Shown here: positions 1 to 64,000 of the stretch, piece after piece
Numbering within the stretch: position 1 is the first letter of the stretch
Layout: the number at the start of each line of letters is the position of its first letter
Source of the DNA: a virus
Lineage: Duplodnaviria; Heunggongvirae; Uroviricota; Caudoviricetes
Virus record (IMG/VR): IMGVR_UViG_3300029705_000031
Direction: 5' to 3' (one strand)
Length of the DNA stretch: 64,000 nt
Translations under genes and position numbers: made by a program
Notes under the pieces: generated by a model
What the model was told of the DNA's origin: nothing
What the model saw: the letters and a program-made list of their open reading frames with translations, nothing else
The model's database searches: none

Positions 1-282
1 GATATGGGTGTAGGAATAGAAAATTATGAATTTGAATTTATGGATAGAGAAACTTTATCTGATTTAAATAGTAGAATAAATAATCAAATTAATAGATATA
101 TTCCTTCAATAAATATAGCAAATATTTTAGTAGATATAATAAATAATGATATGGATAGACATAAAAATAAAATTGGTGTACTTATTAATTTTGCAAAGAC
201 TAAAGAAGGACGAGAAAATATGGTACTTACTTTTGAAAAAGTTGGTAAGACTGGTAAAATTGAAAGTAAGATTTATATCTAA
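1..282 (+). CDS. Baseplate wedge protein, T4 gp25-like (probably 5'-truncated by window edge)
   Basis: MGVGIENYEFEFMD..TLSDLNSRINNQINRYIP resembles the gp25/GPW pattern; frame is open from base 1; next to a gp26-like gene. Confidence 0.6.
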   Translation, partial: DMGVGIENYEFEFMDRETLSDLNSRINNQINRYIPSINIANILVDIINNDMDRHKNKIGVLINFAKTKEGRENMVLTFEKVGKTGKIESKIYI

Positions 283-307
283 TTTTTTATAATAAAAAGT
301 ATTTTAT

Positions 308-319
308 AACACTAAAATA
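308..319 (+). promoter_or_regulatory. Late promoter motif AACA-N6-TA
   Basis: AACA-CTAAAA-TA upstream of the gp26-like gene; matches the AR9 late consensus. Confidence 0.6.
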
Positions 320-355
320 ATTCTCATTATTTTAGATAAGGAGGTCAAAAGAATA

Positions 356-1861
356 ATGGAAAACATTCCAGTTGAAATTAATGAAGTAATTGATTCTATT
401 GAGGTTACAACTAATAAAGTAAATAATACATCTGATCTAGATGATTTATTAAAGAATAGTTCTAAAGAAGAAATTTTAGCTAAGTTTGCAAAAATACATG
501 ATGAAGAAAATTCAGATAAAGAAACTGTAGAAGTAGTTACAACTATTGATGGTGGCAATACTGATCACGCAGATGGAAAGATTGTAGCACATGTTTCTGG
601 TGTCAATCTTGATATTTCTGATATCCCTATTGATGAAGACTCTGCATATGTTAGTTCTGTTTTAGGCAATCTAGATGATGAACCCGAACAAGCAGTAGAA
701 TCTGAAACTATGATTGATGAAGTAAACTTTGGAATCGATTTTAATGATAGTGAAAATATCGATTTTACTAAGGAAGCTGACGGAGTAGATCAGTCTGTTG
801 AAGGTGCATTAAAGGATGATGTAGTTACTAATTTCCGAAATGAAGAAAAGTATGTCTATCATTCTTATGCTGATAATAAAGTGTCTACTAGAGGTAATAA
901 TCCCAAGTTAGCATTTATGGATAAGATCAATGTTGACTTAAACAACATTACCATCACTAATAAGTCTCCTATTCAACAGGCAGAAGATATCAATCTAGTT
1001 TTCAATAGCAATGTAGCTACATTTACTGTAACTTGCTGTCAGTCTGGTTATACTGCGGATATGTCTGGTTTAACTCTATCTGAAAAGAATGCTATCAATA
1101 ATTCTGATGGTGGTGATTTATTCCAGTTCCGTCAGAGACTATATAAGACTGTCTATAATAAGATTCAGTCTATGTCTATTAAGAAGCCTGACTTTAATAC
1201 TTGGTTAAAGATTACTTCTTTCAATGATCTATCCACTTTACTATTTGGTATCTATTGTCAGACTTTTATTGATAACAATGACTTTGATATTACTTGTGGT
1301 AAGTGTGGTAAGTCTACTTCTGTTACTGTTAACAATCAGTCTTTAATTGAAGTTAGAGATAGAAATGCTTTTAAGAAGTTAGATGAGATTCTAAACTCTA
1401 CTAAGTCTGGAGAGGAACTAATTGCTACTTCTGTCATTCATAAGGATGAAAGAATTATGCTCAATGATAGTAAGATTGTTGTAGATGTTGCTACTCCTTC
1501 TCTATATGATCATATGGTAATGCTTAAGATCTCTAAGCAAGAAACTCTACAAGAATATGCTGATGCATTTAGTGCTATGCTATTCATTTCTCATCTATAT
1601 ATGTTAGATGTTAAGGAAACTTATAGTACTGGTCATGCTGTTTATTATGAAGTAACTGATAAGCCTAGACTACTTAACATTCTACTTAAGCTATCTAGTA
1701 GAGACGGTGAACAGCTAGAAAATGCTATTGAAGAGAAGTTAGGACAGTATAAGATTGACTACCAAATCCATAACGTAACCTGTTCTCATTGTAAAACTAA
1801 GCTTCCTGGAATTCCTGTAGATATTGAGACTATCCTTTTTACACGGATAAACAGGACGTAA
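356..1861 (+). CDS. Baseplate hub/tail assembly chaperone, T4 gp26-like, with acidic N-terminal extension
   Basis: GLTLSEK, LLFGIYCQTF..ITCGKCG, VATPSLYD and terminal TCSHC..DIETILF line up by eye with gp26 blocks and CxxC motifs. Confidence 0.6.
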   Translation: MENIPVEINEVIDSIEVTTNKVNNTSDLDDLLKNSSKEEILAKFAKIHDEENSDKETVEVVTTIDGGNTDHADGKIVAHVSGVNLDISDIPIDEDSAYVSSVLGNLDDEPEQAVESETMIDEVNFGIDFNDSENIDFTKEADGVDQSVEGALKDDVVTNFRNEEKYVYHSYADNKVSTRGNNPKLAFMDKINVDLNNITITNKSPIQQAEDINLVFNSNVATFTVTCCQSGYTADMSGLTLSEKNAINNSDGGDLFQFRQRLYKTVYNKIQSMSIKKPDFNTWLKITSFNDLSTLLFGIYCQTFIDNNDFDITCGKCGKSTSVTVNNQSLIEVRDRNAFKKLDEILNSTKSGEELIATSVIHKDERIMLNDSKIVVDVATPSLYDHMVMLKISKQETLQEYADAFSAMLFISHLYMLDVKETYSTGHAVYYEVTDKPRLLNILLKLSSRDGEQLENAIEEKLGQYKIDYQIHNVTCSHCKTKLPGIPVDIETILFTRINRT

Positions 1862-2109
1862 ATGGTAACGTAAGTTATAAAGTTTCAAGAGCAGCTGATA
1901 GTGATTTTATAGTCTCAGTTTTAGACCTGTTTGCAGGACAAATTTCACTTTCAGAAGTATTAAACTCTGAAATAGCTGTCTTAAAGGAACTATGTGAAGC
2001 AAGAAGTAAGCTATTAGAAGAAAAAGAAAAAGCCAAAGCTCAGGCAATGGCAAAAATCGAAAATGATAGAGCTTACGGTGATATCAATAAAATCTATAAT
2101 CAACGTTAA
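1834..2109 (+). CDS. -1 frame extension (gp51-like C-terminal tail) of the gp26-like gene, not in the ORF track
   Basis: Frame open 1828-2109 with no ATG/GTG/TTG until near its end; overlaps the gp26-like stop; slippery C CTT TTT at 1834-1840; encodes ..DFIVSVLDLFAGQISLSEVLNSEIAVLKELCEARSKLLEEKEK.. Confidence 0.6.
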   Translation, partial: PFYTDKQDVNGNVSYKVSRAADSDFIVSVLDLFAGQISLSEVLNSEIAVLKELCEARSKLLEEKEKAKAQAMAKIENDRAYGDINKIYNQR

Positions 2110-2186
2110 AAATTTTCATTATACTTTTCTGTAATTAAAAACTTATTGATGATTGATTTATTAATTACAGAAAGTGTGGTGATTCT

Positions 2187-2528
2187 ATGAATCCACGTTT
2201 AAAAAAGTTCAAGGATTTGACTACTTGGGTTGAATCTAATAGAGTTGAAAACCTATTAGAAGGAACTTTGTTTTTAAACAATGCTTTTAAATTCATTGAT
2301 TTACTGGTATTTTTAGATGAAAATTCTTTTGTATATACAGTAATAGAAGGATTTAAAGGAAAAACAGCTTTTGGAGAAAAGGAAAATCACTTTAAAGATG
2401 TCGTTTTACAAGTATCTAATGAACGAATAGAAAATGTAGTTGAATTTTTTAATAAATCTGCAAAATGTAATGAAGATTTTAAAGTACAAGTTATAGATAA
2501 TGATTTGATAAAAATTGAAATAAGATAA
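2187..2528 (+). CDS. Hypothetical protein
   Basis: 113 aa ORF with RBS-like GTGGTGA and a downstream terminator. Confidence 0.7.
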   Translation: MNPRLKKFKDLTTWVESNRVENLLEGTLFLNNAFKFIDLLVFLDENSFVYTVIEGFKGKTAFGEKENHFKDVVLQVSNERIENVVEFFNKSAKCNEDFKVQVIDNDLIKIEIR

Positions 2529-2536
2529 AAACATAA

Positions 2537-2575
2537 AATAAGGAATCTTTTAAGTAAAAGATTCCTTATTCTTTT
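2537..2575 (+). terminator. Intrinsic terminator
   Basis: 15-bp perfect stem AATAAGGAATCTTTT/AAAAGATTCCTTATT followed by a T-rich tail. Confidence 0.75.
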
Positions 2576-2616
2576 ATAAAATCTAGATTAAGAAAAAAGA
2601 AAGGAGTCTTTATTAA

Positions 2617-4356
2617 ATGGCTCAAGCAACAATTGACAATTTGTTTCTTAATTCTAACATTATAGATGAGGCTGAAGCTAAAGAAAAGATACGTTCTACT
2701 CTAAGTAAGATAGCACAAGAAGTTAGTAGATCTTTAGGCCCTTATGGTAGTACTACTATTATTGAAGATAGACTTGGTGATCATTATATGACTAAGGATG
2801 GTTATACTATTCTTAAGGCTATGAACTATAACTATGATATTTCTCGTACTGTATTAGATATAGTTAAAAAGATTTCTAAGTCTCTAGTTAGAACTGTTGG
2901 TGATGGTTCTACTTCATCTGTTATTATAGCTAATGAACTATTTGGTTCTATCAATACTATTTCAGAAAAGCTAGAATTAGCACCTCAAGATATCTTAGAG
3001 ATCTTTAATGTACTAGCTGAGAAATTTGAAGAGCTAATTCTGGAACATGCAACTCAGATTACAGATGAGAATTTTGATGAAACCATTACTAAGATAGCTA
3101 CTATTTCTTGTAACAACAATCAAGAAAGTGGCAAACTATTCTGTGATATTTTCAAGGCTATTGGTAGATACGGTTTTATCAATCTAGAAAATGGTAAATC
3201 TAGTAAGGACTATTTTGAAAAGGTACAAGGTATTGAAGTTCCTAGAGGTTGGATTAATGCGAGAATGGCCAACCAAAGTGATAGAATTTCAACTGAGTAT
3301 GAAAATGCTTTAGTATTCATGATGAATGACATGATGTCAGATGACGAAATAGATGTTATTGCTGGAATGATGGATACTATATGTATTAAACAGAATGTAC
3401 CTCTAATTCTAATTGCTACTAACTATACATCATCTGTTAAATCTTTCTTTGATGCAAATTTGCAGAAGAATAAGCATCTACCTGTAGTTGCTATAGATAT
3501 CGACGCATCTACTAAGAGAGGTAGAGAAAGATTTGAAGATTTAGCATTAGCTCTTGGATGTCATTACTATGATAAGTTCAATGGAATGGAAAAGATTAAA
3601 GATTTCTCCATTAAAGACTTAGGTAAATGTAAGCGTTTCAAAGGTGATGACCTAAAGTCTATCTTTATTGATGGCGATGGTTATACTTCTAATGCTGAAA
3701 AGCTACAAGAACACATAAAAAATCTAGAAGACGAATACCAGAGATTACAACATATGGATGAAATCCATGATAATCGTGAAACTGATCTGTTTCAGATTAA
3801 GAAGCGTATTGCTACTTTAACATCTAGTATGGCAACTCTTTATGTTGGTGGTAATTCTGAAATGGAAAGAACTACTAGAAAGTTCTTAATGGAAGATGCT
3901 GTCTACGCTTGCAGATCTTCAATAGAACATGGTTATGTTGTAGGTGGTAACTTAATCCTTCCTAAACTAATTGATAAGTATGAAACTGACATAATCACAA
4001 AAACTATCTCTGATAAACGTCTAGAGTATCTATTCAATATCTATGAAACAGTATTATCATTTTCTAATGCAATAAAGTTTATACTAGATACTGTATTTTC
4101 AGCATTTAAGAAATCTTTCTTAACTGTGTTAGAAAATGCACACATCAATAAAGAGAAAGCAGAAGAAATCATAGATACATGTTTAATGGAAGATAAGATC
4201 TATAATGTAAAACTACGTAGATATGAGAATGATAATGAAACTAATGTAATCAATTCAGCTCAGACTGATATTGAGATTATTAAAGCTAGTTTCTCTATCA
4301 TTGGTCTATTAGCTACTAGTAATCAGTTTATTACTACGAATCCTATGAATAGATAA
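2617..4356 (+). CDS. groEL: Phage chaperonin (GroEL-like)
   Basis: SLGPYG, TKDGYTI, VGDGSTS (GDGTT motif), YVGG..E and GYVVGG motifs; 579 aa. Confidence 0.92.
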   Translation: MAQATIDNLFLNSNIIDEAEAKEKIRSTLSKIAQEVSRSLGPYGSTTIIEDRLGDHYMTKDGYTILKAMNYNYDISRTVLDIVKKISKSLVRTVGDGSTSSVIIANELFGSINTISEKLELAPQDILEIFNVLAEKFEELILEHATQITDENFDETITKIATISCNNNQESGKLFCDIFKAIGRYGFINLENGKSSKDYFEKVQGIEVPRGWINARMANQSDRISTEYENALVFMMNDMMSDDEIDVIAGMMDTICIKQNVPLILIATNYTSSVKSFFDANLQKNKHLPVVAIDIDASTKRGRERFEDLALALGCHYYDKFNGMEKIKDFSIKDLGKCKRFKGDDLKSIFIDGDGYTSNAEKLQEHIKNLEDEYQRLQHMDEIHDNRETDLFQIKKRIATLTSSMATLYVGGNSEMERTTRKFLMEDAVYACRSSIEHGYVVGGNLILPKLIDKYETDIITKTISDKRLEYLFNIYETVLSFSNAIKFILDTVFSAFKKSFLTVLENAHINKEKAEEIIDTCLMEDKIYNVKLRRYENDNETNVINSAQTDIEIIKASFSIIGLLATSNQFITTNPMNR

Positions 4357-4362
4357 AAGAAA

Positions 4363-4401
4363 TTTTAGAGTATAATCCTTGTATTGGATTATACTCTAAA
4401 A
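4363..4401 (+). terminator. Intrinsic terminator
   Basis: 16-bp stem TTTTAGAGTATAATCC/GGATTATACTCTAAAA after groEL. Confidence 0.75.
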
Positions 4402-4404
4402 ATT

Positions 4405-4433
4405 TGTAATAAATCCATTTTTATCTATATATT
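4405..4433 (+). promoter_or_regulatory. Early promoter motif YGTA-N17-TATATATT
   Basis: TGTA-17 nt-TATATATT upstream of the sigma gene; same spacing at four other loci. Confidence 0.6.
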
Positions 4434-4485
4434 CTAACCTTAGTAAATACTTATAACATATTATACTAACTTTGGAGGACTAATT

Positions 4486-5208
4486 ATGTACAATGACAAA
4501 ATTACAGATCTGGAATATGATGTTCATAATAATTCAGATAATGATGAAGAAGAAGTAAAAGTATTTATTAAAGAAATTGAAAGAATTCCAAAACTTTCCT
4601 TTGAAGAAGAAACGCAATTAATTCATAGATATATGAATGGAGATGAAACTGCTAAACAACGTCTTATTGAGGGAAATATTTATAGAGTAGTTAAAATCGC
4701 TAGAAACTATATTGGAAACGGTATTCCTTTATCAGAACTTATTAGTGAAGGCAATATTGTTCTTATAAACTCCATTGATGGATATGATCCAACAAAAGGA
4801 ATGACATTTAAGACTTACACAGGTGGTCGTATACATAGTTATTATATGTATATAACTGATAAGTATAAAAAACGAATTAATAAAAATAGATATATTTTAC
4901 AATCAAGTTACACTATAGATGATATTATTGATACAGATTTTGATATATCAGATGAAGATATTTTTGAAAACGTTAGTAATATGTTTCTTAAAGAAGATTT
5001 ACTTAGTTTAATGAAAACTATTACTAGTAGAGAAGAAGATATCTTATTACGTTATTATGGTTTAATTGATTCAGAAGAAACCTTTAAAGAAATTGCAAAG
5101 TCATATAATTTACATATGAATCGTATTAGTCAAATTCATAACAAAGCAATTAGAAAAATGCAACATCATTCTCGTTCTAGAAAAATTAGAGATTACTATT
5201 ATTATTAA
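4486..5208 (+). CDS. Sigma-70 family factor, SigA-derived, lacking region 3 and with degenerate regions 2.3 and 4.2
   Basis: Region 1.2 KEIERIPKLSFEEE; region 2 LIEGNIYRVVKIARNY..LSELISEG..YDPTKG..FKTY; region 4 REEDILLRYYGL..TFKEIA..RISQIHNKAIRKMQHHSRSRKIRDY. Confidence 0.88.
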   Translation: MYNDKITDLEYDVHNNSDNDEEEVKVFIKEIERIPKLSFEEETQLIHRYMNGDETAKQRLIEGNIYRVVKIARNYIGNGIPLSELISEGNIVLINSIDGYDPTKGMTFKTYTGGRIHSYYMYITDKYKKRINKNRYILQSSYTIDDIIDTDFDISDEDIFENVSNMFLKEDLLSLMKTITSREEDILLRYYGLIDSEETFKEIAKSYNLHMNRISQIHNKAIRKMQHHSRSRKIRDYYYY

Positions 5209-5246
5209 AACTTATAAGACACAATTGAAAGGAGTATTAAAAAATT

Positions 5247-5894
5247 ATGGGTTGGTGGGGTTCTCATCCTTTAGAGGGAGACGATGGTCTTGATGTTACA
5301 GGTAGTCTTGAATACTGTATGATTGAAAATCTAATAGAACGTGTTAAGAATCCTATTGTTAAGCTCTTTGTAAATAAAGAGTTAGTAGATCTAGTAGTTA
5401 GAAACTATTTTGATAGAGAAGGTATTTGGGAGGAATGTCTTTGTAAATTTGAATTAAGACATAAACTCTATGACTATTACAAATACAAAATCCTAAGAGA
5501 AGAATTTGATCTAGATGTAAGATATGAGTATCTTTATGAACAATATGTAAGATGGTCTGTACTTATTCCATTTATTTTCATTAATGAAAACATCAGGGTA
5601 AAACATAAATATGTTGAGCAAATAACAAGTCATGTCAGAAACTTTATTGAGGATTATGAAGATGCTGCAATGATTACTTTTACTAATCCTGAAGGATATA
5701 AAACTGATAAAGAATGCCTTGAGTATTACCTTTACATAGCAGATAAGTATAAGTATCAGTTGTTTGATGAAGATAATAAAGAACTTACTAAGGAATTTGT
5801 AAAACAACATCCAGAAATTGTAGATGTACATGGTCAAGGATTATTTGAAAAACATTTAGATAAAGTAGAAAACTGTATTGTTACAGTAGACTAA
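5247..5894 (+). CDS. Hypothetical protein (N-terminus MGWWGSHPLEGDD, DUF4259-like)
   Basis: Strong RBS AAGGAG; N-terminus resembles the MGAWG..DDA type start. Confidence 0.6.
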   Translation: MGWWGSHPLEGDDGLDVTGSLEYCMIENLIERVKNPIVKLFVNKELVDLVVRNYFDREGIWEECLCKFELRHKLYDYYKYKILREEFDLDVRYEYLYEQYVRWSVLIPFIFINENIRVKHKYVEQITSHVRNFIEDYEDAAMITFTNPEGYKTDKECLEYYLYIADKYKYQLFDEDNKELTKEFVKQHPEIVDVHGQGLFEKHLDKVENCIVTVD

Positions 5895-5898
5895 AGAC

Positions 5899-5936
5899 AA
5901 AAAGATTACCTATTCATTTAGGTAATCTTTTTTTTT
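5899..5936 (+). terminator. Intrinsic terminator
   Basis: AAAAAGATTACCTA/TAGGTAATCTTTTT stem plus poly-T. Confidence 0.8.
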
Positions 5937-5956
5937 CATTTCTTAATTACTCTTTA

Positions 5957-5968
5957 AACACTTCATTA
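5957..5968 (+). promoter_or_regulatory. Late promoter motif AACA-N6-TA
   Basis: AACA-CTTCAT-TA upstream of 5993. Confidence 0.55.
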
Positions 5969-5992
5969 TAAAAGAAAGTAGGTGATTATATA

Positions 5993-6811
5993 ATGCCACT
6001 AAATTTTCCTATTTTTAATGGACGTACTATTATAACATTAGATCAATTCCTTACCAATCCAACAGGCAAAGGCAGTAGTTTTATGTCAAAACGTCTTGAA
6101 GTCAAGAAAAATCTTGATATGAGATATTACAAACTACTTAAAGAATCTACTAAAAATGGAAATTTCACTTATAAGGTTTATATAGATAAAGATGTATATT
6201 TCTTTTGGTTTAAGATACCTTCAGAAACTTATAAGGAAATCTACTATGATGTAGTATTAGAATTTGTACCAACTGAAAAGAAAATGGAAAAGTTTTCTAC
6301 TATAAATGACTATTCTATAAACTTCTTTAGTAACTCTCCTCATATGATGTTTACCTATACCTATGTGCTTAATCAAGAACGTCTATTAGTAGATATGTTA
6401 AAGTCAACTAAATACTCTAAACAAGCTTTAAAAGATAGACCTAAAGTAACTAATCCAGTAGAGATCTTTGGTTTTGAAAAATCATGCTACTATGCATGTA
6501 AATACATCAATGAAAAGAAACTATACACTAAAGCTGAAATAGAAAGAAATGCAACTCAAATTACTAAAACTACTAGAGTTGAGTTACTTAATTCTATAAT
6601 GTCACAAGAATCTAAGTATTTACAATATGAAGCTGTAAAAAAGAAATATGCTGATGAAAAACGAAAAGAAAGAGAAGCTAAAGCTAGAAAAGCTAATTCT
6701 CAATACAATCAAGCTGTAAAAGCAGCAACAGCTAAGAAACCTAGTACTAGTAAAACTGTTAATAGAAAGAAAGCAACTGGATTTAAATCTGTTTTTAGTA
6801 AAAGAAAGTAA
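5993..6811 (+). CDS. Hypothetical protein, probably a conserved jumbo-phage gene, with basic C-terminal tail
   Basis: 272 aa; YYDVVLEF and FFSNSPHMMFTYTY blocks; own promoter and terminator. Confidence 0.7.
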   Translation: MPLNFPIFNGRTIITLDQFLTNPTGKGSSFMSKRLEVKKNLDMRYYKLLKESTKNGNFTYKVYIDKDVYFFWFKIPSETYKEIYYDVVLEFVPTEKKMEKFSTINDYSINFFSNSPHMMFTYTYVLNQERLLVDMLKSTKYSKQALKDRPKVTNPVEIFGFEKSCYYACKYINEKKLYTKAEIERNATQITKTTRVELLNSIMSQESKYLQYEAVKKKYADEKRKEREAKARKANSQYNQAVKAATAKKPSTSKTVNRKKATGFKSVFSKRK

Positions 6812-6841
6812 GTATGGACTTAAATGTCCATACTTACTTTT
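6805..6841 (+). terminator. Intrinsic terminator
   Basis: 15-bp stem AAAGTAAGTATGGAC/GTCCATACTTACTTT. Confidence 0.75.
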
Positions 6842-6861
6842 AACTTTAAAAGTAGTTTTAT

Positions 6862-6875
6862 CTATATATAATGAA
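6862..6875 (+). promoter_or_regulatory. Early-type promoter core CTATATATAATGAA
   Basis: Same 14-mer at 62096-62109; upstream of 6910. Confidence 0.45.
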
Positions 6876-6909
6876 TTTGCTATCTTAATTAAAGGAGGTT
6901 AAATCATAG

Positions 6910-7329
6910 ATGTTAAAAGAACAGGATTTTATATGGAAAGAACATATGACAAACAATATACCAAGTAATCCATTAGAAGAATACTATTGTTTGGTAGATA
7001 CTGGAAGTTGTATTAGAAAATATAGTATCCAACCACAGTATCCAGAAATAAGAAATGGCTACGTTGATCATTCTAAAGAACCTGAATTATACATTTTCTT
7101 TGAAGCAACTGGTAGAAAAGCAACAGATGAAGAAAAGAAAAGCATGTTTTATGAGTATACTAATTATGATGGTTGTGTATTTGATCATAAAACATTTATT
7201 AGAGCATATATATCAATGATTGAAGCCAAACAAAGAGCATATTTCAATTATAAAGCTATTTATGGTTATGCACTATCTCATATTGTAGATAATGTAGAGG
7301 ACTCTACAAAAGATCATGTTTTTATTTAG
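6910..7329 (+). CDS. Hypothetical protein
   Basis: 139 aa ORF with RBS GGAGG. Confidence 0.7.
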   Translation: MLKEQDFIWKEHMTNNIPSNPLEEYYCLVDTGSCIRKYSIQPQYPEIRNGYVDHSKEPELYIFFEATGRKATDEEKKSMFYEYTNYDGCVFDHKTFIRAYISMIEAKQRAYFNYKAIYGYALSHIVDNVEDSTKDHVFI

Positions 7330-7347
7330 ATTGAGGAGGAATTAATA

Positions 7348-7569
7348 ATGCAAATATTTTTTAAAACTAAAAACTTTGAAAATGACAGGGAAGAAGTTTA
7401 TTCAGCCTGTAGTCTTACTTTACAGCAATTTGTAAATGGTCTACAAGAACTATGTAATCAAGGTTATGGAGATAGAAAAGTTAGTTGTTGTGGAGTAACT
7501 GATTTCTATATTCATACATTTGATAAAGATAGTAAATATATTACTATTGATGATGAAAGAGATATCTAA
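7348..7569 (+). CDS. Hypothetical protein
   Basis: 73 aa ORF with RBS GAGGAGG. Confidence 0.7.
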   Translation: MQIFFKTKNFENDREEVYSACSLTLQQFVNGLQELCNQGYGDRKVSCCGVTDFYIHTFDKDSKYITIDDERDI

Positions 7570-7591
7570 TAAGATTGGAGATTTAAACATC

Positions 7592-7846
7592 ATGGAAGAA
7601 TCTAAGAATAAGTACCTTACAGTAGGACAATTAAAGAAAATTTTAGATAATTGCGTAGATGAATCTAATAAAGATTGTTTAGTAGTTATAGATTCTAAAC
7701 CGTTATCTAGTAGATCTTATATTGGTGCAAGTCCTTCCACCTGTTGTATGCCATTTGCTGGTTTTGGTATTGATTGGGATTCTGAAAAGTTCCTTATCTT
7801 CCCTTCTGAAACATTGTATTTTAATGATGTTGATAGAAATCTTTAA
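7592..7846 (+). CDS. Hypothetical protein (start revised to MEESK)
   Basis: RBS GGAG before ATG 7592; LTVGQLKKIL motif common in small phage proteins. Confidence 0.65.
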   Translation: MEESKNKYLTVGQLKKILDNCVDESNKDCLVVIDSKPLSSRSYIGASPSTCCMPFAGFGIDWDSEKFLIFPSETLYFNDVDRNL

Positions 7847-7935
7847 AACATTAAAGATTTCTATAAAAATATATTATGAATAAGTGTAAACTAACTTATT
7901 CTTTCTAAAAGTGGAAGTTAACAAGGAAGGGTTGG

Positions 7936-9438
7936 GTGAACTTATTGAATTCACAAATTGCAAACATCTATAATGAATTTATACATGATAATGAAGACGG
8001 AAAATACGTTATTATAGAATTTGATAAGATTCTTAAAGAAGAAGGTATATCCCATATAAATGATTTTTCTTTAAAGAAACGTTCATACTATACTATTAAT
8101 GGTTTAATTACAGACTCTATAAAACGTATTTTTAATGGTTGTCAGGATAAAGTTATACTTCCCTATTTAAATCTAGCTTATAAGATAAAGGATTTACAAA
8201 AGGAATATTCTAAAGAAGATTTAATCAATGATATAGTTAATGAACTTAATTGCAAAACTGTAAAACGTTTTGTTAGTGAATTTATCAATAGTAACTATGT
8301 AGAAGAACTTGATGAACAAACAGAAGAAACTAAAAAGACAAAAAGGATCAATCAGGAATTACAGTTTACAGATCAACATGTAAAAATCTTATTAAAAGCA
8401 GCAGAAAGTATTCGTTTGTCTATTCCCTTAATTACTGAATTTTGCGAAAAAAGAAAATATGAAGTAAATGATACTCTATACGAAACTTTCGAAGCCATAA
8501 TTAAAGCATATCAAGGTAAGATTGAAATGATGAATAAAATTCATCGTTTTGTTTATTCTCGTGTTGTATCTACACAGTATAGTGATAAAACTATTTGGAC
8601 TTTATTAACTAATAAATCCAAAGATGTTAATGTAATTACTATAGAATTTTTAAAAGATATTGTTATTGGTATTTTACCTAAAACCGTCACTGAAAAAAAC
8701 ATCATTAATCTGTTTCATGTTGTTATTAAACGAAAAATTTCATTTGAATTTTCTAAAAATCATAAAATTACATTTAAACCAGTAAACCTAAATCAGGTTG
8801 ATGGAGAAGGTTTAACAATGTTTGATAAATGGGAAGCCTCTATGAATAAGCGAGATGAGAGTAAGATTATTATTAATCAGCTTTCCATTCAATATCAGAT
8901 TGAAAATATACAGAATGATTTTAAAATCAAAATTTCAGCTGATGAATTCAAATATTACAAAGATCGTATTCATATCAATAAGTTCCAAACAAATTTACTG
9001 TTCCTATTCTTCGCCAAATATATGGGTAGTTATAGTAATTTGTATAATTGCAACAGAGATGAATATATCTTCCTTGTTATTTTACTTTATAAATGGTTTA
9101 AGATAAATGGTTATGAATGTTTAGCTGATTATATTATTGCTTTACCAGATCGTTTAAATGAAAAACGTATGACAACTAAGAATTCAAAGCTATTTGAAAA
9201 AATTACTGAATCTAGAACTTATAAAGAATTAATTCGGAATAAATATTCTTATATTAGTCAAAATATAATCCAGTCTAAGATTATAATAAAGTTAGTTGGT
9301 AATATTAGTGTAAGTAAATACAACTATCTTATCCCATATGATGAATATGATTCAACTAAAGAATATGAATCAGAAGAAATTATTTGTAAAGTAGATGACC
9401 TAGCTGATGAGATTTTGAATTTTATTAAACTAATTTAA
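7936..9438 (+). CDS. Promoter-specificity (sigma-like) subunit of the non-virion RNA polymerase, phiKZ gp68 / AR9 gp226-like
   Basis: 500 aa; colinear blocks recalled from gp68 (QELQFTDQHVKILLKAAESIRLSIPLITEF; NKIHRFV..IGILP..NIINLF; DGEGLTMF; FQTNLL..ILLYKWFKINGY); GTG start. Confidence 0.65.
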   Translation: MNLLNSQIANIYNEFIHDNEDGKYVIIEFDKILKEEGISHINDFSLKKRSYYTINGLITDSIKRIFNGCQDKVILPYLNLAYKIKDLQKEYSKEDLINDIVNELNCKTVKRFVSEFINSNYVEELDEQTEETKKTKRINQELQFTDQHVKILLKAAESIRLSIPLITEFCEKRKYEVNDTLYETFEAIIKAYQGKIEMMNKIHRFVYSRVVSTQYSDKTIWTLLTNKSKDVNVITIEFLKDIVIGILPKTVTEKNIINLFHVVIKRKISFEFSKNHKITFKPVNLNQVDGEGLTMFDKWEASMNKRDESKIIINQLSIQYQIENIQNDFKIKISADEFKYYKDRIHINKFQTNLLFLFFAKYMGSYSNLYNCNRDEYIFLVILLYKWFKINGYECLADYIIALPDRLNEKRMTTKNSKLFEKITESRTYKELIRNKYSYISQNIIQSKIIIKLVGNISVSKYNYLIPYDEYDSTKEYESEEIICKVDDLADEILNFIKLI

Positions 9439-9446
9439 AACTTTAA

Positions 9447-9483
9447 TACCCTATAATTCTTAAAAACTAAGAATTATAGGGTA
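9447..9483 (+). terminator. Hairpin/terminator
   Basis: 16-bp stem TACCCTATAATTCTTA/TAAGAATTATAGGGTA. Confidence 0.7.
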
Positions 9484-9518
9484 AAATTTTTTGATTAGAA
9501 AGGAGGGTTAATAATAGT

Positions 9519-10571
9519 TTGAATAGAAATGTAATTAGAGATGGACTTATAGAATCCATTCAACGAAATATAAGACCAGCTAATCTGAATTCATCTAAGA
9601 ATGAGTTAATGATAAGATGTCCATACTGTGGAGATTCACAAAAGTCAGAACTTCATACACATATGTATATTGGATTAGATAATGAATTCTGTTTTCCTTA
9701 TTATTGTCAAAAATGTACATCATCTGGTATAGTTGATAGAGATTTCTTAAAAGATATAAACGTTTTGGATTATATCTTAATGGGAGAACTTGAAAAATTC
9801 AATAAGAAAAATGCTTATAATCAAAAAAATAGAAAATCTGTAAATACTACTTATGATATCAAATCTTTAATGAAAAGAAAACCCTTGATAATTCCAGAGT
9901 TTAAAGGAACATCTAGAGAAGTAGCAAAACTAGACTATATTAACTCTCGTTATAGTTTTGATTTAGAACCAGAACAGTATATACAAGGTTATAAAGTCAT
10001 CTTTTCATTTAAGAAATTTGTAGAAGAAAATGAATTAGAAGAGATTTATTTAAACGATTATATGTTGAAAAACATCATAAGAAACTATATAGGATTTTTG
10101 AGTTCCGATCAATCTTATATCATATTTCGAAATATAGATCCGAATTGTAGGAAGAATGAACGTTACTACATGTATAACATCTTTAACGATCAAACTGGTA
10201 AAAGATTTTATACATGTAATTCTAAGATAGACTTACTAACTCCTAAGATTGAATTAGTAATGTCAGAAGGTCCATTTGATATACTTGGTATTAAAGAGTA
10301 TTTTTATAAGGGAAATACAGAGAATAAAATCTTTACTTCAGTTAATGGTAAGGGTTATGGATTGATTATCAATCATTTTGCTAGATTAGGATTCTTAAAT
10401 ATGGATATTTCTATATATTCGGATGCCGATGTTGGTATAGGAATGTATCGTAATCTTAAAAGAAGTTATGAAATGATTTCTAATAACAAAACTAAAGTAT
10501 TTTATAATACTTTAGATAAGGATTACGGAACTAAAATAAACAAGATAAAACTTAAATCTAATTTTATATAG
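9519..10571 (+). CDS. DNA primase (T4 gp61-like Zn finger plus TOPRIM)
   Basis: RCPYCGDS...YCQKC zinc finger; SEGPFD and YSDAD TOPRIM acidic motifs; TTG start. Confidence 0.8.
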   Translation: MNRNVIRDGLIESIQRNIRPANLNSSKNELMIRCPYCGDSQKSELHTHMYIGLDNEFCFPYYCQKCTSSGIVDRDFLKDINVLDYILMGELEKFNKKNAYNQKNRKSVNTTYDIKSLMKRKPLIIPEFKGTSREVAKLDYINSRYSFDLEPEQYIQGYKVIFSFKKFVEENELEEIYLNDYMLKNIIRNYIGFLSSDQSYIIFRNIDPNCRKNERYYMYNIFNDQTGKRFYTCNSKIDLLTPKIELVMSEGPFDILGIKEYFYKGNTENKIFTSVNGKGYGLIINHFARLGFLNMDISIYSDADVGIGMYRNLKRSYEMISNNKTKVFYNTLDKDYGTKINKIKLKSNFI

Positions 10572-10583
10572 GATGGTGGTTTA

Positions 10584-10865
10584 ATGAGTGGTAAATATTT
10601 AGCTCCAGTTCTTATACTATATTTCTTCTTAGTTTCAGTAATTATCGTTTTTATTTGGGCGTGTTTCTATAATAAATCAGCAAATAATACAGTTAAAGCA
10701 AGATATTTAGGTGAAAGTACTATTTTTGATCATAATGAAATCTATCAATTAAAAATCTACACTAAAGAAAACCATATAGTTGTTAGAAATTTCAAAAATA
10801 AGACAATGTATATTCCATATACATCTTTAGAAGAACTTAATAAAGATTGGAAGATAGTTTATTAA
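10584..10865 (+). CDS. Small membrane protein
   Basis: N-terminal hydrophobic helix LAPVLILYFFLVSVIIVFIWACF. Confidence 0.65.
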   Translation: MSGKYLAPVLILYFFLVSVIIVFIWACFYNKSANNTVKARYLGESTIFDHNEIYQLKIYTKENHIVVRNFKNKTMYIPYTSLEELNKDWKIVY

Positions 10866-10884
10866 GGATTTTTAATTCTTTACA

Positions 10885-10899
10885 AACAACATATTAATA
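10885..10899 (+). promoter_or_regulatory. Two overlapping late promoter motifs AACA-N6-TA
   Basis: AACA-ACATAT-TA (10885) and AACA-TATTAA-TA (10888). Confidence 0.6.
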
Positions 10900-10965
10900 A
10901 GACTAATCCATCGTTAGTTAAAAATTTTAAATAAAGAATTTTTCTTTGAAAGGAGATAAATTACT

Positions 10966-11235
10966 ATGGAAATTAAGAGAATTCTATCTAAGACTGTTGG
11001 TCTAGAAGATTGGATCGAAGTTGGCGGCAAGGTTCGCTTTGATGGCAAGATTTGCAAGGTCACTAAGATTGAAGAAGCTGGCGAAATGTACAAGGTTACT
11101 ATGACCGATGCTGGTTTTACTTCTTATGATGCACTAAATCAGGTTCGTCCTCTATTTGCTGTTAATGCTGTTCCTGTTGAGAGTGGCAAGATTTATGAGA
11201 TGACTGTTGCTGCTGAAGCTGTTGAAAAAGAGTAA
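10966..11235 (+). CDS. Putative virion decoration protein (short paralog)
   Basis: 89 aa; strong codon bias, late promoter; highly similar to the N-terminus of 11328. Confidence 0.5.
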   Translation: MEIKRILSKTVGLEDWIEVGGKVRFDGKICKVTKIEEAGEMYKVTMTDAGFTSYDALNQVRPLFAVNAVPVESGKIYEMTVAAEAVEKE

Positions 11236-11253
11236 GCTTGCTAAGTAATTTTT

Positions 11254-11294
11254 AAAGTAGAAGGTCATTTAAGTAATGATCTTCTACTTTTTTT
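11254..11294 (+). terminator. Intrinsic terminator
   Basis: AAAGTAGAAGGTCATT/AATGATCTTCTACTTT plus poly-T. Confidence 0.8.
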
Positions 11295-11327
11295 ATCATA
11301 AATACTTTATAATGAGGTGAAAAAATC

Positions 11328-12212
11328 ATGGCTATGGAAATTAAGAGAATCTTATCTAAATCCGTTGGTCTAGAGGATTGGGTTGAAGTTGGCGGCAAGG
11401 TTCGCTTTGATGGCAAGGTTTGCAAGGTCACTAAGATTGAAGAATCTGAAGGTAAGTATACTGCATATATGGTTGATGCTGGTTTTACTACTTATGATGC
11501 TTTAGGTCTAGTTCGTCCTCTATTTGCCCCTAATGCAATTCCCGTTCCTGCTGATAAGATTTATCAGATGACTTTATCCAATGTTACTGCTGTTGAAAAG
11601 GAAGAAGTTATTGTTCCCCTCACTGTAACAGTTGGTGGTGTAGAATATGCTACTGTTTCTGAAGCATTAGCAGCTGCTAAAGATGGTGATGTTGTAGCTA
11701 TTAGTGGTGATGTTGTATTTGAAGAAAAAGTCACTCTAGATAAGAAGGTTACTATTGATCTTGCTAGTGATGCTAGTTTAGTAATTCCTACTGTTGAGAA
11801 CAACTATGGTATGATTGTTAAGGGTGATGTTACCATTGAGGGTGACGGATCTGCAACTACTGGTGAATTCGGTATCGGTGTTCCTGCTGTTGGTAAACTA
11901 ACTATCAATGGTGGTGACTATAAGACTGATGGTACCTATCTAATTGGTGCTTGGGGCGAAGTTACTATTAATGGTGGTAATTTTGAATCTCCTTATTGTT
12001 GTGCTAATGCATTCAATGGTGGTAAGGTTTATATCACTGGTGGTAACTTTGTATGTCCTGATGGCGAAACTATGATTCTAGGTGAAGATGCAAAATCTGT
12101 TATGAGAGTATCTGGTGGTATTTTCAATCATCCTGTTAAGGAAAAGTATTGTGCTGAAGGTTATGCACCTAAGGCTAATGCAGATGGTACTTATACTGTT
12201 GAAGCTATCTAA
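11328..12212 (+). CDS. Putative decoration protein with appended beta-helix-like surface domain
   Basis: N-terminal ~90 aa duplicate of 10966; C-terminal EYATVSEALAAAKDGDVV..repeated LTINGG/VTINGG/VYITGG/VSGG turns typical of cell-surface beta-helix domains. Confidence 0.55.
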   Translation: MAMEIKRILSKSVGLEDWVEVGGKVRFDGKVCKVTKIEESEGKYTAYMVDAGFTTYDALGLVRPLFAPNAIPVPADKIYQMTLSNVTAVEKEEVIVPLTVTVGGVEYATVSEALAAAKDGDVVAISGDVVFEEKVTLDKKVTIDLASDASLVIPTVENNYGMIVKGDVTIEGDGSATTGEFGIGVPAVGKLTINGGDYKTDGTYLIGAWGEVTINGGNFESPYCCANAFNGGKVYITGGNFVCPDGETMILGEDAKSVMRVSGGIFNHPVKEKYCAEGYAPKANADGTYTVEAI

Positions 12213-12213
12213 T

Positions 12214-12251
12214 AAAAAATGGAAAATCACTATATAGTGATTTTCCATTTT
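12214..12251. terminator. Bidirectional terminator
   Basis: 17-bp stem AAAATGGAAAATCACTA/TAGTGATTTTCCATTTT between convergent genes. Confidence 0.8.
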
Positions 12252-13518
12252 ACTTTTTAGATTCTTCTATTCTTTTTAATTCTCTCCACTCATATAGAGT
12301 AGCTTGATTAGCGTAACAACCAATATGATAGTTATAATTAAAGAAAGGATTTAAAAGTACAATTTTCTTTTCTCTCCAATCTATTACAAAATCTTTACCA
12401 AAATCTAGTTTTTTTCTATCACGATATAAAACAAACATAAAAGTTTCTACTAGATATTCGTAATCTCTTTTCTGTAATTGCTCATTTATGAAATCAAGTG
12501 TCTCTATTGGTAAGAAATCATCCATAGATATACTATCTAATGGTGTATTAACTTCTGTAACAAGTTCTTGCCATTTAATAAGAGTTTTATCACCAATTGT
12601 ATTATTGGGTCTTAAAGGCACAGATCCATATATATAAACTTTTGATTCATCAAAAGTAGGCTCATAACGTCCTGAAGGTAGAGAATTACATTCAAACATG
12701 TAGTTTGAAGGAATCCATAACTCCATTGTTAGTGTCATTTCTACAATTTCTTCACTTCCAGCCATATTATTCTTGGTAACAGTTTTAGTATCTGTATCAG
12801 GGGGAGTTTCTACAGTTACTAGTATATTAGCTAGATACGTATGGACAAATGTATGATTACCACTACCAGTATATATAACAGGTTCTATATGACCTTGAGA
12901 ATGATTTTTTAGATATCTAAAAAATTCTTCTCTTTCATAAGGATCTTTAATTTCTAAATCCTTACAACTTGATAACGCCTGTATTAAAGTATTTGGAATT
13001 TGAGCTTTTAGTAACTGATTGTTCCAATATACTCTGTCATTATTATGGAATTTTTGTCTTAGCATATAGACAACATCCATTTTTTGTAAATGTGTTTCTA
13101 CCTTGACTTTATAGTCAAAAGAAAACTTAACTCTATTAGGAATGGCAGAGATTATAAGATTATCCTCGTCATTATAAAAAATTTTTTTATAACCATATCT
13201 AGATGAATAATGATTAAAAGTATGAACTATTCCTCTTCTCCAAGTAGGATATGGACCACCATAAGTATCATCATAATCAGGTACAAATGAAGGTGTTATG
13301 GATAATTGAGGATATTGTTTAATTGGTATATCATCATCGTCTATTTCTGCTTGTTGTGAAGAAGCTAATGCAGTAGAAATATAAATGTCTTTAAAGTAAT
13401 TTTCTGGAAAAAAATCTAAAATTAAATCTCTAGCAAATCCAGTCATAGAACTTAATAAAGAACAAATAGAATTTGAAACATTACAAGTGATTATAGTTTT
13501 TTTAGAATTGCTTTTCAT
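12250..13518 (-). CDS. Virion structural protein, possibly tail terminator (gp15-like)
   Basis: YPQLSITP and PNRVKFSFDYKV..DVVYMLRQKF loosely resemble the gp15 pattern; lies in a late operon. Confidence 0.4.
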   Translation of the reverse strand: MKSNSKKTIITCNVSNSICSLLSSMTGFARDLILDFFPENYFKDIYISTALASSQQAEIDDDDIPIKQYPQLSITPSFVPDYDDTYGGPYPTWRRGIVHTFNHYSSRYGYKKIFYNDEDNLIISAIPNRVKFSFDYKVKVETHLQKMDVVYMLRQKFHNNDRVYWNNQLLKAQIPNTLIQALSSCKDLEIKDPYEREEFFRYLKNHSQGHIEPVIYTGSGNHTFVHTYLANILVTVETPPDTDTKTVTKNNMAGSEEIVEMTLTMELWIPSNYMFECNSLPSGRYEPTFDESKVYIYGSVPLRPNNTIGDKTLIKWQELVTEVNTPLDSISMDDFLPIETLDFINEQLQKRDYEYLVETFMFVLYRDRKKLDFGKDFVIDWREKKIVLLNPFFNYNYHIGCYANQATLYEWRELKRIEESKK

Positions 13519-14639
13519 TCTTCATCACTTCTCTCATCAATCATATTGCTTATAACAATTTTACCATTATGCTCTTTAAGATTTATTAAAGTACCATCTT
13601 TTGTTTCTACTATTGGTAACATAGGATCATCTGTATGCTTACGAACAATTCCCATTTCTCCATTAGATAAAATTACTTCTTCATCTATAGCAAAATAAGA
13701 TATATGACGCATTATAAGATCAGAAACTTCTTTAGAGAACATATATGATGAATTACGAACAAAGAATTTATTGATGTTTTTACCATTTCCTATAGATGGG
13801 AATTTATGTTTAAATCTCATTAAGAACATATCAAAATAGTTAGCGGCTTGTACAATATTGACAGCTATATCTTTTTGCTCATTAGTAATTTTGTTTTCTT
13901 CATAGTATGTTGGATATGACATATATCTTTTTTTAGTTTTATCATAAGATTTATCATAATTTTCCCAAACATTTTGAAGAAGAATAATTTTTTTACTAAT
14001 TAAGGGAACTAATTTGTTATTAAGAACTTCATTATATCCTAAAACTGGAACCATTTCAATTAAGTGATATTCTTCCATGTTATAGGCATGATTACTTTCA
14101 GCTAGAATTGGAAATTCTATAAATAACTTATTTCTTCCAATTTCATGCAATATACTTCCTATTGCAATTCCTTTAATTAAATTATGACTTAAATTAGCTT
14201 TAATTGCAATAATAAGTGATATAATAGTTACACGAATTGAATGATTAAATATTTTAGTATTTAAGATAAACAGATTTTCTAAATAGTTTTTAAAGTATTT
14301 TTCTTTTAAGATATCATTTAAAAAAATATCTATAATGTTTTTTAGCAAATCTATATCATCTGTACCTGAATATGAGTATCTATTAAAGATAAGGTCCATT
14401 TCAGATTTAATAATATCTAAGATATCATCAGTAATAATGTTTGTAATATCATTATTTAAAGTATCACTAGTATAAGTGAAAATATAGAAAATATGATCTT
14501 TTAATTCAGTTACTCTGTTTATAAAAGCATCATCAATTACAGAGTTACTCTGGAAGAGTAACTGTCCATTATAAAAAACGTCTCTAGCTAGAAACGCACC
14601 TTCATAATCAGCAATTTCATTAACATTAACTTTTTTCAT
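13515..14639 (-). CDS. HD-GYP domain protein, catalytically degenerate
   Basis: Clostridial architecture (LARDVF..GQLL; NHSIRVT; LHEIGR; SYP; VILSNGEMGIV..P.LPIV) with HD changed to HE, HH to QN and AD to AN. Confidence 0.8.
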   Translation of the reverse strand: MKKVNVNEIADYEGAFLARDVFYNGQLLFQSNSVIDDAFINRVTELKDHIFYIFTYTSDTLNNDITNIITDDILDIIKSEMDLIFNRYSYSGTDDIDLLKNIIDIFLNDILKEKYFKNYLENLFILNTKIFNHSIRVTIISLIIAIKANLSHNLIKGIAIGSILHEIGRNKLFIEFPILAESNHAYNMEEYHLIEMVPVLGYNEVLNNKLVPLISKKIILLQNVWENYDKSYDKTKKRYMSYPTYYEENKITNEQKDIAVNIVQAANYFDMFLMRFKHKFPSIGNGKNINKFFVRNSSYMFSKEVSDLIMRHISYFAIDEEVILSNGEMGIVRKHTDDPMLPIVETKDGTLINLKEHNGKIVISNMIDERSDEE

Positions 14640-14648
14640 CTAAAACAG

Positions 14649-15401
14649 TTACTCTCCTTTCTCTTCTTTTTCTTTTTTCTTTTGTCTAGTTATGCATTGT
14701 AATGCTTCTTCTTTACTAATTAAACGGTTATTTAATCTAATTAGATTTAGAATAGCTCTTGCTTCTTTTAATTCTTCAGTATCTAATACATACATCTCTA
14801 GTAATTTTTCAACTTGTTCATCAGGAGTTTCAAATAAAGATTGAGTTATCATTTTGAACTTCTGGTTAGGAGAAATATATCCATACATTTCTAGTATCAT
14901 TATGATATTAAGCTGATTAAAAGAAGTTATATTTTCAGGTAATTTAAGGTCATTCGGATCATAGAAATTTGGCAGCAAATCATCTTCTGTATTATCCAAA
15001 TTGTTATTAACAACAATATTTACATTATTGTTATTTTCAACTGTTTTTTCTTTAGTAGATTCTTCTTTGTCATCTTTTTTCTTTTTGGATTTAAAAGCAG
15101 AAATCTTAGGCATAAAATAAAGAGTAGCTAGTATACTAAACACAATAGAAACTAGGATATTTTCTATCAATAGTATACAACATATACTAATACCCATAGA
15201 TACAATCAATTCTAATAGATAATCAGATAGTCTATATCTCTTATCTTCTGCTAAATCTTCCTTCTTTACTAGTAAAAAATCCCTGATAGCAAAAAATACA
15301 GATAGTGCTATCAGAGTTATTATATAGTAAATAAAGGATAAATCCTTCCCTTGCATATTACCAACAAGAATTTCAAAAAAAGATGTGATATTAAAATTCA
15401 T
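14649..15401 (-). CDS. Membrane protein (about 3-4 N-terminal TM helices, cytoplasmic C-terminus)
   Basis: Hydrophobic stretches within residues ~23-97, then K-rich and N-rich linker. Confidence 0.65.
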   Translation of the reverse strand: MNFNITSFFEILVGNMQGKDLSFIYYIITLIALSVFFAIRDFLLVKKEDLAEDKRYRLSDYLLELIVSMGISICCILLIENILVSIVFSILATLYFMPKISAFKSKKKKDDKEESTKEKTVENNNNVNIVVNNNLDNTEDDLLPNFYDPNDLKLPENITSFNQLNIIMILEMYGYISPNQKFKMITQSLFETPDEQVEKLLEMYVLDTEELKEARAILNLIRLNNRLISKEEALQCITRQKKKEKEEKGE

Positions 15402-15452
15402 ATCATATCACCAACTTTCTTTCTTTATACAAAATTTTTATGTTTAAAATCT

Positions 15453-15464
15453 TAATATATTGTT
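15453..15464 (-). promoter_or_regulatory. Late promoter motif AACA-N6-TA
   Basis: AACA-ATATAT-TA upstream of the 15401 operon. Confidence 0.55.
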
Positions 15465-15470
15465 AAAAAA

Positions 15471-15508
15471 AATAAAGAAAGATTGATAAAAATCAATATT
15501 TCTTTATT
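15471..15508 (-). terminator. Intrinsic terminator
   Basis: AATAAAGAAAGATTGAT/ATCAATATTTCTTTATT stem (one mismatch) with A-tract on the left. Confidence 0.7.
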
Positions 15509-15518
15509 GTTTGTTTCT

Positions 15519-15929
15519 TTAAGGAAGACCTAGAATTTTCATATCAATAAGATTGTTAATTGTATCTAGTAAGAATTCTTGTGTTAATAAGTCATTTTCA
15601 TTTTCAATTTCTTTGTAATCAAAGAACTTTTTGAAATTATAACCACACATACCACCATAACTAGTACAACTAAATCTTATTTTCTTTTTATAAGCTTTAG
15701 CATCTTCATCATAGATACCTAACCATACACCATTTTCAGTACCATATTTTAAATCTGCTGGTGTACCTATACCTTTAGAGATACACCAAGCATCTATTAC
15801 GCTATTTCTCCAGAATAGAGGTTCTTTAATCTGAGTTCTATCTAAGACTATTAGTTTAGTAATGTCATTTGGCTTTAGATTGTACTTGTTTTTTACCTTT
15901 GGTTCTCTCATATAGTTACTCCTTACCAC
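15519..15929 (-). CDS. Hypothetical protein
   Basis: 136 aa ORF. Confidence 0.7.
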   Translation of the reverse strand: MVRSNYMREPKVKNKYNLKPNDITKLIVLDRTQIKEPLFWRNSVIDAWCISKGIGTPADLKYGTENGVWLGIYDEDAKAYKKKIRFSCTSYGGMCGYNFKKFFDYKEIENENDLLTQEFLLDTINNLIDMKILGLP

Positions 15930-15952
15930 ATATCAGAAGTTTATCTCCAAAT

Positions 15953-16213
15953 TTATAAATTTTCATTAAAGAAACGATTAATATCAGTAATTTCAAATAA
16001 ATCAGTTCTCCATCTACCTGCCCATGTTGCATATGCCTTTGCTTTTCCTTCTAATAGTTCATTAAAAAGCATTATATTTCTATTTATATTAGATTTATTT
16101 CTTCCAAACTGTTCAATTTCATTATTCTCTCTAATTATAAAATAACAATTTAGCGAATTACTTTTGATATTATATGGAAATGTATCAACTTCAATATCTT
16201 TTCTCATTTGCAT
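15953..16213 (-). CDS. Hypothetical protein
   Basis: 86 aa, AYATWAGRWRTDLFEI. Confidence 0.7.
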   Translation of the reverse strand: MQMRKDIEVDTFPYNIKSNSLNCYFIIRENNEIEQFGRNKSNINRNIMLFNELLEGKAKAYATWAGRWRTDLFEITDINRFFNENL

Positions 16214-16233
16214 TATTTCCTTTCATAAAATTT

Positions 16234-16268
16234 TAGTCTAGATGACTCTTAATGAATCATCTAGACTA
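16234..16268 (-). terminator. Hairpin/terminator after the RNAP gene
   Basis: TAGTCTAGATGACTC/GAATCATCTAGACTA. Confidence 0.7.
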
Positions 16269-16284
16269 TTATTAATGTTTTTAC

Positions 16285-17667
16285 TTATAAATTGAATTGG
16301 TGAATACCAATTACTTGATCACGATCAATAGAAAGTTTGTTATTGAATCTACCAGTATTATTACTAATGAACATTTTGTTAGGACTAAATGCTCTATAGA
16401 ATTCAGTCTTGTATTCATTATCCATAATTGGGAAGAAATTAAGAACATCTCCATCATAATCGGCACCCAGTAATTCTAGGATACAGTTATGAATAGAAGT
16501 TGTTAGGTCTGAAATGTCATCTTTTACGTGGGCAATTCGAAGTACCTGTATAGATCCCCTCGCAATTGTTGGATTTCTATTAGCTAATACTAACAATCCA
16601 TGTTTAGTCTTCTTAACTAATTCAAGACACAGATTGTAAATCTCTGGATTAAAGTTAGCCTGTGCTTCATATACAATTCTCTGTGCCTCTAACATTGAAA
16701 TTTTCTTTAGTTTACTTAGCATATTGATTAGATGGAATGAATAAAGTTCAACAAATGCTAAATAAGGAAATATAATATCAGTTACGTCATATCCAGCTTC
16801 CATAGGAGTAATAACACTTCTGCAAGAGAAGTTTAGACGACTTCCAAGTACACTTGATCTAATAAAGCCAGACTTACCAGCTAAATTTTCAATGATCTTA
16901 TTAAATACCAGAATAGCTTTATTCTGAATATTGAATAAGTTAGGTAGTACAATTAGATCAAAATCTTTAGATTCTTTATTGATCATATTTGATAGCTTGA
17001 TAATGAAGTTATAAGAATTGTTAATCTCATCAAACTTAAATACAGGTTTATCCTTATAGGTAACACTAGCAGGCCTTAATAAAGTATCATACACAGGAAT
17101 GTGTTGTAAAAATACTTTTTCCTGATGTTCCATTAGTAAGTTATAAACAGCTTCTTTATTCTTATACTTAGAATTATCATAAAGATAGTCTAGAATTTTC
17201 TCGCCTTCAAAGAAATTTTCCTTAAAATATACTAGACCAGAGTTATCAAATTTACCCTTTTCTTCTTCAATAACAATTCCATCTTTGTCAATTTTCTTAT
17301 CATAAGAAATGATCTTGTTTAGTTTCTGTACACCTGAAGTTAACTTAGCAATCTCATAATAGAATACAGGATTGATAATCCAATACTTTCCTAAACTAAT
17401 CCATGCTAGTTTTTCTAACATTGGTTCTTGATACTTTACTTCAGATTTACATTCTTCACATATATATCCTCTTAGGAACTTACCTTTATATTTTCCACAT
17501 TCACAAGAATAAGATAGCATTTCATTATCACTATTGTTTTTACCAAATAGCTTTTCTGAAAATAGACCATCATCAGAGAAAGATTTTTCTTTAGTTAAAG
17601 GTTGTGGATTTGTAATCAATCTACTAGGATCATACAAACTTTCTAAATCTACAAATTCAGTTCTCAT
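16285..17667 (-). CDS. rpoC: Phage multisubunit RNA polymerase beta' N-terminal subunit with catalytic motif
   Basis: DGLFSEKLFG, CECG..CEEC Zn finger, GKSGFIRSSVLGSR, NRNPT, GADYDGD (DxDGD). Confidence 0.92.
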   Translation of the reverse strand: MRTEFVDLESLYDPSRLITNPQPLTKEKSFSDDGLFSEKLFGKNNSDNEMLSYSCECGKYKGKFLRGYICEECKSEVKYQEPMLEKLAWISLGKYWIINPVFYYEIAKLTSGVQKLNKIISYDKKIDKDGIVIEEEKGKFDNSGLVYFKENFFEGEKILDYLYDNSKYKNKEAVYNLLMEHQEKVFLQHIPVYDTLLRPASVTYKDKPVFKFDEINNSYNFIIKLSNMINKESKDFDLIVLPNLFNIQNKAILVFNKIIENLAGKSGFIRSSVLGSRLNFSCRSVITPMEAGYDVTDIIFPYLAFVELYSFHLINMLSKLKKISMLEAQRIVYEAQANFNPEIYNLCLELVKKTKHGLLVLANRNPTIARGSIQVLRIAHVKDDISDLTTSIHNCILELLGADYDGDVLNFFPIMDNEYKTEFYRAFSPNKMFISNNTGRFNNKLSIDRDQVIGIHQFNL

Positions 17668-17933
17668 AAAGTAAGACTCCCCTTTTTTACAATATTTTCA
17701 CTATCTCCTAAAACCCATTCTAGACCATCAATAAGACCCTTGATATAATGATAATTGTATCCATTGTAATACATTATCTTTAATCTATCTAGATTATCTC
17801 TAATAGTTTCATAATCTTTCATGTTTCTCTTTTCTCTAATTACAGTTAGATTTTCAGGATCACTCATAGCTTCTGGGTTAATCTTGATTGTATTAGGATT
17901 TCTATTACTAATCTTAGTAACCTTAACCTTCAT
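17664..17933 (-). CDS. Hypothetical protein
   Basis: 89 aa, overlaps the RNAP start by 4 nt. Confidence 0.7.
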   Translation of the reverse strand: MKVKVTKISNRNPNTIKINPEAMSDPENLTVIREKRNMKDYETIRDNLDRLKIMYYNGYNYHYIKGLIDGLEWVLGDSENIVKKGSLTL

Positions 17934-17956
17934 TATACATTTTCCTTTCTTTGTGT

Positions 17957-17968
17957 TAATACAATGTT
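17957..17968 (-). promoter_or_regulatory. Late promoter motif AACA-N6-TA
   Basis: AACA-TTGTAT-TA upstream of the beta'N operon. Confidence 0.5.
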
Positions 17969-18014
17969 AGAATATATATTTAAAAGAAAAATTCAGATTT
18001 AAATATATATTCTA
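17968..18014. promoter_or_regulatory. Back-to-back early promoter cores in a perfect 17-bp inverted repeat
   Basis: TAGAATATATATTTAAA-13 nt-TTTAAATATATATTCTA between divergent genes. Confidence 0.6.
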
Positions 18015-18050
18015 CTTAAAGAAGATCTTAAGGAAAGGAATTTTGTAATT

Positions 18051-18506
18051 ATGTATAATCTAAAAAAGCTAGCATTTGATATGAAAATTAATAATTGTAT
18101 ACATTGTGAACTTGCAGATTGTTTTGCTAAAACTAATGATGAACTATGTGATTTTATAAGAAATGTTTGGAAATTAGAAACTAATCCTGATTTAATAAAG
18201 AAGTATTTTGAGTATAATGAAAACACTCAGGTTGTATTTTCTGAATATATTACTCAACATTTAACACCTTATACATTAACAAGTAAAGATTACTTTCCTA
18301 CTAGTATAAAGTTTCCTTTATGTATAGAGTTTATGTATTATAAATGCTCTAATACATTATATGTTAATGTACGTCGTAAATCTAGTTTATTTGAAAGTTA
18401 TAGTTTAGGATATGGTCACGAATATTTTATAAGTACATATCCTGATCCAAAAGGAAACATGTTCTCTATTCCTTATTACAATTTTTCATTTGAAGATTTA
18501 GGCTAA
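18051..18506 (+). CDS. Hypothetical protein
   Basis: 151 aa with RBS AAGGA; N-terminal YNLKKLAFDMKI resembles the array-1 motif. Confidence 0.7.
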   Translation: MYNLKKLAFDMKINNCIHCELADCFAKTNDELCDFIRNVWKLETNPDLIKKYFEYNENTQVVFSEYITQHLTPYTLTSKDYFPTSIKFPLCIEFMYYKCSNTLYVNVRRKSSLFESYSLGYGHEYFISTYPDPKGNMFSIPYYNFSFEDLG

Positions 18507-18509
18507 ATA

Positions 18510-18544
18510 ATCCCTATATCAACTAAAAGTGTTGATATAGGGAT
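18510..18544. terminator. Bidirectional terminator
   Basis: 14-bp stem ATCCCTATATCAAC/GTTGATATAGGGAT between convergent genes. Confidence 0.75.
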
Positions 18545-18554
18545 ATTTGTTTTG

Positions 18555-18917
18555 TTAGTTATAGTTACCGATTAGATAAGCATCTTCTAATTCACTTTGT
18601 AAAGTAGGTGTAAAGGTAGTGACTAAATCACCATTTTCATCTTTAGTAACATTTTCAATGCCATCTTTAATGGTAAACTGAATACCAAAGATAGAATCTA
18701 AAGTACAAACGAAAGATAATGCGTATACAGGGTTCTCCTTATTAGTAGAATTAGGATGAATAATGTAAGCTTTTAGTAATTCATTTGCAGTATCGACTTC
18801 TATTTTAGGATAACGAGAAGTCATTATCTTGGTATTTTCAGCAGTAAAGAAGAATAGGATATCTTTATTGATATCAGTAACATTAGACATAATACTATTG
18901 TATTGAGCAAGGGTCAT
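18555..18917 (-). CDS. Hypothetical protein, late (start revised to MTLAQY)
   Basis: RBS AAAGGAGG before ATG 18917; AACA-ATTCAA-TA at 18956-18967. Confidence 0.7.
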   Translation of the reverse strand: MTLAQYNSIMSNVTDINKDILFFFTAENTKIMTSRYPKIEVDTANELLKAYIIHPNSTNKENPVYALSFVCTLDSIFGIQFTIKDGIENVTKDENGDLVTTFTPTLQSELEDAYLIGNYN

Positions 18918-18955
18918 TTTTATGTAACCTCCTTTAGTGTTAATTGAATAAACTT

Positions 18956-18967
18956 TATTGAATTGTT
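18956..18967 (-). promoter_or_regulatory. Late promoter motif AACA-N6-TA
   Basis: AACA-ATTCAA-TA. Confidence 0.5.
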
Positions 18968-19020
18968 TTTGATATGTGTTATTAATGAAAGAAAAATAGA
19001 AAGGGGAAAAAATATATAAA

Positions 19021-19356
19021 ATGGAAGAAACTGTTTCTTTTAAGCAATTAATCCTAAATTTGGGATTAGGATTAAATGATGGGAGACCTATAGAAATATG
19101 TTTTCTTAACAATGAAAGTCGTTCAAAACATGTAGAAATTCTAAGAAATGTATATGATATTCATTGGTATTTTGAAATTTTTAAGATTTTAAATAAAAAT
19201 GAATCTAACACTTTATGGTTTAATTATAAAGCTATTAATGATGGCTATAACTGGACAGAAGATCGTTTATTTATATGTAAAGGTGGTCCTTTTCAATTAT
19301 CTCCTATAGAATATAAAGAAGTAGAATATGGAAAATTTCAGAAAGTAGATGATTAG
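19021..19356 (+). CDS. Array-1 paralog 1
   Basis: VSFKQLILNLGLG...YKEVEYGKFQK. Confidence 0.75.
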   Translation: MEETVSFKQLILNLGLGLNDGRPIEICFLNNESRSKHVEILRNVYDIHWYFEIFKILNKNESNTLWFNYKAINDGYNWTEDRLFICKGGPFQLSPIEYKEVEYGKFQKVDD

Positions 19357-19359
19357 AAT

Positions 19360-19683
19360 ATGGAAGAAAATAAACTAATTTCATTTAAAAAGATAATGTT
19401 TGAGTTACAATTTTCTGGTATAATTAAATCTCCAATACGTATAAGTTTCTTAAATGAAGAAGAATGTATTAAGTATAAAGATATTTTAAATGATGATTAT
19501 AATTGTAGATATCGTATAAATGCAAATAAAGAAAATGATAACAATTGGTATAGTATTCGTACTTTACCAAAATGTTTATGGATTTATAAAGGTGATTTCT
19601 ATAAACAACATTTAGGATATGCTAAAAGATATAGACAATTAGAAAATGATATTTTTATAAATACTAATTTTATATTGGAGTGA
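19360..19683 (+). CDS. Array-1 paralog 2
   Basis: ISFKKIMFELQFSG...YRQLENDIFIN. Confidence 0.75.
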   Translation: MEENKLISFKKIMFELQFSGIIKSPIRISFLNEEECIKYKDILNDDYNCRYRINANKENDNNWYSIRTLPKCLWIYKGDFYKQHLGYAKRYRQLENDIFINTNFILE

Positions 19684-19692
19684 TATTAGAAT

Positions 19693-19986
19693 ATGTATGG
19701 AGTAATCAAAGAACTTACTTTTAAACAATTGATGTTAGATCTTAGTTTGAATTTGATAAGCAATCCAATAACGATAAGAATGCAAAATAGTAATGAGATT
19801 GAAAGGTACATAAAAATTCTAGAAAACGATTACTCAATTCCAAAATTTATTACTATAGCAACTATAAGACAAGATAAATTCTATTATGTATACTTTAATG
19901 ATATAATTATCTATATAAGAAATGAGAATAATTATGGGAGTAGTTACGCTCAATTACCTAATGATACTTTCATTGAAATCTACTAA
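19693..19986 (+). CDS. Array-1 paralog 3
   Basis: LTFKQLMLDLSLN...YAQLPNDTFIE. Confidence 0.75.
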   Translation: MYGVIKELTFKQLMLDLSLNLISNPITIRMQNSNEIERYIKILENDYSIPKFITIATIRQDKFYYVYFNDIIIYIRNENNYGSSYAQLPNDTFIEIY

Positions 19987-20006
19987 TAAAAAAGAGGTAT
20001 TTAGTC

Positions 20007-20339
20007 ATGTCTAGAAAAAATAGAAAAATCTATACAATTGATAAACTAGTTTTTGATGTAGTAATTGGTAATAAGGATAAAGTTACTATTAAGTTTTTAA
20101 CTAATGAGTATTGTAAACATTGTGCAAGTACTTTAATAAGAGAAGGTAAATGTAATTGTATATCTGTAGGTAAGAAAAATATTAGAGACTCATTACAGAT
20201 ATACATACATGATAGAACTAATGAAACTATTATTAGTTGGTATGATGAAAATTGTTATAAGTATGTTGATTACATTCAGATTGGTTACAATCGATTTATT
20301 AAAAATAAATATAAATGGGGTGATCCTTTTGCCTATTAA
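20007..20339 (+). CDS. Array-1 paralog 4
   Basis: YTIDKLVFDVVIG...YIQIGYNRFIK. Confidence 0.75.
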   Translation: MSRKNRKIYTIDKLVFDVVIGNKDKVTIKFLTNEYCKHCASTLIREGKCNCISVGKKNIRDSLQIYIHDRTNETIISWYDENCYKYVDYIQIGYNRFIKNKYKWGDPFAY

Positions 20340-20658
20340 ATATTATACTATAGAACAGATAGTTTTTGATTTTTTATTAGGTGTTAATAAAAATAACAAA
20401 ATAAAAATCAAATGTATGTCTAACAAAAGTTGTAAAAAACTTAAACGTCTATTAGTTGAAAAATATGATTTTATAAACAAAAATTTTGAAATTTTCCCTA
20501 CAAATACATTATTAATAGCAAAATTTTTAAATATCTTTATAGTATCTAAATATAGTACTCGTCAACGTTATAATTTTGATTATTTTCAAATTGATGAAAA
20601 TTGCTTTATATCAGAATATGATTACTACATAAACTATTTAAGAAAAGGGGATCAATAA
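20329..20658 (+). CDS. Array-1 paralog 5 (TTG start inferred)
   Basis: GGGGTGA before TTG 20329; YTIEQIVFDFLLG...YFQIDENCFIS. Confidence 0.7.
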   Translation: MPIKYYTIEQIVFDFLLGVNKNNKIKIKCMSNKSCKKLKRLLVEKYDFINKNFEIFPTNTLLIAKFLNIFIVSKYSTRQRYNFDYFQIDENCFISEYDYYINYLRKGDQ

Positions 20659-20661
20659 TAC

Positions 20662-21048
20662 GTGTATGATTATAAAGCTAAACCATCGAAAAGATATACT
20701 TTTAAAGAAATAGTTTTCAAATTTATGATTAGTGATAAAAGTAATCTTATTATTCAATTTCCATGTACTCTTAGAGTCATTCAGTATTTTCAAGAAGCAA
20801 ACGCATTATATGGATTTAATGATGTATTAAAAATAGATTTTGTAACTAATGAATTATTATTTGATATAGCAAATAACATTTTTAATAATGAGATAGAACA
20901 ATTTCTTATTTTAAATAAAAATAGAAATTGTTTTATCTCAAACATTAAATATAGACTTGCTATAGATTATATATTTGATAAAGAAGATTCCTTTTATGAA
21001 CCAATAACTCATTTTCTTAATGGAGAAATTGCTAATGGAAACATTTAG
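20662..21048 (+). CDS. Array-1 paralog 6
   Basis: YTFKEIVFKFMIS...YIFDKEDSFYE. Confidence 0.75.
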   Translation: MYDYKAKPSKRYTFKEIVFKFMISDKSNLIIQFPCTLRVIQYFQEANALYGFNDVLKIDFVTNELLFDIANNIFNNEIEQFLILNKNRNCFISNIKYRLAIDYIFDKEDSFYEPITHFLNGEIANGNI

Positions 21049-21316
21049 TCTTAAAAGAATACTTTTTGATATACAATTATTGGATTATAAAGCCATAACT
21101 ATTAAGTGTCAATCTTATACTAACGCAATAAAAGTTGCAAATACTATAAGAAAAATCACAGAGTATACAGTTTTTTCTGAAGGTGTTGGATTTGACTGTT
21201 TAGTAGTTTACAAAGATGGTCCATTTAATGTATTTGATACAATTATACATCCACATGGAAAACCTACATATTTTCAATTAGAAGAAGATAGTTTTACAAA
21301 ACTTAATGACTTATAG
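21035..21316 (+). CDS. Array-1 paralog 7 (start METFS)
   Basis: FSLKRILFDIQLL...YFQLEEDSFTK. Confidence 0.75.
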   Translation: METFSLKRILFDIQLLDYKAITIKCQSYTNAIKVANTIRKITEYTVFSEGVGFDCLVVYKDGPFNVFDTIIHPHGKPTYFQLEEDSFTKLNDL

Positions 21317-21785
21317 AAAGAATAGGTTTTTAGTTATGGAAGAGAATACTTGTTCGTTTAGACAAATCATGTTTGAGATTCAATCAGGTATAGTTGAAGA
21401 AGCTGTTGTAAACTTTCCAACTATGAAAAAACTAGTAAAATTTACTGAATTAATAGAAGAAAACTATGGAATTATTGACATTGATAGTTGTAAGTATATG
21501 TCTTCTCCAGAGAAACTTTTTAAGTTACAAATTCTAGATAAAAAAAATAAAGCTAAATGTGATTACATGTTTTCAACTGGATTATTTAGTATTTTACTTA
21601 GTAAAGAAAATGGAATAATTACATGGCGTTATAGTGTATTATTTATGCCATTTATAACTAATTATAAGCAATTAGATAATGATCTATTTGAAAAACAAGA
21701 AAAATACACTATAGATGAATATAAGGAAAAACTAAATCAAAGAAGGAATTATAAACATGGAGGAAAAAGTTTACTTAACACTTAA
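21306..21785 (+). CDS. Array-1 paralog 8
   Basis: CSFRQIMFEIQSGI...YKQLDNDLFEK. Confidence 0.75.
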   Translation: MTYRKNRFLVMEENTCSFRQIMFEIQSGIVEEAVVNFPTMKKLVKFTELIEENYGIIDIDSCKYMSSPEKLFKLQILDKKNKAKCDYMFSTGLFSILLSKENGIITWRYSVLFMPFITNYKQLDNDLFEKQEKYTIDEYKEKLNQRRNYKHGGKSLLNT

Positions 21786-22248
21786 ACAGGTATTGTTTGA
21801 GTTTATGTTAAATGGTGATAAACCTATATTATTATTGATCTTTAAAGATTATAAACAAACTAAGAAACATATAGATCATTTATTTAAAGAATTTGATATA
21901 CGAAATAAGAATGATTTTTCCTGTTTTTATTCAGAAGATTTTATTAATATATTAGATGACTTTAATCCAAATTCAAAATCTGAATTTATGTTCAAGATGT
22001 TTGATTATATAGGTATAAAGTATCCAGACAACCAAGTTATAACATTAGTAAAAAAGAATACTAATGAACTATCAATGTATTATGTTGATAATAGTAGAGA
22101 TTTACCACGTTACAAGAACTATCATATTTATGTAGAAGAATTGGATAATGGTTTTATAGACTATAGTAATGAAGAAAGTTTGACAGTTATTAATGGATTA
22201 CTGTATGAAAAAGGAGTGAAAATAGATTTTACATGGAGTCTATCGTAA
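21757..22248 (+). CDS. Array-1 paralog 9
   Basis: LTLKQVLFEFMLNG...YVEELDNGFID. Confidence 0.75.
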   Translation: MEEKVYLTLKQVLFEFMLNGDKPILLLIFKDYKQTKKHIDHLFKEFDIRNKNDFSCFYSEDFINILDDFNPNSKSEFMFKMFDYIGIKYPDNQVITLVKKNTNELSMYYVDNSRDLPRYKNYHIYVEELDNGFIDYSNEESLTVINGLLYEKGVKIDFTWSLS

Positions 22249-22808
22249 TGGAAAAGTTTAAAACTGAAAATACTATGATTAGAAAACTTAAAGATGAAAA
22301 TGGTCATGACTATGTAAGCCTAACTATAGATGATCCTAATTTCAATGAAAAGGTCACATTAAAGAATATAGTATTTAATGCAACCTTTAGTAACTATAAC
22401 TACTATATAGTTTTTGATAAAGTACCAAGTAAAGAAGAAATTAGAAATTTTGTTAGTACATTTAAGAATGATTTTAATTTAGATATTGGATTTAATGTCC
22501 ATAATACGTTTGATAGTAGCAATGGTGCTAATAGACTAAACATGAAAGGTATATTCTCGATCTTTAATAGTGAAAGAGAATATAAAAAGACTGATACTGG
22601 TTATAAGTTTCTTATAAACGATAAAAGATACTTTACTTTAGTTCTGAGAATTGGTCGTGGAACTACTGAAACATTAAGTTGTAAGTTTACTCCGATGGTT
22701 AAATACAGCCATTATTCTTATTCAAAAACTGATTTCTATACTCAATTAAACTATAACTTGAATACATATGACAATGTAACTTTTATAGATTTCAAAAATA
22801 TCATATAG
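22233..22808 (+). CDS. Array-1 paralog 10 (N-terminal extension)
   Basis: NFNEKVTLKNIVFN..YIVFDKVPS...YTQLNYN. Confidence 0.7.
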   Translation: MESIVMEKFKTENTMIRKLKDENGHDYVSLTIDDPNFNEKVTLKNIVFNATFSNYNYYIVFDKVPSKEEIRNFVSTFKNDFNLDIGFNVHNTFDSSNGANRLNMKGIFSIFNSEREYKKTDTGYKFLINDKRYFTLVLRIGRGTTETLSCKFTPMVKYSHYSYSKTDFYTQLNYNLNTYDNVTFIDFKNII

Positions 22809-22820
22809 GAGATTTCTAAT

Positions 22821-23354
22821 ATGGAATTAAATACTATAAAAGATATAAAACTCTATACTTATAAGATAACAAATGAGAACTTTGGTGAAGAATTTCGTTT
22901 TAAAAAGTTTCTTTTCGATTTACAAATTGAAGATAGACAAAAACGTTTTTGCATAGTATTTGATGAAATACCTTCTTTAATAAAACTTATAAGATTTATC
23001 AATAGATTTAAAAAACATTATAAAGTAATTATTTGTAAAGAAGAGCCTTATAGTGAGTTTTCTAAAGATATCTTTAAACATCTATTACAATTTCAGAAAA
23101 AATTGATAGAAGAAAGAAAATTTAGAAAGATAGAAAAATTAGATGATTATAACTCTTATAAAGTTTTTATAAATGATAAAAGAGTTTATAATACTATGCT
23201 TTCATTTGCTATAAACTTACAAGATAGTAATGAAATTCTAATTGATATATGTAAAATTTGGAATGGACCAATTTCTAGTAGTTATGAAATATTTAGAAAC
23301 TACATTTCTAGATCTAATTCTTCAATTGTAAGATTTAGTGATATCCAATTCTAA
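22821..23354 (+). CDS. Array-1 paralog 11 (N-terminal extension)
   Basis: NFGEEFRFKKFLFDL..CIVFDEIPS; shares NDKR(Y/V) block with paralog 10. Confidence 0.7.
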   Translation: MELNTIKDIKLYTYKITNENFGEEFRFKKFLFDLQIEDRQKRFCIVFDEIPSLIKLIRFINRFKKHYKVIICKEEPYSEFSKDIFKHLLQFQKKLIEERKFRKIEKLDDYNSYKVFINDKRVYNTMLSFAINLQDSNEILIDICKIWNGPISSSYEIFRNYISRSNSSIVRFSDIQF

Positions 23355-23402
23355 TAAAGTTCCTTAATACCATCATCAGGTATTAAGGAACTATTTTTTT
23401 TT
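23355..23402. terminator. Bidirectional terminator
   Basis: 14-bp stem AGTTCCTTAATACC/GGTATTAAGGAACT plus poly-T. Confidence 0.8.
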
Positions 23403-24823
23403 TTACTTAAGTTGTTCTAAGTGAGATTCATAATCAATCTTAGTTGTTTTAATAGTACTATCGTGGAACTGTTTCATTGACTTTTGCATGATCGTACTAG
23501 CTATACGGTCAGCTATTAAGCCTAGATTCTTCATTTCTAGTCTGTAGTAAAGCTCACCTGCACACTTACTACAAATTTTATCATTAATACAGTATAAAGG
23601 AGAACGAATCTTTATTTTTTTACCGATATACTGTTTTACATTGTCAGCGTCTAATAAGACTAGTTTACCTTGAGGATCTTCAATCCAACGTAATAGGAAT
23701 AGGCCCTTATTCTTATCGGTTAAAGTCATTTCAAGATATTTCTTAGTACCACAGTCAGAATCTTTTTCATCTAGCATTAGGTGTTGATAGCCTGAACGAC
23801 TTTGCTTAACTAAATAACCGCCGACCTCAGTGTTCTTCATTTACTTTTTGTATAGATTCATTAAGTCTATACTATACAACTTTAGATTTCTCTAAAGATA
23901 AGACTATATCTTTACTAGAAACTAGTATTTCTTATTACGAATCTATTTAGATTCTTTATAGTCGTTGAACTTATAAATAAGTTGCTGATTAAGTATTGTT
24001 TTATACTCTTCCAGCAATTAAAGAAATTAAGAGCCAAGACTAATAATTTAGCTCTCGCATAAGTACCTGCAGTTAGGATATTTGCATAGATATGGAAATC
24101 TTCCTTGGGAATACCATCAACAAGTGAAGCCATAGAAGCTTCAAATTTACTAGGGTCAGTAAAATTCATTACTGAACCACGCATTAAGCAACTGTTCTTA
24201 TAGTTGTTATCAAAACTACCTCTAGCTCCAGATGCATAGATCTGATAACCAGGAATGTCCTCAACTTTTTTCTTAGATGCTTTTAATAACTCTTGTTCTA
24301 TATTGAAGATAGTACTTACATCGTTATTTTGTACTCCTTCTTTATTTTCCTCAATTAGTCTCTTTTTCATCTCTAAGATATCATCATCAACAATAAACAT
24401 CTTAGTATCTAATGAAGGTACAATAAAGTAAGTACAACTATAAGCTAACCAGTTACATTGATCGAAGTAAAAATGCATATCTTCCATAGTAATCTTTTTA
24501 GTTAATAAACATTCATCAATAATCTTCTGGTCTAGATTCTTCATTGTTTTCTTAGTGATTATAGTGTCTTGATAACCAATTAGTCCTATAATCTTAGGTT
24601 CTAGTAGACACTTATTTACTATAAAGCGACCAACAGTGGTAGTAACTAATCTATCGTTATAATACTCTTTAGCATTTAGTTGTAGTTTGTCATTAGGTTC
24701 AAACTTAGCTTTAGGATTCTTTTGTGAAACTGCAAATAAATCCTTTAGTAAATCTAGAGAAAAATCTTCTTGTTTTAAAGAAAGCAAGTATTTCTTTTCT
24801 TCTTCAGTTATAATTCTTGACAA
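23403..24823 (-). CDS. rpoC: Phage RNA polymerase beta' C-terminal subunit (likely virion RNAP); spliced join(24823..24050, 23837..23403), 402 aa
   Basis: SGARGS, bridge helix restored across the junction (GTYARA|KNTEVGGYLVKQ), SDCGT, RSPLYC..ICSKCAG, MKQFHD; late promoter upstream. Confidence 0.88.
23838..24049 (-). ncRNA. Group I self-splicing intron (IA-like, 212 nt, no homing endonuclease)
   Basis: 5' exon ends in U and intron ends in G; P1 AGAGCU/GGCUCU; P AAUUGCUGGAA, Q AAUCAGCAAC, R GUUCAACGACUA, S AAGAUAUAGUC; P4-P9 all fold, P9 has a GAAA tetraloop. Confidence 0.93.
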
Positions 24824-24856
24824 TTTGTATTCACCTTCTTTTAAGTTTTATATGAT

Positions 24857-24868
24857 TAATGCATTGTT
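24857..24868 (-). promoter_or_regulatory. Late promoter motif AACA-N6-TA
   Basis: AACA-ATGCAT-TA upstream of the beta'C gene. Confidence 0.6.
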
Positions 24869-24966
24869 TTTGGCTTATAAAAACATTAAAAAGTTAAACT
24901 CTTATACAAACATATATTCTAATCTTAGTAAAATGCTAACAAATGAAAGGAGTTTAAGTAATACAA

Positions 24967-25914
24967 ATGGCTACAAAGAAAACACAAAAGCAAAAAGAAT
25001 TCGATATGCTAATCAAATACGATGGTGATAAGAATGAGTTTACTAGTAAAGTTGATCTAAGCAATATAAAATTCATCAGAGAAAATCAAGATAAGATTAG
25101 TTGGTATGTACTATCTCAAAGAAAACTAACTAATGAGATTATTGAGGAGTTTTGGGATGAAATAAAGAGATATCTATCTTATGATAAAGAATTTTGGAAT
25201 TTTAAAATCGATATACTAAAAGCTATTAGAGAAGTTTTCCATTGGTATAGTTTTAATTTTCATAATGTAAATCCTTTAAGATTTTCATTAGATTTTTATA
25301 AGGAATTTGAAAGAGAATTAGATCCATATATTCAAAGTGTATCATGTGATAATCGACCTATTACTTTACTACCAGAGGAAACATTGGATTATCTTGTATT
25401 AGAAAAGAAAAATGAAAGAGTGATTAGTGTTCTTTCTAGTACTTCAAATATCAGTATTTACTATATCGAAAAATACAAAAATGTACTTGATTGGAGTAAA
25501 CTATCAACTTATTCAGTTGAATTATGCAAATCTAAGAACTTTAAGAAATATGAAGAGTATATTGACATTGCTAGTTTTGCTTCATTAAAAACCATAACTA
25601 ACGATTACTATACAAGTGGATCTTTTATTCTAAGCAAACTAAATATGGTATTAACTGAAGATTTTCTATTAAAATATAAAAACGCTATAGATTGGAAAGA
25701 AATAATCTACTGGGAAAGTTATAGAACTAATAGCAAAATAGAAAATAGCAAACTCAAAATAGTTTCTAGTGATTTCTTTAAAACACATAAAGATGAATTA
25801 CCTGAAGAGGCTATTATTGAAATTGAAAACTGCATTAAAAATTTTGGATATGATGAAGAAACACTGCATTATGGTGGACTTAGATATACATTACACTATA
25901 GATGGATTTTTTAA
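24967..25914 (+). CDS. Tryptophan-repeat family protein
   Basis: Repeats such as IRENQDKISW, IEKYKNVLDW, FLLKYKNAIDW. Confidence 0.75.
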   Translation: MATKKTQKQKEFDMLIKYDGDKNEFTSKVDLSNIKFIRENQDKISWYVLSQRKLTNEIIEEFWDEIKRYLSYDKEFWNFKIDILKAIREVFHWYSFNFHNVNPLRFSLDFYKEFERELDPYIQSVSCDNRPITLLPEETLDYLVLEKKNERVISVLSSTSNISIYYIEKYKNVLDWSKLSTYSVELCKSKNFKKYEEYIDIASFASLKTITNDYYTSGSFILSKLNMVLTEDFLLKYKNAIDWKEIIYWESYRTNSKIENSKLKIVSSDFFKTHKDELPEEAIIEIENCIKNFGYDEETLHYGGLRYTLHYRWIF

Positions 25915-25932
25915 AGAATAGGAGTTAAAAAC

Positions 25933-26853
25933 ATGGCATCTAAAAAGAGAACAGCTAAACAAAAAGAATTTGATCTACTTCTAAAACATGCAGATAACAT
26001 TGATGAGTTTACAAAAAGAGTAAAAACAACAGATGTTGAAATCATTAGAAAATATAGAGATAAACTAAATTGGTGGAATATTGTTACTCGAAAGACCTTA
26101 ACTAATGAATTCATTGAGGAATTTTGGGAAGATATGGAATCACATATTGAAAAAGTTCGTGTTAATCCATATATGAATATGGAATTCCTAAAGACAAATA
26201 GAAACTATATAGATTGGCGATACTTTGTATATGATAGTAGTGGTTCTAGATTTACTGTAGATTTCATTGAAGGATTTAAGGAAGAATTAAGACCTTACTT
26301 TAGAATAATGATTTCAAAAACATATCTACCTAAAGAAAGTAGAGATTATCTTCTTAATGAAGAACAGAATAATCAAGATATGTATATGCAAATGTCTAAA
26401 AGCTATATTATTAAACCAGATGCTATTGAAAAATATAAAGATTTCTTAGATTGGGATTTATTATCTAAAAATGCTAGATGCTTACTTAATGACAAGTATT
26501 TTAAGATGTATCAAGATAGAATCAATCTATATGAATATACAAGTCTTAATATTCGTTATGGTGATTCCTATGAAGCATTTTTAAAGCGTGTTAAGAAAGT
26601 AGTAAACGAAGATTTTCTTCTAAAGTATAAGATTGCAAATCTGAATTGGCATGATATTATCCATTGTAATAGTCATAGATTAAATAGAGATATAAAAGAT
26701 GGTAATGTAACTCTACCTTTAGATTTCTTTAAGAAATATAAGGATCAGTTACCTTACGATGTACAAGTTTCCTATAAGAGATTTATAGAAAACTATAAGT
26801 TTGAACAATCTAAAACATATCCTTATTTCTATGGAATTCCTTGGGAATTCTAA
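25933..26853 (+). CDS. Tryptophan-repeat family protein (paralog of 24967)
   Basis: Shared N-terminus MA(T/S)KK.T.KQKEFD.L.K; IRKYRDKLNW, IEKYKDFLDW. Confidence 0.75.
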   Translation: MASKKRTAKQKEFDLLLKHADNIDEFTKRVKTTDVEIIRKYRDKLNWWNIVTRKTLTNEFIEEFWEDMESHIEKVRVNPYMNMEFLKTNRNYIDWRYFVYDSSGSRFTVDFIEGFKEELRPYFRIMISKTYLPKESRDYLLNEEQNNQDMYMQMSKSYIIKPDAIEKYKDFLDWDLLSKNARCLLNDKYFKMYQDRINLYEYTSLNIRYGDSYEAFLKRVKKVVNEDFLLKYKIANLNWHDIIHCNSHRLNRDIKDGNVTLPLDFFKKYKDQLPYDVQVSYKRFIENYKFEQSKTYPYFYGIPWEF

Positions 26854-26857
26854 AAAT

Positions 26858-26897
26858 AAAAAGAGAAATACTCTATTGTGAGTATTTCTCTTTTTTT
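26858..26897. terminator. Bidirectional terminator
   Basis: AAAAAGAGAAATACTC/GAGTATTTCTCTTTTT. Confidence 0.8.
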
Positions 26898-26899
26898 AA

Positions 26900-27283
26900 T
26901 TACATCTTTCTCTGAATGGGAATAGACTTAGTTTCAGGCTTCTTAAACACGATATCTACAATAAGAATACCGTTTCTAGTTTTCCATTCAATGTTACTAA
27001 TTCTAGATTCCATAATGGTAAAACGAGAATCAATAGAATAAGTATTTCCTAATTCTTCATCAGTACAAGTACCCTTAATGACTAAGTAAGAAAAACCATT
27101 ATCTTTACTTTCAATAGATAATTTAATAAAAGCTTCAGGAATACCAATACAGTTATGAATAATAGTAGTACGATCTTCATGCTTTACGATTTCATAGTAA
27201 TCGTTATTTATACTAGGATTAGTAGTCTTATGTTCACTATCAGCATTTTCTAGTAAACTATTTATCAAAGAATTAAGATCCAT
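26900..27283 (-). CDS. Small heat shock protein (Hsp20/alpha-crystallin), start revised to MDLNS
   Basis: YLVIKG, IEWKTRNGILIVDI (NG-L motif), C-terminal KSIPI (IxI); RBS GGAGGT. Confidence 0.75.
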   Translation of the reverse strand: MDLNSLINSLLENADSEHKTTNPSINNDYYEIVKHEDRTTIIHNCIGIPEAFIKLSIESKDNGFSYLVIKGTCTDEELGNTYSIDSRFTIMESRISNIEWKTRNGILIVDIVFKKPETKSIPIQRKM

Positions 27284-27347
27284 ATTCAAATACCTCCAAA
27301 AATAGAATAATTCTATATGTCTATTAATCAGTTTCATTATAGTTTAA

Positions 27348-27375
27348 AGTATAAAAATTTTTTTATCTATATATT
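27348..27375 (+). promoter_or_regulatory. Early promoter driving array 2
   Basis: TTTTATCTATATATTCT identical to 4419-4435; GTA upstream at 16-nt spacing. Confidence 0.6.
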
Positions 27376-27405
27376 CTTAAAGTAAGAATAGGAGGAATGA
27401 AACAT

Positions 27406-27762
27406 ATGACAAATAATGAAAGAATAGCTAAAAGATTTCAATTTGATTTAGAAATGGATATATTTAAAGATACAAGTTATATAAACTCAATAAGAACCTA
27501 TTACTTTAAGATTTCTAATAAAAAAGAAGTTGAATTAATGGATTTTGTTTTAGGTAAATTACTACACTTTGAAAATTTTTATGAAAAGCGTTATAAAGAT
27601 AAAGTATCATCAGAATCATTATTTGAAGATGGAAGAGAATATGTAGTTTTAAGTATTGTGATATTAGATAATGATAAAAAAATCTATAATTTTTCAAAAT
27701 ACACCGACGAGTACTTTAATGAATTACCAGATTACATAAAGGAAGTGGAGATAGAAGAATGA
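27406..27762 (+). CDS. Array-2 paralog 1
   Basis: MTNNERIAKRFQFDLEMDIFK...NELPDYIKE. Confidence 0.8.
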   Translation: MTNNERIAKRFQFDLEMDIFKDTSYINSIRTYYFKISNKKEVELMDFVLGKLLHFENFYEKRYKDKVSSESLFEDGREYVVLSIVILDNDKKIYNFSKYTDEYFNELPDYIKEVEIEE

Positions 27763-28106
27763 CAAATAATGAAAGAATAGCTAAAAGATTTCAATTTGAT
27801 TTAGAAATGGGTAGATTTAAAAGCTTCAGAAGAAATAACTATCAAAATCAAATCCTATTTAGTATTAATACTCAAGAAGATTATGATAAAGTAAACGATC
27901 TTATATGGCATAAGATGCGAGGTATTCTAATTGGTAATCAAAATAGTGAGTTTACTAAAAGTGAAAATCTAATTTGTTGTGTCAATATTGATATAAAATC
28001 TAATTTCTTTTACTTCTGTAACTTTTCAATAACTACTAATGATAAACATCGTTATCTTAATGAAATGCCAGATTACATAAAGGAATGGGAAATAAGAAAT
28101 GACTAA
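27759..28106 (+). CDS. Array-2 paralog 2
   Basis: First 52 nt identical to paralog 1; ...NEMPDYIKE. Confidence 0.8.
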   Translation: MTNNERIAKRFQFDLEMGRFKSFRRNNYQNQILFSINTQEDYDKVNDLIWHKMRGILIGNQNSEFTKSENLICCVNIDIKSNFFYFCNFSITTNDKHRYLNEMPDYIKEWEIRND

Positions 28107-28491
28107 AGAAATGATTGCTAAAAGATTCATGTTAGAATTAGAAATGGGATTATTTTATGAAGATAAAAAGGATAGATTGTTTATATTTTCTTTAGAAAAT
28201 AAACATCAAATGCAAATTTTAAATGAGATTTTAGAAGATGCTAAATATGAATATGAGTTTGAATATAAGTTTCCTAAACATTATCTATTTTCAAATAGTT
28301 TATTAGAAATAGATACAATATCTAAAAGTTATCATTTTGAAGTATTAAAATTTGTAATTGAATTGATGAAAAATAAATCAACTCATACAATAAATGAACT
28401 TCCTAGTTATATAAACGACTATAAACCAGAAGAAAGAGGAGAATTACCAATTTATATAGGAGAAGATGGTTATATAATAAGTGAGGAATAG
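28099..28491 (+). CDS. Array-2 paralog 3
   Basis: MTKEMIAKRFMLELEMGLF...NELPSYIND. Confidence 0.8.
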   Translation: MTKEMIAKRFMLELEMGLFYEDKKDRLFIFSLENKHQMQILNEILEDAKYEYEFEYKFPKHYLFSNSLLEIDTISKSYHFEVLKFVIELMKNKSTHTINELPSYINDYKPEERGELPIYIGEDGYIISEE

Positions 28492-28494
28492 ATT

Positions 28495-28839
28495 ATGACT
28501 AAAGAAGAAGTTATTAAAAGACTTAGATTTGACTTAGAAATTGGTGCTTTTAAATCAGCTTTTAATGATAATACATATTATTTTGATATATACAATCAAC
28601 CAACTAAATTGAATATATTTTTAGAATTATTAGCTTTAACAGGATTAAAATTTGATAACATAATGAATGTTGAAATTGTACAAGGTATTGTAGTAGATAT
28701 GGATGATAAAGATTTTGGTTATTGGGGTGATTCACTTAATTATGTATCTACTACACCTAGCTTTAGTAAACTCTTAAATGAAATTCCTAAATATGTTTAT
28801 GAATACTTAGACTCAAAAGGAGTAAACTATAATGACTAA
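28495..28839 (+). CDS. Array-2 paralog 4
   Basis: MTKEEVIKRLRFDLEIGAFK...NEIPKYVYE. Confidence 0.8.
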   Translation: MTKEEVIKRLRFDLEIGAFKSAFNDNTYYFDIYNQPTKLNIFLELLALTGLKFDNIMNVEIVQGIVVDMDDKDFGYWGDSLNYVSTTPSFSKLLNEIPKYVYEYLDSKGVNYND

Positions 28840-29143
28840 TGAAGAAATTTTAAAAAGATTTGAATTTGATTTAAGAATGGGTAGATTTAAATCAGTAAAC
28901 AATCTAAAAGTAAAAAATGTTTATGCTTTTAGATTAGCTAGGTTATCTGAATTTCTTTTACTATCTAAGATTTTAGATAAACTTGGTTTTACTAGTAATA
29001 ACTTTCAACCTATGCATACTAATAAAGGAATTTCTATAAAAGTAGATGATAAGATATATTGGACTTATCAAATCGATTTAAACGAAATTAATGATGACGA
29101 AAATAAACTACCAGAATATTGTAAAAGGTATAAATATGACTAA
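28832..29143 (+). CDS. Array-2 paralog 5
   Basis: MTNEEILKRFEFDLRMGRFK...NKLPEYCKR. Confidence 0.8.
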   Translation: MTNEEILKRFEFDLRMGRFKSVNNLKVKNVYAFRLARLSEFLLLSKILDKLGFTSNNFQPMHTNKGISIKVDDKIYWTYQIDLNEINDDENKLPEYCKRYKYD

Positions 29144-29468
29144 TGAAGAAATCATTAAAAGATTTACATTTGATCTAGAATTAGGAGTATTTGAAAGAAA
29201 GAATAGAAATAATTGCTGTATTTACTATTTTAATATACCTGATAAAAATGGACTTGATCTAATATCTAGTATTTTAGATGATATGAATTTTTACTATTAT
29301 GAATATTTCTATGATAATACAATTGAAAATAATGTAACACCAACTATACTTATTGTAAATCTAACAGTTAAAAACTACTATTTCAATAGTTACATCTACT
29401 ATAGTAAATATAACAAATTACCAGAGTATCTATATGATTATAAAGGAGTTAGAGAATTTAATGGATAA
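29136..29468 (+). CDS. Array-2 paralog 6 (start revised)
   Basis: MTNEEIIKRFTFDLELGVF...NKLPEYLYD. Confidence 0.8.
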   Translation: MTNEEIIKRFTFDLELGVFERKNRNNCCIYYFNIPDKNGLDLISSILDDMNFYYYEYFYDNTIENNVTPTILIVNLTVKNYYFNSYIYYSKYNKLPEYLYDYKGVREFNG

Positions 29469-29748
29469 CAAAGGTTTAATTCCTATTGCAACTAACATAT
29501 CCAGTTATGGTACTAATGACAGAAGAGAAGTAATCTTCAGTTGTCCTGTCTGTGATACATCTTTCAAATACTATCATCGTAAAGAAAAGTTTTGTCATAA
29601 TTGTGGACAAAAGATAAATTGGGATGATGTGGAGTATGATACTATAGTTGATCCAGTTTTGATTAAAGCATGTATGAATAATCTTAAAAAAGTAAATGAA
29701 ACACTTCATAAGATCAATGTACTTAATCATGGAAAGAGTGATGATTAG
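29461..29748 (+). CDS. Zinc-ribbon protein
   Basis: CPVC...FCHNCGQKINW; same family as 39271..39516. Confidence 0.7.
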   Translation: MDNKGLIPIATNISSYGTNDRREVIFSCPVCDTSFKYYHRKEKFCHNCGQKINWDDVEYDTIVDPVLIKACMNNLKKVNETLHKINVLNHGKSDD

Positions 29749-29751
29749 AAT

Positions 29752-30093
29752 ATGACAGATAATGAAAGAATTGCTAAAAGATTTGAATTTGATTTAACAA
29801 TGGGTTTGTTTAAACCAATTAATTCAAGATTGAATGCATTTAAATCAGTAGACACAAATGATGATACCTATATTTTTATTATACATGAAAAATCTGATTA
29901 TATCAGATTCTCTAAAGTACTAGAATCAATTGGATTTAAAGTACGACATATGTCTTTTAATTTTCCACTTACTAAAGGAATTACTATAAGTCTAAAGGAT
30001 AAAAATTTTTGGACTTTTCAACGCAGTTATAGAACTAATCCTTTTGTTAGTGAAAATAAGTTACCTGATTATATCAAGGAGTATAAACTATGA
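29752..30093 (+). CDS. Array-2 paralog 7
   Basis: MTDNERIAKRFEFDLTMGLFK...NKLPDYIKE. Confidence 0.8.
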   Translation: MTDNERIAKRFEFDLTMGLFKPINSRLNAFKSVDTNDDTYIFIIHEKSDYIRFSKVLESIGFKVRHMSFNFPLTKGITISLKDKNFWTFQRSYRTNPFVSENKLPDYIKEYKL

Positions 30094-30416
30094 CTAATGA
30101 AGAAATTCTAAAACGATTTAGCTTTGATTTAGAAATAGGGGCATTTAATTCATTTTCATATTTCAATGACTTTATGCTATTTGATCTAAGAAATACTGAA
30201 AAAGATACTGGTTTGAGATTATACAAAGTACTATGTAAATTAGGTTATAAACCCATTTCGTATGATCTAAATCTAAATTTCTTAGATAGTTACTGTTTTG
30301 TGTCTTTAAGTACAAAACAGAAGTGTTTTGAATTTGAGCATTACCAATCAATCTACATAGGACTTTATGCAAGTGCTAATCCAATTCCAAAATACGTTTT
30401 AGAATATATATTCTAA
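30090..30416 (+). CDS. Array-2 paralog 8
   Basis: MTNEEILKRFSFDLEIGAF...NPIPKYVLE. Confidence 0.8.
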   Translation: MTNEEILKRFSFDLEIGAFNSFSYFNDFMLFDLRNTEKDTGLRLYKVLCKLGYKPISYDLNLNFLDSYCFVSLSTKQKCFEFEHYQSIYIGLYASANPIPKYVLEYIF

Positions 30417-30457
30417 CTACAGTATTTTAAATAACATAAAGGAGAGTTTATTCAATC

Positions 30458-31420
30458 ATGGATAATGAAACTAGAGATCTACATTTTAGTATACAAGGAG
30501 AATTCATTACTAAAGTGGCTAAAGAATGGATGTTCATTGATCTTAAACCATATAAAGTAGTAGAAGATTTACTACTATCTTGTATGACTGGTACTGACCA
30601 TACACAAGCACAGTTAAAGATCAATGTTCAGAATATTCTATTAGGTAGAGCTGAACTAAGAGGAAGATCTGATAGTGACGATTATGGATTAGTAAATCTA
30701 GAAGATGAGAAAGATCTAAACGATAACAACATCTTTACTGCATTTGGAGACTTAGCACAAAAGTACAGAGAAGTAAAGAAAGAACTATCTGAAATTACTC
30801 ATAAATACGAAGATTTAGTAGAATGTTTGGAGAACTGGGAAGAAGATGAACTAGATACTAGTTATCTTGATGATACTTTATTAAAGAGAACTCTACTAAA
30901 GATTAAGCTAAAATACGATCCTTTTGATGAAGAAACTAACACACAATGGAATAAAACTTATTTCAACACTGGTAATTCTTTAGTAGACTCTTATATCAAA
31001 GCTACTAAGAATGATGTTAAGTATGGTTGGTTGGATCCAGAAGGTAAGTTCTATGAAGTAGAATTTGGTGAACATCAAGCTTGGCCTTACATCTGTATTT
31101 GTGATAAAGCTGAATCAAGAGATGGAACACTTAGAAGAAGGGTAAGAGATTCAGAAACTGTCGATTTATCTCATTACTATAATGAACTATTAGAATACTT
31201 TGAAAAAGAAAATCACAGACTTACTATTGATAGTGCTTGTGCTGATTTCCTAGTTCATAAGGGTTGGGTGTTACTACATAATCCTTCAATGGGTATTCCA
31301 GTACTAGATAATTATACTATCCAAGGTTTAACTAAAGCACAGAGAGAATTCATGTTTGATTACTATATGGCAATTGATGAAGAAAAGAAAGCAAATGAAC
31401 TATACAAAGATATTGACTAA
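30458..31420 (+). CDS. Hypothetical phage protein
   Basis: 320 aa; GWLDPEGKFY..GEH, GWVLLHNP, TKAQREF blocks. Confidence 0.75.
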   Translation: MDNETRDLHFSIQGEFITKVAKEWMFIDLKPYKVVEDLLLSCMTGTDHTQAQLKINVQNILLGRAELRGRSDSDDYGLVNLEDEKDLNDNNIFTAFGDLAQKYREVKKELSEITHKYEDLVECLENWEEDELDTSYLDDTLLKRTLLKIKLKYDPFDEETNTQWNKTYFNTGNSLVDSYIKATKNDVKYGWLDPEGKFYEVEFGEHQAWPYICICDKAESRDGTLRRRVRDSETVDLSHYYNELLEYFEKENHRLTIDSACADFLVHKGWVLLHNPSMGIPVLDNYTIQGLTKAQREFMFDYYMAIDEEKKANELYKDID

Positions 31421-31441
31421 AACTAACTGGAGATTTTAGTT

Positions 31442-31966
31442 ATGGATTTACTTAAAGATTTTTCATCTTATATGATTTCAGCAGTAGTATTTACTATTGT
31501 TATGAATTGGAAACATATTTTAGCTTACTTTCAAGTTAAAAAGAAGTGTAAAGAAAGCATTAAAAGATTTGAATTTGACTTAGGAGTAGGGTTATTCAAA
31601 CAAGTCAAAGTAAAAGATAATGAAATATACTTCTTTAAACTTGACATGGTTGGTAAAAATGGACTAAATAAAGAATTAGCATTATTTGTTAAAGTATTAA
31701 CCAAGTTAGGCTATACTATGTCTAAAGAATGTTGGTTTCATGGATGGAAACTTACATTTAATAATCTAGCACATATTAAAAGAGACTGTATTGGAATCAA
31801 TAAAACAACTAAAACATTTTGGATTTATGAATTAATGACAGATAAGATTACTTATTCTGATGTATATTCCATTGTAAATGCTGATGAAGATTTTATGATA
31901 TGCTATAATAAAAATGAGAATGAATTACCTGAATATTTCAGAATGAAAAAAAAAGGAGGTAATTAA
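31442..31966 (+). CDS. Array-2 paralog 9 with N-terminal membrane anchor
   Basis: Hydrophobic N-terminus, then IKRFEFDLGVGLFK...NELPEYF. Confidence 0.75.
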   Translation: MDLLKDFSSYMISAVVFTIVMNWKHILAYFQVKKKCKESIKRFEFDLGVGLFKQVKVKDNEIYFFKLDMVGKNGLNKELALFVKVLTKLGYTMSKECWFHGWKLTFNNLAHIKRDCIGINKTTKTFWIYELMTDKITYSDVYSIVNADEDFMICYNKNENELPEYFRMKKKGGN

Positions 31967-31968
31967 AA

Positions 31969-32343
31969 ATGATGAATGAAAAAGTTGAACAGCTAGCTAG
32001 AGACATTTACGACTGGGTTATTGAAAAAGAAATGTGGGATGACATCTGTATTTACTTTAATGGTAAAGCATGGGCATCATGGGATGATTGGAAAGATGTA
32101 AAAGGAAAGAAGATTGATAAAGATTTGTATGAATATAAGGATAAAGACCCTAAAAAGTATTTTGAATGGGTCGCAGATCCTCATATTCTTTCTATGTCTT
32201 TTGAAGGAACTTTGAATCATGTATTGAATGGATATCTTAGTTGTAGTGATACCTATGTAAATAGTTTTGAGAAGCTATTTAAGAAGTATGGTATGTATTA
32301 TGAAATGGGAGATAGTTGGAATCTAACAGTAGCTTTAGAGTAA
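31969..32343 (+). CDS. Hypothetical protein
   Basis: 124 aa; LSMSFEG.LNHVLN..YYEMGDSWN. Confidence 0.75.
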   Translation: MMNEKVEQLARDIYDWVIEKEMWDDICIYFNGKAWASWDDWKDVKGKKIDKDLYEYKDKDPKKYFEWVADPHILSMSFEGTLNHVLNGYLSCSDTYVNSFEKLFKKYGMYYEMGDSWNLTVALE

Positions 32344-32813
32344 TAAAGGTGATTCAATGAATAAGAAATTTGAATTTGATCTAGTAATGTCTGATCCTGG
32401 TGAAGCTTTATCTAGAATTATTAAAGAAGCAGGTTATACTCCTAGAGTGGTGGCAACTAACCCTAATGGAGATTGTACTATTATAACTGAAGAGATAGCT
32501 AAATCTAAAGGAGATGTTTTTGAATTTCTTCATAAAGTAAATAAAGTAGCTAATATTGATTTATTCGTTTATAGAATTATTGATACTGATGATAGGGAAT
32601 TTAACTATCGTACTACTGATAATAGATTTAGTGGATTAATCTATTTTGATGGAATAGTTGATAATGCTAGATTTATGTTAGAATACTCTAGCAAAGGTAT
32701 ATTATGGTAATAAAGGTGATTCAATGAATAAGAAATTTGAATTTGATCTAGTAATGTCTGATCCTGGTGAAGCTTTATCTAGAATTATTAAAGAAGCAGG
32801 TTATACTCCTAGA
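32340..32813 (+). repeat. Exact ~107-nt direct repeat (32340-32446 and 32707-32813) covering the RBS and first 30 codons of two genes
   Basis: GTAATAAAGGTGATTCAATGAATAAG...GGTTATACTCCTAGA occurs twice. Confidence 0.9.
32357..32710 (+). CDS. Array-2-related paralog A
   Basis: MNKKFEFDLVMSDPGEALSRIIKEAGYTPR. Confidence 0.75.
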   Translation: MNKKFEFDLVMSDPGEALSRIIKEAGYTPRVVATNPNGDCTIITEEIAKSKGDVFEFLHKVNKVANIDLFVYRIIDTDDREFNYRTTDNRFSGLIYFDGIVDNARFMLEYSSKGILW

Positions 32814-33113
32814 ATGATAGCGAATAGTCCTATTGATAAGAGTTGTGTTATTATAACTGAAGAAATAGCTAATTCTGAAGAAGATGTTTTTGAGTTTATA
32901 CGTAAAGTAAATGAAGTTGCTGATATAAATCTAGAAATATACGAAATTAAATACGAAGATGTAACTTATACAGATGGGTCTACTAGATATCGTACTTCTG
33001 ATGGAAAATTTCTTGGAATAGTTCATGTTGGTGGAACTGATGAATTAGGAAGAACTCCATCTGATGAAGATACTAGGTTTTTACTAAAATATTCTAGTAA
33101 TGTTTGCATTTAA
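32724..33113 (+). CDS. Array-2-related paralog B
   Basis: Identical first 30 aa to 32357, then divergent. Confidence 0.75.
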   Translation: MNKKFEFDLVMSDPGEALSRIIKEAGYTPRMIANSPIDKSCVIITEEIANSEEDVFEFIRKVNEVADINLEIYEIKYEDVTYTDGSTRYRTSDGKFLGIVHVGGTDELGRTPSDEDTRFLLKYSSNVCI

Positions 33114-33130
33114 AGGAGTGACTGATTAGT

Positions 33131-33406
33131 ATGAACATTGAACTAAACGATGAAGAGGTTAAGAAATTAGTAGAAAAAACTATTCAAGAAAAAGTCAATA
33201 GTATGATTACTAAAACTGTAAAAGATTATACAAGTTTTTATCTCACTGATCAAAATCTACACATAATGTGCCAGAATGCTGTTAATAAAGCAATCAATGA
33301 AATTGCTCAAGCAGAATTTAGTACCATTATTGAAACTTTCAATAAGGAATCTTTTACAAGATTCATGGCATCCAAAATCTACGATTACCTCTTTGATAAT
33401 TGCTAA
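33131..33406 (+). CDS. Hypothetical protein
   Basis: 91 aa helical ORF. Confidence 0.7.
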   Translation: MNIELNDEEVKKLVEKTIQEKVNSMITKTVKDYTSFYLTDQNLHIMCQNAVNKAINEIAQAEFSTIIETFNKESFTRFMASKIYDYLFDNC

Positions 33407-33453
33407 ACATATCCACTAATCAACACGAACACATAAAGAAAGGAAGAACAAAC

Positions 33454-35724
33454 ATGTCAACTTTTAAGAAATCTACTATTACTCTAGCTGGCAAACCCCG
33501 TGATGTCCTTCTCATCAACTACAATAATGATGATACTACTGTAGAAAGTAAGACTATTGACAGAATGCATCATATCCACATTCTAGATAGATCTTATTCT
33601 ATGTCTGGTAACATTGTTGGATTGATGGAAGATGTAAAGAAGACTTTTAGAGCTATTCCTGTAGGTGATTACATTTCTGTAGTATGGTTCTCTTCTGAAG
33701 GTCAGAATGGTGTTGTCATTAAGGGTTATAAAAAGACTGAGAATGATGACTTTGCAGATGTAGATAGACTCATTGATTCTATTAAGCATTGTGTTGGTTG
33801 TACTTGTTTCCATGAACCTATGGATCTGGTTAAGTCTATCATTGATGAAATGAAGCCTCTGTGTCCTTATTACAATGTAACTCTATTTACTGATGGATGT
33901 TCTTGTTGCAATGTTCCTTCTTCTACTGATTACAACATGACTTATTCTGTTGCAAAGACTTTCAGTGAAGACATCATGGCACTGAATACTCTTGGCTATG
34001 GTTATTACTATGATAAGGAATTCCTGACTAAGCTAGCTGAAATTTCTGATTTCGGTAAGTATATCCATTCTTCCAATGTTAAGGAATACTCTCAGATCTT
34101 TACTCATAACTATGAACGAGTAAAGGATATGGTAGCAGAAAAGGTAGAACTAGAAATGCCTAACTGTGAGATTCTATATCTCAATAGTAAGTCTACTAAG
34201 ATGGAAACTGGTGCAATGAATCTATCTTCTATTGAGAAGCGTAAGAATCAGTTCTTGGTTATTCTACCTGAAGAAAATGACAAGCGTTTCAATATGAGTC
34301 TCAATGGTGAATTCATTGATTATACTAAGATGAAGTCTGGTAAGATCCTTGATTCTACTGTTCTAAATCTACAATATGCTTATGCTTATGAGAACTATTA
34401 CAAGGGTAATAGAGAAGTATGTCTAGATGTTCTAAAGGATATCAAGGACAAGTACTTCATTGATGAGCAGCTGAATGCATTTACTGTTGATGAAACTAGT
34501 AAGTTCATGAAGGTTCTGAATAAGGCAATCTTCAATAACAAGACTAGAATGAAGAATGGTGAAGCACCTGATAACTACATCCCTGCAGATGATGCTTTCT
34601 GTATCATGGATCTACTGAAGATTCTATCTGAGGAAGGAAATTTCTATGTTCCTGACTTCAGTTCCTATAAGAGAATTGGTCTTCAGGTAGTAGATACTTT
34701 CAATCTGTTTACTCCTAAGAGAGACTATGAGATTCTAGCTCCTTTCAATGACAATCTAGTTTTCAATAAGTCTAAGCTTAACATTTCTGTTAGATTCCTC
34801 AGAGATGGTACTGTAAACATTAATCCTAAGTCTGCTAAGAGAGTTGATCTACCTGAAGTAGTTGATTCTAAGCAGTTCCAGTCTCATACCATCATTAAGG
34901 ATGGTCATCTGAATATGGATAAGATCACTGTTAAGATCACTAAGGAAGCTTATGGTAAGATTGTAAACACTGAGCTTAATGAAGGAATTACTATTCTAAA
35001 GAATATTGACAGAAATGATGAAGCTATCTATGAGATTGACCTAACTACACTTCCTGTTATCAATCGTCAGTATCTGAATGAATCTAGTATTGATAGAGTA
35101 CTAGAACTAGTTAAGGAAAATACTGAACTAGAAATGGCACAGAAGGTACTTAACTATCTAATTGCTAAGAATCCCATTAAGGACTATGTAGTTGAAAGTT
35201 CTACTGGTCTACCTGTTTATACTGATGAACAGGTTGAAGTTCTAAAGGAACATGGTTTGAATGATCATTTGACCTATGTAGGTGTAAATCGTAAGACTAC
35301 TGAAAAGAATGAGAATGATTACTATGAAGCTAGAGAACTAGAATTCCAGCTTAAGGGTTGTTCTTCTATTCCTGCTATTGAAAAGGCTCTTGCAGATTAT
35401 GACAAGGCAATTAGTAAGAGTAAAGAACCCAATTTCATGCCTAAGTACATTCATAACTACATTATTGCAATCTATGATACTAGACTTATTAAAGGAATTA
35501 CATGTGATTCTAAGGAAGAAAAGCAGATGTTGACTGATATGCTTAAGGATGTTAAGAATAAGCTTATCAACAATCGTATTGAACTCAACACTATCAAGAT
35601 TGCTAAGGTTCTAACTAGCTCTTGGTGGGAAGGTCTAACTCTAGATAAGGATAAGTATACTTATACTGTTGATAATGATACTGTTATCATCAAGACCAGT
35701 TATGAAAAGGTATACTTCAGCTAA
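33454..35724 (+). CDS. von Willebrand factor A (MIDAS) domain protein (start revised to MSTFK)
   Basis: HILDRSYSM (DxSxS), GCTCF (T), LFTDG (D); long C-terminal region; strong codon bias. Confidence 0.8.
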   Translation: MSTFKKSTITLAGKPRDVLLINYNNDDTTVESKTIDRMHHIHILDRSYSMSGNIVGLMEDVKKTFRAIPVGDYISVVWFSSEGQNGVVIKGYKKTENDDFADVDRLIDSIKHCVGCTCFHEPMDLVKSIIDEMKPLCPYYNVTLFTDGCSCCNVPSSTDYNMTYSVAKTFSEDIMALNTLGYGYYYDKEFLTKLAEISDFGKYIHSSNVKEYSQIFTHNYERVKDMVAEKVELEMPNCEILYLNSKSTKMETGAMNLSSIEKRKNQFLVILPEENDKRFNMSLNGEFIDYTKMKSGKILDSTVLNLQYAYAYENYYKGNREVCLDVLKDIKDKYFIDEQLNAFTVDETSKFMKVLNKAIFNNKTRMKNGEAPDNYIPADDAFCIMDLLKILSEEGNFYVPDFSSYKRIGLQVVDTFNLFTPKRDYEILAPFNDNLVFNKSKLNISVRFLRDGTVNINPKSAKRVDLPEVVDSKQFQSHTIIKDGHLNMDKITVKITKEAYGKIVNTELNEGITILKNIDRNDEAIYEIDLTTLPVINRQYLNESSIDRVLELVKENTELEMAQKVLNYLIAKNPIKDYVVESSTGLPVYTDEQVEVLKEHGLNDHLTYVGVNRKTTEKNENDYYEARELEFQLKGCSSIPAIEKALADYDKAISKSKEPNFMPKYIHNYIIAIYDTRLIKGITCDSKEEKQMLTDMLKDVKNKLINNRIELNTIKIAKVLTSSWWEGLTLDKDKYTYTVDNDTVIIKTSYEKVYFS

Positions 35725-35736
35725 GTAAATCTTAAA

Positions 35737-35775
35737 AAGAGGTATCCTATTTGAATATAGGATACCTCTTACTTT
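35737..35775 (+). terminator. Intrinsic terminator
   Basis: AAGAGGTATCCTAT/ATAGGATACCTCTT. Confidence 0.75.
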
Positions 35776-35802
35776 ATACAAAAGAAGAAAGGAATTACAA
35801 AA

Positions 35803-36513
35803 ATGGATAAAGCATTTGATTTAATGGAGAACAGAGAAGTTGACATTAACTATGTAATGAAAAACAGTACTACTGGTAAGAAATCTAAGGATTTCAGATT
35901 TACTCATAAGTTCAAATGTCCAAATTGTAAACAACCAGTTATTGTAAAATCTGGTGAAACTAACTATTTTGCTCATAAATCTAATTCCAACGTATGTGAT
36001 AGCTGGTATTCTAATGATAAAAGAACTGGATTGTTTGAGTTAGCTATGAATGAAGGTAATGAAACATTTATTGATAGAAGAAAATCAATAATGGTAAATG
36101 GTATTACTCATGTAGCAAATCTGCATAATACTAAAACCAAGACAATTATGTTATATATTAGTAAGTTTGGTAGCCTAAATTTTGATGAATTAAGAAAAAG
36201 AATCGAATTTTTTGCAAAGAATCGTAGAGTGATGGTTGTTTTTAATCTTGCTCATAAGGATTTAGAAAGAATTAAATCTTATAAAAATAAGTATTGTGCT
36301 TATGAAGAAAATATTGGAAGAAAGATTTTAAAATTGTTTGATTATGTAATTTCAAGTGATTTTTTGAATAGTTATAACGAAGTTAGAATCTTTTTAGATC
36401 TTAAAGAAAATCCTAACATTGCTGAGATTAATGATAGAGGAAGAAAACAAAATGTAATATTCTTAGATGGTATGGATTATGAAGATTTTAAGTGTGAACT
36501 TGAAACTTGGTAA
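35803..36513 (+). CDS. CoiA-like protein (Zn finger plus degenerate PD-(D/E)xK fold)
   Basis: FKCPNC..VIVKSG..YFAHK..C; expected AD and ExQ residues replaced by AN and YIS. Confidence 0.55.
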   Translation: MDKAFDLMENREVDINYVMKNSTTGKKSKDFRFTHKFKCPNCKQPVIVKSGETNYFAHKSNSNVCDSWYSNDKRTGLFELAMNEGNETFIDRRKSIMVNGITHVANLHNTKTKTIMLYISKFGSLNFDELRKRIEFFAKNRRVMVVFNLAHKDLERIKSYKNKYCAYEENIGRKILKLFDYVISSDFLNSYNEVRIFLDLKENPNIAEINDRGRKQNVIFLDGMDYEDFKCELETW

Positions 36514-36548
36514 AAAGGTGAAACGAATTCAAAACTAGTCAATGAATT

Positions 36549-36587
36549 AAAAAAAAGAAAGCTTCAATTAAGAAGCTTTCTTTTTTT
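36549..36587. terminator. Bidirectional terminator
   Basis: AAAAAAAGAAAGCTTC/GAAGCTTTCTTTTTTT. Confidence 0.85.
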
Positions 36588-36589
36588 AT

Positions 36590-37132
36590 CTAAAAGATAT
36601 GTTTTCCAGTTTCTTCATCCCAATCATCTGTCCATTCTGTTTTTTCAAAGAACTTACATTTACCATGATTACCCCAAACGGGATCATTACATTCTCTTTC
36701 CTTGATAGGAGTATTATTTCGTTCTTCATTCAAACACATACCATCGATATTACCATCAGAATATTCACAATCCCAACAAGTATATCTTCTGGTTTTATTA
36801 AATGGACATGTAGTAGTTCCACTTAAATCAGTATGTAATTTACTAATGTGTAGTAAATAAGGAAGTTTGATATGTAATCGATATTCAAAGAATCTGTGTA
36901 CAGCAACAGAGAAATTATGGAATCTAAATCCTCCTTTACTATACTTACATTTATCTCTACAATCACACCAACAGGAACTATAACAATAGTAGTCATGTCT
37001 TATAACGATTCCTTTAATCCTATTTCTTTTTTTAGGATCATTATTCATTATATCACGATCAAAAAAGATTTCAAACATTGTATTTCTCCGCAATTCTGTT
37101 ATATATGTCGTTAAGTTTACTTTCTCCTCCAT
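36590..37132 (-). CDS. Cys-rich hypothetical protein (start may be MFEIF)
   Basis: Multiple Cys clusters. Confidence 0.65.
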   Translation of the reverse strand: MEEKVNLTTYITELRRNTMFEIFFDRDIMNNDPKKRNRIKGIVIRHDYYCYSSCWCDCRDKCKYSKGGFRFHNFSVAVHRFFEYRLHIKLPYLLHISKLHTDLSGTTTCPFNKTRRYTCWDCEYSDGNIDGMCLNEERNNTPIKERECNDPVWGNHGKCKFFEKTEWTDDWDEETGKHIF

Positions 37133-37265
37133 TTTCTACAATAGTAAGTAAAGCATATACTTTCATTGCTTCAATTCTAACATCACTAGAATAATTAAAT
37201 CCATCTCCATATTTTTCCATTGCAATCTTATATGCTTCTTTCTTAAGTTCTTTGATTTTTTCCAT
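37071..37265 (-). CDS. Hypothetical protein
   Basis: 64 aa, RBS GGAG. Confidence 0.6.
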   Translation of the reverse strand: MEKIKELKKEAYKIAMEKYGDGFNYSSDVRIEAMKVYALLTIVENGGESKLNDIYNRIAEKYNV

Positions 37266-37282
37266 TATAGTATCTTACTCCT

Positions 37283-37681
37283 TTATAAATCTCTTTCATC
37301 TTGAAGAATAAACTTTTGTACTTCAACTTTTACTCTTTCAATATGCTTAATGAACATTACAGATTCTTCTTCAGATAAAGATTCAATAGCTTTAATTAGC
37401 TCATAATCTTTACCATCATATATCATATCATTGATTAAATCTTTTGCTTTATTAAAAACACAATCAGTTCTATTCTTATATTCATGACCATTTAGATCAA
37501 TATCTCTACCATTACCATAATCAGTCCAAACAGAACCTGTTATATCCCATGTACTATCTTCATTTTCTTTTTCTAAATCCTCTTTAAATAAAGCTATCCA
37601 TTCTTCATATGGAAGTTCTTTACCATCTCTGTAATAATGCTCAATATATTCTGGAATTACAATCATAGTACTTCTCTCCAT
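37283..37681 (-). CDS. Hypothetical protein
   Basis: 132 aa in a coupled leftward array. Confidence 0.65.
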   Translation of the reverse strand: MERSTMIVIPEYIEHYYRDGKELPYEEWIALFKEDLEKENEDSTWDITGSVWTDYGNGRDIDLNGHEYKNRTDCVFNKAKDLINDMIYDGKDYELIKAIESLSEEESVMFIKHIERVKVEVQKFILQDERDL

Positions 37682-38049
37682 CCATTTCTCTGAATAATTG
37701 CTCTCATATTTTCTCTTCCTACAGGATTCATAGTATGAAGTCTAATAAGATAATTACGACCAGTTTCTTCAAGCCAATCAAGAATCTTGATATAATCACC
37801 ACCATCAGAAGCATAATCTCCTGCATCATGGTCTAAATCAATAAGTTCAATATCAACATAGTTTGCTGTATTATAGCATCTATTTCTACCAGCATAATCT
37901 CTGTCTAAGAAACAATTATGACCTCTATCCATACATCTTTGAATACAATCTTCAGTAGATTGAATGAACTTAATAGTCTCATTTACAGATTTGCACCAAT
38001 GATATCCTTTAGGAGCAGGTCTTAAATCATCAACCCAAATCTTCTTCAT
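37663..38049 (-). CDS. Cyclic-phosphate-processing receiver-like domain protein (cREC)
   Basis: KIWVDDLRP, IDLDHDAG, DYIKILDWL, RLHTMNPVGRENM. Confidence 0.75.
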   Translation of the reverse strand: MKKIWVDDLRPAPKGYHWCKSVNETIKFIQSTEDCIQRCMDRGHNCFLDRDYAGRNRCYNTANYVDIELIDLDHDAGDYASDGGDYIKILDWLEETGRNYLIRLHTMNPVGRENMRAIIQRNGWREVL

Positions 38050-38290
38050 TATTTTCCTCCGAATTTCTCCTTTGAAAATCTTTAATTTCATTCACGATTT
38101 CTTTGTAAACATGATACTTATCTACATGTCCACAACACATAGCAATATCTTCAGAATTAAAAGAAGCAAAGTAACTACCTTTTCTATAAGGTGGAAAATT
38201 TTTATCTGGTGGTCTTTTATATTCCTTATCAATAACACCATGTTTATTGATAAATCTTCGCATTTGTTTTAACTTTTTGCCTCTGTTCAT
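38030..38290 (-). CDS. Hypothetical protein
   Basis: 86 aa, basic. Confidence 0.6.
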   Translation of the reverse strand: MNRGKKLKQMRRFINKHGVIDKEYKRPPDKNFPPYRKGSYFASFNSEDIAMCCGHVDKYHVYKEIVNEIKDFQRRNSEENNEEDLG

Positions 38291-38633
38291 ATATTTCTAT
38301 CCCTTATTCATAAATCCATCTTGCTAACAGCTTTCCATGAACACATTTGTTAAAGATATAGATTCTTCTCCATCTTCCAAATGCATCATTTTCAATAGAT
38401 ACTCTAAAAATCTTTCTAAAAAACTTTTTCATATGTATATTCTCCTTACATCTGTTCTTGTTGTTCCATTAACAAATCTTGAAAGAATTCATTTCTTTCT
38501 TTTTCACAAGGACGAATTTTACCTTCAGATTTACAGTTAGGATATCTTTCACTATCATCTTGCTTAAAGCAAGTACAATTTTCACAATGCAGGTACATAG
38601 AAATTTTTACCTTTCTTTAAAATCATTATTTTA

Positions 38634-38843
38634 TTAATCTTTGTATAAACACAAGCATCCATTAATTGTATCAGTAGGATAGTTTTTTCCATCAATAGTT
38701 ACATACTCTTTTACAATATTCTTTTTATAGCAAGGAATTGCCGTAAAGTCAAAAACTTCTTTATATTCTGTATCTACCATGCAATTAGTAGATAACTCTG
38801 TTCCGTCCTTATAAATGCAAGTAAATACAGCTTTCTTAATCAT
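38634..38843 (-). CDS. Hypothetical protein
   Basis: 69 aa, RBS GAGGT. Confidence 0.6.
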   Translation of the reverse strand: MIKKAVFTCIYKDGTELSTNCMVDTEYKEVFDFTAIPCYKKNIVKEYVTIDGKNYPTDTINGCLCLYKD

Positions 38844-39083
38844 AATACCTCCTATTAAAATTGCTCTTTTATATACTTAATCTTGTAATCCAAATTGTTC
38901 ATATAGCCTCCTCTGTACGTCTAACAAAGCTTCCCAATTTTCTTTATCCGTATAATACATAGCAAGTTGGATTGTTGTATCTATTTTACATTTGATTTCA
39001 CTTATATCATAAAATACATTTTTACTCATACTACACCTCATAAAATCATCATTTTATTCCTCTATATATTTCAACACCAGATT

Positions 39084-39269
39084 TTATGCATGGTATCCAG
39101 TCGTAATTTCAATGATTCCTTCCCATTGATTTACAACCCAACTAAATACATATTTCTCAAGTAAATACTTTGGAATGAAATTACTATTTGTAAACATTTC
39201 TCCATCAATCTTCCACTTGACACCAGTATTTTTATTGGATAAGATAAACTCTTTTACTTTTGCATTCAT
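39084..39269 (-). CDS. Hypothetical protein
   Basis: 61 aa, RBS GGAGG; resembles 40864..41058. Confidence 0.6.
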   Translation of the reverse strand: MNAKVKEFILSNKNTGVKWKIDGEMFTNSNFIPKYLLEKYVFSWVVNQWEGIIEITTGYHA

Positions 39270-39270
39270 G

Positions 39271-39516
39271 TTAAGTCCTCCAATCTAATTTTTGACCACA
39301 TTGACTACAATAGTGTTCAGATCTAAAGACAACCTTATCACAACAAGGACAACGATTGCTGTTGAATTTTTCACTTAGCTTAACTTTTTTGCCAATTTGT
39401 TTATTTGCAGCATATACTAAGATATCGATATCTTTAGTTGCAGGAATTTCATTCTCATATACCTTTTCTGAAATTGAAAGTACTGCTTTTTTATAATCGT
39501 CTTCTTTAATTCTCAT
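39271..39516 (-). CDS. Zinc-ribbon protein
   Basis: RCPCC...YCSQCGQKLDW. Confidence 0.7.
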   Translation of the reverse strand: MRIKEDDYKKAVLSISEKVYENEIPATKDIDILVYAANKQIGKKVKLSEKFNSNRCPCCDKVVFRSEHYCSQCGQKLDWRT

Positions 39517-39724
39517 GTTTTAATACCTCTTCCAACTCATAACCATAAACATTCCAACTAGCACCATCATCAAAAACTACATCTATATCATACAATTCTT
39601 CATAATCTTCATCTTCAATATCTGCAGTACATTTCATTCCATCATGTGAAAGAAGCATTTTATGGATTCTGCCATTCCATGCTTGTTTGGTTTTATCATA
39701 ATGAAAAATATATTCTTTCTTCAT
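39506..39724 (-). CDS. Hypothetical protein
   Basis: 72 aa, RBS GGTGG. Confidence 0.6.
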   Translation of the reverse strand: MKKEYIFHYDKTKQAWNGRIHKMLLSHDGMKCTADIEDEDYEELYDIDVVFDDGASWNVYGYELEEVLKHEN

Positions 39725-39748
39725 TAGTTATTACCACCTTTTAAAAGT

Positions 39749-39925
39749 TTAATACAAATCACTTGCATTATGTACTCTTCCTGATGTATCGTATACTTTA
39801 TATACAAATTCTCCACATTTAGTAGATATTTCGATATAATCAACAGTAATCAAGTTATTATTTTTCTTTTCTCTTAAATATCTTCCATGTTTATAGATCT
39901 CTACACTATATGTATAATATGTCAT
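39749..39925 (-). CDS. Hypothetical protein (start revised to MTYYT)
   Basis: RBS GGAGGT upstream. Confidence 0.55.
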   Translation of the reverse strand: MTYYTYSVEIYKHGRYLREKKNNNLITVDYIEISTKCGEFVYKVYDTSGRVHNASDLY

Positions 39926-39935
39926 ATAAACCTTT

Positions 39936-40145
39936 TTACCTCCATCCATGATTACCAGTAAATACTTCACCATCAAATAAAACTGTTTTATAAATTTTAG
40001 AAACACAAGTTTCACTATCAATAGAGTTAATCAGATTCCTAAGTTTTTTATTGGCTTCTTCTGCATCATGAGCTATTACGATAGCAACATCATCTCTATA
40101 ATAAGCTCCATCATCTACTTCAAATTTAATTTGATATAAAAGCAT
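39936..40145 (-). CDS. Hypothetical protein
   Basis: 69 aa, V.IAHDAEEA motif. Confidence 0.6.
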   Translation of the reverse strand: MLLYQIKFEVDDGAYYRDDVAIVIAHDAEEANKKLRNLINSIDSETCVSKIYKTVLFDGEVFTGNHGWR

Positions 40146-40180
40146 ATTTTATCTCCTATTAAAATCATTCTTTTATTTGC

Positions 40181-40387
40181 TTAAATCAACATAGCAACTT
40201 TTCTATCAAATCCGTTTGCCTTGAAAAGTTCCTTTTCCAAGTCTTGTACAACAAAGTTCTTCTTTAGTTCTCCTTGTCCAAAACTTTCATATACCAGGTT
40301 TAAGGCTTCTTTCTTATTCTGTGCCTTTACTATATAGACACAATCGTTTTCTCCGTACACCACATATAACTTATGTTCCATAAGCAA
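40181..40387 (-). CDS. Hypothetical protein
   Basis: 68 aa, YIVKAQNKKEA motif. Confidence 0.6.
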   Translation of the reverse strand: MLMEHKLYVVYGENDCVYIVKAQNKKEALNLVYESFGQGELKKNFVVQDLEKELFKANGFDRKVAMLI

Positions 40388-40408
40388 TTACCTCTTAAAA
40401 TCGTCATT

Positions 40409-40657
40409 TTATTCCCATACAAAATTTCTATATCTTTCAACATCCTTATTAAGATCTTTAACTGTTTCATCGTAATAACCCAATATCTTTTTTAATAGTT
40501 CATTTTCTTCTTTACTTTTAGGAATACCAATTTTATTAATGTGATATACACACCACTTCAAAGTATATAGGTTAAGTTTCATAAGTTTTTTATGAGTAAA
40601 TCTAAGTTTGAGTATAGCAAGCTTAAACTTTAAAAAATCCATTTTTTCTTTTAACAT
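40409..40657 (-). CDS. Hypothetical protein
   Basis: 82 aa, RBS GGAG. Confidence 0.6.
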   Translation of the reverse strand: MLKEKMDFLKFKLAILKLRFTHKKLMKLNLYTLKWCVYHINKIGIPKSKEENELLKKILGYYDETVKDLNKDVERYRNFVWE

Positions 40658-40863
40658 TGTTATGTCTCCTTATATATCATCTACTATCGTGCTTATTCTG
40701 TATACAATGTATAGAATCCAGCAATATGATTGGTTTTATAAAATCTTCCTAAACTATCACATAGAATGAACTGAATGTCACCTTGTTCATCAATAAATGT
40801 TCCATAAGCGTCATAGATATTTCCACTTACATCTATTACCTTGAACATATGTTAATCCTCCTG

Positions 40864-41058
40864 TTATACAGCAATAGTAATTGCATTATTTACAGAGTTA
40901 ATTCTAATGACTTCACAATCCATATACATTTCAATATTTTCCTTCCAATATTCCTTAGTAGTTTCTGCCATCTTTCCATAAAAAGCAGTAATACAACCTA
41001 CATAGATGACGATATTAGTTCCACCAGAAATAACTGCTAATACATCCTTTAAAGTCAT
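40864..41058 (-). CDS. Hypothetical protein
   Basis: 64 aa MTLKDVL.. Confidence 0.6.
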   Translation of the reverse strand: MTLKDVLAVISGGTNIVIYVGCITAFYGKMAETTKEYWKENIEMYMDCEVIRINSVNNAITIAV

Positions 41059-41114
41059 TGTTTTTTATACCTCTTTCTTAAAAAATAGTTAGAATGAAGA
41101 CTTATAAAAAGTCT

Positions 41115-41291
41115 TCATTCATCCTTTACTTCTTCAATAGAACGAAGGATAGGCATATCCCATCCATATTCCTTAATAACCTTTTCTTTTGCAAAGATCT
41201 TTGCTTTTCTTTCAGTATTTGCTTTTACTTCAACAGTTACTTCATTATTAGCACTCCAAAAGATTTCAAATCTTGCTTTCCATTTTTTCAT
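41115..41291 (-). CDS. Hypothetical protein (start revised to MKKWK)
   Basis: RBS GGAG; VEVKANTERKA motif. Confidence 0.55.
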   Translation of the reverse strand: MKKWKARFEIFWSANNEVTVEVKANTERKAKIFAKEKVIKEYGWDMPILRSIEEVKDE

Positions 41292-41295
41292 ATAT

Positions 41296-41577
41296 CTACT
41301 CCCATACTTCTTTTCTTTCCAAGCATCCTTCATAAACTTCTGGATGTCCAACTTCTTTGATACTTGGTTTATCATTATGTTGTAGACCACCAAATTCCTT
41401 TCCACATACAGGACATTCAAATGTTACCCAGTTGATATCATGCGCATATCTTAATGTATCAAAGGGTCTTTCTCCTTTTACAATATCCCATCCATGAAAC
41501 CATTTTCCACATTTAGGACATTGTACTGCAATGTGTCTAATTGGTGTACTTTCGTATTCTACTCTTACATTAAACAT
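41296..41577 (-). CDS. Zinc-finger protein
   Basis: QCPKCG...ECPVCG. Confidence 0.7.
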   Translation of the reverse strand: MFNVRVEYESTPIRHIAVQCPKCGKWFHGWDIVKGERPFDTLRYAHDINWVTFECPVCGKEFGGLQHNDKPSIKEVGHPEVYEGCLERKEVWE

Positions 41578-41588
41578 ATTTTACTCCT

Positions 41589-41834
41589 TTAATCAATCTT
41601 AAAAGATACAGTTTTACATTTAGGACAACCTAAGAGAATAACTTTTTCTGTATCAGGTAAACCCCAATCTACATCTTTAGATTTATCTGTTTCAAAAGTA
41701 GTAGTTCTTCCAATACTATTCTCAATTCTTATAAAGGATTCATCACCTTTAATGAATCCTTTATCCCAATCCCATTCTACTTCATATCCACAACAAGGAC
41801 ATTTATGTTCAATTCCATTTCCGTTAGCAAACAT
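41589..41834 (-). CDS. Zinc-finger protein
   Basis: KCPCCG...GCPKC. Confidence 0.7.
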   Translation of the reverse strand: MFANGNGIEHKCPCCGYEVEWDWDKGFIKGDESFIRIENSIGRTTTFETDKSKDVDWGLPDTEKVILLGCPKCKTVSFKID

Positions 41835-41852
41835 ATGTAATTTCCTCCTTAT

Positions 41853-42290
41853 CTATTGCCATCCAATAATGTTACAAGAACAGTTTCTAATTGTAAAACC
41901 ATCATTATTGATAGATTTTTCGATATACTTCTTAAAAGCATACCACTCATCTCTAGTTCTTTGTCTCATTCTATCTCTCAAATCACCAATTACAGTGATA
42001 ACAACTCGTGTCTGATATTCACCATGAGGACACTTATATCCTTCAGGTGCATCACATTCAAATCCATCATCATAAAGTTTCCTTGTATCTTTATACTGAC
42101 ATGCAAGGCAGTCCATATTAGTAGAACAATTATAACCTGAAAGTACATTTACAAAGACATCAGCAGAGCCTTCACTACCTGTAATCTCAGGTGCATCCTT
42201 TAAGAGTTCTTCAACTCTTGTTTTGACATCTTTATCATAAATGTAAGTTTCTACATCAAGTGTAGCTACAATATGTGTCCAAAAACTCAT
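41853..42290 (-). CDS. Hypothetical phage protein
   Basis: MSFWTHI..ITGSEG..VITVIGDLRDR. Confidence 0.7.
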   Translation of the reverse strand: MSFWTHIVATLDVETYIYDKDVKTRVEELLKDAPEITGSEGSADVFVNVLSGYNCSTNMDCLACQYKDTRKLYDDGFECDAPEGYKCPHGEYQTRVVITVIGDLRDRMRQRTRDEWYAFKKYIEKSINNDGFTIRNCSCNIIGWQ

Positions 42291-42310
42291 TTTTATATAA
42301 CCTCCAAACT

Positions 42311-43840
42311 TTAATAAATGAGATCTTCGTCATAGATAGTATGGTTATCTAATAAAGAATCAAACCATGTATCATCCATATAGAAATTAGGATCATCATA
42401 CTTTGAGTCTTCATAACATTCTTTAATTCTTTTGATGGAAGGATAATTTTGGCTGTTTGCATTAAGGTAATTAAGGTGTTGTGTGAAATATTTTCTTCCT
42501 TTGTTTCTGATATCACAAACGATTTCTATTAGTTCTTTATAGTTATATTCAGCTTTATTCTTTTGTACCTTTAGTTCTTTAATTTTACATTCTAGTTCTT
42601 TATTTCTATTTTCTAATGATATAATTACATTTCTAGAACTAATATATTCTTTAATATAATTGCTTATTAAAGTTTCATTTTTAGATTCACTTTCAAGATT
42701 CTCTAACAACTTTTTATTTTTATTTTTAATATTAGTAATTTCATCTTTTAATCTTTTATTAGACGTATCCAATCTATCCATTTCACTTAAGTATTTAACA
42801 TTACTAGTATTGATAGATTTAAGATAATTGATTGCATTAATTTCATCTCTAGTTACAATATAAAAATAAACCAATCTTTTTAATTTTTCTTTTTCATCTT
42901 TAGAAAGAGAATCGGCTTTTGTAGTTGTTTTCTTTAAATACGTTTCAAAATCAACAATCACATTTTCAATTTCATTTAATCTTTTATTTTTCTGAATAAT
43001 AGTTTCTTCCAGTTGTTCTTTTTTACTAGTCAACTGTATGAATTCAGAAATAAGAAGATTAAATTCATCAAACTGATCTTTTCTGATAGTTTCAGATTCT
43101 TCTAATACCTTAGTAGCAGCAATAGCCCTAGCTTCTTCAATTTGAACATTAATAATGGTTAGCTCAGATAAAAGATTATTCTTACTATCATTAAAACTTT
43201 CAATTTCTTTCTGTAATTTTACTTTACTTTCACCAAGTTCTTTAATCTTTAAAGTAATTTCAGATAACTCATTTTTCAAAAGATTTAATGAATTTTCTTT
43301 TTCATTAAGAATTAGTTTAGCATCATCTATTCTACTTCTAAGGTTACAAAGTTCTGAATTTCTTTTAGTTTTCTCACTAAGTTCTTTATCTAATTTTTCA
43401 TTTTCCATCTTTAATCTTTTATTATCTTCAGCTAATTGAATATTTCTGCTTTTAGCTATTCCTAATTCTTGTTCTACTGCTAATTTAGCTTTTTCTAAAG
43501 TTTTAAAGATAACTTTTTTATCTGCTATTTCCTCATTAACAAATTCGGAAAAATCAATTGCAGGTGCAGCTTCTTTTGAGACATTAGTAATAAATGAATA
43601 AGTTTTTTCAATTCTATCATATCTGTATCTTGATAGAAAATTTTTTGAACTATAAAATACGATATTTCTTGGAAGGTCGTTTATAAAGTCTAGCAGATAT
43701 TGTTTACTTTGAGTGTTCTTCTTGTAAACAGATCCTATTAGTTCTACGGTCTTTTCATCACAATCTTCTTCAAACAATCTTATCATGCCATCATAAGGAT
43801 TATTTAGACCAAATACATAATACTGAACGTTTTCTGACAT
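42311..43840 (-). CDS. Long coiled-coil protein
   Basis: Heptad-rich E/K/L segments across most of the central region. Confidence 0.7.
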   Translation of the reverse strand: MSENVQYYVFGLNNPYDGMIRLFEEDCDEKTVELIGSVYKKNTQSKQYLLDFINDLPRNIVFYSSKNFLSRYRYDRIEKTYSFITNVSKEAAPAIDFSEFVNEEIADKKVIFKTLEKAKLAVEQELGIAKSRNIQLAEDNKRLKMENEKLDKELSEKTKRNSELCNLRSRIDDAKLILNEKENSLNLLKNELSEITLKIKELGESKVKLQKEIESFNDSKNNLLSELTIINVQIEEARAIAATKVLEESETIRKDQFDEFNLLISEFIQLTSKKEQLEETIIQKNKRLNEIENVIVDFETYLKKTTTKADSLSKDEKEKLKRLVYFYIVTRDEINAINYLKSINTSNVKYLSEMDRLDTSNKRLKDEITNIKNKNKKLLENLESESKNETLISNYIKEYISSRNVIISLENRNKELECKIKELKVQKNKAEYNYKELIEIVCDIRNKGRKYFTQHLNYLNANSQNYPSIKRIKECYEDSKYDDPNFYMDDTWFDSLLDNHTIYDEDLIY

Positions 43841-43898
43841 CTTAGTAAAATCTCCTTTGTAATTATAGAATTTTTATTTAGGTTTTTACTAAGATAAG

Positions 43899-43927
43899 AA
43901 TATATACTTAAATTTTCAATAAATACG
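43899..43927 (-). promoter_or_regulatory. Early promoter CGTA-N17-TATATATT
   Basis: Heads the leftward 43.8-36.6 kb small-gene array. Confidence 0.6.
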
Positions 43928-43932
43928 AAAAA

Positions 43933-43968
43933 ATTTGAGATAATGGAAATAAATCCATTATCTCAAAT
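43933..43968 (-). terminator. Intrinsic terminator after the baseplate operon
   Basis: ATTTGAGATAATGGA/TCCATTATCTCAAAT. Confidence 0.75.
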
Positions 43969-44002
43969 ATTAAACAAATTGTCAATAGTTTAAGTATACA
44001 TC

Positions 44003-44758
44003 TTAAGCGTAGATGTAATAGTATATTGTGCAGCTCTTTAAGTTACTGAAATAGGGTTCACTGGCAAAGTTTAGTCTAGTTGCAATTTCAATGTTATCCA
44101 TACGGTCAATAACATTAGTCTTAATAGGATTAGCAATACATAATGCAATCTCATTTACAAAAGTATTACGCTTGAATAATACATTATCATTTTCATCATA
44201 ATCTAGAACAGTTTTGAAATCATCTTCGGTAATCTTTAAAGTAATTTTTAGAGCAATTTCATCCATCTTACCATACTCATTAGTATTAGTAACCCATTCT
44301 AGTTTTTCAAAAGTTTTAGCATAATAATAAGTATAACCTTGATTGTAATTATCTTTAATTGCAGTAGGAATTTCACCATAATAACCTTCAGGTCTATCAG
44401 TACCATCTTTTACTGCAATAAAAGGAATTTCTTCGCCTAATGCAGTACAATCAGGATCAATGGATAATAGATTAAAAGGTTCACCAATTACACAACCACC
44501 ACGACCAGCTTTCCATAGACAAATCTTCTTAGAAGCTAAATCAGTTTTATTAAAACCACTAATTTCATTTTCCTTATTAAACATCTTCTCTAGTGCAAAG
44601 GTTCTACCACGAAGAACAACTAGGTTATCCTTTTCTAGAACTACTTCACCAGAAACATCATCAACTACAACTACATGACCCTTACAAAAAGTTAAGGGCT
44701 TATTATCAATCTTATCTTCAAAGTTTATAGGCTTTTCATGAAGGATTAATTCTTTCAT
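44003..44758 (-). CDS. Baseplate/tail-fibre attachment structural protein
   Basis: DNLVVLRGRTFAL..GRGG..NEIALC..IYYYIYA pattern of fibre-attachment domains; late promoter; downstream of the wedge gene. Confidence 0.55.
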   Translation of the reverse strand: MKELILHEKPINFEDKIDNKPLTFCKGHVVVVDDVSGEVVLEKDNLVVLRGRTFALEKMFNKENEISGFNKTDLASKKICLWKAGRGGCVIGEPFNLLSIDPDCTALGEEIPFIAVKDGTDRPEGYYGEIPTAIKDNYNQGYTYYYAKTFEKLEWVTNTNEYGKMDEIALKITLKITEDDFKTVLDYDENDNVLFKRNTFVNEIALCIANPIKTNVIDRMDNIEIATRLNFASEPYFSNLKSCTIYYYIYA

Positions 44759-44790
44759 TGTATTAGAACACCAACTTTCTTTTAGTTTCT

Positions 44791-44802
44791 CATTTATATG
44801 TT
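44791..44802 (-). promoter_or_regulatory. Late promoter motif AACA-N6-TG
   Basis: AACA-TATAAA-TG. Confidence 0.5.
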
Positions 44803-47800
44803 AGAAGGTTAGAGTGATTTCTGTATCTAACCCATCGTTTAATGTAACAATTGCAGTAATAGAATCTTTTAGATTAACTCCACTTACTAATCCATTAGTA
44901 TTTTCTATATTAGAAATTTCATCATTGATAGTAAATAAATCAGAACGTCTATTACAGTTTTCTAAAATTTTCTCTAAGACAAATTTTATTTGAGATATAT
45001 CGTCTAAAGTTAACTCATGAGATATAGATAACTTATCAATTAGTTCAGATAGTATAGAAACGTAACCAATATTACTTTCATTACGAGTCATATCTAATAA
45101 AGCATACAATTCGCTCTTATAATCAGTTACTAAAAATTTCTTTATAATATCTTTAATATCTATAAACTCATTATTTTTAGTATTTAAGATAACTCTTAGT
45201 TTTAATAAATCTTGTAGGGTAGGAATAACATCTACAAAACCCTGATTATTTAAAACTCTAATCTCATCTAATAGACTTTCTAAATCTGCAATGTAATCCT
45301 GACTATCCATAGCTATTTCTTCATGCATAAAGAAAGTATTATGAAATTTTTCATCAAATAGTAAGATTGTATTTAAATCTCTTAATTGGACAGTATAAGA
45401 TTTAATGAAATCTACTAATTGATAGATCAATTCTTTAATATAATCGTTTATTATAGTATTGCCTTGAATAATAAAATCAAATTCATCATCGTCTAAGTAT
45501 GCTTCTATACCATTACATAGCTCTAATATATACTCATTGAAAATTACTTCTCTATCAGCAGGATTATCTTCTACTGCAGACAATAACTTATCTATATAAG
45601 CTGCTATATGAGGATCATTATCCTTTAAATACTCATAAAAAGTTTTATAAGTACCAAATAATTCATAACGATAATTACTAGTACAACAACAGTGATAAAG
45701 AGCCTGATAATATCTAAACACTCTATAATTTTGAGTTTCTAAAATAGTTTCTTCTATCTTTTTTCTAAGATTATTATCAGTTTTAAAAATATTTACAAAT
45801 GTGGCTTGATTCATATTCTTATCACGATCAATTTGTATGAAATTATTATTCTTATATTTTTCAATAGCAGCATTTGTTAGATACTTAATACTGTCTGGAT
45901 TATGAATACCTCTTAGAGTATAGAAATCGAATGTAGGAGATGTATCATAATTTTTTAAATAATCTTCTAATTCAGATTTAGATAATAAACCTTCTTTATT
46001 CCAACTTCTATAATATTCTATCTCATCTATTAAAACACTATTAGAGAAATCATATTGATCTATATAAGACATATAGATATTGATATTTTCTTCCATAATT
46101 TCAGAAAATTCATCATTTAATAATTTGTAAGTTAGATACTTGAAAACTATATCACCAAATGTAAGATTTTTATTTTGTAAGTTAGTTCTAAATTCTCCTT
46201 CAGTTAAATCACCATTAAGATAATCTTCACACATACTCGTAATTAACGTCTTAGTAATTAAATATCTTTCTTTAAATTCCATTGATTCTTTTAATTTTCT
46301 AGTAGAATTTAAATAAATGGTTGTATAATAATTAACTAAGATAGATCTATAAGATAAATTTTTTGGAATACTAGATTTAAATTTATTTAAGGTTAGTTTT
46401 CCATCCAAGAAATCTTTAGCCATTGTTTCGTATTCTTCAGAAAGTATAAATTGTGAACTGAATTTATCAAATTCAGAAACTGTAATTTCATCTTCTAAAA
46501 ATCTATCAATATATAGTTTTATAGTATCTAATTTAATGTAACTTTCAAATAAGTAACGTTCTGCAATTTTTTTAAATTCTTTTTCAGTAAAGTAAGTATA
46601 GTTTTTAAACTCTCTATAATTATCTATAATAGTATTTATATTAGTTTGATTAATAATACTTTCAAATAATTCAGGATGGTTAGTCTTAATATCTTCAAAT
46701 TCTTTCTTACTCAATTTTAATTGAATATACTGTTGAATATAATAGTTAATTAAAACAGTATTTCTATCTAAATTATAATGTTGTAAGAATTGTTCAAATT
46801 CTTTTTCAATATCTTCTAATAAAATATTGATAATGTAACTAGAAATAGAGTCATTTTCTTTTAAAATATCAACAGCTACTATTTTTTCCATATATTTTTC
46901 TAAAGGATAGTCAATTTCTTTTATCTTATTAGAATCTATATACACATAATAATCTTGTTTTATAGATTTTTGTAAGTTTTCAGGTAATAAATAGTAGAAG
47001 TTGTAATTCTTTTCTATATCCTTTTCAAGTTGTTCAATTAAATAAGTATCAAAACTATAATCAGATTCAGTTAATTCCTCATTAGCTAAATAAGTCTTAT
47101 AACGACAATCTATAAGATTTTGTAAATCACCATTAAGAATATCATATAATCTAGATGATTTAGTCAATAGATATTTAGTAGTGAAATGATAAACATCATC
47201 TAATAAATCATTATAATTAAATCCATAAACTCTAGCAATAGCTGAAGGAGCTTTTACTATATTGTCTACATAATTATACTTTTTCATAACTAAACTATAT
47301 AGACATAGTACAGCATTTAAAAGGTTTATTTTTTGAGGAGATACATTATAGTTATAGAAATATAATTTATTTAATCCTATTCCATCTTTATTTTTATATT
47401 TTTCTTCTATTTGATAAAGAAGATTATTAAAGTTGGAAAAATCAATACCAAATTTAGTTAGATTCATAAAACTATCAATAGAAATATACTTGGAATAAAT
47501 AAAGTTAAATGAATCATTTAATACAGTTAGATATTGATCGTAATACTCATTATCATCAGAATTTTCACTAGATACATACCAGTATTTATCATCTTTAATA
47601 AATTCTTCATAATCATATACTATTGTATTTTTATCTTGTAAACCTTCTTCTATATTTTCAATTTCAACGTCCATACCATAAAAATGTAGACTAGGTTTAT
47701 CAATTAAAATATTTCCTGCTGAGTCTTTTTCGTAATCTTTACATAGGAAATATTTCATTACCTTAATGTTATCAAAACCGAAAATATCAAGAACGTTAAT

Positions 47801-48772
47801 AATTGCCTTTGTAGTACCTTTATTCTTAATCAAGTAATTGATATTTTTAAGAATACGTTTCTGATACTTTAAGGGAAAATCAAAAAAGTAATCTAAACCA
47901 TAAGATAAAAATAGGTTTCTTATAGAATATTCATCAAAGAAATCTATATCATCCATATTTTCCATACGACTAGCAAGAAATCTTTGAATTGTCATAAAGA
48001 TGATTACTAGTTTACATAGATTATCATAATTAGGATTATCTATCTTATAAGCCTTGTTATAACAAACTTTCATAAAATAGTTTAAACAATAGTTATAACA
48101 TTCTTTAAATTTTGCGACTTCTACTGACGATAATATTCCTTCTTTATAATGGAGAATTGAAAAATTAGGGTAAAGTCTAGCTGCTACAAAAAAAGGAAGA
48201 TTTGTATTAGCTGTAAATTCTTCTGGGCTAGTAATGATTTCTTCTTTTTCTTCTATATAATATTTATAGATCTTAGCATAATAATCATTATAATCGCCTT
48301 TTTTCATATAATTAGTATAAACTTGAAAACGTTTTAACTCTAATAACTGATCTTTTTCCTTATCTGTTAAAGATTCTAAAGTCTCTTTTACTGGATTAAT
48401 AAGTCTTATATCTGTTTTAGTGATAGTATAATCAACATAGTTTTGAGAACGTTTTAAATCTAATAACTGATATTTTTCTTCATCTGTTAAAGATGATACT
48501 TTTTCTTTTGTTTTATTGATTTTCTGTATATCTCGTTTAGTAATGACATAGTCAGTTAAACTATCATTTTTTATACTTGGTCTAATATAATTAGATAAGT
48601 TATCTGCTCTTAACATAACTCTAGTTAGTTCATAAGCTCTAGTAGAACTATCTATAGTTTCAGCTTCATCTGCTTTCTCCTGATCTTTTATTACTAATTT
48701 CTCGCAAAAATCAATAAGATTATTAATCTCAACTATTGATCGTTTATCAGTAAAGTAGTTTTCTAAACGCAT
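44801..48772 (-). CDS. Large baseplate wedge protein (T4 gp7 / P2 gpI-like)
   Basis: LKNINYLIKNKGTTKAIINVLDIFG (KGT motif); 1323 aa; late promoter. Confidence 0.65.
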   Translation of the reverse strand: MRLENYFTDKRSIVEINNLIDFCEKLVIKDQEKADEAETIDSSTRAYELTRVMLRADNLSNYIRPSIKNDSLTDYVITKRDIQKINKTKEKVSSLTDEEKYQLLDLKRSQNYVDYTITKTDIRLINPVKETLESLTDKEKDQLLELKRFQVYTNYMKKGDYNDYYAKIYKYYIEEKEEIITSPEEFTANTNLPFFVAARLYPNFSILHYKEGILSSVEVAKFKECYNYCLNYFMKVCYNKAYKIDNPNYDNLCKLVIIFMTIQRFLASRMENMDDIDFFDEYSIRNLFLSYGLDYFFDFPLKYQKRILKNINYLIKNKGTTKAIINVLDIFGFDNIKVMKYFLCKDYEKDSAGNILIDKPSLHFYGMDVEIENIEEGLQDKNTIVYDYEEFIKDDKYWYVSSENSDDNEYYDQYLTVLNDSFNFIYSKYISIDSFMNLTKFGIDFSNFNNLLYQIEEKYKNKDGIGLNKLYFYNYNVSPQKINLLNAVLCLYSLVMKKYNYVDNIVKAPSAIARVYGFNYNDLLDDVYHFTTKYLLTKSSRLYDILNGDLQNLIDCRYKTYLANEELTESDYSFDTYLIEQLEKDIEKNYNFYYLLPENLQKSIKQDYYVYIDSNKIKEIDYPLEKYMEKIVAVDILKENDSISSYIINILLEDIEKEFEQFLQHYNLDRNTVLINYYIQQYIQLKLSKKEFEDIKTNHPELFESIINQTNINTIIDNYREFKNYTYFTEKEFKKIAERYLFESYIKLDTIKLYIDRFLEDEITVSEFDKFSSQFILSEEYETMAKDFLDGKLTLNKFKSSIPKNLSYRSILVNYYTTIYLNSTRKLKESMEFKERYLITKTLITSMCEDYLNGDLTEGEFRTNLQNKNLTFGDIVFKYLTYKLLNDEFSEIMEENINIYMSYIDQYDFSNSVLIDEIEYYRSWNKEGLLSKSELEDYLKNYDTSPTFDFYTLRGIHNPDSIKYLTNAAIEKYKNNNFIQIDRDKNMNQATFVNIFKTDNNLRKKIEETILETQNYRVFRYYQALYHCCCTSNYRYELFGTYKTFYEYLKDNDPHIAAYIDKLLSAVEDNPADREVIFNEYILELCNGIEAYLDDDEFDFIIQGNTIINDYIKELIYQLVDFIKSYTVQLRDLNTILLFDEKFHNTFFMHEEIAMDSQDYIADLESLLDEIRVLNNQGFVDVIPTLQDLLKLRVILNTKNNEFIDIKDIIKKFLVTDYKSELYALLDMTRNESNIGYVSILSELIDKLSISHELTLDDISQIKFVLEKILENCNRRSDLFTINDEISNIENTNGLVSGVNLKDSITAIVTLNDGLDTEITLTF
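48314..48553 (-). repeat. Internal 120-nt (40-aa) tandem duplication
   Basis: DYVITKRDIQKIN..LTDEEKYQLLDLKRSQ / DYTITKTDIRLIN..LTDKEKDQLLELKRFQ. Confidence 0.85.
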
Positions 48773-48809
48773 AGCTACAAATCTAACCTCCTCTCTTATT
48801 ATCTTCGAT

Positions 48810-48821
48810 TATTGTATTGTT
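48810..48821 (-). promoter_or_regulatory. Late promoter motif AACA-N6-TA
   Basis: AACA-ATACAA-TA upstream of the wedge gene. Confidence 0.6.
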
Positions 48822-48870
48822 AAGATGGTGAAAAATTAATGAAATAAGGAAATTTCTCACTGGAACATAG

Positions 48871-48906
48871 AAAAAAAAAGAAACTCTAATTAAAGAGTTT
48901 CTTTTT
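48871..48906 (-). terminator. Intrinsic terminator
   Basis: AAAAAGAAACTCT/AGAGTTTCTTTTT with long A-tract. Confidence 0.75.
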
Positions 48907-48916
48907 ATAAATTAGA

Positions 48917-49180
48917 TTACCATCTAATAGTATATTCGTTTCCTTCAAAATAGTCACCATCTTTGAATTTTCTAGATTCAATTTCATAACCAATTGATCT
49001 AAAAAATTCCTTAGTTTCCTTCTTTGAAGGAAACTGACAATTAGGTGAATCTCTAAAAGTTACATAAGACTCACCTCTTTTAATTGCTTTACGAATCATT
49101 CGGTCTACAACATTAAAGGGATTTTTATTTTCCTGTCTAACCTTATTTGTCAATTCTCTTGCTGTGCTTGCGTAAATCAT
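48917..49180 (-). CDS. Hypothetical protein
   Basis: 87 aa. Confidence 0.65.
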   Translation of the reverse strand: MIYASTARELTNKVRQENKNPFNVVDRMIRKAIKRGESYVTFRDSPNCQFPSKKETKEFFRSIGYEIESRKFKDGDYFEGNEYTIRW

Positions 49181-49202
49181 GTTTAGTCATTCTCCTTATT
49201 AT

Positions 49203-49826
49203 TTATACATATTTTTCAAAACCAAGGACTCTCTTTTCTTCAGGTGTAAGTTTACTAAGAGCAGATTTCATAATTCTATCTTTATGTAGGACTTCTTGTA
49301 GATTACGATAAGCTACATAATCTTCAAAAGTCTTAAAGACTCTAAGATTTACTTCACTTATTCTTGTACATTCATTTCTATCTTCTGAAATCTGCTTAGC
49401 CAATTCCTTACTCTCTGTATAAAACAGGGGTCTATTAAGACCACTATCAATAGCCTTAAAAATTGCCCAAAGCTTCAAAGTACTAGGTTTTTCAATTATC
49501 TCCCTATCAATTCTTAGATTAGGATTTCTACCGAGAAGAGTATATTCAAAACCAACATGTTGCATTGTTACATACTCACAATCATCAGTCATTGGATGTT
49601 TTACTCTTGATTTTAAAACTTCCCAACCTAACTTCCTAAAGTAATCAGCAACAGATTTTGCTGCAGATTTACTATGAATAGGAACATAAATTTCGAATTT
49701 AAATGAGCCATCTTCATATGTTCTAGTTGGTTCTTGCTTATAGATAACTTCTTTGATAGTATTGATTCCAATTTCTTTATCTCTGTCTCGTCTCTCTTCA
49801 ATGGTTAATATTGCTTCATTAGTCAT
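49203..49826 (-). CDS. Hypothetical protein
   Basis: 207 aa; C-terminal SALSKLTPEEKRVLG. Confidence 0.7.
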   Translation of the reverse strand: MTNEAILTIEERRDRDKEIGINTIKEVIYKQEPTRTYEDGSFKFEIYVPIHSKSAAKSVADYFRKLGWEVLKSRVKHPMTDDCEYVTMQHVGFEYTLLGRNPNLRIDREIIEKPSTLKLWAIFKAIDSGLNRPLFYTESKELAKQISEDRNECTRISEVNLRVFKTFEDYVAYRNLQEVLHKDRIMKSALSKLTPEEKRVLGFEKYV

Positions 49827-49895
49827 TATGTAAGCGTCCTTTCTTGTTATCTGAATTAAAAGGAGAGGTTTATTGCTAAAACCTCTCCTTTCTCC

Positions 49896-50174
49896 TCATT
49901 CCTCATCCTTGATGTTGACCTCGAACTGGCATATGGATCTAACTTCGCCAGTATCAAGATCCTTAAAGGTCATGACATTACAGTCCAATTCTCGATTATA
50001 TCTAACCGATTCAATACTACATCTGCCAGAACCCCTTTCACCATTTTCTGCAGTATAACCCATACCACAAATCTTGTACGTATAGGTTTTACCTCTCATG
50101 GATCTTTCAAGTTGCCTTGCCCCATCCCTAAAAACTCGATCAAGATGAGCCTCGACAGATTGATTATAAGCCAT
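49896..50174 (-). CDS. Hypothetical protein
   Basis: 92 aa, visibly higher G+C than neighbours. Confidence 0.6.
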   Translation of the reverse strand: MAYNQSVEAHLDRVFRDGARQLERSMRGKTYTYKICGMGYTAENGERGSGRCSIESVRYNRELDCNVMTFKDLDTGEVRSICQFEVNIKDEE

Positions 50175-50194
50175 AACTAAATATCCTTCCTTTC

Positions 50195-50533
50195 TTAAAA
50201 ATTAGATTTTAGATAATCGAAGTTAATTACGTTTCTAATGTCATTGAAATTATTGAGTTTATAGATCTCTACAATTTCATAACCATAGTAACGTTCTTTC
50301 ATTTCTAATAGCTTATAACGATATTCTCTTAAAGGTGCTTCTAATGTACCTTCAATAGACATACCATCTAAACTACCTAAAGTTAGATCATCATTGTATC
50401 TACTTAGAAAAATAACTACATCTTTGAAACAAACTATCTCACTTTCTTCAAAGATAACTAAAATACCAAATTCGCCATTTTTTGCCTTAACCTTTGAAAA
50501 TGGACTTAAATCGCTTTTACTTAAACCTTCCAT
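50195..50533 (-). CDS. Hypothetical protein
   Basis: 112 aa; early promoter upstream. Confidence 0.65.
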   Translation of the reverse strand: MEGLSKSDLSPFSKVKAKNGEFGILVIFEESEIVCFKDVVIFLSRYNDDLTLGSLDGMSIEGTLEAPLREYRYKLLEMKERYYGYEIVEIYKLNNFNDIRNVINFDYLKSNF

Positions 50534-50577
50534 AAAACATCTCCTTTAGTATGATTTATTCTTTATTACAAGGTTAG

Positions 50578-50606
50578 TATATATAACTATAAATCTTAAA
50601 AATACG
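50578..50606 (-). promoter_or_regulatory. Early promoter CGTA-N17-TATATAT
   Basis: CCGTA-TTTTTAAGATTTATAGT-TATATATA. Confidence 0.6.
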
Positions 50607-50611
50607 GAAAT

Positions 50612-50623
50612 AACAACTCTATA
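50612..50623 (+). promoter_or_regulatory. Late promoter motif AACA-N6-TA
   Basis: AACA-ACTCTA-TA upstream of the HNH-like/peptidase operon. Confidence 0.55.
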
Positions 50624-50655
50624 AAAGATTCAATAAAAGAAGGTGTTTAAACTAT

Positions 50656-51291
50656 ATGATACCAGAAAATAACAAAATTGTTGATATTTCTTCTGTATTA
50701 GAAGAAAATGGAAATGTTTCAATACAATCCCCTCAATCTTACTATAAACTACCTTACTACGCAACTGCTTTCTATGAAGAAGGAGAATTTAATAAGTTCA
50801 TAAAGAATGTAGAAAAAGATGTTCGTAAATCCGATGAATATTCCGCATATCTATGGAATCTAAGAAATCAAGGTTTAGAAGCTTGTTCTTTCTTAGGAAA
50901 TGTTAATGACGAAAATGCTACTATCGAATTCCATCATTATCCTTTTACTCTATTCGATATAGTTGCTACTGTAACTGAGAAGAGATTATTCAATAAAGAA
51001 CCAACTAGTACTTTCTTAGTTGCATCTGAAGTATTAAAACTACATTTTGATAATAAAGTAGGATTATTACCTTTATCCAAAACTGTACATGAATTAGCTC
51101 ATGCTGGAGAAATCTTTATAAATCTAAATCAAGTATTTGGTAATTTCCAACAGTTTGTTAATGAATATGAAAAATATATACCATTAGAAGCTAAGAACGC
51201 ATATAATAAAGTAATAGAAGCCAGTAAGAACGATATTACGTACAGCGATAAAGATGTATTGAGTTATAAAGGTAAAAAGGAGGAGATTTAA
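50656..51291 (+). CDS. HNH-like (His-Me) domain protein, paralog of 60700
   Basis: CSFL..IEFHHYPF...GLLPLSKTVHELAH. Confidence 0.6.
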   Translation: MIPENNKIVDISSVLEENGNVSIQSPQSYYKLPYYATAFYEEGEFNKFIKNVEKDVRKSDEYSAYLWNLRNQGLEACSFLGNVNDENATIEFHHYPFTLFDIVATVTEKRLFNKEPTSTFLVASEVLKLHFDNKVGLLPLSKTVHELAHAGEIFINLNQVFGNFQQFVNEYEKYIPLEAKNAYNKVIEASKNDITYSDKDVLSYKGKKEEI

Positions 51292-52275
51292 ATGAAAAAA
51301 TCTTTTGGTGCTATTTTTTCACCTGCAGATGTTAGAGATTATCGTATATCAAAAGCTGTAAACTATGATTTTCCTGAAGAGTTTAGTTTACCTTATATAC
51401 CAACTGTAAAAAATCAAGGCGATATTGGTTCATGTGTCGCTCATTCTATTGCATCAACAATAGAATATTTCTCATATATACAAGGTGATGAGACAAAAGA
51501 AATGTCTATTGGTTACATCTATGGAAATAGACGTAATACTAAACATTATGGTAGTGGTATGATTGTTAGAGATGCACTTACTTCTACTTGTAAGTATGGA
51601 GATATAATAAATGAGTTTTTCCCTTATAACATTGAAGTTCCAAATGCTATTAAAGAATTTGAAAAAACCGTAGATATCTTTTTTGAAAAAGGTTATCCTA
51701 ATAGATTTTCATCTTATTTCAGATGTTATAATAATAACGATATTAAAAATGCTCTATTCAATAAGAAATCTCCTGTTATTTTTGGTATACAATGGTTTTC
51801 TGATATAAAAGTTAATCGATATACTGGAATTATTGAAACTAGCATTAACTATAATGCAACTGATGGTGGACATTGTATGGTTATCTATGGTTGGAATAAG
51901 GATGGATGGATAATCCAAAATTCTTGGGGTCTTGAATGGGGTATAAATGGAAAAGCTATACTTCCTTATGAAGTTCCAATTGAAGAAGCTTGGGGAGTTA
52001 TTGATGAAATTTCTGAAAATTTAAGAAAGAAAAAAATAAAAGAATTAGAAAACCTTAATAATGAAACTATTGATGAAATCTTAGCTCTCGATGCTAAAGA
52101 AGATGCAGAAAAACTTAAACGTCTTGAAGATTTAGTTGATGAGAGAAATTTAGAAATTGAAAGATTAAAAAATGAAGATAGTGATATTAAGAAACCTTAT
52201 AATTCAAAAATCGGAAAAATTGTTGCTAAAGTTTTTAACTCTATTCTAAAAATTTCTAAAAAAAGTAAACAATAA
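51292..52275 (+). CDS. Papain-like cysteine peptidase (C1A) with C-terminal coiled coil
   Basis: KNQG..GSCVAHS (Q/C), GGHCMVIYGW (H), IQNSWG..WG..G (N). Confidence 0.88.
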   Translation: MKKSFGAIFSPADVRDYRISKAVNYDFPEEFSLPYIPTVKNQGDIGSCVAHSIASTIEYFSYIQGDETKEMSIGYIYGNRRNTKHYGSGMIVRDALTSTCKYGDIINEFFPYNIEVPNAIKEFEKTVDIFFEKGYPNRFSSYFRCYNNNDIKNALFNKKSPVIFGIQWFSDIKVNRYTGIIETSINYNATDGGHCMVIYGWNKDGWIIQNSWGLEWGINGKAILPYEVPIEEAWGVIDEISENLRKKKIKELENLNNETIDEILALDAKEDAEKLKRLEDLVDERNLEIERLKNEDSDIKKPYNSKIGKIVAKVFNSILKISKKSKQ

Positions 52276-52315
52276 AAAAAGAGGATATTGACTAAATTGT
52301 CAATATCCTCTTCTT
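52274..52315. terminator. Bidirectional terminator
   Basis: AAGAGGATATTGAC/GTCAATATCCTCTT. Confidence 0.8.
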
Positions 52316-52318
52316 ATA

Positions 52319-52684
52319 TTATACATAGTAAGGATTGGGCTTGAAAACATACGCAATACAATCAAGAATCCAACCAATACCACAGAGACCACCAGTGCAG
52401 AGATAAAGAATTCCCATACCAGTCTTTCCTTCATAGAACTTATGAGCACCGAAAATACCAAAGCACCAGCAGAGCAGAAGAGCAACCCACTTGTTTCTCA
52501 GTCTGCCAGTAAATACAGTAGAACCATTCTGATTGATATTGGTATTGCTGTTATTGTTATTGTTGTTAATAACAATAGGCTGCTGATTGGAAGCTTGTCG
52601 AATTTCTTCAACCTGACCACCGCAATGAGGACACACAACACTGTAATCATTGATCTGCTTACCGCAATACTTACAATACTTCAT
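52319..52684 (-). CDS. Zinc-ribbon plus TM2-domain membrane protein
   Basis: YCKYCG..CPHCG; NKWVALLLCWCFGIFGAHKFYEGKTGMGILYL. Confidence 0.85.
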   Translation of the reverse strand: MKYCKYCGKQINDYSVVCPHCGGQVEEIRQASNQQPIVINNNNNNSNTNINQNGSTVFTGRLRNKWVALLLCWCFGIFGAHKFYEGKTGMGILYLCTGGLCGIGWILDCIAYVFKPNPYYV

Positions 52685-52753
52685 TTTTAATTTCTCCTTT
52701 GTAAAAGTAAATGTATGTTTTAATGTTTTTATTTTTCTTTTTACTATAGTTAT

Positions 52754-52782
52754 AATATATATTTATAAATCTTGAAAGTACG
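52754..52782 (-). promoter_or_regulatory. Early promoter CGTA-N17-TATATATT
   Basis: CCGTA-CTTTCAAGATTTATAAA-TATATATT. Confidence 0.6.
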
Positions 52783-52784
52783 GT

Positions 52785-52823
52785 AAAAAAAGGATATTGA
52801 CGTTTTTGCCAATATCCTTTTTT
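52785..52823 (-). terminator. Intrinsic terminator
   Basis: AAAAAAGGATATTG/CAATATCCTTTTTT. Confidence 0.75.
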
Positions 52824-52825
52824 CT

Positions 52826-53017
52826 TTAATCGATACCCATATCGTCTATAACAGAAGCTAGAATATTCATTATCTTATCTGCACATATAGAACAAAGATT
52901 TGGTAACTTAATAGAACGAAAAACTTTTGAACATGTAGAATCGTTTACATTTATACGATGAACATCTTTTTTAAGTTCAATAATCTGCCCACAATTATCA
53001 CATCGACAAGCAATCAT
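52826..53017 (-). CDS. Small zinc-finger protein
   Basis: RCDNCG..LCSIC; same type as 57428. Confidence 0.65.
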   Translation of the reverse strand: MIACRCDNCGQIIELKKDVHRINVNDSTCSKVFRSIKLPNLCSICADKIMNILASVIDDMGID

Positions 53018-53205
53018 TCAAAATCAATTCCCTTCACTTCATTAAGAACATCCAAAGCATTTTCAATAGCAAGATGAAGATTATTAATCTTATCTTTCCT
53101 TTCTTTACTGTTAGCAATACTTCTAAGAGCAGAAGTATCAGTCAAAAGTTCAGAAAGTGTATTCTTCATGCTGGACATCTTAAGTTCATATCTAGGGTTT
53201 CTCAT
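53014..53205 (-). CDS. Hypothetical protein
   Basis: 63 aa helical. Confidence 0.6.
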   Translation of the reverse strand: MRNPRYELKMSSMKNTLSELLTDTSALRSIANSKERKDKINNLHLAIENALDVLNEVKGIDFE

Positions 53206-53234
53206 TTTTATAGTTTCCTTTCTTATTTTATTGA

Positions 53235-53891
53235 TTAATCAAGAAGTTCCTTATCAATAATTTGGAAGTTAGCACGATGGATATAAAGAGCATGACCATC
53301 AATGTAAAGCTTAGTAAACTTAGGTAGATCATCAGGAACCTCCCAGTATACATCATCACCTGAGAAAGCATAAATGGGAGAACCAGTCTGAGATTTAATA
53401 ACAACTACCATTTGTTTACCAAACATATTCTTTACTTCATTTACCATACCAGCAATGAAAGTATTGTCAGAGAATCCATTAGCGGTAGAATCAATCTTAT
53501 CAATATAGAAATTATATTCAGGTTTTAGACCATCCTCATAGAAAATACAAGTATCACCACAGGAAATTAGCTGATTACCATCAATCGTAATAGTAATTAC
53601 AGAACTTACAGTTTCAGTAGTATACCAAGAATCAGTATCTCTACTATAAGTACTTTCTTCTACGATATTACTACTAATATTGATCTTTTCACCATGAGTA
53701 GTTAGAACTTTCTCACCAAAATTGGAGAAAGTATCAATTGTGTAAGTGTTACCAGTGATATCACCTTTAAGATCATTTACTCCACTTTCAAATGCAGCAC
53801 AACCAGTAAATGTAGAAACAATGAAAAGAAACAGTGCAATAATGAAAATTGCACTAACAATGTACTTGAGTCCTCTATTTTTGTTATTCAT
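53235..53891 (-). CDS. Lipoprotein, DUF5052-like
   Basis: Signal peptide plus FTGC lipobox; GNTYTI, VITITIDG, VIKSQTG.PI.AFSGDDVYW, LPK.TKL.IDG.ALYIHRANFQIID. Confidence 0.75.
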   Translation of the reverse strand: MNNKNRGLKYIVSAIFIIALFLFIVSTFTGCAAFESGVNDLKGDITGNTYTIDTFSNFGEKVLTTHGEKINISSNIVEESTYSRDTDSWYTTETVSSVITITIDGNQLISCGDTCIFYEDGLKPEYNFYIDKIDSTANGFSDNTFIAGMVNEVKNMFGKQMVVVIKSQTGSPIYAFSGDDVYWEVPDDLPKFTKLYIDGHALYIHRANFQIIDKELLD

Positions 53892-54604
53892 TATTTATTC
53901 TCCTTTTCCTTCTGTGCTTTTTCAAATGCTCTTTGCATTTCAGTCTTTCCATCATTAGGATAAAGCTTTTCATGAAGTTCTTTATTCTTTTGAATTTTTT
54001 CCATTTCCTTCTTTTCTCTGTTAACTCTCTGTCTAACAGATTCTTGTCCCTTAGATTCCTTGATACAGTTCTTACATCTTTTAGGGGTATTAAGAGCATT
54101 TTTAAAATAAAAATTCAATTCACCTTTACTGAGATAGAATTCTTCACCACAGATCTTACATGTTTGCTTATACCAAGCCATATCAAGAATTTCAGATTCA
54201 ACAATTCTTTCTCTGAGAGATACAATATCCATTAAAGAACTAACAGATGAAACAAGATTGAAATCATAAGGAATATAGTTTCCAAAAAGGATGTTATTTA
54301 CCTTTTCCCAATCAATATCCTTTTCAAAATCATCACCAATTTTTGCTTTAGCAGCTGAGACAACATTAAGAATATAATTACAACGGAAAAACAGAGGATG
54401 AACCTTAAGAAATTCAATCTTATAATTGTCAAAACCTGCATTAATTCTTTCCATAGGATCTTTAATATCCTTTGCACGGTCCATACATTCTTGCATCATT
54501 GCATTAAGGTCAATACCTTGTTTCTTATAGTGCTCCTGTGCAATACTTCCAAGAAGTGCATATGTACTCAAGCTAGGATTTTTTCTAGTATTTTCATTAG
54601 TCAT
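53891..54604 (-). CDS. Hypothetical protein with C-terminal zinc ribbon
   Basis: TCKICGEEFYLSKGELNFY..TPKRCKNC. Confidence 0.7.
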   Translation of the reverse strand: MTNENTRKNPSLSTYALLGSIAQEHYKKQGIDLNAMMQECMDRAKDIKDPMERINAGFDNYKIEFLKVHPLFFRCNYILNVVSAAKAKIGDDFEKDIDWEKVNNILFGNYIPYDFNLVSSVSSLMDIVSLRERIVESEILDMAWYKQTCKICGEEFYLSKGELNFYFKNALNTPKRCKNCIKESKGQESVRQRVNREKKEMEKIQKNKELHEKLYPNDGKTEMQRAFEKAQKEKENK

Positions 54605-54620
54605 TTTAGTTATTCTCCTT

Positions 54621-54998
54621 TTAATCAATCAATGTAGGTCTATAAGCTTTTTCAGGATTTTTCATTAAAAATGTAGTCCATTTTTTAAACTGTTCTTTTG
54701 AAAATTTATCTATATCCATGTCTTTAGAAACAATTTTTCTTTTACCATTCCACATAGTTACCATTACATCATAATCAAAATCTTTAATAAGTCTTTGATC
54801 TTCTGTATTATAGTAATCATCACATGAATACTTAATTAGATGTAAATCTTCAGGTATATGAATTCGATAGATAATCTTTCCTACATAATCTGTAAGACCC
54901 TTTAATTTTCGATGACTAGTCATTCGAAAATCACATATCTTATCATATGGTTTACAATTAGCTGTAATATAACGATATTTCATTACTTTATTCACCAA
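54621..54998 (-). CDS. Hypothetical protein
   Basis: 125 aa. Confidence 0.65.
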   Translation of the reverse strand: MVNKVMKYRYITANCKPYDKICDFRMTSHRKLKGLTDYVGKIIYRIHIPEDLHLIKYSCDDYYNTEDQRLIKDFDYDVMVTMWNGKRKIVSKDMDIDKFSKEQFKKWTTFLMKNPEKAYRPTLID

Positions 54999-55275
54999 TC
55001 AAAATCCAAAGTTTTCTTTTCTTCTTTGCTTTCAACTCATTGATAAAATCTACTTTATCAAGACTAACCATAAGTTCAGGTTTGTTTCTTCTGATTTCAC
55101 TTGTAGAAGGATAGATACCAAGTTCTACTAGAATCTTAGGCAAGAATCTTTCCTCTGTGAACAATGTCTTTTCCTTTTCAACACACTCCCAATCGTTTTC
55201 ATCTGTTGCAAATACCTCGCTAGGATCTACCAATGGCTTACCAATGACAATGTTTTCAATATACAATTTTGTCAA
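54988..55275 (-). CDS. Hypothetical protein, possible S4-like RNA-binding domain
   Basis: ILVELGIYPSTSEIRRN resembles the TyrRS C-terminal S4 motif. Confidence 0.4.
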   Translation of the reverse strand: MTKLYIENIVIGKPLVDPSEVFATDENDWECVEKEKTLFTEERFLPKILVELGIYPSTSEIRRNKPELMVSLDKVDFINELKAKKKRKLWILIGE

Positions 55276-55303
55276 CTCCTTTTTAGTATGTAACTAGATT
55301 TAG

Positions 55304-55332
55304 AATATATACTTAAAAATTCAGTAAATACA
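55304..55332 (-). promoter_or_regulatory. Early promoter TGTA-N17-TATATATT
   Basis: CTGTA-TTTACTGAATTTTTAAG-TATATATT. Confidence 0.6.
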
Positions 55333-55333
55333 G

Positions 55334-56010
55334 AAAAAAATCCATAGGTTCCATTAAAGAAACCTATGGATAAAATCGTTAAGAAATAATAAAGTTTAAT
55401 GCATCGGATAGATACTCTCCATGTTCTAACCTATAACTTTTTCTATTCTTTAAAATACATTCTTCTTCCATTTCGTAAATCCAATTATCCCAATTTGTTG
55501 CAATTAAGTCACAAAATTTGATATCAGATCCACGAAGAAAGCATCTTCCAACCCACTCTGCTTTCAAATCTTTCTTAGGAAAAACAAGAGTATATTCAAT
55601 ACCAGCATCGTCTAAAGCATCACGAATTTCTTTATGTGTACTTACAAAGATATAATCTACTTTTCCAATGTTATTCTTAATGTATTCTATATAGTTCTGA
55701 GGGAATTCAGGATTACGTTTTCTTATTACTTCATCTTTAATCTTGTTAATGTAAAATCGACTATCTAATAGATGAGGTTTAGAATCCCATCTCTTTCTCT
55801 CAATTTCAAGTTCTTCTTCAGTTCTTATTCTTTCGTGCCAACTAAAATTACTACTATCACTATCAAGAACAATAATGTCGTCTGGTCTATTATCAAAATA
55901 GTAAGTCTTCCCACAAGCAGGAAATGCAGAAATTACTTTTGTTTGCTTCATATAAACTCTCCTTTCTAAAAAAATATCCATAGGTTCTATTAAAGAAACC
56001 TATGGATATT
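55334..56010 (-). terminator. Two near-identical terminator hairpins (55340-55372 and 55976-56008)
   Basis: ATCCATAGGTTC(C/T)ATTAAAGAAACCTATGGATA, 33 nt with 1 mismatch, each with an A-tract on the left. Confidence 0.8.
55379..55951 (-). CDS. P-loop nucleotide-kinase-like protein (start revised to MKQTK)
   Basis: VISAFPACGKT Walker A; LDSDSS; YIFVSTHKEIRDAL. Confidence 0.7.
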   Translation of the reverse strand: MKQTKVISAFPACGKTYYFDNRPDDIIVLDSDSSNFSWHERIRTEEELEIERKRWDSKPHLLDSRFYINKIKDEVIRKRNPEFPQNYIEYIKNNIGKVDYIFVSTHKEIRDALDDAGIEYTLVFPKKDLKAEWVGRCFLRGSDIKFCDLIATNWDNWIYEMEEECILKNRKSYRLEHGEYLSDALNFIIS

Positions 56011-56018
56011 CAAAATTC

Positions 56019-56435
56019 TTACTTATTCATCTTAGCTTCTAGTTCAGCCATTTCAGCCTGATACTTAATCTTTTCTCTCTTAGCATTCTCAGAGATAGCC
56101 ATTAGAATCAGATCATTGATCTGAATAAAATCACTGCAAGTTTCATAGTCATTGTCATTCTTAAAGTTCTTCTGACTGTAATCAGTTACATTAGGCTCAA
56201 TACACCAGAACTTACCTACCACATTACTATAACAAGGAATAATTTTACAGAATCTAATCTGAGGCATATTTCTCTGTAGCTGTGCTGCATAAATGATAGC
56301 AGCATCTTCACTATAGAATACTAGATGTCTTCCTTCTTCGTCTACTAGATTATTAACTGCCTTAGATAGATAATCCTGTAGTTCCTCATCAGACATTGTA
56401 GTAATGCTTTCAATTGTTAGTTCTTCGTAATTCAT
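56019..56435 (-). CDS. Hypothetical protein
   Basis: 138 aa, RBS AAGGAG. Confidence 0.7.
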   Translation of the reverse strand: MNYEELTIESITTMSDEELQDYLSKAVNNLVDEEGRHLVFYSEDAAIIYAAQLQRNMPQIRFCKIIPCYSNVVGKFWCIEPNVTDYSQKNFKNDNDYETCSDFIQINDLILMAISENAKREKIKYQAEMAELEAKMNK

Positions 56436-56453
56436 AGTTATATAACACTCCTT

Positions 56454-56633
56454 TTATCTAAACTTTTTACAAGTATTCTTTGCCTTATTTTTATATCTAG
56501 AGCAGAAACCATCATCATTATCATCACAATCATAATTTCTACATTTCTCATATTGACTGGACTTATGTTTATTGTTCTTAGTAAAGGTATACTCTTCTTC
56601 ATAAAATGAATCTTGCTTTCTAGACTTTCCCAT
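56454..56633 (-). CDS. Small Cys-containing basic protein (59 aa, absent from the ORF track)
   Basis: MGKSRKQDSFYEEE..KCRNYDC..FCSRY..TCKKFR. Confidence 0.5.
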   Translation of the reverse strand: MGKSRKQDSFYEEEYTFTKNNKHKSSQYEKCRNYDCDDNDDGFCSRYKNKAKNTCKKFR

Positions 56634-56660
56634 TTACGCTTCTTCCTTTTCTTTTGTATT

Positions 56661-57425
56661 TTAGATTAAAATAGAAATTAGTGGTACAATAAAATTGATA
56701 TAGTTGTAAGATATATCAATCTGGTCTAAAAATTCTTCTGCTATTTCATCTAAGTATAGAACATATCGTGCATATCGTTCTAACAACTTAAATGAATTAT
56801 TTGGATTAATTTCTCTATAGTATTCTACAGGTAGTTTTCTCTCCAAATACTCAATACGTAACTTTTGTAAATTTCTAAAAATTAGTTGTCTATTAGATTT
56901 TTCATTTAGTTTTATGATGTTACAAATATGTTTTAATAATGGATGTTCTTTATCTGTAGCACCTTTGATATCAAAATTATCATTCCAAACTGAATAATAG
57001 AATTCTAGTTTATTCAAATAACAATAAGAACTATATCTATTTTTCATAGAAAATTCAATGTTATCACCTATTTTAAGATTTTTACATTGTTTCTTTATGA
57101 TAAACATAGCATCTTTTTTAATAGATAAGATATCTTCATTTTCTATTTCATTTAGCTCACAAAATTCTAGTCTAGCCTTTCTAAAAGCATTCATCATATT
57201 ATCAGCTAGTTTTTTGTTATCTCTTTGTAACTTACCAATTTCAATAGTTCTTTCTTGTTTAGTAAAGTTCTGTTCTAGATAATCAATCTTAGATTGTTTT
57301 AATAAACCATATTCTTTAATTAGATTAAAACCAGCTTCTCGCATATCATACTCACGAATTATAGATTTCATTAATCCTATATCACTATTTGTATAGATAT
57401 GCTGATTTGCTAAAGTTGCAGACAT
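56661..57425 (-). CDS. Split family-B DNA polymerase palm subunit (phiKZ/AR9 type)
   Basis: IREYDMREAG (motif A-like) and ILSIKKDAMF (motif C-like). Confidence 0.65.
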   Translation of the reverse strand: MSATLANQHIYTNSDIGLMKSIIREYDMREAGFNLIKEYGLLKQSKIDYLEQNFTKQERTIEIGKLQRDNKKLADNMMNAFRKARLEFCELNEIENEDILSIKKDAMFIIKKQCKNLKIGDNIEFSMKNRYSSYCYLNKLEFYYSVWNDNFDIKGATDKEHPLLKHICNIIKLNEKSNRQLIFRNLQKLRIEYLERKLPVEYYREINPNNSFKLLERYARYVLYLDEIAEEFLDQIDISYNYINFIVPLISILI

Positions 57426-57427
57426 GA

Positions 57428-57655
57428 TTAAATACCAAGATTTTTCTGAGGGTCATCTAGTGGTGCATGTAATGCTTTGACAATCTTAGTTGCACATTCT
57501 TCACAAAATTCTAGATTATCAAGATTATCCTTAGTCATATTATCTACTTCCACAATTCTAGGAGATACAGACATTCTATAACTAATACGATATACTTTAG
57601 CTTCTTTAAAATCGATTTCAGCTCCACATCTATCACATCTATGAAATACTGCCAT
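57428..57655 (-). CDS. Small zinc-finger protein
   Basis: RCDRCG..FCEEC. Confidence 0.7.
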   Translation of the reverse strand: MAVFHRCDRCGAEIDFKEAKVYRISYRMSVSPRIVEVDNMTKDNLDNLEFCEECATKIVKALHAPLDDPQKNLGI

Positions 57656-57673
57656 ATTAATTTCTTCCTTTCT

Positions 57674-58336
57674 TTAGTCAGCAAATGTTATAATGTCTGG
57701 AATTTCTACAAATTTACCATAGTCTTCATAACGATATATGGTAGAATAAATACATTCATTTTTATACTTTTCAAATACATTATATAGTTCTTTTCTTTCT
57801 TTTTCTAAAAATTCTTTATCTCTATTGATTCTCTTACCTTCTTTGGTAATATTCTCGTCTGTAATATCAAATAGAATCATCATTGGAATTATGAAAAGTT
57901 TTTCATCATTGATTAATTCAAATAAATCATCAATAGCGTCATAACTAGCAATTACTGTATTAATTTTACCTTTTTCAAATACAGGAATTGTACCATATTG
58001 ATTCTCACCAAAGTTATCTAGTCTAGCAATTAAAGAATCATGCATATAGTCATAGATTTCTTTATTTACAAAATAATAACCATTATCTGATTTTCCTCTA
58101 CGAGATCTAGTTGTAATCTGAGGTAATTTAGAAAAATACTTTGGATAGTATTCAACTAGACATTTTTCAAAATAAGACTTACCACTTCCAGAACATCCTG
58201 CTATAATAAGAAGATAGTTAGGCTCTTTGTTAGTTACTTTACGAGTAACTGTATCTAATAATTCATTATGATATGTGTGTTTATAGAAGATATTGGTATT
58301 AAGTATTTTACTTACATTCAACTTTTCTTCGATCAT
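57674..58336 (-). CDS. gmk: Guanylate-kinase-like protein
   Basis: GCSGSGKS, TTRSRR, YYFV, NQYGT. Confidence 0.7.
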   Translation of the reverse strand: MIEEKLNVSKILNTNIFYKHTYHNELLDTVTRKVTNKEPNYLLIIAGCSGSGKSYFEKCLVEYYPKYFSKLPQITTRSRRGKSDNGYYFVNKEIYDYMHDSLIARLDNFGENQYGTIPVFEKGKINTVIASYDAIDDLFELINDEKLFIIPMMILFDITDENITKEGKRINRDKEFLEKERKELYNVFEKYKNECIYSTIYRYEDYGKFVEIPDIITFAD

Positions 58337-59159
58337 TATTCTCACCCTTTCCTTTATACTTATTTTTAATTTCTTTTTTATATCTTTTATTTTCTAGTTT
58401 GATTTCCTTATAAGTATCTAATTTTAACTCATGAATCTTTTCTTTTATAGCTTTTTTACATAGCCTATCACAAGTATTATTAAGTATTGTTGCTAAACTA
58501 CTATTCATTTTTATTTGAGTATGTCCTTTTACCCATCCGCTATAAAGATCTAGAAAAATCAAATAATAGTTTAATTCATTCAATAATTCTCTCATCAATT
58601 CAGAATAATATAATGAGTTTGCATTTACTGTACATTTTTTAGCTACTAGTTTTATTACTTTAGGTTGTATAATGTATTCTTGTAAATTCTGAGAATCACT
58701 ACTAACTATGATTTTAGATCTTTTTAATGCTATTTTATTTTCCTTTTCATTCAAATATCTTAATCCAATTAGTAATGCTAAAATTTCAACAGTATTATTA
58801 TCTAAAAACTGTTCATAAACTTTAGTTGTTCTAAAAATTTCATTATCATTTTTATAAACGATAGTAGTTAAAGCTGATAATTTTACAGTTTGTTCTTCTT
58901 CATTTCCATAATTATATACTGCACCATCACAGTATATTGTATAGATGTCTCCATTAAATGCAGTTTTATTTTCCTTTACTATTTTAAAAAGATTAGATTT
59001 TTCCAATCGTAATTTATCAGAGTTAGTTAATAGACAATCATACCTAATAAATTCTTTATTAGTTTCTTTTCTACGAATATTGTAACCGTGGTTTTCAAAT
59101 CTTATACTATTTGTTGTTTTATCTAACATTTTAATTACATTACATTCATAAAAATCCAT
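58308..59159 (-). CDS. RNase HI-like protein (divergent copy)
   Basis: YCDGA, NNTVE, SDSQ, WVKGH, NNTCD. Confidence 0.75.
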   Translation of the reverse strand: MDFYECNVIKMLDKTTNSIRFENHGYNIRRKETNKEFIRYDCLLTNSDKLRLEKSNLFKIVKENKTAFNGDIYTIYCDGAVYNYGNEEEQTVKLSALTTIVYKNDNEIFRTTKVYEQFLDNNTVEILALLIGLRYLNEKENKIALKRSKIIVSSDSQNLQEYIIQPKVIKLVAKKCTVNANSLYYSELMRELLNELNYYLIFLDLYSGWVKGHTQIKMNSSLATILNNTCDRLCKKAIKEKIHELKLDTYKEIKLENKRYKKEIKNKYKGKGENNDRRKVECK

Positions 59160-59176
59160 TACAATTATTAATCACC

Positions 59177-59911
59177 TTACTTTCTAATTGGTAATCCATT
59201 TTCTAGTAAAAGTTCATTGATTGCTTCATTACATAAAAGGTCACATTGTACATTCATCTTATTCCATAAAGTATCTCTATCATCTTCATGACCTCTAACC
59301 CAACAAGTTAAAATTTCAAATTCTGGATTATGAAGATAGTTGTTAAAATCTTGTAATAACTCTTTATTAGATACAGGTTTACCTTCATTATTCTTCCAAC
59401 CACGTTTGATATATCCAATCATCCATTCATTGATACTCTTAATAAAGTACTGAGAATCAGAAACAAGAATTACAAATTTCTTTTCATCATTAAATCCTTG
59501 ATTTAGATAATCTAGACCATTTAATCCAGCTCTTAATTCACAATAGTTATTAGTAATATCTTCTTTAGCATCACTATAACGATGAATCTCTTTATTGTTT
59601 TTAGTAATGATAGTAGCCATACTTCCAAATACTGGTTTATTAGGGTCTTTCTTACCATTATTGTAACTGCCACCATCAGAGAAAATCATGTAAACATCTT
59701 CGTTATAAACTTCATCTTCACCTTTTAGAACTTTAAGATTTTCAGGTAATTCATCTAAGAGATGAATGTTTTCTGTATAGAAAAAGCAATCTTTGTAAGT
59801 GGTCTTTTGGGTTTGTTTGTTATAAGTTTTTGACTTAAAAGGTACGTTATGTTCTTCTAACCAAATATCCTTTGGATTAGAATTTTCAATAAGTAATTTA
59901 AAGAATTTCAT
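59177..59911 (-). CDS. rnhA: Ribonuclease HI
   Basis: FSDGG, TNNYCEL, SDSQY..W..GW..KPVSNKEL, WVRGH, NVQCD. Confidence 0.9.
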   Translation of the reverse strand: MKFFKLLIENSNPKDIWLEEHNVPFKSKTYNKQTQKTTYKDCFFYTENIHLLDELPENLKVLKGEDEVYNEDVYMIFSDGGSYNNGKKDPNKPVFGSMATIITKNNKEIHRYSDAKEDITNNYCELRAGLNGLDYLNQGFNDEKKFVILVSDSQYFIKSINEWMIGYIKRGWKNNEGKPVSNKELLQDFNNYLHNPEFEILTCWVRGHEDDRDTLWNKMNVQCDLLCNEAINELLLENGLPIRK

Positions 59912-60183
59912 ACTTTATTTAATCTCCTTTTTTCATCATAGATAGTATTAATTAACTCACGTTTAGTATTTATAATTCCACTAGAAATTTCAAAATATAG
60001 TTTTTTAATTTCGTTTTCATGTATACTCTTACAAATTGGTTTATCATTTTCATACAAAAATGTTGTTATAAGTTTTTTCTTGATATAAAAACTAGATGGA
60101 TTTAGTATTACAATCTTCTTTAAAGATAATTCTTCTATTTCTAGATTTACAAGATCTACTAATTGAGTTAGATCTGTTGGCAT
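59908..60183 (-). CDS. Hypothetical protein (paralog of 60202)
   Basis: IKKLYFEISSGII..EL. Confidence 0.65.
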   Translation of the reverse strand: MPTDLTQLVDLVNLEIEELSLKKIVILNPSSFYIKKKLITTFLYENDKPICKSIHENEIKKLYFEISSGIINTKRELINTIYDEKRRLNKV

Positions 60184-60201
60184 TATTAGTATTTTCTCCT
60201 T

Positions 60202-60453
60202 TCATTTCCATTTTAGTCCTCTATTAATTAAAACTCTATCTAGTTCAATTCTGTCTTTAATTATTCCAGTACTTATTTCAAAATGTATTTTTCTAATTAT
60301 ATATCTATTATTACTGGAACATACTACAACTACTCCATTATCATCTAATCTACATAGGTAATACTTAGTAAATTTCTTTTTAATAAAGAATTTTTTAGGA
60401 TCAAATTTAGGTTCTTTATTAAATCTTTCCATAAAATCACAGATCGTTACCAT
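60202..60453 (-). CDS. Hypothetical protein (paralog of 59908)
   Basis: IRKIHFEISTGII..EL. Confidence 0.65.
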   Translation of the reverse strand: MVTICDFMERFNKEPKFDPKKFFIKKKFTKYYLCRLDDNGVVVVCSSNNRYIIRKIHFEISTGIIKDRIELDRVLINRGLKWK

Positions 60454-60520
60454 AAAAATTTTCCTTTCATTAATTTATTACTAATGTTATAATATAAATT
60501 TATAAGAAAAATTAAAAATC

Positions 60521-60552
60521 TTCCCTTAACTCCTTTCTAAGAGTTAAGGGAA
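60521..60552 (-). terminator. Hairpin/terminator
   Basis: TTCCCTTAACTC/GAGTTAAGGGAA. Confidence 0.65.
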
Positions 60553-60564
60553 ATATATATAAAA

Positions 60565-60677
60565 ATAAAAATGAATATAAAGAAAGTGAAATAAATGTCA
60601 TAAAAGAAGGTGTTACATAACTAAATGAGGAAAAAGTTAAAAATGTGCTATTAGGGGAATTTTATATTCATTTTTAT
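60565..60677. repeat. Perfect 17-bp inverted repeat enclosing 79 nt
   Basis: ATAAAAATGAATATAAA (60565-60581) and TTTATATTCATTTTTAT (60661-60677). Confidence 0.8.
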
Positions 60678-60699
60678 CAACGAAAAAGATGCCTAAAAA

Positions 60700-61407
60700 T
60701 TAGGCAAGCTTTAGTTCATTATCTTGAGAAATGATAGTTTTTGCTTCTAGCTGATTTTCCATAATGATTTGCTGGAATTTTTTCTTTAGTATATAATTGT
60801 TTGATTGGAGTGCATTTTTTTCTGATAGTTTATTTAATGTATCTAAAGCATCAAATAGTTCTTGAGAAATATAGTCATTATAATCTTCAATGAATTTCTT
60901 TACATTACCATAAACTAAATTGAAATTAATGAAAAGTTCTCCACTATGAGCTAATTCATGAACAGTTTTAGTCAGAGGAACTAAACCTATCATATTTTCA
61001 TAGTGAATTCTCATTACTTCATTTGCTACTTCAAATGTATTAGTAGGATGAGAATAGAAGTCAGTTTGTTTCTTTAGAACAGTATCTACTATTTCATATA
61101 AATTGAAAGGATAATGATGGAATTCAATAGAAACACCCTTCATATCTTTTCCATCTACATTAGATAGGAATTTACAAGCAGTTAAATCTTGTTCTTCTTT
61201 TAAATACTTAATATATCCTCTATATTCTATAGAACTACGAACAATACTTTCTATAGATTTAATATATTTCTTTAATTTTTTCTCATCTTCAAATTCATAA
61301 AAATGGTAAGAAAATGTATCAGGTGTGCCAACATCAATTTCTACTATCTCTATATCATTCTTTTTTAATTTTTCTTTTGTAGTAGCAAGATTATTAGGAA
61401 GCTTCAT
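60700..61407 (-). CDS. HNH-like (His-Me) domain protein, paralog of 50656
   Basis: ACKFL..IEFHHYPF...GLVPLTKTVHELAH. Confidence 0.6.
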   Translation of the reverse strand: MKLPNNLATTKEKLKKNDIEIVEIDVGTPDTFSYHFYEFEDEKKLKKYIKSIESIVRSSIEYRGYIKYLKEEQDLTACKFLSNVDGKDMKGVSIEFHHYPFNLYEIVDTVLKKQTDFYSHPTNTFEVANEVMRIHYENMIGLVPLTKTVHELAHSGELFINFNLVYGNVKKFIEDYNDYISQELFDALDTLNKLSEKNALQSNNYILKKKFQQIIMENQLEAKTIISQDNELKLA

Positions 61408-61443
61408 ATTATATCACCAACTTTTTTATAAAAAATTTAATCT

Positions 61444-61968
61444 TTATTTATTTGTTGGTTGATTTTCATCTATATCAGTTCTTTTAAATGTAATGTCTCT
61501 ATTTTCAATTGCGGATCGCACAAACTTTTTAAGTTTGTTATTATTTAATTCTGTTATTGTACTTGTTATCTGATTTAGAACTAGCTCAATAATAAATTCT
61601 TTTAATGAATCTAATGTAAAGTATTTTAGTAAGAGTTTTATATATTCATCTGATAAAGAATTAAGCACTGAATCAACAATGGTGTATACTGCTTCTTCTT
61701 GATCTTCACCTTTTAAGAACTTAGTATCACTTAATTCTGTAGAAGGATTTAAAATAAGATCTTTATAAACTTTACATTTAAATCCTACAATATATGTTAG
61801 AAAAGCTATATCATCATCAAACCTATATGTAGTTTGAAGTTTCATATTTTGTAATTGACCTGATAAAGCACCTAATGAATTTTTAGTTTTTTTAAGTTTA
61901 AAAAATAGAATTAAACTTAAAACTATAAAAATACCTAACAAGGAGCTTAAGATTATTGTTAGTATCAT
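61444..61968 (-). CDS. Membrane-anchored hypothetical protein
   Basis: N-terminal TM helix, helical remainder. Confidence 0.7.
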   Translation of the reverse strand: MILTIILSSLLGIFIVLSLILFFKLKKTKNSLGALSGQLQNMKLQTTYRFDDDIAFLTYIVGFKCKVYKDLILNPSTELSDTKFLKGEDQEEAVYTIVDSVLNSLSDEYIKLLLKYFTLDSLKEFIIELVLNQITSTITELNNNKLKKFVRSAIENRDITFKRTDIDENQPTNK

Positions 61969-62070
61969 ATAATAAAATTCCTTTCTATTAAAGTATTTAT
62001 TAATAATAAGTTTTTATTAGTTTAATATATTAAAAATCTATTTTTAGTTATAATCTAATAATTTTAATAA

Positions 62071-62109
62071 AACAAAGAATTAGCATTAAAGAGTCCTATA
62101 TATAATGAA
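62071..62109 (+). promoter_or_regulatory. Late motif (AACA-AAGAAT-TA, 62071) and early core (CTATATATAATGAA, 62096)
   Basis: Both motifs upstream of 62125. Confidence 0.45.
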
Positions 62110-62124
62110 AAGAGGTACTTTATT

Positions 62125-62712
62125 ATGATATATTGGAGTCCACATCCTATTTGTGGTGATTTACCTATAATTCGTAAAGATGAAATTACAGAATTTGCAA
62201 TTGATTGTCTTATAAATGACGTAGATACTGAACAATCAACTGGTGAAATTAATGGAAATATCAACAATAAGCTAAGAAAAATTATAGATGACCACATTCA
62301 TGATTTACAATATATTTCAGAAGCATTTTATCAAGAAACGTTATATGAAAATTTTGAAAAAGATATTTGGGAACTTTATAAATATGAAATAATTCATCAA
62401 TATATGGATAATGAAAATTATTCTTTTATAATTCCATTTTATTTTATAATTTTTGATATAAGAGTTAAAAAAGAATATATACCTTACTTAATAGAAATGT
62501 TAAGAGATGGTAATGCAGCTGAAAGAGATTATGATAGTTGGGATACTATAGATACATATCATCCTATGTATTATGTAACTTTAGTTAAAAATTATAGTTC
62601 ACAACTATTCGATGAAAAAAATCATGAATTAAATGAACATTTTGTAGAAAAACATTCCGAAATAAAAAATGTTTATCCTACAGATATAATTGAAGCAGTT
62701 TTTCAATTTTAA
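62125..62712 (+). CDS. Hypothetical protein
   Basis: 195 aa; N-terminal WSPHPICGD like 5247. Confidence 0.65.
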   Translation: MIYWSPHPICGDLPIIRKDEITEFAIDCLINDVDTEQSTGEINGNINNKLRKIIDDHIHDLQYISEAFYQETLYENFEKDIWELYKYEIIHQYMDNENYSFIIPFYFIIFDIRVKKEYIPYLIEMLRDGNAAERDYDSWDTIDTYHPMYYVTLVKNYSSQLFDEKNHELNEHFVEKHSEIKNVYPTDIIEAVFQF

Positions 62713-62752
62713 ATAAAAGAGATATAGGATAAAAATCCTATATCTCTTTTAT
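62713..62752. terminator. Bidirectional terminator
   Basis: 18-bp stem ATAAAAGAGATATAGGAT/ATCCTATATCTCTTTTAT. Confidence 0.85.
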
Positions 62753-62759
62753 AATTTAA

Positions 62760-63209
62760 TTAACTATTTTCTTCAGTTGTATTTGTAATAACAGCAGTAG
62801 TTAGTACTTTATCAACAGTATCAGAAATAACTTTTTCTAAATCTATTTCTGTAGTAGCTTTATATTTGTTTAAGGTAATACCATCTAGCTCTTGGAAAAT
62901 AGACTGAATTAGATTACTAATTTGTTCATCAGTAACAGGGATTTTCTTTTTATTAGCATAATCTATTAGTTTATCAGTAACCCATTTCTTTTTCTGAGAA
63001 CCATTTAATAATTCATCTTTCATTGTTTCAGCAGCTTGCATTAAATCTTTACACTGTTTTTTGAATTTTTCATCTTTGATTAAATCAATTTTTTCATTTA
63101 AATAATTAACACCTTTTTTGATTAGATTTACTATAAACGTTACTAGAACACCTACTACTGCAACTAATAAAGCATACAGAGCATCATTAAGAATTGAACT
63201 AAAACTCAT
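62760..63209 (-). CDS. Holin, LL-H family-like (start revised to MSFSS)
   Basis: Single N-terminal TM; QAAE..GSQKKKWV..L....IPVTDEQI..LIQSIF. Confidence 0.7.
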   Translation of the reverse strand: MSFSSILNDALYALLVAVVGVLVTFIVNLIKKGVNYLNEKIDLIKDEKFKKQCKDLMQAAETMKDELLNGSQKKKWVTDKLIDYANKKKIPVTDEQISNLIQSIFQELDGITLNKYKATTEIDLEKVISDTVDKVLTTAVITNTTEENS

Positions 63210-63263
63210 ATATATCCCTTCTTTCAAGATTTTTATTTGTATTTAAAATCATAATCGTTTATA

Positions 63264-63313
63264 TATAATTTTGTTCTTCTTAACAAAAAATTATAAGAAA
63301 AAACAAAAGCATA
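63264..63313. promoter_or_regulatory. Divergent late promoter motifs
   Basis: AACA-AAATTA-TA (-, 63264-75); AACA-AAAAAT-TA (+, 63282-93); AACA-AAAGCA-TA (+, 63302-13). Confidence 0.55.
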
Positions 63314-63357
63314 ATTGTTTTTATATAAATGAAAAAATAAAGGAGGTTTATATAAGA

Positions 63358-64000
63358 ATGGGCTTAAGAGTTGAACAGCACAATATAGAAGATCTACTTA
63401 AATATTTTATTGCTCGTAATGAATTTAAACGTAGAAATGTAGTTGAAATGTTAAAAGATTTAACTGATGAAGAACGAGCAAAATTAAATATTTCAAATTA
63501 TGCAGAATTTTATAACTATTATAGATTCTTATATAAAGTATTAAAACAAGATATAGTAGAAGGTTCTAAAACTACTATAATTAATAATGTAGATCTTATT
63601 GGTAGATCCTATTATGAAAAGGAATTCTTACTTAAATATCCTTTTCAGTATATTCTAGAATTGCGTTTAGTAGATGAATTAACTAGAGATCATGGTTTTA
63701 TTTTTGATTCTCTAGAAGATAATGCTTGGCAAGCTATTGGTACTGGTGGAAACGTTAATTTAGCAGACTTTGGAATTACTGTTAGTGGTGAACCAGATAA
63801 TGATGACGCACTTAAGGTAAATTATATTGCTTATAATGGTACTAATCATGAAACTGCCACCATAACTATAGAACAGGGAAAAGAACGTCTTTCAAATCCA
63901 ACTATAGATGTTGCTACTTTTGGCAAAAAGATAAGAAGTTTATCCAAGCTAAATTATACTTCTGAAACTACTGTAGGTGAATTATTTCAAAAGATAATAG
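63358..64000 (+). CDS. Probable tail fibre/structural protein, runs off the window (absent from the ORF track)
   Basis: RBS AAGGAGG, frame open to the end; WQAIG..VNLADFGITVSGEPDNDD motif seen in fibre proteins; late promoters. Confidence 0.6.
   Translation, partial: MGLRVEQHNIEDLLKYFIARNEFKRRNVVEMLKDLTDEERAKLNISNYAEFYNYYRFLYKVLKQDIVEGSKTTIINNVDLIGRSYYEKEFLLKYPFQYILELRLVDELTRDHGFIFDSLEDNAWQAIGTGGNVNLADFGITVSGEPDNDDALKVNYIAYNGTNHETATITIEQGKERLSNPTIDVATFGKKIRSLSKLNYTSETTVGELFQKII

What the first reader, a model, noticed from the sequence alone, without database searches (positions are those of the whole stretch)
356..2109. Probable -1 programmed frameshift making a gp26/gp51-like tail chaperone pair from one gene
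Seen: the gp26-like ORF ends ..ATC CTT TTT ACA..TAA. The -1 frame is open from 1828 to 2109, has no usable start codon, and overlaps the slippery run C CTT TTT (1834-1840). A shift would add ~90 aa (..DFIVSVLDLFAGQISLSEVLNSEIAVLKELCEARSKLLEEKEK). Known: lambda G/GT-type tail chaperones use this logic, and T4 gp51 resembles gp26 plus a short C-terminal tail (..NYSLNSIMKM..ERGFVLKLIEK). Inference: this jumbo phage makes both forms by frameshifting rather than gene duplication, which would link T4 gp26/gp51 to G/GT.
Basis: partly seen in the sequence, partly recalled or inferred. Interest (0 to 1): 0.75.

Follow-up and report, generated by a model that had tools for sequence, protein, structure and literature searches.

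The report
Frameshift in jumbo-phage baseplate-hub chaperone gene
A tail-baseplate assembly gene of this uncultured gut jumbo phage, and of its cultured relatives AR9, PBS1, phiR1-37 and Staphylococcus phage S6, very probably makes a short and a long protein because some ribosomes slip back one base at a conserved U-run; the public records annotate the second part wrongly as a separate small gene.

Summary
ORF 356..1861 (501 aa) ends 6 codons after ATC CTT TTT. The -1 frame is open only from 1828 and runs to 2109. It has no ATG/GTG/TTG before 2047.

The same design is present in all 25 related loci I read. These include AR9, BpSp, S6, Madawaska, Machias, SA1, UFV_DC4 and phiR1-37. Each locus has:
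- a U_UUY site (CTT TTT in most; T7, T8 or T4 runs in a few);
- a 0-frame stop 6-13 codons after the site;
- a -1 ORF of 73-141 aa with a conserved LDLFxGxxS helical domain and no conserved start.

A profile of the extension finds 229 protein clusters. Almost all are small ORFs called with ragged N-termini. The start-less stretch evolves like coding sequence, and independent read sets show no indel at the run. A programmed -1 ribosomal frameshift giving a 584-aa product is the best reading (about 0.8).

The protein belongs to the T4 gp26/gp51 fold class, by Foldseek and by one relative that passes Pfam PF12322. Homology of the extension to the gp51 tail was tested and not detected, so the G/GT and gp51 links remain analogy.

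I found no publication. This scan had already noted the same idea in T4-like jumbo phages; here it extends to the AR9/PBS1 lineage.

The parts
1..282 (+). 3' part of the upstream gene, a gp25-like baseplate wedge subunit (context)
   Evidence: Weak Pfam GPW_gp25 hit (E 0.0088, below cut-off). The same position is annotated as baseplate wedge subunit in AR9, BpSp, Machias and SA1.
338..344 (+). Shine-Dalgarno AAGGAGG, 11 nt before the ATG of the main ORF
   Evidence: Read directly. No comparable motif precedes any codon of the -1 ORF.
356..1861 (+). 0-frame ORF, 501 aa: short form of a gp26/gp51-fold baseplate-hub assembly protein. The N-terminal ~180 aa are acidic and of low confidence; the core is ~185-500 with two Cys pairs.
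   Evidence: phrog_18873 at E 7.8e-87. AF2 model with core pLDDT about 75-95. BFVD fold hits to gp51/gp26-type proteins. C314/C317 are invariant and C476/C479 nearly invariant.
1825..1827 (+). TGA in the -1 frame; upstream limit of the zone where a shift can occur
   Evidence: -1 frame open from 1828.
1835..1840 (+). Shift site CTT TTT. The essential part is U_UUU at 1837-1840, where tRNA-Phe re-pairs one base back.
   Evidence: CTT TTT or another U_UUY site is present at the homologous codon in all 25 loci. CTT is only 10-79% of Leu codons in these genes.
1859..1861 (+). 0-frame stop TAA, 6 codons after the shift site
   Evidence: In relatives the 0-frame stop lies 6-13 codons after the site.
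1840..2109 (+). -1 frame extension: 89 codons plus TAA, starting with the re-read T1840. It comprises a linker (aa 1-13), helix 14-30 carrying LDLF (nt 1921-1932), a short helix 37-42 and a long helix 45-87.
   Evidence: AF2 model at pLDDT 80. Profile search finds 229 clusters at E<=1e-3. Codon-position substitution counts are 158/106/265 in the start-less part.
1848..1855 (+). 5' arm (UAAACAGG) of a candidate long-range stimulatory helix, 7 nt after the U-run
   Evidence: It is the only consensus helix RNAalifold predicts for the 10-sequence alignment. 90% of cells are paired against 26-56% in slid controls, and 3 pairs show compensatory changes.
1926..1933 (+). 3' arm (CCUGUUUG) of the candidate helix; it lies on the D-L-F codons of the extension
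2187..2528 (+). Next gene (113 aa, no family), counterpart by position of AR9 g229 (context)
2617..4356 (+). GroEL-like chaperonin gene (context; conserved synteny)
   Evidence: Annotated as GroEL at the same position in AR9, BpSp, S6 and phiR1-37 and present in L030.

Best explanation
Gene 356..1861 encodes a baseplate-hub assembly protein of the T4 gp26/gp51 fold class. Most ribosomes terminate at 1859-1861 and make the 501-aa form. A fraction slips back one base while tRNA-Phe sits on UUU (1838-1840) preceded by U (1837). These ribosomes continue in the -1 frame to 2107-2109 and make a 584-aa form, ..ETILF-YTDKQ.., which carries a flexible linker and a helical domain of about 75 aa with the motif LDLFxGxxS. 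Because the P-site codon CUU cannot re-pair in most relatives, the slip is probably a single-tRNA (Phe) event on U_UUY rather than a tandem slip. It may be helped by a long-range helix that starts 7 nt downstream. By analogy with lambda G/GT and with T4's separate gp26 and gp51, both forms are probably needed, in a fixed ratio, to assemble the baseplate hub or tail, and neither stays in the virion. What is shown here is the sequence anatomy, its conservation, the coding signature of the extension and the fold class. The act of frameshifting, its efficiency, the helix's role and the function of the two forms are inferred.
For: (1) All 25 loci read have U_UUY at the homologous Phe codon, a 0-frame stop 6-13 codons later and an open -1 ORF of 73-141 aa. 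The loci are the window, AR9, BpSp, S6, Madawaska, Machias, SA1, UFV_DC4, phiR1-37, and the IMG/VR, JGI, ENA and Logan contigs down to 26% identity. (2) Openness is improbable by chance: P is 0.001-0.01 per AT-rich lineage. (3) There is no ATG/GTG/TTG between the site and the conserved motif in 18 of the 21 loci tabulated (Machias read by hand). GenBank starts fall inside the motif or use CTG, and the Madawaska and Machias records annotate an RBS for the neighbouring genes but none for the small ORF. (4) The called N-termini of 148 small-ORF cluster representatives map anywhere from -40 to +42 on the profile. (5) The start-less segment shows the third-position excess of coding sequence, 158/106/265. 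In AR9 and L021 it encodes Gly/Ser-rich linkers. (6) The Leu codon before the Phe is always CTT, or TAT in L021. CTT is the only Leu codon that ends in U, and it makes up only 10-79% of Leu codons. L030 has the canonical U UUU UUG; BpSp and L031 have U8 runs. (7) None of the best 150 hits of the profile search is a natural in-frame fusion, which suggests both forms are kept. (8) Independent DNA contigs show no indel at the run. (9) RNAalifold predicts one helix with compensatory changes. (10) Fold and family.
Against: There is no protein, ribosome-profiling or reporter evidence. The window's site is not a canonical X XXY YYZ heptamer, and the P-site tRNA-Leu cannot re-pair. The candidate helix is weak (consensus -3.2 kcal/mol with a 70-nt loop), is broken in some clade members, and was not shown in the other clades. 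L013 and L033 have an ATG some 20 codons after the site, so separate initiation cannot be excluded there. The window protein itself does not hit Pfam PF12322, and hhalign to a gp51 alignment is weak (probability 18%).
Confidence: 0.8

Rival explanations
1. The -1 ORF is a separate small gene that starts at its own, partly non-canonical, start codon, as the public records annotate it. Proximity to the U-run would then be a coincidence.
For: GenBank records annotate small CDSs of 46-66 aa here. L013, L033, L011 and L007 have an ATG or GTG before or at the motif.
Against: The annotated starts differ in position and codon: CTG in AR9, TTG inside LLDLF in S6 and phiR1-37, ATG after the motif in BpSp. 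They cut a conserved helix. No SD is annotated or visible. Residues and coding signature are conserved upstream of every candidate start, right up to the U-run. The frame is open exactly from the run in all lineages. N-termini are ragged in 148 clusters.
Confidence: 0.08
2. The long form arises by transcriptional slippage: the phage or host RNA polymerase adds one U in the T-run, so a fraction of mRNAs carries the fusion in frame.
For: A homopolymer is the conserved element. These phages encode unusual multisubunit RNA polymerases whose slippage behaviour is unknown. BpSp and L031 have T8 and L030 has T7.
Against: Most lineages have T5, and Machias and L021 only T4. That is shorter than the runs of about 7-9 known to support polymerase slippage (my knowledge). 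An RNA-library contig of a relative bridges the run without an indel, although contigs cannot show rare variants.
Confidence: 0.07
3. It is an artefact or decay: a sequencing indel in a homopolymer, or a pseudogene whose C-terminus has been split off.
For: Homopolymers are error-prone. One relative's called protein (P0086) is a frame-chimeric product.
Against: The same frame relation holds in 25 independent assemblies, including finished genomes of cultured phages. Three independent DNA runs bridge T5 unchanged. Both parts are conserved.
Confidence: 0.01

Closest known systems
Phage T4 gp26 (208 aa) and gp51 (249 aa), baseplate hub assembly chaperones (Pfam PF12322 T4_baseplate; listed as hub assembly chaperones in Leiman et al. 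2010, PMC3004832)
   Same: The fold class is the same. Both have two Cys pairs and a conserved Phe about 14-16 residues after the second pair, near the domain end (read by eye). Both lie next to the gp25-like wedge gene. Both exist as a short form and a form with an extra C-terminal tail that begins at the same domain boundary.
   Different: T4 encodes the two forms as two genes, and gene 26 has no -1 ORF: a TGA follows at once. The window protein is 501 aa with a long acidic N-terminal region and does not hit PF12322 itself. The extension shows no detectable similarity to the gp51 tail.
Lambda gpG/gpGT and the conserved -1 frameshift of tail assembly chaperone genes (Xu, Hendrix and Duda 2004, cited in PMC9024508; also P2 E/E+E')
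   Same: The logic is the same: a -1 shift near the 3' end of an assembly gene, a 0-frame stop soon after, and a start-less downstream ORF that adds a C-terminal domain. L030 even uses U UUU UUG, which I recall as the P2 E/E+E' heptamer (from memory, not checked here).
   Different: The protein family and fold differ. The genomic place differs: wedge gene to GroEL, not tube to tape measure. The slippery site is mostly non-canonical. The partners of the two forms are unknown.
Phage T7 gene 10A/10B -1 frameshift at G GUU UUC (my knowledge)
   Same: tRNA-Phe slips onto UUU while the P-site codon re-pairs poorly. C CUU UUU and CUU UUC (Machias) are of the same type.
   Different: That is a capsid gene and is unrelated. 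The stimulatory elements differ.
This scan's earlier notes on T4-like jumbo phages (for example e1-5407410, e1-5364886)
   Same: The idea is the same: a gp26-like gene, a -1 slip, and a short plus a long hub chaperone.
   Different: Those cases have TTTTTTC runs and PF12322-positive proteins with gp51-like tails. This lineage (AR9/PBS1-like, phrog_18873) has U_UUY, a far more diverged core and an unrelated-looking extension. I did not re-test those notes.

Membership tests
T4 gp26/gp51 (Pfam PF12322 T4_baseplate) | The protein itself scores above the Pfam gathering cut-off | tested here: not met
   No PF12322 hit at E<=1 for window 356-1858. hhalign of A1 against a gp51 alignment gives probability 18%, covering the zinc knuckle only.
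T4 gp26/gp51 (Pfam PF12322 T4_baseplate) | Transitive sequence link through a relative that passes the cut-off | tested here: met
   P0031 scores 26.6 bits against a cut-off of 24.5. It aligns to the window protein over residues 230-497 at E 9e-18.
T4 gp26/gp51 (Pfam PF12322 T4_baseplate) | Same fold as gp26/gp51-type proteins | tested here: met
   Foldseek against BFVD: many 'baseplate hub assembly protein, T4-like' and 'baseplate hub subunit' entries at E 7e-8 to 1e-4, target TM-score 0.5-0.68. No solved structure matches.
T4 gp26/gp51 (Pfam PF12322 T4_baseplate) | Two Cys pairs (zinc knuckles) in the core | tested here: met
   C314 and C317 are invariant; C476 and C479 are nearly invariant. 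T4 gp26 and gp51 show the same pairs.
T4 gp26/gp51 (Pfam PF12322 T4_baseplate) | Assembly factor absent from the virion | not testable with these tools
   The only hint is in the phiR1-37 record: g241 and g242 lack the 'phage structural protein' note that g236, g237, g239, g240 and g244 carry.
G/GT-type tail assembly chaperone frameshift | -1 shift near the 3' end gives a C-terminally extended second product | tested here: inconclusive
   The comparative evidence is strong, but no product was observed.
G/GT-type tail assembly chaperone frameshift | Canonical X XXY YYZ heptamer | tested here: not met
   The window has C CUU UUU; most relatives have G CUU UUU. Canonical sites occur only in L030 (U UUU UUG) and in BpSp and L031 (U8).
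G/GT-type tail assembly chaperone frameshift | Located between the tail tube and tape-measure genes | tested here: not met
   The gene lies between a gp25-like wedge gene and two small genes followed by GroEL, in all annotated relatives.
G/GT-type tail assembly chaperone frameshift | Sequence or fold similarity to gpG-type chaperones | tested here: not met
   No TAC family in Pfam or PHROGs. The only 'tape measure chaperone' fold hit has E 0.77.
phrog_18873 | HMM hit over the full profile | tested here: met
   E 7.8e-87, covering profile positions 27-396 of 400 and ending at residue 498.

The most novel reading that the evidence does not exclude
The gp26/gp51-type hub chaperones are the jumbo- and T4-type myophage counterpart of G/GT. 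In this reading an ancestral single gene made two forms by -1 frameshifting. That state survives in AR9/PBS1-like and other jumbo phages, here on a minimal U_UUY site helped by a long-range helix. T4 later resolved it into two genes, 26 and 51. This would give the long-unexplained 'catalytic' gp51 a concrete role as the long, partner-binding form of a two-form chaperone.
Probability: 0.3. Interest if true: 0.8.

Novelty: new variant of a known kind. Interest (0 to 1): 0.62.

Why it matters
Programmed frameshifting in tail-assembly genes is a classic feature of long-tailed phages, but T4-type and jumbo myophages were left out of that picture, and the roles of T4 gp26 and gp51 are still unclear. 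A conserved two-form gene of the same fold class, sitting next to the wedge gene, gives a testable model for hub assembly. It occurs in cultured, tractable phages: AR9 and PBS1 on Bacillus subtilis, phiR1-37 on Yersinia, and S6 on Staphylococcus. It also corrects the annotation of every public genome of this group, in which the second half is filed as an orphan small protein. Finally, it adds a minimal, non-canonical shift site (U_UUY) to the list that frameshift finders should look for.

Tried and rejected
1. Homology of the extension to the T4 gp51 tail was tested and not detected. hhalign of A3 against a 31-sequence gp51 alignment gave probability 2%. An HMM of 160 extensions scored at most 2.2 bits on 94 gp51 homologs, while reversed and shuffled controls reached 0.6 and 8.2 bits. 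A by-eye resemblance (YSLNSISKMIP against LSLxEILxxDIP) remains only a lead.
2. Pfam scans of the extension found nothing. A BFVD fold search with the extension model found nothing below E 0.1.
3. A PDB fold search with the main model found nothing.
4. I looked for a natural in-frame fusion. The only long hit, P0086 (569 aa), changes frame about halfway and reads the shift site in the -1 frame, so it is an assembly or calling artefact, not a fusion.
5. T4 gene 26 has no -1 extension: a TGA follows directly.
6. phiKZ: HMM searches of the whole record with the main and extension profiles found nothing. This says nothing either way.
7. tblastn of two distant small-ORF representatives against cultured phages found no match.
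8. Local hairpins within 60 nt downstream of the site are not more stable than shuffles in any lineage (z between -1.4 and +1.0).
9. LPJP1: the gene is cut by the record's ends, so only the CTT TTT site could be read, not the extension.
10. Literature searches for a frameshift in gp26, gp51, AR9, PBS1 or baseplate hub genes returned nothing relevant.
11. Contigs of the runs laid cannot show rare RNA variants, so they do not test transcriptional slippage.

Full report
**1. Observation**

The window has an ORF at 356..1861 (501 aa) preceded by AAGGAGG at 338-344. Its 3' end reads ATC CTT TTT ACA CGG ATA AAC AGG ACG TAA.

In the -1 frame a TGA lies at 1825-1827. After it the frame is open to the TAA at 2107-2109. 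No ATG, GTG or TTG occurs in that frame before 2047.

A -1 shift after TTT (1838-1840) would give ..ETILF-YTDKQ.. plus 89 residues, 584 aa in all.

**2. What the relatives show**

tblastn places the gene in the AR9/PBS1 group of jumbo phages: AR9, PBS1, Goe21, Internexus, BpSp, ten Staphylococcus jumbo phages, Listeria LPJP1 and Yersinia phiR1-37.

Synteny is constant: gp25-like wedge gene, this gene, a small ORF, another small ORF, then GroEL.

I read the 3' ends of 25 loci. They comprise these cultured phages plus contigs from IMG/VR, JGI, ENA and Logan, down to 26% identity. Every locus has the following features:
- a Phe codon UUY preceded by U, at the homologous position about 16 residues after the second Cys pair;
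- a 0-frame stop 6-13 codons later;
- a -1 frame that opens only 4-46 nt before the site and then runs for 73-141 codons.

The site is CTT TTT in most loci. The exceptions are:
- CTT TTT TTT in BpSp and L031;
- ATT TTT TTG in L030;
- CTT TTC in Machias;
- TAT TTT C in the GC-rich L021.

The -1 products share a motif (L)LDLFxG.(I/L)S located 22-35 residues after the site, followed by a long helix.

**3. Is it more than chance, and is it translated?**

- **Open frame.** Stop codons fill about 15-26% of -1-frame codons inside the main ORFs. The open run up to the motif therefore has P of about 0.001-0.01 in each AT-rich lineage.
- **Leu codon.** The Leu codon before the Phe is always CTT, the only Leu codon ending in U. 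CTT is only 10-79% of Leu codons in these genes. For ten deep lineages the product of these fractions is about 1e-6 (my arithmetic).
- **Coding signature.** In the window clade I took the ten codons that lie after every 0-frame stop and before the motif. Substitutions there fall 158/106/265 on codon positions 1/2/3. The pattern further downstream is the same, 561/267/796.
- **Linkers.** In AR9 and L021 this stretch encodes Gly/Ser-rich linkers. That makes sense for a fusion and not for an untranslated leader.
- **Start codons.** A canonical start before the motif exists in only 3 of the 21 loci tabulated.
- **Public annotation.** The public records start the small ORF at CTG in AR9, at a TTG inside LLDLF in S6 and phiR1-37, or after the motif in BpSp. 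The Madawaska and Machias records annotate an RBS for the neighbouring genes but none for this ORF.
- **Profile search.** A profile of the extension, searched against 1.84 billion representatives, finds 229 clusters at E<=1e-3. Among the best 150, 148 are ORFs of 41-145 aa. Their called N-termini map anywhere from 40 positions before to 42 positions after the start of the profile. Several read through the site in the -1 frame.
- **No in-frame fusion.** None of those 150 is a natural in-frame fusion. The one long hit is a frame chimera. This argues that both the short and the long form are under selection.
- **Assembly error excluded.** Contigs of three independent DNA runs bridge the T5 run with no indel.

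**4. Mechanism**

The conserved element is U_UUY. After a -1 slip tRNA-Phe still pairs with UUU. The preceding CUU would have to pair with NCU and cannot do so in most lineages. I therefore favour a single-tRNA slip of tRNA-Phe, the type I recall from T7 gene 10 (G GUU UUC), over a classical tandem slip. The T7 comparison is from my own knowledge.

Local hairpins downstream are not unusually stable. RNAalifold on ten sequences of the window clade predicts one helix and nothing else: 1848-1855 with 1926-1933. Its 5' arm starts 7 nt after the run, and its 3' arm lies on the D-L-F codons. Pairing holds in 90% of cells, against 26-56% when the partner is slid. Three pairs show compensatory changes.

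Long-range pairings of a similar kind can be drawn in the S6 group (GCGCUGCAU with AUGCAGCGU), BpSp and AR9. I did not test those. The helix is a candidate stimulator, not a finding.

Transcriptional slippage is unlikely on runs of 4-5 U, but it is not excluded.

**5. What the protein is**

- **Family scans.** Pfam sees nothing in the window protein. PHROGs places it in phrog_18873, of unknown function.
- **Main-protein model.** An AF2 model built from 30 homologs has a confident core over residues ~185-500. Against BFVD it matches its own family first. It then matches proteins of several other jumbo phages (Ralstonia RSF1 and RP12; Erwinia Special G and phiEaH2). After those come many T4-like 'baseplate hub assembly protein' and 'baseplate hub subunit' entries at E 7e-8 to 1e-4.
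- **Sequence link.** A distant homolog, P0031, aligns to the window protein at E 9e-18 and passes the PF12322 cut-off. Its locus has the same CTT TTT ACA CG and the same -1 ORF.
- **T4 comparison.** T4 gp26 is covered end to end by PF12322. Both are listed as hub assembly chaperones (PMC3004832). T4 gene 26 has no -1 ORF.
- **The extension.** It folds as a linker plus three helices at pLDDT 80. It shows no detectable similarity to gp51 tails.

The gene is therefore a diverged member of the gp26/gp51 fold class. The parallel 'short form / long form' is positional and functional analogy, not shown homology. It is not a member of the G/GT family: the fold and the genomic place differ, and the heptamer is mostly non-canonical.

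**6. Novelty**

I found no paper that reports a frameshift in gp26/gp51-type genes or in AR9-group phages.

This scan had already noted the same idea in at least 45 genomes of T4-like jumbo phages, with TTTTTTC runs. I did not re-test those notes.

What this window adds:
- a second, much more diverged lineage;
- cultured model phages in which the idea can be tested;
- a minimal shift site;
- a candidate long-range helix;
- evidence that all public records of the group mis-annotate the downstream ORF.

**7. Verdict**

The frameshift reading is well supported by comparative evidence (0.8) but has not been shown experimentally. The family assignment is supported at fold level. The gp51-tail and G/GT links remain unproven.

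Noticed in passing
L001 3969-4169 (AR9 g230); L003 4038-4238 (S6_1160); L004 4080-4247 (phiR1-37 g242); L002 4029-4169 (BpSp gp285); L023 1984-2181; L024 1801-1953: The small CDSs annotated downstream of the hub-chaperone gene in public records start at CTG, at TTG inside the LLDLF motif, or after the motif. They look like truncated calls of the frameshift extension.
   Followed up: yes
window 2126-2138 and 2161-2173: A 13-bp perfect inverted repeat (TTTCTGTAATTAA / TTAATTACAGAAA) with a 22-nt loop lies directly after the stop of the extension and before the next gene. It may be a transcript-end or processing hairpin. The consensus terminator scan did not flag it because of the loop size.
   Followed up: no
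window 2537-2570: A terminator-like hairpin (15-17 pairs, then a T-run), readable on both strands, lies after the 113-aa ORF and before the GroEL gene.
   Followed up: no
window 356-900 (residues 1-180 of the protein): The N-terminal third is acidic, modelled with pLDDT below 50 and variable in length among relatives (398 aa in AR9, 603 aa in P0031). T4 gp26 and gp51 lack such a region.
   Followed up: partly
L021 1040-1201: A GC-rich relative has TAT TTT C instead of CTT TTT. Its -1 frame encodes a long Gly/Ser-rich linker. The contig ends before the conserved motif, so the extension could not be confirmed.
   Followed up: partly
BFVD hits: In other jumbo phages (Ralstonia RP12, Erwinia Special G and one unnamed entry) the fold hits to the main protein and the weak hits to the extension have neighbouring UniProt accessions, for example I1VX76/I1VX77. 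This hints at the same two-ORF arrangement there. HMM searches of phiKZ itself found nothing.
   Followed up: partly
P0086 (569 aa, GC-rich metagenomic relative): The called protein is homologous to the main domain up to about residue 345. It then runs in another frame and ends with the extension read through the shift site. It is probably an assembly indel in a genome whose alternative frames are open.
   Followed up: partly
gp51 homologs P0184-P0275: The precomputed Pfam column lists a second family, PF28602, on gp51 homologs in addition to PF12322. It is presumably the gp51-specific tail. It is not in the local Pfam copy, so the extension could not be scanned against it.
   Followed up: no

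What the first reader, a model, noticed from the sequence alone, without database searches (positions are those of the whole stretch)
13515..14639. Catalytically dead HD-GYP protein in a late operon: candidate cyclic-dinucleotide sponge or sensor
Seen: full Clostridial HD-GYP architecture, but metal ligands are eroded (HD to HE, HP to VP, HHE to QNVWE, GYP to SYP, AD to AN). It is translationally coupled to a structural gene, downstream of a membrane protein and a late promoter. Known: HD-GYPs degrade c-di-GMP/cGAMP, degenerate copies act as receptors, and phages encode sponges against CBASS-type signals. Inference: it binds rather than degrades a second messenger, or decoys a host partner; it may be virion-associated.
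Basis: partly seen in the sequence, partly recalled or inferred. Interest (0 to 1): 0.7.

Follow-up and report, generated by a model that had tools for sequence, protein, structure and literature searches.

The report
Degenerate HD-GYP protein in jumbo phage
[quoted passage not shown] It is therefore probably a non-catalytic signalling or binding protein, though what it binds is unknown.

Summary
Window 13515-14639, on the minus strand, is a 374-aa ORF with an HD-GYP fold: predicted structure pLDDT 89, and PmGH 4MCW is the best match at Z 18.0. It has the Bd1817-type layout, with an N-terminal DUF3391-like domain, the HD-GYP domain and a small C-terminal beta domain.

Only 2 of the 7 binuclear-site ligands of PmGH are kept. 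The changes are HD>HE, H250>V, HH>QN and D305>N; GYP reads SYP after two insertions.

The erosion is stepwise:
- Cellular Clostridia relatives (Syntrophomonas, Acetobacterium) keep 7/7 ligands.
- Distant phage relatives keep 6/7.
- The window's clade (SH-aLRT 100) keeps 2-4/7.

The gene is under purifying selection (dN/dS about 0.10-0.14). In all six phage loci it follows a 3-TM membrane protein. Together with a virion-protein homologue, the pair lies between a terminator and an AR9-type late promoter motif (AACA-N6-TA) upstream and a second terminator downstream; the motif is kept in all four loci where the upstream DNA was read.

The sponge reading is weak. The c-di-GMP contact motifs (KPG, RxY[K/R]) are absent, the GYP tyrosine varies, expression looks late, and the protein is large and paired with a membrane protein.

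My best reading is a non-catalytic regulatory or binding subunit that works with the membrane partner. First readers flagged the same gene pair in two other genomes of this scan; those notes are unchecked.

The parts
13515..14639 (-). Gene for the 374-aa degenerate HD-GYP-family protein (P0001)
   Evidence: ORF; homologues and motif table; AF2 model pLDDT 89.3, pTM 0.84; fold matches to HD-GYP structures; dN/dS 0.10-0.14 against L001 and L002
14304..14639 (-). N-terminal domain (aa 1-112), DUF3391-like: four short strands, then two long helices
   Evidence: Secondary structure of the model. The family profile aligns to Bd1817 residues 47-300, including its N-terminal domain. Foldseek aligns Bd1817 over 343 columns. 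5 of 92 relatives hit PF11871.
13698..14303 (-). S-helix plus HD-GYP-fold domain (aa 113-314) with an eroded metal site: H133, H165-E166, V197, Q222-N223, S241-Y-P, N267, D270
13518..13697 (-). Small C-terminal beta domain (aa 315-374). It is shared with the ~350-aa cellular relatives. Its fold was not identified.
   Evidence: Strands 321-366 in the model; conserved G/P pattern in alignment A2; not covered by the fold searches
14649..15401 (-). Partner gene: 250-aa protein with about three TM segments (aa ~19-102), a disordered Lys/Asn linker and a highly conserved C-terminal helical domain (aa ~159-247)
   Evidence: Hydropathy; 16 homologues and alignment A4; directly upstream of the HD-GYP-like gene in L001, L002, L003, L006 and L007; model pLDDT 71.6
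14661..14927 (-). C-terminal domain of the partner. It has a GSPII/T2SSE_N (MshEN)-like helical fold but lacks the c-di-GMP-binding motif.
   Evidence: VIA-align: MshE+c-di-GMP 5htl_B Z 7.2 (rmsd 2.5 A over 60 residues), PilF GSPII-B 8pdk_A Z 6.9, XpsE-N Z 6.4, PilB-N Z 5.3. ESM Atlas structure rows with MshEN, TM 0.46-0.47. Relaxed MshEN motif absent in 18/18 homologues. No Pfam hit.
12250..13518 (-). Downstream gene, 422 aa, PHROG 21946. It is a homologue of phiR1-37 g272 ('structural protein') and AR9 g251. Its start overlaps the HD-GYP-like stop (ATGA).
15453..15464 (-). AACAATATATTA: match to the AR9 late-promoter consensus AACA-N6-TA/G, 52 nt upstream of the partner gene
   Evidence: Consensus from PMC5312081. 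The motif is kept at the same place in L001, L002 and L003 although the flanks diverge. 14 of the 17 intergenic copies in the window lie within 120 nt upstream of a same-strand gene, virion genes included.
15465..15507 (-). AT-rich hairpin followed by U8: probable intrinsic terminator that closes the upstream nvRNAP beta'-N operon
   Evidence: RNA fold -13.8 kcal/mol, z -4.9. An equivalent hairpin plus T-run is present in L001 and L003. phiR1-37 has an annotated terminator at the same place.
12216..12251 (.). Bidirectional terminator hairpin between the convergent genes; the end of the three-gene unit

Best explanation
The ORF is a real, selectively maintained phage gene for a Bd1817-type protein: a DUF3391-like domain, an HD-GYP fold and a small C-terminal beta domain. 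It descends from a Clostridia branch of HD-GYP phosphodiesterases marked by 'HHVWE...SYP'.

Shown:
- An AR9/phiR1-37-like gut jumbo-phage lineage carries it as a fixed pair with a 3-TM membrane protein. The pair sits at the head of a transcription unit that also holds a virion-protein homologue.
- The unit is bounded by terminators and preceded by an AR9-type late promoter motif.
- In the window's clade the whole second metal site is gone (H250, H276, H277) and the first is altered (D222E, D305N).

Inferred:
- The protein no longer hydrolyses c-di-GMP by the binuclear mechanism (about 0.8).
- It acts late in infection as a non-catalytic binding or regulatory subunit together with the membrane protein, whose cytoplasmic tail has a GSPII/MshEN-like fold (about 0.6-0.7 for the partnership).
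- Whether the ligand is a cyclic dinucleotide is open (about 0.3). The output is unknown; membrane-linked late events such as lysis timing, superinfection control or assembly are possibilities.
For: Fold and homology.

Ligand map: 2/7 ligands kept, and K225>R and D183>N as well. In PmGH, alanine changes at H189, H221, D222, H250, H276, H277, D183 and K225 abolish activity, while E185A and D305A only reduce it.

Stepwise erosion on a tree:
- Canonical and cellular VW/SYP members keep 7/7.
- Phage-synteny relatives L003, L006 and L007 keep 6/7.
- The window's clade of 11 representatives (SH-aLRT 100, stem length 0.52) keeps 2-4/7.

Purifying selection: dN/dS is 0.14 and 0.10, like the primase (0.13, 0.06) and the downstream gene (0.13).

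Partner:
- The membrane gene lies directly upstream in 6/6 phage loci, and the end of the partner's coding sequence serves as the ribosome-binding site.
- The two proteins' homologue lists share seven contig lengths.
- The partner's C-terminal domain is more conserved than the HD-GYP-like protein: 62% against 36% identity with L006.
- Its only fold matches are GSPII/T2SSE_N domains.

Late unit: terminator, then AACA-N6-TA conserved in four loci, then three genes, then a terminator.

Precedents for non-catalytic HD-GYP domains: DvhD binds c-di-GMP without metal and does not hydrolyse it. HnoD and ECA3548 are further examples.
Against: - No biochemical data exist, so inactivity is inferred by analogy with PmGH mutants.
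- The classical first-metal positions stay fixed in the clade (H133, H165, N267 and D270 invariant; E166 in 11/12), while only 31% of domain columns are invariant. A mononuclear metal site, and some activity, could therefore survive.
- The partnership with the membrane protein rests on synteny only.
- The GSPII-like fold match is middling (Z about 7, helical) and has no sequence support.
- The promoter assignment rests on a short motif borrowed from a distant relative, AR9.
- The phage's host is unknown.
Confidence: 0.6

Rival explanations
1. Cyclic-dinucleotide or cyclic-oligonucleotide sponge. The dead pocket sequesters CBASS or type III CRISPR signals and so blocks host abortive-infection effectors.
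For: - HD-GYP fold with a lost metal site.
- DvhD shows that such a domain can bind c-di-GMP and 3'3'-cGAMP tightly without metal.
- Iyer et al. 2021 proposed jumbo-phage HD-GYPs as counter-nucleotide defences.
- The pocket-shell residues remain conserved.
Against: - The KPG loop and RxY[K/R] motif are absent in the entire VW/SYP subfamily, including its metal-intact cellular members.
- The GYP tyrosine, which hydrogen-bonds the phosphate in PmGH and DvhD, varies Y/F/H in the clade.
- The only promoter-like element is of the late type, whereas counter-defence is needed early.
- The protein has 374 aa, three domains and an obligatory membrane partner, unlike the small soluble sponges Tad1, Tad2 and Acb2 (my own knowledge).
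- There is no PADLOC or PHROG link.
Confidence: 0.12
2. It is still an enzyme. A mononuclear HD-type site (H133, H165, E166, N267, with D270 behind it) hydrolyses some other phosphoester, perhaps a linear dinucleotide or another nucleotide, rather than c-di-GMP.
For: - The positions kept and frozen in the clade are exactly the classical H...HD...D set of mononuclear HD hydrolases. The three second-site positions drift: V/I/T/Y, H/Q and N/D/S.
- The replacements D>E and D>N can still ligate metal.
- D305A in PmGH keeps some activity.
- The subfamily as a whole lacks the c-di-GMP specificity motifs, which hints at a different substrate even in its metal-intact members.
Against: - Each of H250A, H276A and H277A alone abolishes PmGH activity, as do D183A and K225A. 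Those last two are N127 and R169 here.
- No HD-GYP with this ligand set was found reported as active in the papers read here.
- The long stem branch (0.52) followed by tight conservation fits a change of function.
Confidence: 0.18
3. It is a ligand-independent structural or scaffold protein. It could be a virion or assembly component, or a decoy that binds a host partner of HD-GYP proteins such as a GGDEF or PilZ protein, using the fold only as a scaffold.
For: - It is co-transcribed and start/stop-overlapped with a homologue of a phiR1-37 structural protein.
- The promoter motif is of the late type.
- Catalytically inactive RpfG-type HD-GYPs act through protein-protein contacts.
Against: - The overlap with the structural gene is not conserved (L001, L003).
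- AR9's homologue of that gene is not listed as a virion protein, although its neighbours are.
- The most conserved residues cluster around the former active site rather than being spread over the surface.
- The constant neighbour is the membrane protein, not the structural one.
Confidence: 0.1

Closest known systems
Bd1817 family (DUF3391 + HD-GYP; Bd1817 of Bdellovibrio, PDB 3TM8; PA4108, VC2497)
   Same: - Same domain order and size class.
- The family profile aligns to Bd1817 across both the N-terminal domain and the HD-GYP domain.
- Foldseek's best hit is Bd1817 over 343 columns; VIA-align gives Z 15.7.
- Bd1817 itself has an imperfect GYP motif.
   Different: - Bd1817, PA4108 and VC2497 keep the metal ligands, and the latter two are active enzymes. 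Here 5 of 7 ligands are replaced.
- There is an extra C-terminal beta domain.
- Insertions of 2 aa (VW) and about 9 aa lie in the HHE-GYP segment.
PmGH of Persephonella marina (PDB 4MCW/4MDZ), the reference active HD-GYP c-di-GMP phosphodiesterase
   Same: Best structural match for the catalytic domain: Z 18.0, rmsd 3.4 A over 184 residues. Profile E-value 5e-49.
   Different: - PmGH has E185, H189, H221, D222, H250, H276, H277 and D305, plus KPG, GYP and RxxK.
- P0001 has K, H, H, E, V, Q, N and N at the ligand positions and lacks KPG and RxxK.
- PmGH carries a GAF sensor rather than DUF3391.
DvhD of Desulfovibrio vulgaris (PDB 9RBZ/9RC0): degenerate HD-GYP c-di-GMP receptor
   Same: - HD-GYP fold with lost metal ligands (HD>SQ, HH>MN).
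- It binds c-di-GMP without metal and does not hydrolyse it.
- Structural match Z 17.6.
- It is membrane-linked signalling, as suggested here by the membrane partner.
   Different: - DvhD is one polypeptide (dCache-TM-PAS-HD-GYP) in a cellular adhesin-control operon.
- It keeps the phosphate and base contacts Y621, K582, R650 and Y652, whose counterparts are not conserved here.
- P0001 still has H133, H165 and E166.
Other inactive HD-GYP proteins: HnoD (Shewanella; HD>SE, HHE>QLE) and ECA3548 (Pectobacterium; HD>HT, HHE>ANE)
   Same: Degenerate HD and HHE motifs, with regulatory rather than catalytic roles.
   Different: They have REC or PilZ partner domains and sit in cellular signalling contexts. 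No phage example has been described.
HD-GYP enzymes of jumbo phages noted by Iyer et al. 2021 (PMC7824862)
   Same: A jumbo-phage-borne HD-GYP family member. Those authors proposed a counter-nucleotide role.
   Different: Those were described as enzymes (phosphodiesterases). The present clade has lost the ligand set, has a fixed membrane partner and carries a late-type promoter motif. tblastn found no relative in 50,697 phage records except one unrelated canonical-type fragment.
MshEN / GSPII (T2SSE_N) domains, for the partner protein
   Same: Every structural hit on the partner's C-terminal domain belongs to this family: 5HTL Z 7.2, 8PDK Z 6.9, 6F8L Z 6.5, 2D28 Z 6.4, 7LKM Z 5.3. An independent Atlas model gave the same family.
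   Different: - The 24-residue c-di-GMP motif, even in its relaxed form, is not met in any of the 18 homologues.
- There is no Pfam hit.
- Here the domain hangs on a 3-TM anchor rather than on a secretion ATPase.

Membership tests
HD-GYP domain (class II c-di-GMP phosphodiesterase; Galperin & Chou definition) | HD-superfamily helical fold with the extra C-terminal helices, and detectable homology to bona fide HD-GYP proteins | tested here: met
   VIA-align gives PmGH Z 18.0, DvhD 17.6, PA4781 16.2 and Bd1817 15.7, all above HDOD and generic HD proteins at Z 9-11.5. phmmer reaches HD_5-bearing proteins at E 1e-10 to 1e-16. Profile against 4mcw: E 5e-49.
HD-GYP domain (class II c-di-GMP phosphodiesterase; Galperin & Chou definition) | Metal-ligand set H189, H221-D222, H250, H276-H277, D305 (PmGH numbering) | tested here: not met
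   The positions read H133, H165-E166, V197, Q222-N223 and N267, so 2 of 7 are identical.
HD-GYP domain (class II c-di-GMP phosphodiesterase; Galperin & Chou definition) | Contiguous HHExh[D/N]GxGYP motif, used by Galperin & Chou to verify members | tested here: not met
   The segment reads QNVWENYDKSYDKTKKRYMSYP: a VW insertion, a further insertion of about 9 residues, and G>S.
HD-GYP domain (class II c-di-GMP phosphodiesterase; Galperin & Chou definition) | c-di-GMP contact motifs KPG and RxY[K/R] | tested here: not met
   The KPG region reads ILAESNHAYNMEE. The RxxK region reads NYFDMFLMRFKHKFPSI, which has a basic patch but is out of register and has pLDDT below 50.
HD-GYP domain (class II c-di-GMP phosphodiesterase; Galperin & Chou definition) | Hydrolysis of c-di-GMP or cGAMP | not testable with these tools
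   Needs an enzyme assay. Loss is inferred from the PmGH alanine scan.
Bd1817 family (DUF3391-HD-GYP architecture) | N-terminal DUF3391: four strands, two long helices and an S-helix before the HD-GYP domain | tested here: inconclusive
   The model has strands 2-5, 21-23, 26-29 and 52-55 and helices 65-85, 93-111 and 114-126. The profile aligns to Bd1817 from residue 47. 5 of 92 relatives hit PF11871, with best E 4e-6, but P0001 itself does not. VIA-align did not cover residues 1-60.
Degenerate HD-GYP c-di-GMP receptors (DvhD type) | Loss of catalytic metal ligands with the fold retained | tested here: met
Degenerate HD-GYP c-di-GMP receptors (DvhD type) | Conserved nucleotide contacts (GYP Tyr, Lys after HD, Arg/Tyr of RxY) and measurable c-di-GMP binding | tested here: inconclusive
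   The Tyr varies Y/F/H, Lys is replaced by an invariant Arg, and RxY is not in register. Binding itself cannot be tested here. In PmGH, single alanine changes at these contacts did not substantially reduce activity, so their absence is not decisive.
Phage cyclic-nucleotide sponges (Tad1, Tad2, Acb2) | Small soluble oligomeric binder of immune cyclic nucleotides, with homology to one of these families | tested here: not met
   The fold is HD-GYP. There are no PHROG or PADLOC hits and BFVD gave no match at E <= 0.001. The size and partner differ. This excludes membership, not a sponge-like action.
MshEN c-di-GMP-binding domain (partner protein) | Two tandem 24-residue motifs [RKPN]hGxxhhxx[GAS]hhxxxxhxxxhxx[QNKRYWST] | tested here: not met
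   0 of 18 homologues match. The best window in the domain scores 8/11, no better than the TM helices.
GSPII / T2SSE_N fold (partner protein) | Four- or five-helix N-terminal domain fold of secretion ATPases | tested here: inconclusive
   Z is 5.3-7.2 with rmsd 2.5-3.0 A over 56-60 residues. All five hits on that region are GSPII domains and an independent Atlas model agrees. However, Z is in the range common for helical models and there is no sequence support.

The most novel reading that the evidence does not exclude
The membrane protein (3-TM anchor plus a GSPII/MshEN-like tail) and the metal-site-eroded HD-GYP protein form a phage-built, late-acting second-messenger sensor. It would read the host's c-di-GMP or another cyclic nucleotide at the membrane and use it to set a late decision such as lysis timing or superinfection exclusion. 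This would be a new type of phage signalling module, made from two degenerate c-di-GMP-family domains.
Probability: 0.15. Interest if true: 0.75.

Novelty: new variant of a known kind. Interest (0 to 1): 0.5.

Why it matters
Catalytically inactive GGDEF, EAL and, since DvhD, HD-GYP domains are known as bacterial receptors. Jumbo-phage HD-GYPs have been proposed as counter-defence enzymes. This case adds a phage lineage in which the enzyme-to-pseudoenzyme transition can be followed step by step: 7/7, then 6/7, then 2-4/7 ligands. It happens under continued purifying selection and with a fixed membrane partner. If a ligand is found, this would be a rare example of a phage sensing a nucleotide signal rather than destroying it. 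It would also give an assayable handle on late-stage decisions in uncultured gut jumbo phages. If no ligand is found, it is a clean example of a fold re-used as a scaffold.

Tried and rejected
- Direct sequence searches for P0001 gave little: Pfam HD below its cut-off; NCBIfam only weak hits; PDB by single sequence nothing; PHROGs and PADLOC nothing.
- blastn of the region against 50,697 phage records found no match.
- tblastn of P0001 against phages found only MT838273, which proved to be a canonical-type HD-GYP on an unrelated 38%-GC fragment.
- I looked for an intact HD-GYP or a GGDEF in the phage's own genome, as a possible catalytic partner. There is none. The only other HD protein is a CCA-adding enzyme.
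- The neighbours of the cellular relatives are ordinary chromosomal genes and were uninformative.
- For the partner protein, Foldseek against PDB, Pfam at E <= 5 and tblastn against phages all gave nothing. The MshEN c-di-GMP motif was tested and is not met, so I do not claim that the partner binds c-di-GMP.
- A 'holin' reading of the partner, suggested in earlier first-reader notes, has no support beyond its topology.
- The terminator-like hairpin inside the ORF (14578-14597) is treated as chance: 3 such sites were found against 1.2 expected.
- The fold of the C-terminal beta domain of P0001 was not determined.
Full report
**What is there**

The finding's coordinates are exactly one ORF, on the minus strand: 13515..14639, 374 aa, called P0001 here. 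The window is part of a 319,626-bp virus record that CheckV rates 100% complete. GC is about 27%.

Several features mark it as a jumbo phage of the AR9/PBS1/phiR1-37 type:
- split multisubunit RNA polymerase genes;
- a GroEL, a sigma-like factor and a primase;
- virion proteins shared with AR9, PBS1, phiR1-37 and Staphylococcus phage S6.

**Is it an HD-GYP protein?**

Single-sequence library scans barely see it. Pfam HD scores E 0.0037, below the cut-off; PDB and PHROGs give nothing. Exhaustive searches are clear:
- phmmer against 1.84 billion representatives gave 638 hits. The more distant ones are ~350-aa proteins aligned end to end that carry Pfam HD_5 and HD above threshold.
- A profile of 92 family members hits PmGH (4MCW) at E 5e-49, V-cGAP3 at 2e-45 and Bd1817 at 2e-29. 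The Bd1817 alignment also covers the N-terminal domain.
- An AlphaFold2 model built on that alignment is confident (pLDDT 89.3, pTM 0.84).
- Its best structural matches are all HD-GYP structures: PmGH Z 18.0 (rmsd 3.4 A over 184 residues), DvhD 17.6, PA4781 16.2 and Bd1817 15.7. HDOD and generic HD proteins lie lower, at Z 9-11.5.

The model's N-terminal part has four short strands, two long helices and an S-helix, as described for DUF3391 of Bd1817. Five of the 92 relatives hit PF11871. A small beta domain (aa ~315-366) follows; its fold was not identified. The nearest cellular relatives are in Syntrophomonas, Acetobacterium and Clostridiales MAGs.

**The eroded site**

I used the profile alignment to 4MCW (chain numbering = literature numbering +6) and the ligand list of Bellini et al. 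and Galperin & Chou. The mapping is:

| PmGH residue | P0001 residue |
|---|---|
| E185 | K129 |
| H189 | H133 |
| H221 | H165 |
| D222 | E166 |
| H250 | V197 |
| H276 | Q222 |
| H277 | N223 |
| D305 | N267 |
| D183 (essential) | N127 |
| K225 (essential) | R169 |

The HHE-GYP segment carries a VW insertion and a further insertion of about 9 residues, and GYP reads SYP. In PmGH, single alanine changes at H189, H221, D222, H250, H276, H277, D183 or K225 essentially abolish activity. E185A and D305A only reduce it. P0001 has three of the 'lethal' histidines replaced at once, so loss of the canonical binuclear phosphodiesterase activity is a strong inference, though not a measurement.

**How it got that way**

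The 'HHVWE...SYP' form is a distinct subfamily, about 44 of the representatives.
- Its cellular members (GC 40-44%, ordinary chromosomal neighbours) keep 7/7 ligands.
- The phage-borne members that share the window's gene order (L003, L006, L007; 33-39% identical) keep all histidines but have D305>N/G, so 6/7.
- The window's own clade (11 representatives; SH-aLRT 100; stem branch 0.52 substitutions per site) has 2-4/7.

Within that clade the gene is under purifying selection. dN/dS is 0.14 against L001 and 0.10 against L002; dS is saturated, so these values are rough. They are like the neighbouring primase (0.13, 0.06) and the downstream gene (0.13).

The positions of the classical first metal site are frozen: H133, H165, N267 and D270 are invariant, and E166 is present in 11 of 12 sequences. 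The three former second-site positions drift (V/I/T/Y, H/Q, N/D/S), and so does the GYP tyrosine (Y/F/H). For comparison, 31% of domain columns are invariant. So the pocket is still constrained, but in a new way.

**Context**

Directly upstream (14649..15401, minus strand) lies a 250-aa protein. It has about three TM segments, a disordered Lys/Asn linker and a very conserved C-terminal helical domain.
- It precedes the HD-GYP-like gene in all six phage loci where the upstream DNA is available. The partner's last codons form the ribosome-binding site.
- The two proteins' homologue lists share seven contig lengths.
- No relative of the partner exists in 50,697 phage records.

Downstream is a PHROG 21946 protein (12250..13518), homologous to phiR1-37 g272 ('structural protein') and AR9 g251. 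AR9 g251 is annotated 'putative membrane protein', not 'virion protein'. The ATGA overlap seen in the window is not conserved in L001 or L003.

In phiR1-37 the order is RpoC-N (g274), g273, terminator, g272. The window has the same frame, with the membrane/HD-GYP pair inserted after the terminator.

**Timing**

AR9 early promoters read AAATATATATTAT-N6-G and late ones AACA-N6-TA/G (PMC5312081).
- The operon of the nvRNAP beta'-N subunit is preceded by AAATATATATTCT-AACATT-G (17969-17981, minus strand). AR9 and the 'non-virion' Staphylococcus phage homologues identify that subunit.
- After that operon comes an AT-rich hairpin plus U8 (-13.8 kcal/mol, z -4.9).
- Then comes AACAATATATTA, 52 nt before the partner gene.
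- An AACA-N6-TA element sits at the same place in L001, L002 and L003, even though the flanks have diverged.
- In the window, 14 of the 17 intergenic copies of the motif lie within 120 nt upstream of a same-strand gene, including virion structural genes.
- A bidirectional terminator closes the unit at 12216-12251.

A late three-gene unit is thus plausible, but it is inferred from motifs.

**What does it do?**

The sponge idea has a good precedent for the principle. DvhD is an HD-GYP with HD>SQ and HH>MN that binds c-di-GMP and 3'3'-cGAMP without metal and cannot hydrolyse them. The specifics do not fit well:
- The KPG loop and RxY[K/R] motif that hold the bases are absent throughout the VW/SYP subfamily.
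- The phosphate-binding tyrosine varies.
- The only promoter-like element is late.
- The protein is large, has three domains and is tied to a membrane protein.

Against over-reading these points: single alanine changes at those contact residues did not substantially reduce PmGH activity. Their absence is therefore not decisive.

The partner's C-terminal domain gave an unexpected, weak lead. Two independent models (ESM Atlas, and my AF2 model searched with VIA-align against 48,161 chains) match only GSPII/T2SSE_N domains on that region. These include MshE with c-di-GMP (Z 7.2, rmsd 2.5 A over 60 residues) and PilF GSPII-B with c-di-GMP (Z 6.9). But the MshEN nucleotide motif, even in its relaxed form, is not met in any of 18 homologues, and Pfam sees nothing. 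I treat it as a protein-interaction-type GSPII-like domain until shown otherwise.

**Verdict**

The interpretation 'catalytically dead HD-GYP' is well supported by inference. 'Sponge' is the least supported of the options. 'Sensor or adaptor working with the membrane protein, late in infection' is my best reading (0.6).

The rivals are:
- a mononuclear enzyme with a new substrate (0.18);
- a cyclic-nucleotide sponge (0.12);
- a ligand-free scaffold or virion component (0.10).

Degenerate HD-GYP receptors and phage HD-GYPs are both known, so this is a new variant of a known kind. Its interest lies in the traceable enzyme-to-pseudoenzyme path inside a phage lineage and in the fixed two-gene module.

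First readers of this scan noted the same gene pair in two other genomes, including the 'MshEN-like' tail. Those notes are unchecked. Here the fold lead is weakly supported and the motif is refuted.

Noticed in passing
window 17957-18013: An inverted pair of AR9-early-like motifs (AAATATATATTCT) lies at 17969-17981 (-) and 18001-18013 (+), between divergent genes. The minus-strand copy fits AAATATATATTAT-N6-G with one mismatch and is overlapped by a late-type AACATTGTATTA at 17957-17968. The nvRNAP beta'-N operon may therefore be of AR9's 'continuously expressed' class.
   Followed up: partly
window 14661-14927 (-), C-terminal domain of the 250-aa membrane protein: This helical domain's only structural look-alikes are GSPII/T2SSE_N (MshEN-type) domains (Z 5.3-7.2), but it lacks the c-di-GMP-binding motif. 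It contains three similar helix-hairpin segments: ILEMYGYISPNQKFKMITQ, LLEMYVLDTEELKEARAIL and RLNNRLISKEEALQCI.
   Followed up: partly
L017:2094-3317 (own genome G000:C1 about 146.3-147.5 kb, outside the window): A GyrA/ParC-like topoisomerase subunit gene is interrupted by an intein with a LAGLIDADG endonuclease domain (Pfam DNA_topoisoIV, Intein_splicing, LAGLIDADG_3).
   Followed up: no
L017:736-2079 (own genome, outside the window): A phage-encoded CCA-adding enzyme (PolyA_pol head, tRNA_NucTran2_2, HD). It is the only other HD-domain protein in the 320-kb genome. No GGDEF or intact HD-GYP is present.
   Followed up: yes
window 14578-14597 (-): A terminator-like GC hairpin plus T-run lies inside the 5' part of the HD-GYP-like ORF. 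It is probably chance (3 sites found against 1.2 expected in the region).
   Followed up: no
L005 (phiR1-37 189907-199103) compared with window 12250-17667: The conserved frame RpoC-N, small gene, terminator, g272-like gene is shared with phiR1-37. The membrane/HD-GYP pair is an insertion specific to the uncultured low-GC lineage and is absent from AR9, PBS1, phiR1-37 and S6-like phages.
   Followed up: yes
L010:6001-9962: In one metagenome contig of cellular type (GC 44%), a metal-intact VW/SYP-subfamily HD-GYP lies next to an 867-aa GAF-HD-GYP protein, so two HD-GYP paralogues sit in tandem.
   Followed up: no
L019 (MT838273.1) 3297-4325: An unverified 5.4-kb 'Bacteriophage sp.' fragment from human faeces encodes a 342-aa HD-GYP of the same overall layout, with an intact HD motif and HHERLDGSGFP. 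It shows no synteny with the window.
   Followed up: partly

Follow-up and report, generated by a model that had tools for sequence, protein, structure and literature searches.

A tandemly arrayed family of small proteins with changing gene content in an uncultured AR9-like jumbo phage

Gene organization of the locus

The window analysed here is a 64,000-nt stretch from the 319,626-bp genome of an uncultured, AR9-like jumbo phage of animal faeces, and between positions 27406 and 33113 it carries a closely packed series of small genes, all on the plus strand. The eleven ORFs listed in a preliminary description of this DNA were all found in place, as was the nine-gene family at 27406-31966, whose members mostly overlap at their stop and start codons (junctions of -4, -8, +3, -8, -8, +3, and -4 nt). 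The encoded proteins are mostly ~103–130 aa in length. Member 1 (27406..27762, 118 aa) is followed by member 2 (27759..28106, 115 aa), which has the same first 52 nt, and then by member 3 (28099..28491, 130 aa), with a C-terminal extension, member 4 (28495..28839, 114 aa), member 5 (28832..29143, 103 aa), and member 6 (29136..29468, 110 aa counted from its MTNEE start). Members 7 (29752..30093, 113 aa) and 8 (30090..30416, 108 aa) close the first block, and member 9 (31442..31966, 174 aa) is the longest; its N-terminus carries a hydrophobic segment and then KKK. This segment had been described as a membrane anchor; in member 9 itself it is borderline (Kyte-Doolittle 1.51), while the homologues P0061 and P0129 have clear hydrophobic segments (1.86 and 2.88).

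Three genes in the interior of the array do not belong to the family. The first encodes a putative Zn-ribbon protein (29461..29748), with weak Pfam zinc-ribbon matches, a match to phrog_10714, and a 53%-identical homologue at the same place in G001, a relative known from an 85.8-kb fragment. Its ORF is open from 29434; taking 29461 as the start produces the usual overlap of 8 nt. The other two are conserved anchor genes, one of 320 aa (30458..31420; phrog_31560, of unknown function; 47% identical to its G001 homologue) and one of 124 aa (31969..32343; phrog_35453; 66% identical). A second array of the family lies outside the window, next to the DNA polymerase gene, and in both arrays the positions are conserved and the genes are translationally coupled. 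No tRNA and no Rfam match was found.

Downstream of the array are two genes whose products carry NKKFEFDL, at 32357..32710 (117 aa) and 32724..33113 (129 aa; a single G001 homologue, 42% identity), which had been regarded as derived family members. Common to the pair and the family are the KKFEFDL motif and one helix, and nothing more. An hhalign comparison (probability 53%, E 1.3e-4) covered 29 columns; these take in the N-helix motif and helix 2, the first strand being a deletion. Over its full length, with strand 1 and the NxIPDY C-motif, the family profile was not matched by the pair. The modelled order of elements in the pair, H-E-E-H-E-E-E-H-E, is unlike that of the family, and its fold neighbours are generic alpha+beta sheets at Z 5–7, the usual background. 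A word-indexed search for homologues of the pair returned only the window's own two proteins. The KKFEFDL motif may nevertheless reflect a common origin with the 5′ part of the family genes.

Predicted promoters and expression class

Upstream of member 1 by 29 nt is an early-type promoter motif, ATCTATATATTCT (27365..27377, plus strand), that resembles the experimentally defined early consensus of phage AR9 (PMC5312081), AAATATATATTAT-N6-G, and has two mismatches to the phage's own consensus. At the consensus position of one of these, AR9 itself has a promoter that carries a single A-to-C change and is inactive (PMC5312081). The same TTATCTATATATTCTT also stands ahead of the syntenic array of G001, with different flanks. 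G000 and G001 both have the motif conserved in front of each of their two arrays, and a third phage has it in front of the polymerase-side array. Genome-wide, 37 matches to the AR9 early consensus were found with at most one mismatch, 32 of which have a same-strand ORF start within 200 nt downstream, mostly at 40–70 nt. No enrichment of sigma-70-like sites was seen, and the late motif AACA-N6-TA is absent from the 68-nt upstream spacer. By sequence, then, each array lies behind a putative promoter like those read by the AR9 virion RNA polymerase.

The nine genes had been placed under one early promoter, which does not hold: a second early-type motif, GAATATATATTCT (30402..30414, plus strand), palindromic with a minus-strand copy, precedes the 320-aa gene and member 9. 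The only hairpin in the interior of the first block, at 30293-30320, is weak.

Size and distribution of the family

The genome holds 19 copies of the family, as two arrays of nine and one lone copy, and a profile built from the nine members recovered 18 copies from it at E-values of 1e-6 to 3e-35. Against 1.84 billion proteins the same profile retrieved 192 clusters at E<=1e-3, and these matches, like those in the phage's own genome, are well past chance level. All 192 clusters are metagenomic (JGI, ENA or Logan) and without an assigned name. On one contig 17 members occur in a row. With 19 copies in a 319.6-kb genome, the phage fits the general description of jumbo-phage paralog arrays, namely at least ten tandem, same-strand paralogs of one small protein in a genome of more than 200 kb. 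The family takes up ~2% of the genome here and considerably more in relative G001, where 33 copies were counted on the fragment. A DNA-pattern search found one related contig, and among 5.8 billion proteins the closest non-self match to member 5 has 42% identity.

Searches of named collections were negative. PHROG gave no match for the ten window proteins tested (the nine members and one copy of the 32357/32724 pair), each Pfam family matched at most one of 113 members, a PADLOC scan of the members gave noise only (E>0.01), and 50,697 GenBank phage records held no relative of the locus by megablast or of one member by tblastn. A comparison with array 1 gave no support for placing it in the same superfamily (hhalign probability 2.7%, E 0.017). 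The locus had been proposed as an undescribed system, and for the family itself this stands, as it has no known relatives; as a kind of arrangement it is not new, tandem paralog arrays in jumbo phages being already on record (PMC5646251, PMC7824862).

Turnover and recombination at conserved gene ends

The array is not fixed among related phages, since the locus in G001 has 18 members where there are nine here, and these are spread differently among the conserved anchor genes. None of the members is more than 38% identical to a counterpart in the relative (26–38%), compared with 47–71% for the anchors and 84–89% for core genes, and a tree of the members has a star-like shape in which 1:1 orthologues are lacking. 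The family therefore diverges and turns over, in both copy number and content, much faster than the genes that flank it.

The preliminary description had suggested that conserved DNA ends could allow cassette-like duplication and core swapping by recombination. This idea, extended to gene loss, is supported by the difference in member number and by two deletion joints in contigs from other faecal runs. The 52-nt 5′ end of members 1 and 2 is exactly identical, and over the 5′ motif window the two have the highest identity of 1275 paralog pairs (96%, compared with a median of 67% and a 95th percentile of 80%). In a contig of run X7, which matches with zero mismatches, position 27405 is joined to 27759, so that the 52-nt repeat marks the loss of member 1 (353 nt). 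Run X4 has a contig in which position 32339 is joined to 32707, and the first copy of the NKKFEFDL pair is lost (367 nt) at a 107-nt identical 5′ repeat; X4 depth over the interior of that gene is 0. Both joints are clean, with no other letters and sides of 255 nt, while joints with short sides (21–50 nt) or undefined sequence between them were excluded, being taken as cross-matches of paralog 5′ ends or as other strains. The deletion backed by zero coverage is that of X4 only; because X7 retains some depth over member 1, its joint could be a collapse of the 52-nt repeat by the assembler (k=31). Homologous recombination of adjacent copies at their near-identical 5′ ends has thus been demonstrated in part as the route of gain and loss.

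A broader reading, which we put forward tentatively and at rather less than even odds, is that the conserved ends of the genes, 5′ and in part 3′, serve as built-in homology arms that swap variable cores in and out of a fixed slot, transcribed early and translationally coupled, so that the population as a whole would hold a large common library of early effectors. Inside a single genome the swapping would take place through unequal crossing-over and gene conversion, and between co-infecting relatives through exchange.

Conserved motifs and predicted fold

The terminal motifs attributed to the family, MTNEEIxKRFxFDLEMGxF at the N-terminus and NxIPDYIxEY at the C-terminus, are indeed common to all nine members, and in their alignment K9, R10, L15, F20, F34, N105, P108, and Y110 (member 1 numbering) are invariant. 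The cores between the motifs had been called unrelated-looking, a view contradicted by a hydrophobic skeleton present in all copies and by the conservation of F33, L44, L48, G52, Y53, I67, I69, K74, and Y76. Because core positions from F33 to Y76 are conserved, the proteins are best regarded as one domain with three variable loops. An AlphaFold2 model of member 5, made with a 113-row alignment (pLDDT 89.9, pTM 0.82), comprises predicted helices at 3-15, 38-50, and 95-99 and strands at 30-34, 66-70, and 75-79, so that the family is modelled as a single compact alpha/beta domain with the N-motif built in as a helix. Both motifs are predicted as integral helices at pLDDT of about 97 and are mostly hydrophobic (I6, F10, F12, L14, M16, and F19; I93, P94, Y96, I97, and Y100), and from this hydrophobicity they would be expected to pack against each other. 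From copy to copy, the three loops, the surface residues, and the net charge vary.

At the DNA level, conservation of the C-motif is partly that of the Shine-Dalgarno sequence of the following gene; the K-E-Y tail is enriched in AAG and GAG codons (p 0.006 and 0.0003).

No structure, solved or predicted, in the collections searched resembled the family model. The best Foldseek E-value against the PDB was 0.63, and comparison of the model by shape with BFVD, AFDB clusters, a wide VIA-align search, and the ESM Atlas gave nothing above background (best scores Z 3.3, or TM 0.58 over a part). ESM Atlas scores by features, at about 0.8, were also at chance level. Two named candidates were set aside: SUKH-type immunity proteins, which have an LPxxY-like motif at a different position and gave no Pfam match, and RelE-like toxins (TM 0.22).

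Possible functions of the family

The explanation that best accommodates these findings, with a probability of about 0.5, is that a multigene family particular to one lineage, coding for small alpha/beta proteins with a single domain, supplies an uncultured AR9-like clade of animal-gut jumbo phages with an early, host-directed repertoire. The proteins would be made within the first minutes of infection and would act as a set of binders or inhibitors of host proteins, for takeover or counter-defence, with each variable surface fitted to a different or fast-changing target. The range of member pI, from 4.6 to 9.2, is as expected if binders have different targets. The termini would be conserved mainly to hold the fold together, with the 3′ end also encoding the ribosome-binding site of the next gene. 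Gain, loss, and replacement of copies far outpace change in the remaining genome, and the family therefore probably serves as an adjustable toolkit directed against the host.

A less probable reading is that the members are modular adaptors, in which a polar patch (K8, R9, D13, K74, N91, D95, and Y96) docks with a partner that is the same for all members, for example the membrane, a protease, an RNA polymerase, or another phage or host machine, while the variable face brings different clients to it. Polar residues are conserved at 83–100% despite pairwise identity of about 30%, and K8 (98%), D13 (93%), and N91 (89%), together with P94 and Y96 (both 100%), are conserved beyond what the fold needs, hinting at a shared site. 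The Zn-ribbon, 320-aa, and 124-aa genes, any of which could encode the partner, retain their place within the array in two phages, and subsets of members have membrane-type extensions. The conserved positions as a whole, however, are mostly hydrophobic and fit a buried core; a shared adaptor site keeps a modest probability because K8, R9, D13, K74, and N91, all polar, are conserved.

A role as a repertoire of small regulators that bind nucleic acid, such as transcription or translation factors specific to single genes and working with the phage's own polymerases, is unlikely. The best structural neighbours bind nucleic acid, namely RemA (Z 3.3, rmsd 3.9 Å over 62 aligned residues) and WhiA and R3H (Z 2.4–2.9), but every one of these scores is within the noise range. 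Basic residues are conserved (K8, R9, K20, and K74), and a regulatory role has been proposed for the ~35-copy zinc-ribbon expansion of phage G (PMC7824862); against this, the median pI is 6.1, many members are acidic, and helix-turn-helix and zinc motifs are absent.

The preliminary description had also raised the idea that the N-motif is a signal that loads cargo into the capsid or a phage compartment, as in the internal proteins of T4, which are diverse anti-restriction proteins with only a targeting sequence in common (PMC3012670). A conserved N-terminus with a diverse body does look similar, but a detachable signal is highly improbable here. The motif is modelled as a largely hydrophobic, 13-residue helix continuous with the domain, rather than a cleavable peptide of ~10 aa ending in L/I-x-E; E15 is 61% conserved, and there is no (L/I)xE cleavage context, FDLE having Asp at P3. 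There is a second conserved motif at the C-terminus, its DNA conserved in part as a Shine-Dalgarno sequence, and the putative promoters are of the early type, whereas AR9 virion genes have late promoters (PMC5312081). Tandem duplication has been proposed as a route of jumbo genome growth (Hua et al., PMC5646251), but neutral or selfish duplicates filling spare capsid capacity are a very poor fit to a family in which every scored match in the phage's own genome is an uninterrupted reading frame, fold-defining residues are kept in all copies, ribosome-binding sites and stop/start coupling are maintained, and at least three phages share the positions of both arrays.

Jumbo phages devote much of their coding capacity to genes of unknown function, and a family seen exclusively in uncultured gut phages, whose modelled fold has no counterpart among solved structures, is a case in point. 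Its turnover on a stable backbone, with deletions exactly at conserved gene ends, marks a likely front line of phage-host conflict. The family supplies defined proteins in which new activities for host takeover or anti-defence could be sought by screening, as well as a natural case of how phages expand and edit their gene repertoires.

Comparison with known systems

The closest parallels are the arrays of the 121Q/RaK2 phages and phage G, where dozens of small head-to-tail paralogs have likewise been read as products of tandem duplication, with unknown function (Hua et al. 2017, PMC5646251; PMC7824862). The family described here differs from these in belonging to an AR9-like, low-GC, animal-gut lineage, with another host clade and another motif set, and in having two separate arrays of genes with sharply conserved ends, at which deletion variants occur in the population. 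A second parallel is found in the T4 internal proteins and in the hyperplastic regions whose genes are shuffled by way of conserved PeSL cassettes, where short conserved sequences flank diverse small genes as substrates for recombination and the products are diverse and host-directed, as they would also be here (PMC3012670; Arbiol et al. 2010, PMC2839356). In contrast to PeSL, the conserved DNA in the present family is the coding 5′ end of each gene and not a promoter-terminator cassette, and in contrast to the T4 proteins, the conserved peptide is modelled as part of the fold instead of a cleaved signal, with expression signals of the early type.

The homology-arm reading also recalls the “genomic accordions” of viruses and antigen-cassette systems. 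Among eukaryotic viruses, the MGF110, MGF360, and MGF505 families of African swine fever virus (ASFV) and the ankyrin/PRANC genes of poxviruses form arrays in variable regions, change in copy number between strains, and have roles in host interaction. The resemblance to these multigene families is one of analogy only, with no relationship in sequence or fold and with bacterial hosts in the present case.

The locus and its genes

The window spans bases 42583-106582 of a 319,626-bp virus record that is rated as complete, has a GC content of ~27% and was present in ten faecal (animal) metagenome runs. The phage genome encodes a split multisubunit RNA polymerase, along with a large virion protein ~30% identical to its Bacillus phage AR9, PBS1 and Staphylococcus jumbo phage counterparts. 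Nine family genes lie at 27406-31966 (products of 103-174 aa). As proposed in the preliminary description, all nine align as one family, sharing an N-terminal MTNEEIxKRFxFDLEMGxF motif and, close to the C-terminus, N(E/K)(I/L)PxYIxEY. From 5' to 3', the locus reads six members, a Zn-ribbon gene (29461), two members, a 320-aa gene (30458-31420), one member (31442), a 124-aa gene (31969-32343) and the pair 32357/32724. Gene junctions measure -4, -8, +3, -8, -8, +3 and -4 nt, and the recurring 8-nt overlap, AATGACTAA, combines the Asn-Asp-stop of the upstream gene with the Met-Thr start of the downstream gene. Two rare codons are over-represented in the K-E-Y tail of the C-motif: AAG accounts for 42% of Lys codons there vs 21% elsewhere (Fisher p 0.006), and GAG for 42% of Glu codons vs 14% (Fisher p 0.0003). 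With genes ending 9-12 codons past the invariant Pro, the resulting AAGGAG doubles as the Shine-Dalgarno of the next gene, so translational coupling accounts for some of the conservation of the 3' DNA.

Other rows of small or paralogous genes occur nearby. Two paralogs of ~310 aa each precede the array (24967-25914 and 25933-26853; phrog_3532, weak match) and are retained at 42-47% identity in a related phage fragment, G001. Farther upstream, Array 1 (19021-23354) is a tandem row of eleven paralogs whose N-motif is of the FKQIxFxL type; aligned as a profile against the family, it reached a probability of 2.7% (E 0.017, 36 columns), which does not support a common superfamily. On the minus strand, ~15 ORFs of just 46-101 aa follow one another across 38030-41834, where GC skew is strongly negative (-0.37) and neither a tRNA nor an Rfam family was matched; these may form a further block of tiny genes.

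A single predicted domain

A 113-row alignment, made up of 105 homologues and the eight members that lack an anchor, places conserved hydrophobic positions throughout (I6, F10, F12, L14, M16, F19, F33, L44, I47, L48, L51, Y53, I67, I69, Y76, I93, I97 and Y100). The most conserved polar positions are K8 (98%), R9, D13 (93%), G17, G52, K74 (83%) and N91 (89%), and P94 and Y96, listed among them, are 100% conserved. Variability clusters in three loops (21-29, 54-66 and 80-90), and isoelectric points range from 4.6 to 9.2. AlphaFold2 on this alignment returned a confident model (pLDDT 89.9, pTM 0.82) with helix 3-15, strand 30-34, helix 38-50, strands 66-70 and 75-79, and helix 95-99. Both alignment and model indicate one domain rather than the motifs around unrelated-looking cores described earlier. 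Since the model is confident and its first twenty residues score ~97, the N-motif would most simply be an amphipathic helix that holds the fold together rather than a free signal.

Some subsets are extended, by a conserved amphipathic tail at the C-terminus (of the LWLMKKLKRDSYLI or the PVLDAIKETI...KRK type) or by a hydrophobic segment at the N-terminus; examples are homologues P0030, P0042, P0075, P0098, P0108; P0090, P0114, P0119, P0120, P0128; and L004:4470-6342. Because G001 members at the position equivalent to 31442 bear C-terminal tails in place of its anchor, the sequences suggest a membrane-associated subgroup.

The pair 32357/32724, previously called derived members, is 60% identical. 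Together with its single G001 homologue it keeps NKKFEFDL and an L..I...AGY helix; it matches the family profile over 29 columns only (probability 53%, E 1.3e-4, first strand missing), and its model (pLDDT 82.5) has an element order unlike the family's, an unstructured motif and generic structural neighbours. Pair and family may share their 5' part by descent or recombination, but these comparisons do not establish them as one domain.

Distribution and turnover

Pfam, PHROG and PADLOC scans of the members returned no family match, GenBank phages gave none, and searches of solved and predicted structures with the family model found nothing above background. Among 1.84 billion representative proteins, the family profile matched 192 clusters (E<=1e-3), all of them metagenomic and unnamed where a source is recorded. 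The phage genome holds 19 copies: nine in the window, nine in a second array (genome G000:C1, 26106-29335, + strand, ~13 kb before the window start) and one lone divergent member (252679-252999, + strand, E 1e-6 to 5e-8). The second array is preceded by AAATATATATAAT and followed immediately by the family-B DNA polymerase gene, an arrangement that recurs in G001 and in a third phage (299 kb), where ~14 small genes stand in a row upstream of that gene. Another contig is taken up over its whole length by 17 consecutive small genes of family size. G001 (85.8 kb, rated 33% complete) carries 33 copies in two arrays.

The G001 locus is syntenic with the window array, reading thirteen members, Zn-ribbon, 320-aa, four members, 124-aa, one member and the single pair homologue. 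Identity to G001 is 84-89% for the RNA polymerase pieces, 88% for the DNA polymerase, 71% for a VWA-domain 774-aa protein, 66% for the 124-aa gene, 53% for the Zn-ribbon gene and 47% for the 320-aa gene; the best member-to-member identity is 26-38%. Members between the anchors differ in number and placement as well; the array is therefore not fixed between the two phages, and the fixed array that would have refuted the proposal in the preliminary description is not what is seen. In a star-like family tree whose terminal branches span ~one change per site, no 1:1 orthology is supported; read together with the synteny, it shows members tending to cluster with those of the array at the matching position in the other phage.

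Contigs from four other faecal runs were aligned to the locus, and two clean joints were kept, both with zero other letters across 255-nt sides. In run X4, 32339 is joined to 32707, skipping 367 nt (exactly gene 32357), with 107 letters fitting both sides; depth is zero over 32425-32641, and the joint is a real strain difference. In run X7, 27405 is joined to 27759, skipping 353 nt (exactly gene 1), with 52 letters fitting both sides; this may be a strain difference too, with the caveat that some depth remains over gene 1 and that assembly at k=31 could merge the two copies of a 52-nt repeat. The identity of 27406 and 27759 is exact over 52 nt from the ATG, as first reported, and on sequence comparison stands out as exceptional: over 1275 paralog pairs, identity in the motif-coding window has a median of 67% and a 95th percentile of 80%. 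Such identity requires gene conversion or a recent exchange. For 32357/32724, a 134-nt 5' stretch is 93% identical, falling to 82% and below further downstream. Joints at the 52-nt and 107-nt repeats, with the variable content in G001, support the earlier suggestion that conserved DNA ends could serve as recombination substrates.

Expression signals

Early promoters of AR9 have the consensus AAATATATATTAT-N6-G and are read by the injected virion polymerase (PMC5312081). A genome scan allowing <=1 mismatch, with A or C at position 12, found 37 matches; for 32 of them an ORF on the same strand starts within the next 200 nt, usually after 40-70 nt. The form here is AAATATATATT(A/C)T, in many cases with TAGTAA after it. 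Matches in the window lie at 18001, 24908 and 30402 (+ strand) and at 17981, 30413, 43909, 52764, 55314 and 60501 (- strand); two of the sites, ~17990 and ~30408, have a back-to-back or palindromic layout and may act in both directions. The polymerase-side array is preceded by a match within threshold, and the lone copy by a ACTATATATCAT-type motif. Upstream of the window array, ATCTATATATTCT (27365-27377) has two mismatches and is kept ahead of the syntenic array in G001; as a caveat, promoter inactivity in AR9 accompanies one A-to-C substitution at position 3 (PMC5312081). A second early-type motif (30402-30414) precedes the 320-aa gene. Given these two motifs, 27406-30416 is probably one early operon and 31442 probably belongs to the next, and the single early promoter first proposed for all nine genes would thus hold for the former block.

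Interpretation and comparison with known systems

The description is well supported: a new family occupies two conserved array positions behind early-type promoters, turns over fast and recombines at repeats. The function that we infer, a repertoire of host-directed binders or inhibitors, is given a probability of about 0.5; it is the best fit to a rigid scaffold with variable loops and charge, to the early signals, and to copies being replaced instead of drifting slowly. A common docking patch, by which the proteins would act as adaptors, is a tentative alternative, and a repertoire of regulators is doubtful. A targeting signal for the capsid or a phage compartment, as once suggested for the motifs, is very improbable, the motifs being modelled as part of the fold; equally improbable are neutral duplicates.

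While the family is new, the tandem-array type is already known. Phages G and 121Q have reported tandem arrays of >30 similar genes (PMC5646251), and phage G has a zinc-ribbon expansion of ~35 copies (PMC7824862). T4 internal proteins place diverse bodies behind a conserved N-peptide (PMC3012670). In T4-type hyperplastic regions, recombination proceeds via short conserved elements flanking small early genes (PMC2839356), whereas here the coding 5' end itself would be the substrate; this feature, together with natural deletion variants located exactly on coding 5' ends, sets the case apart.
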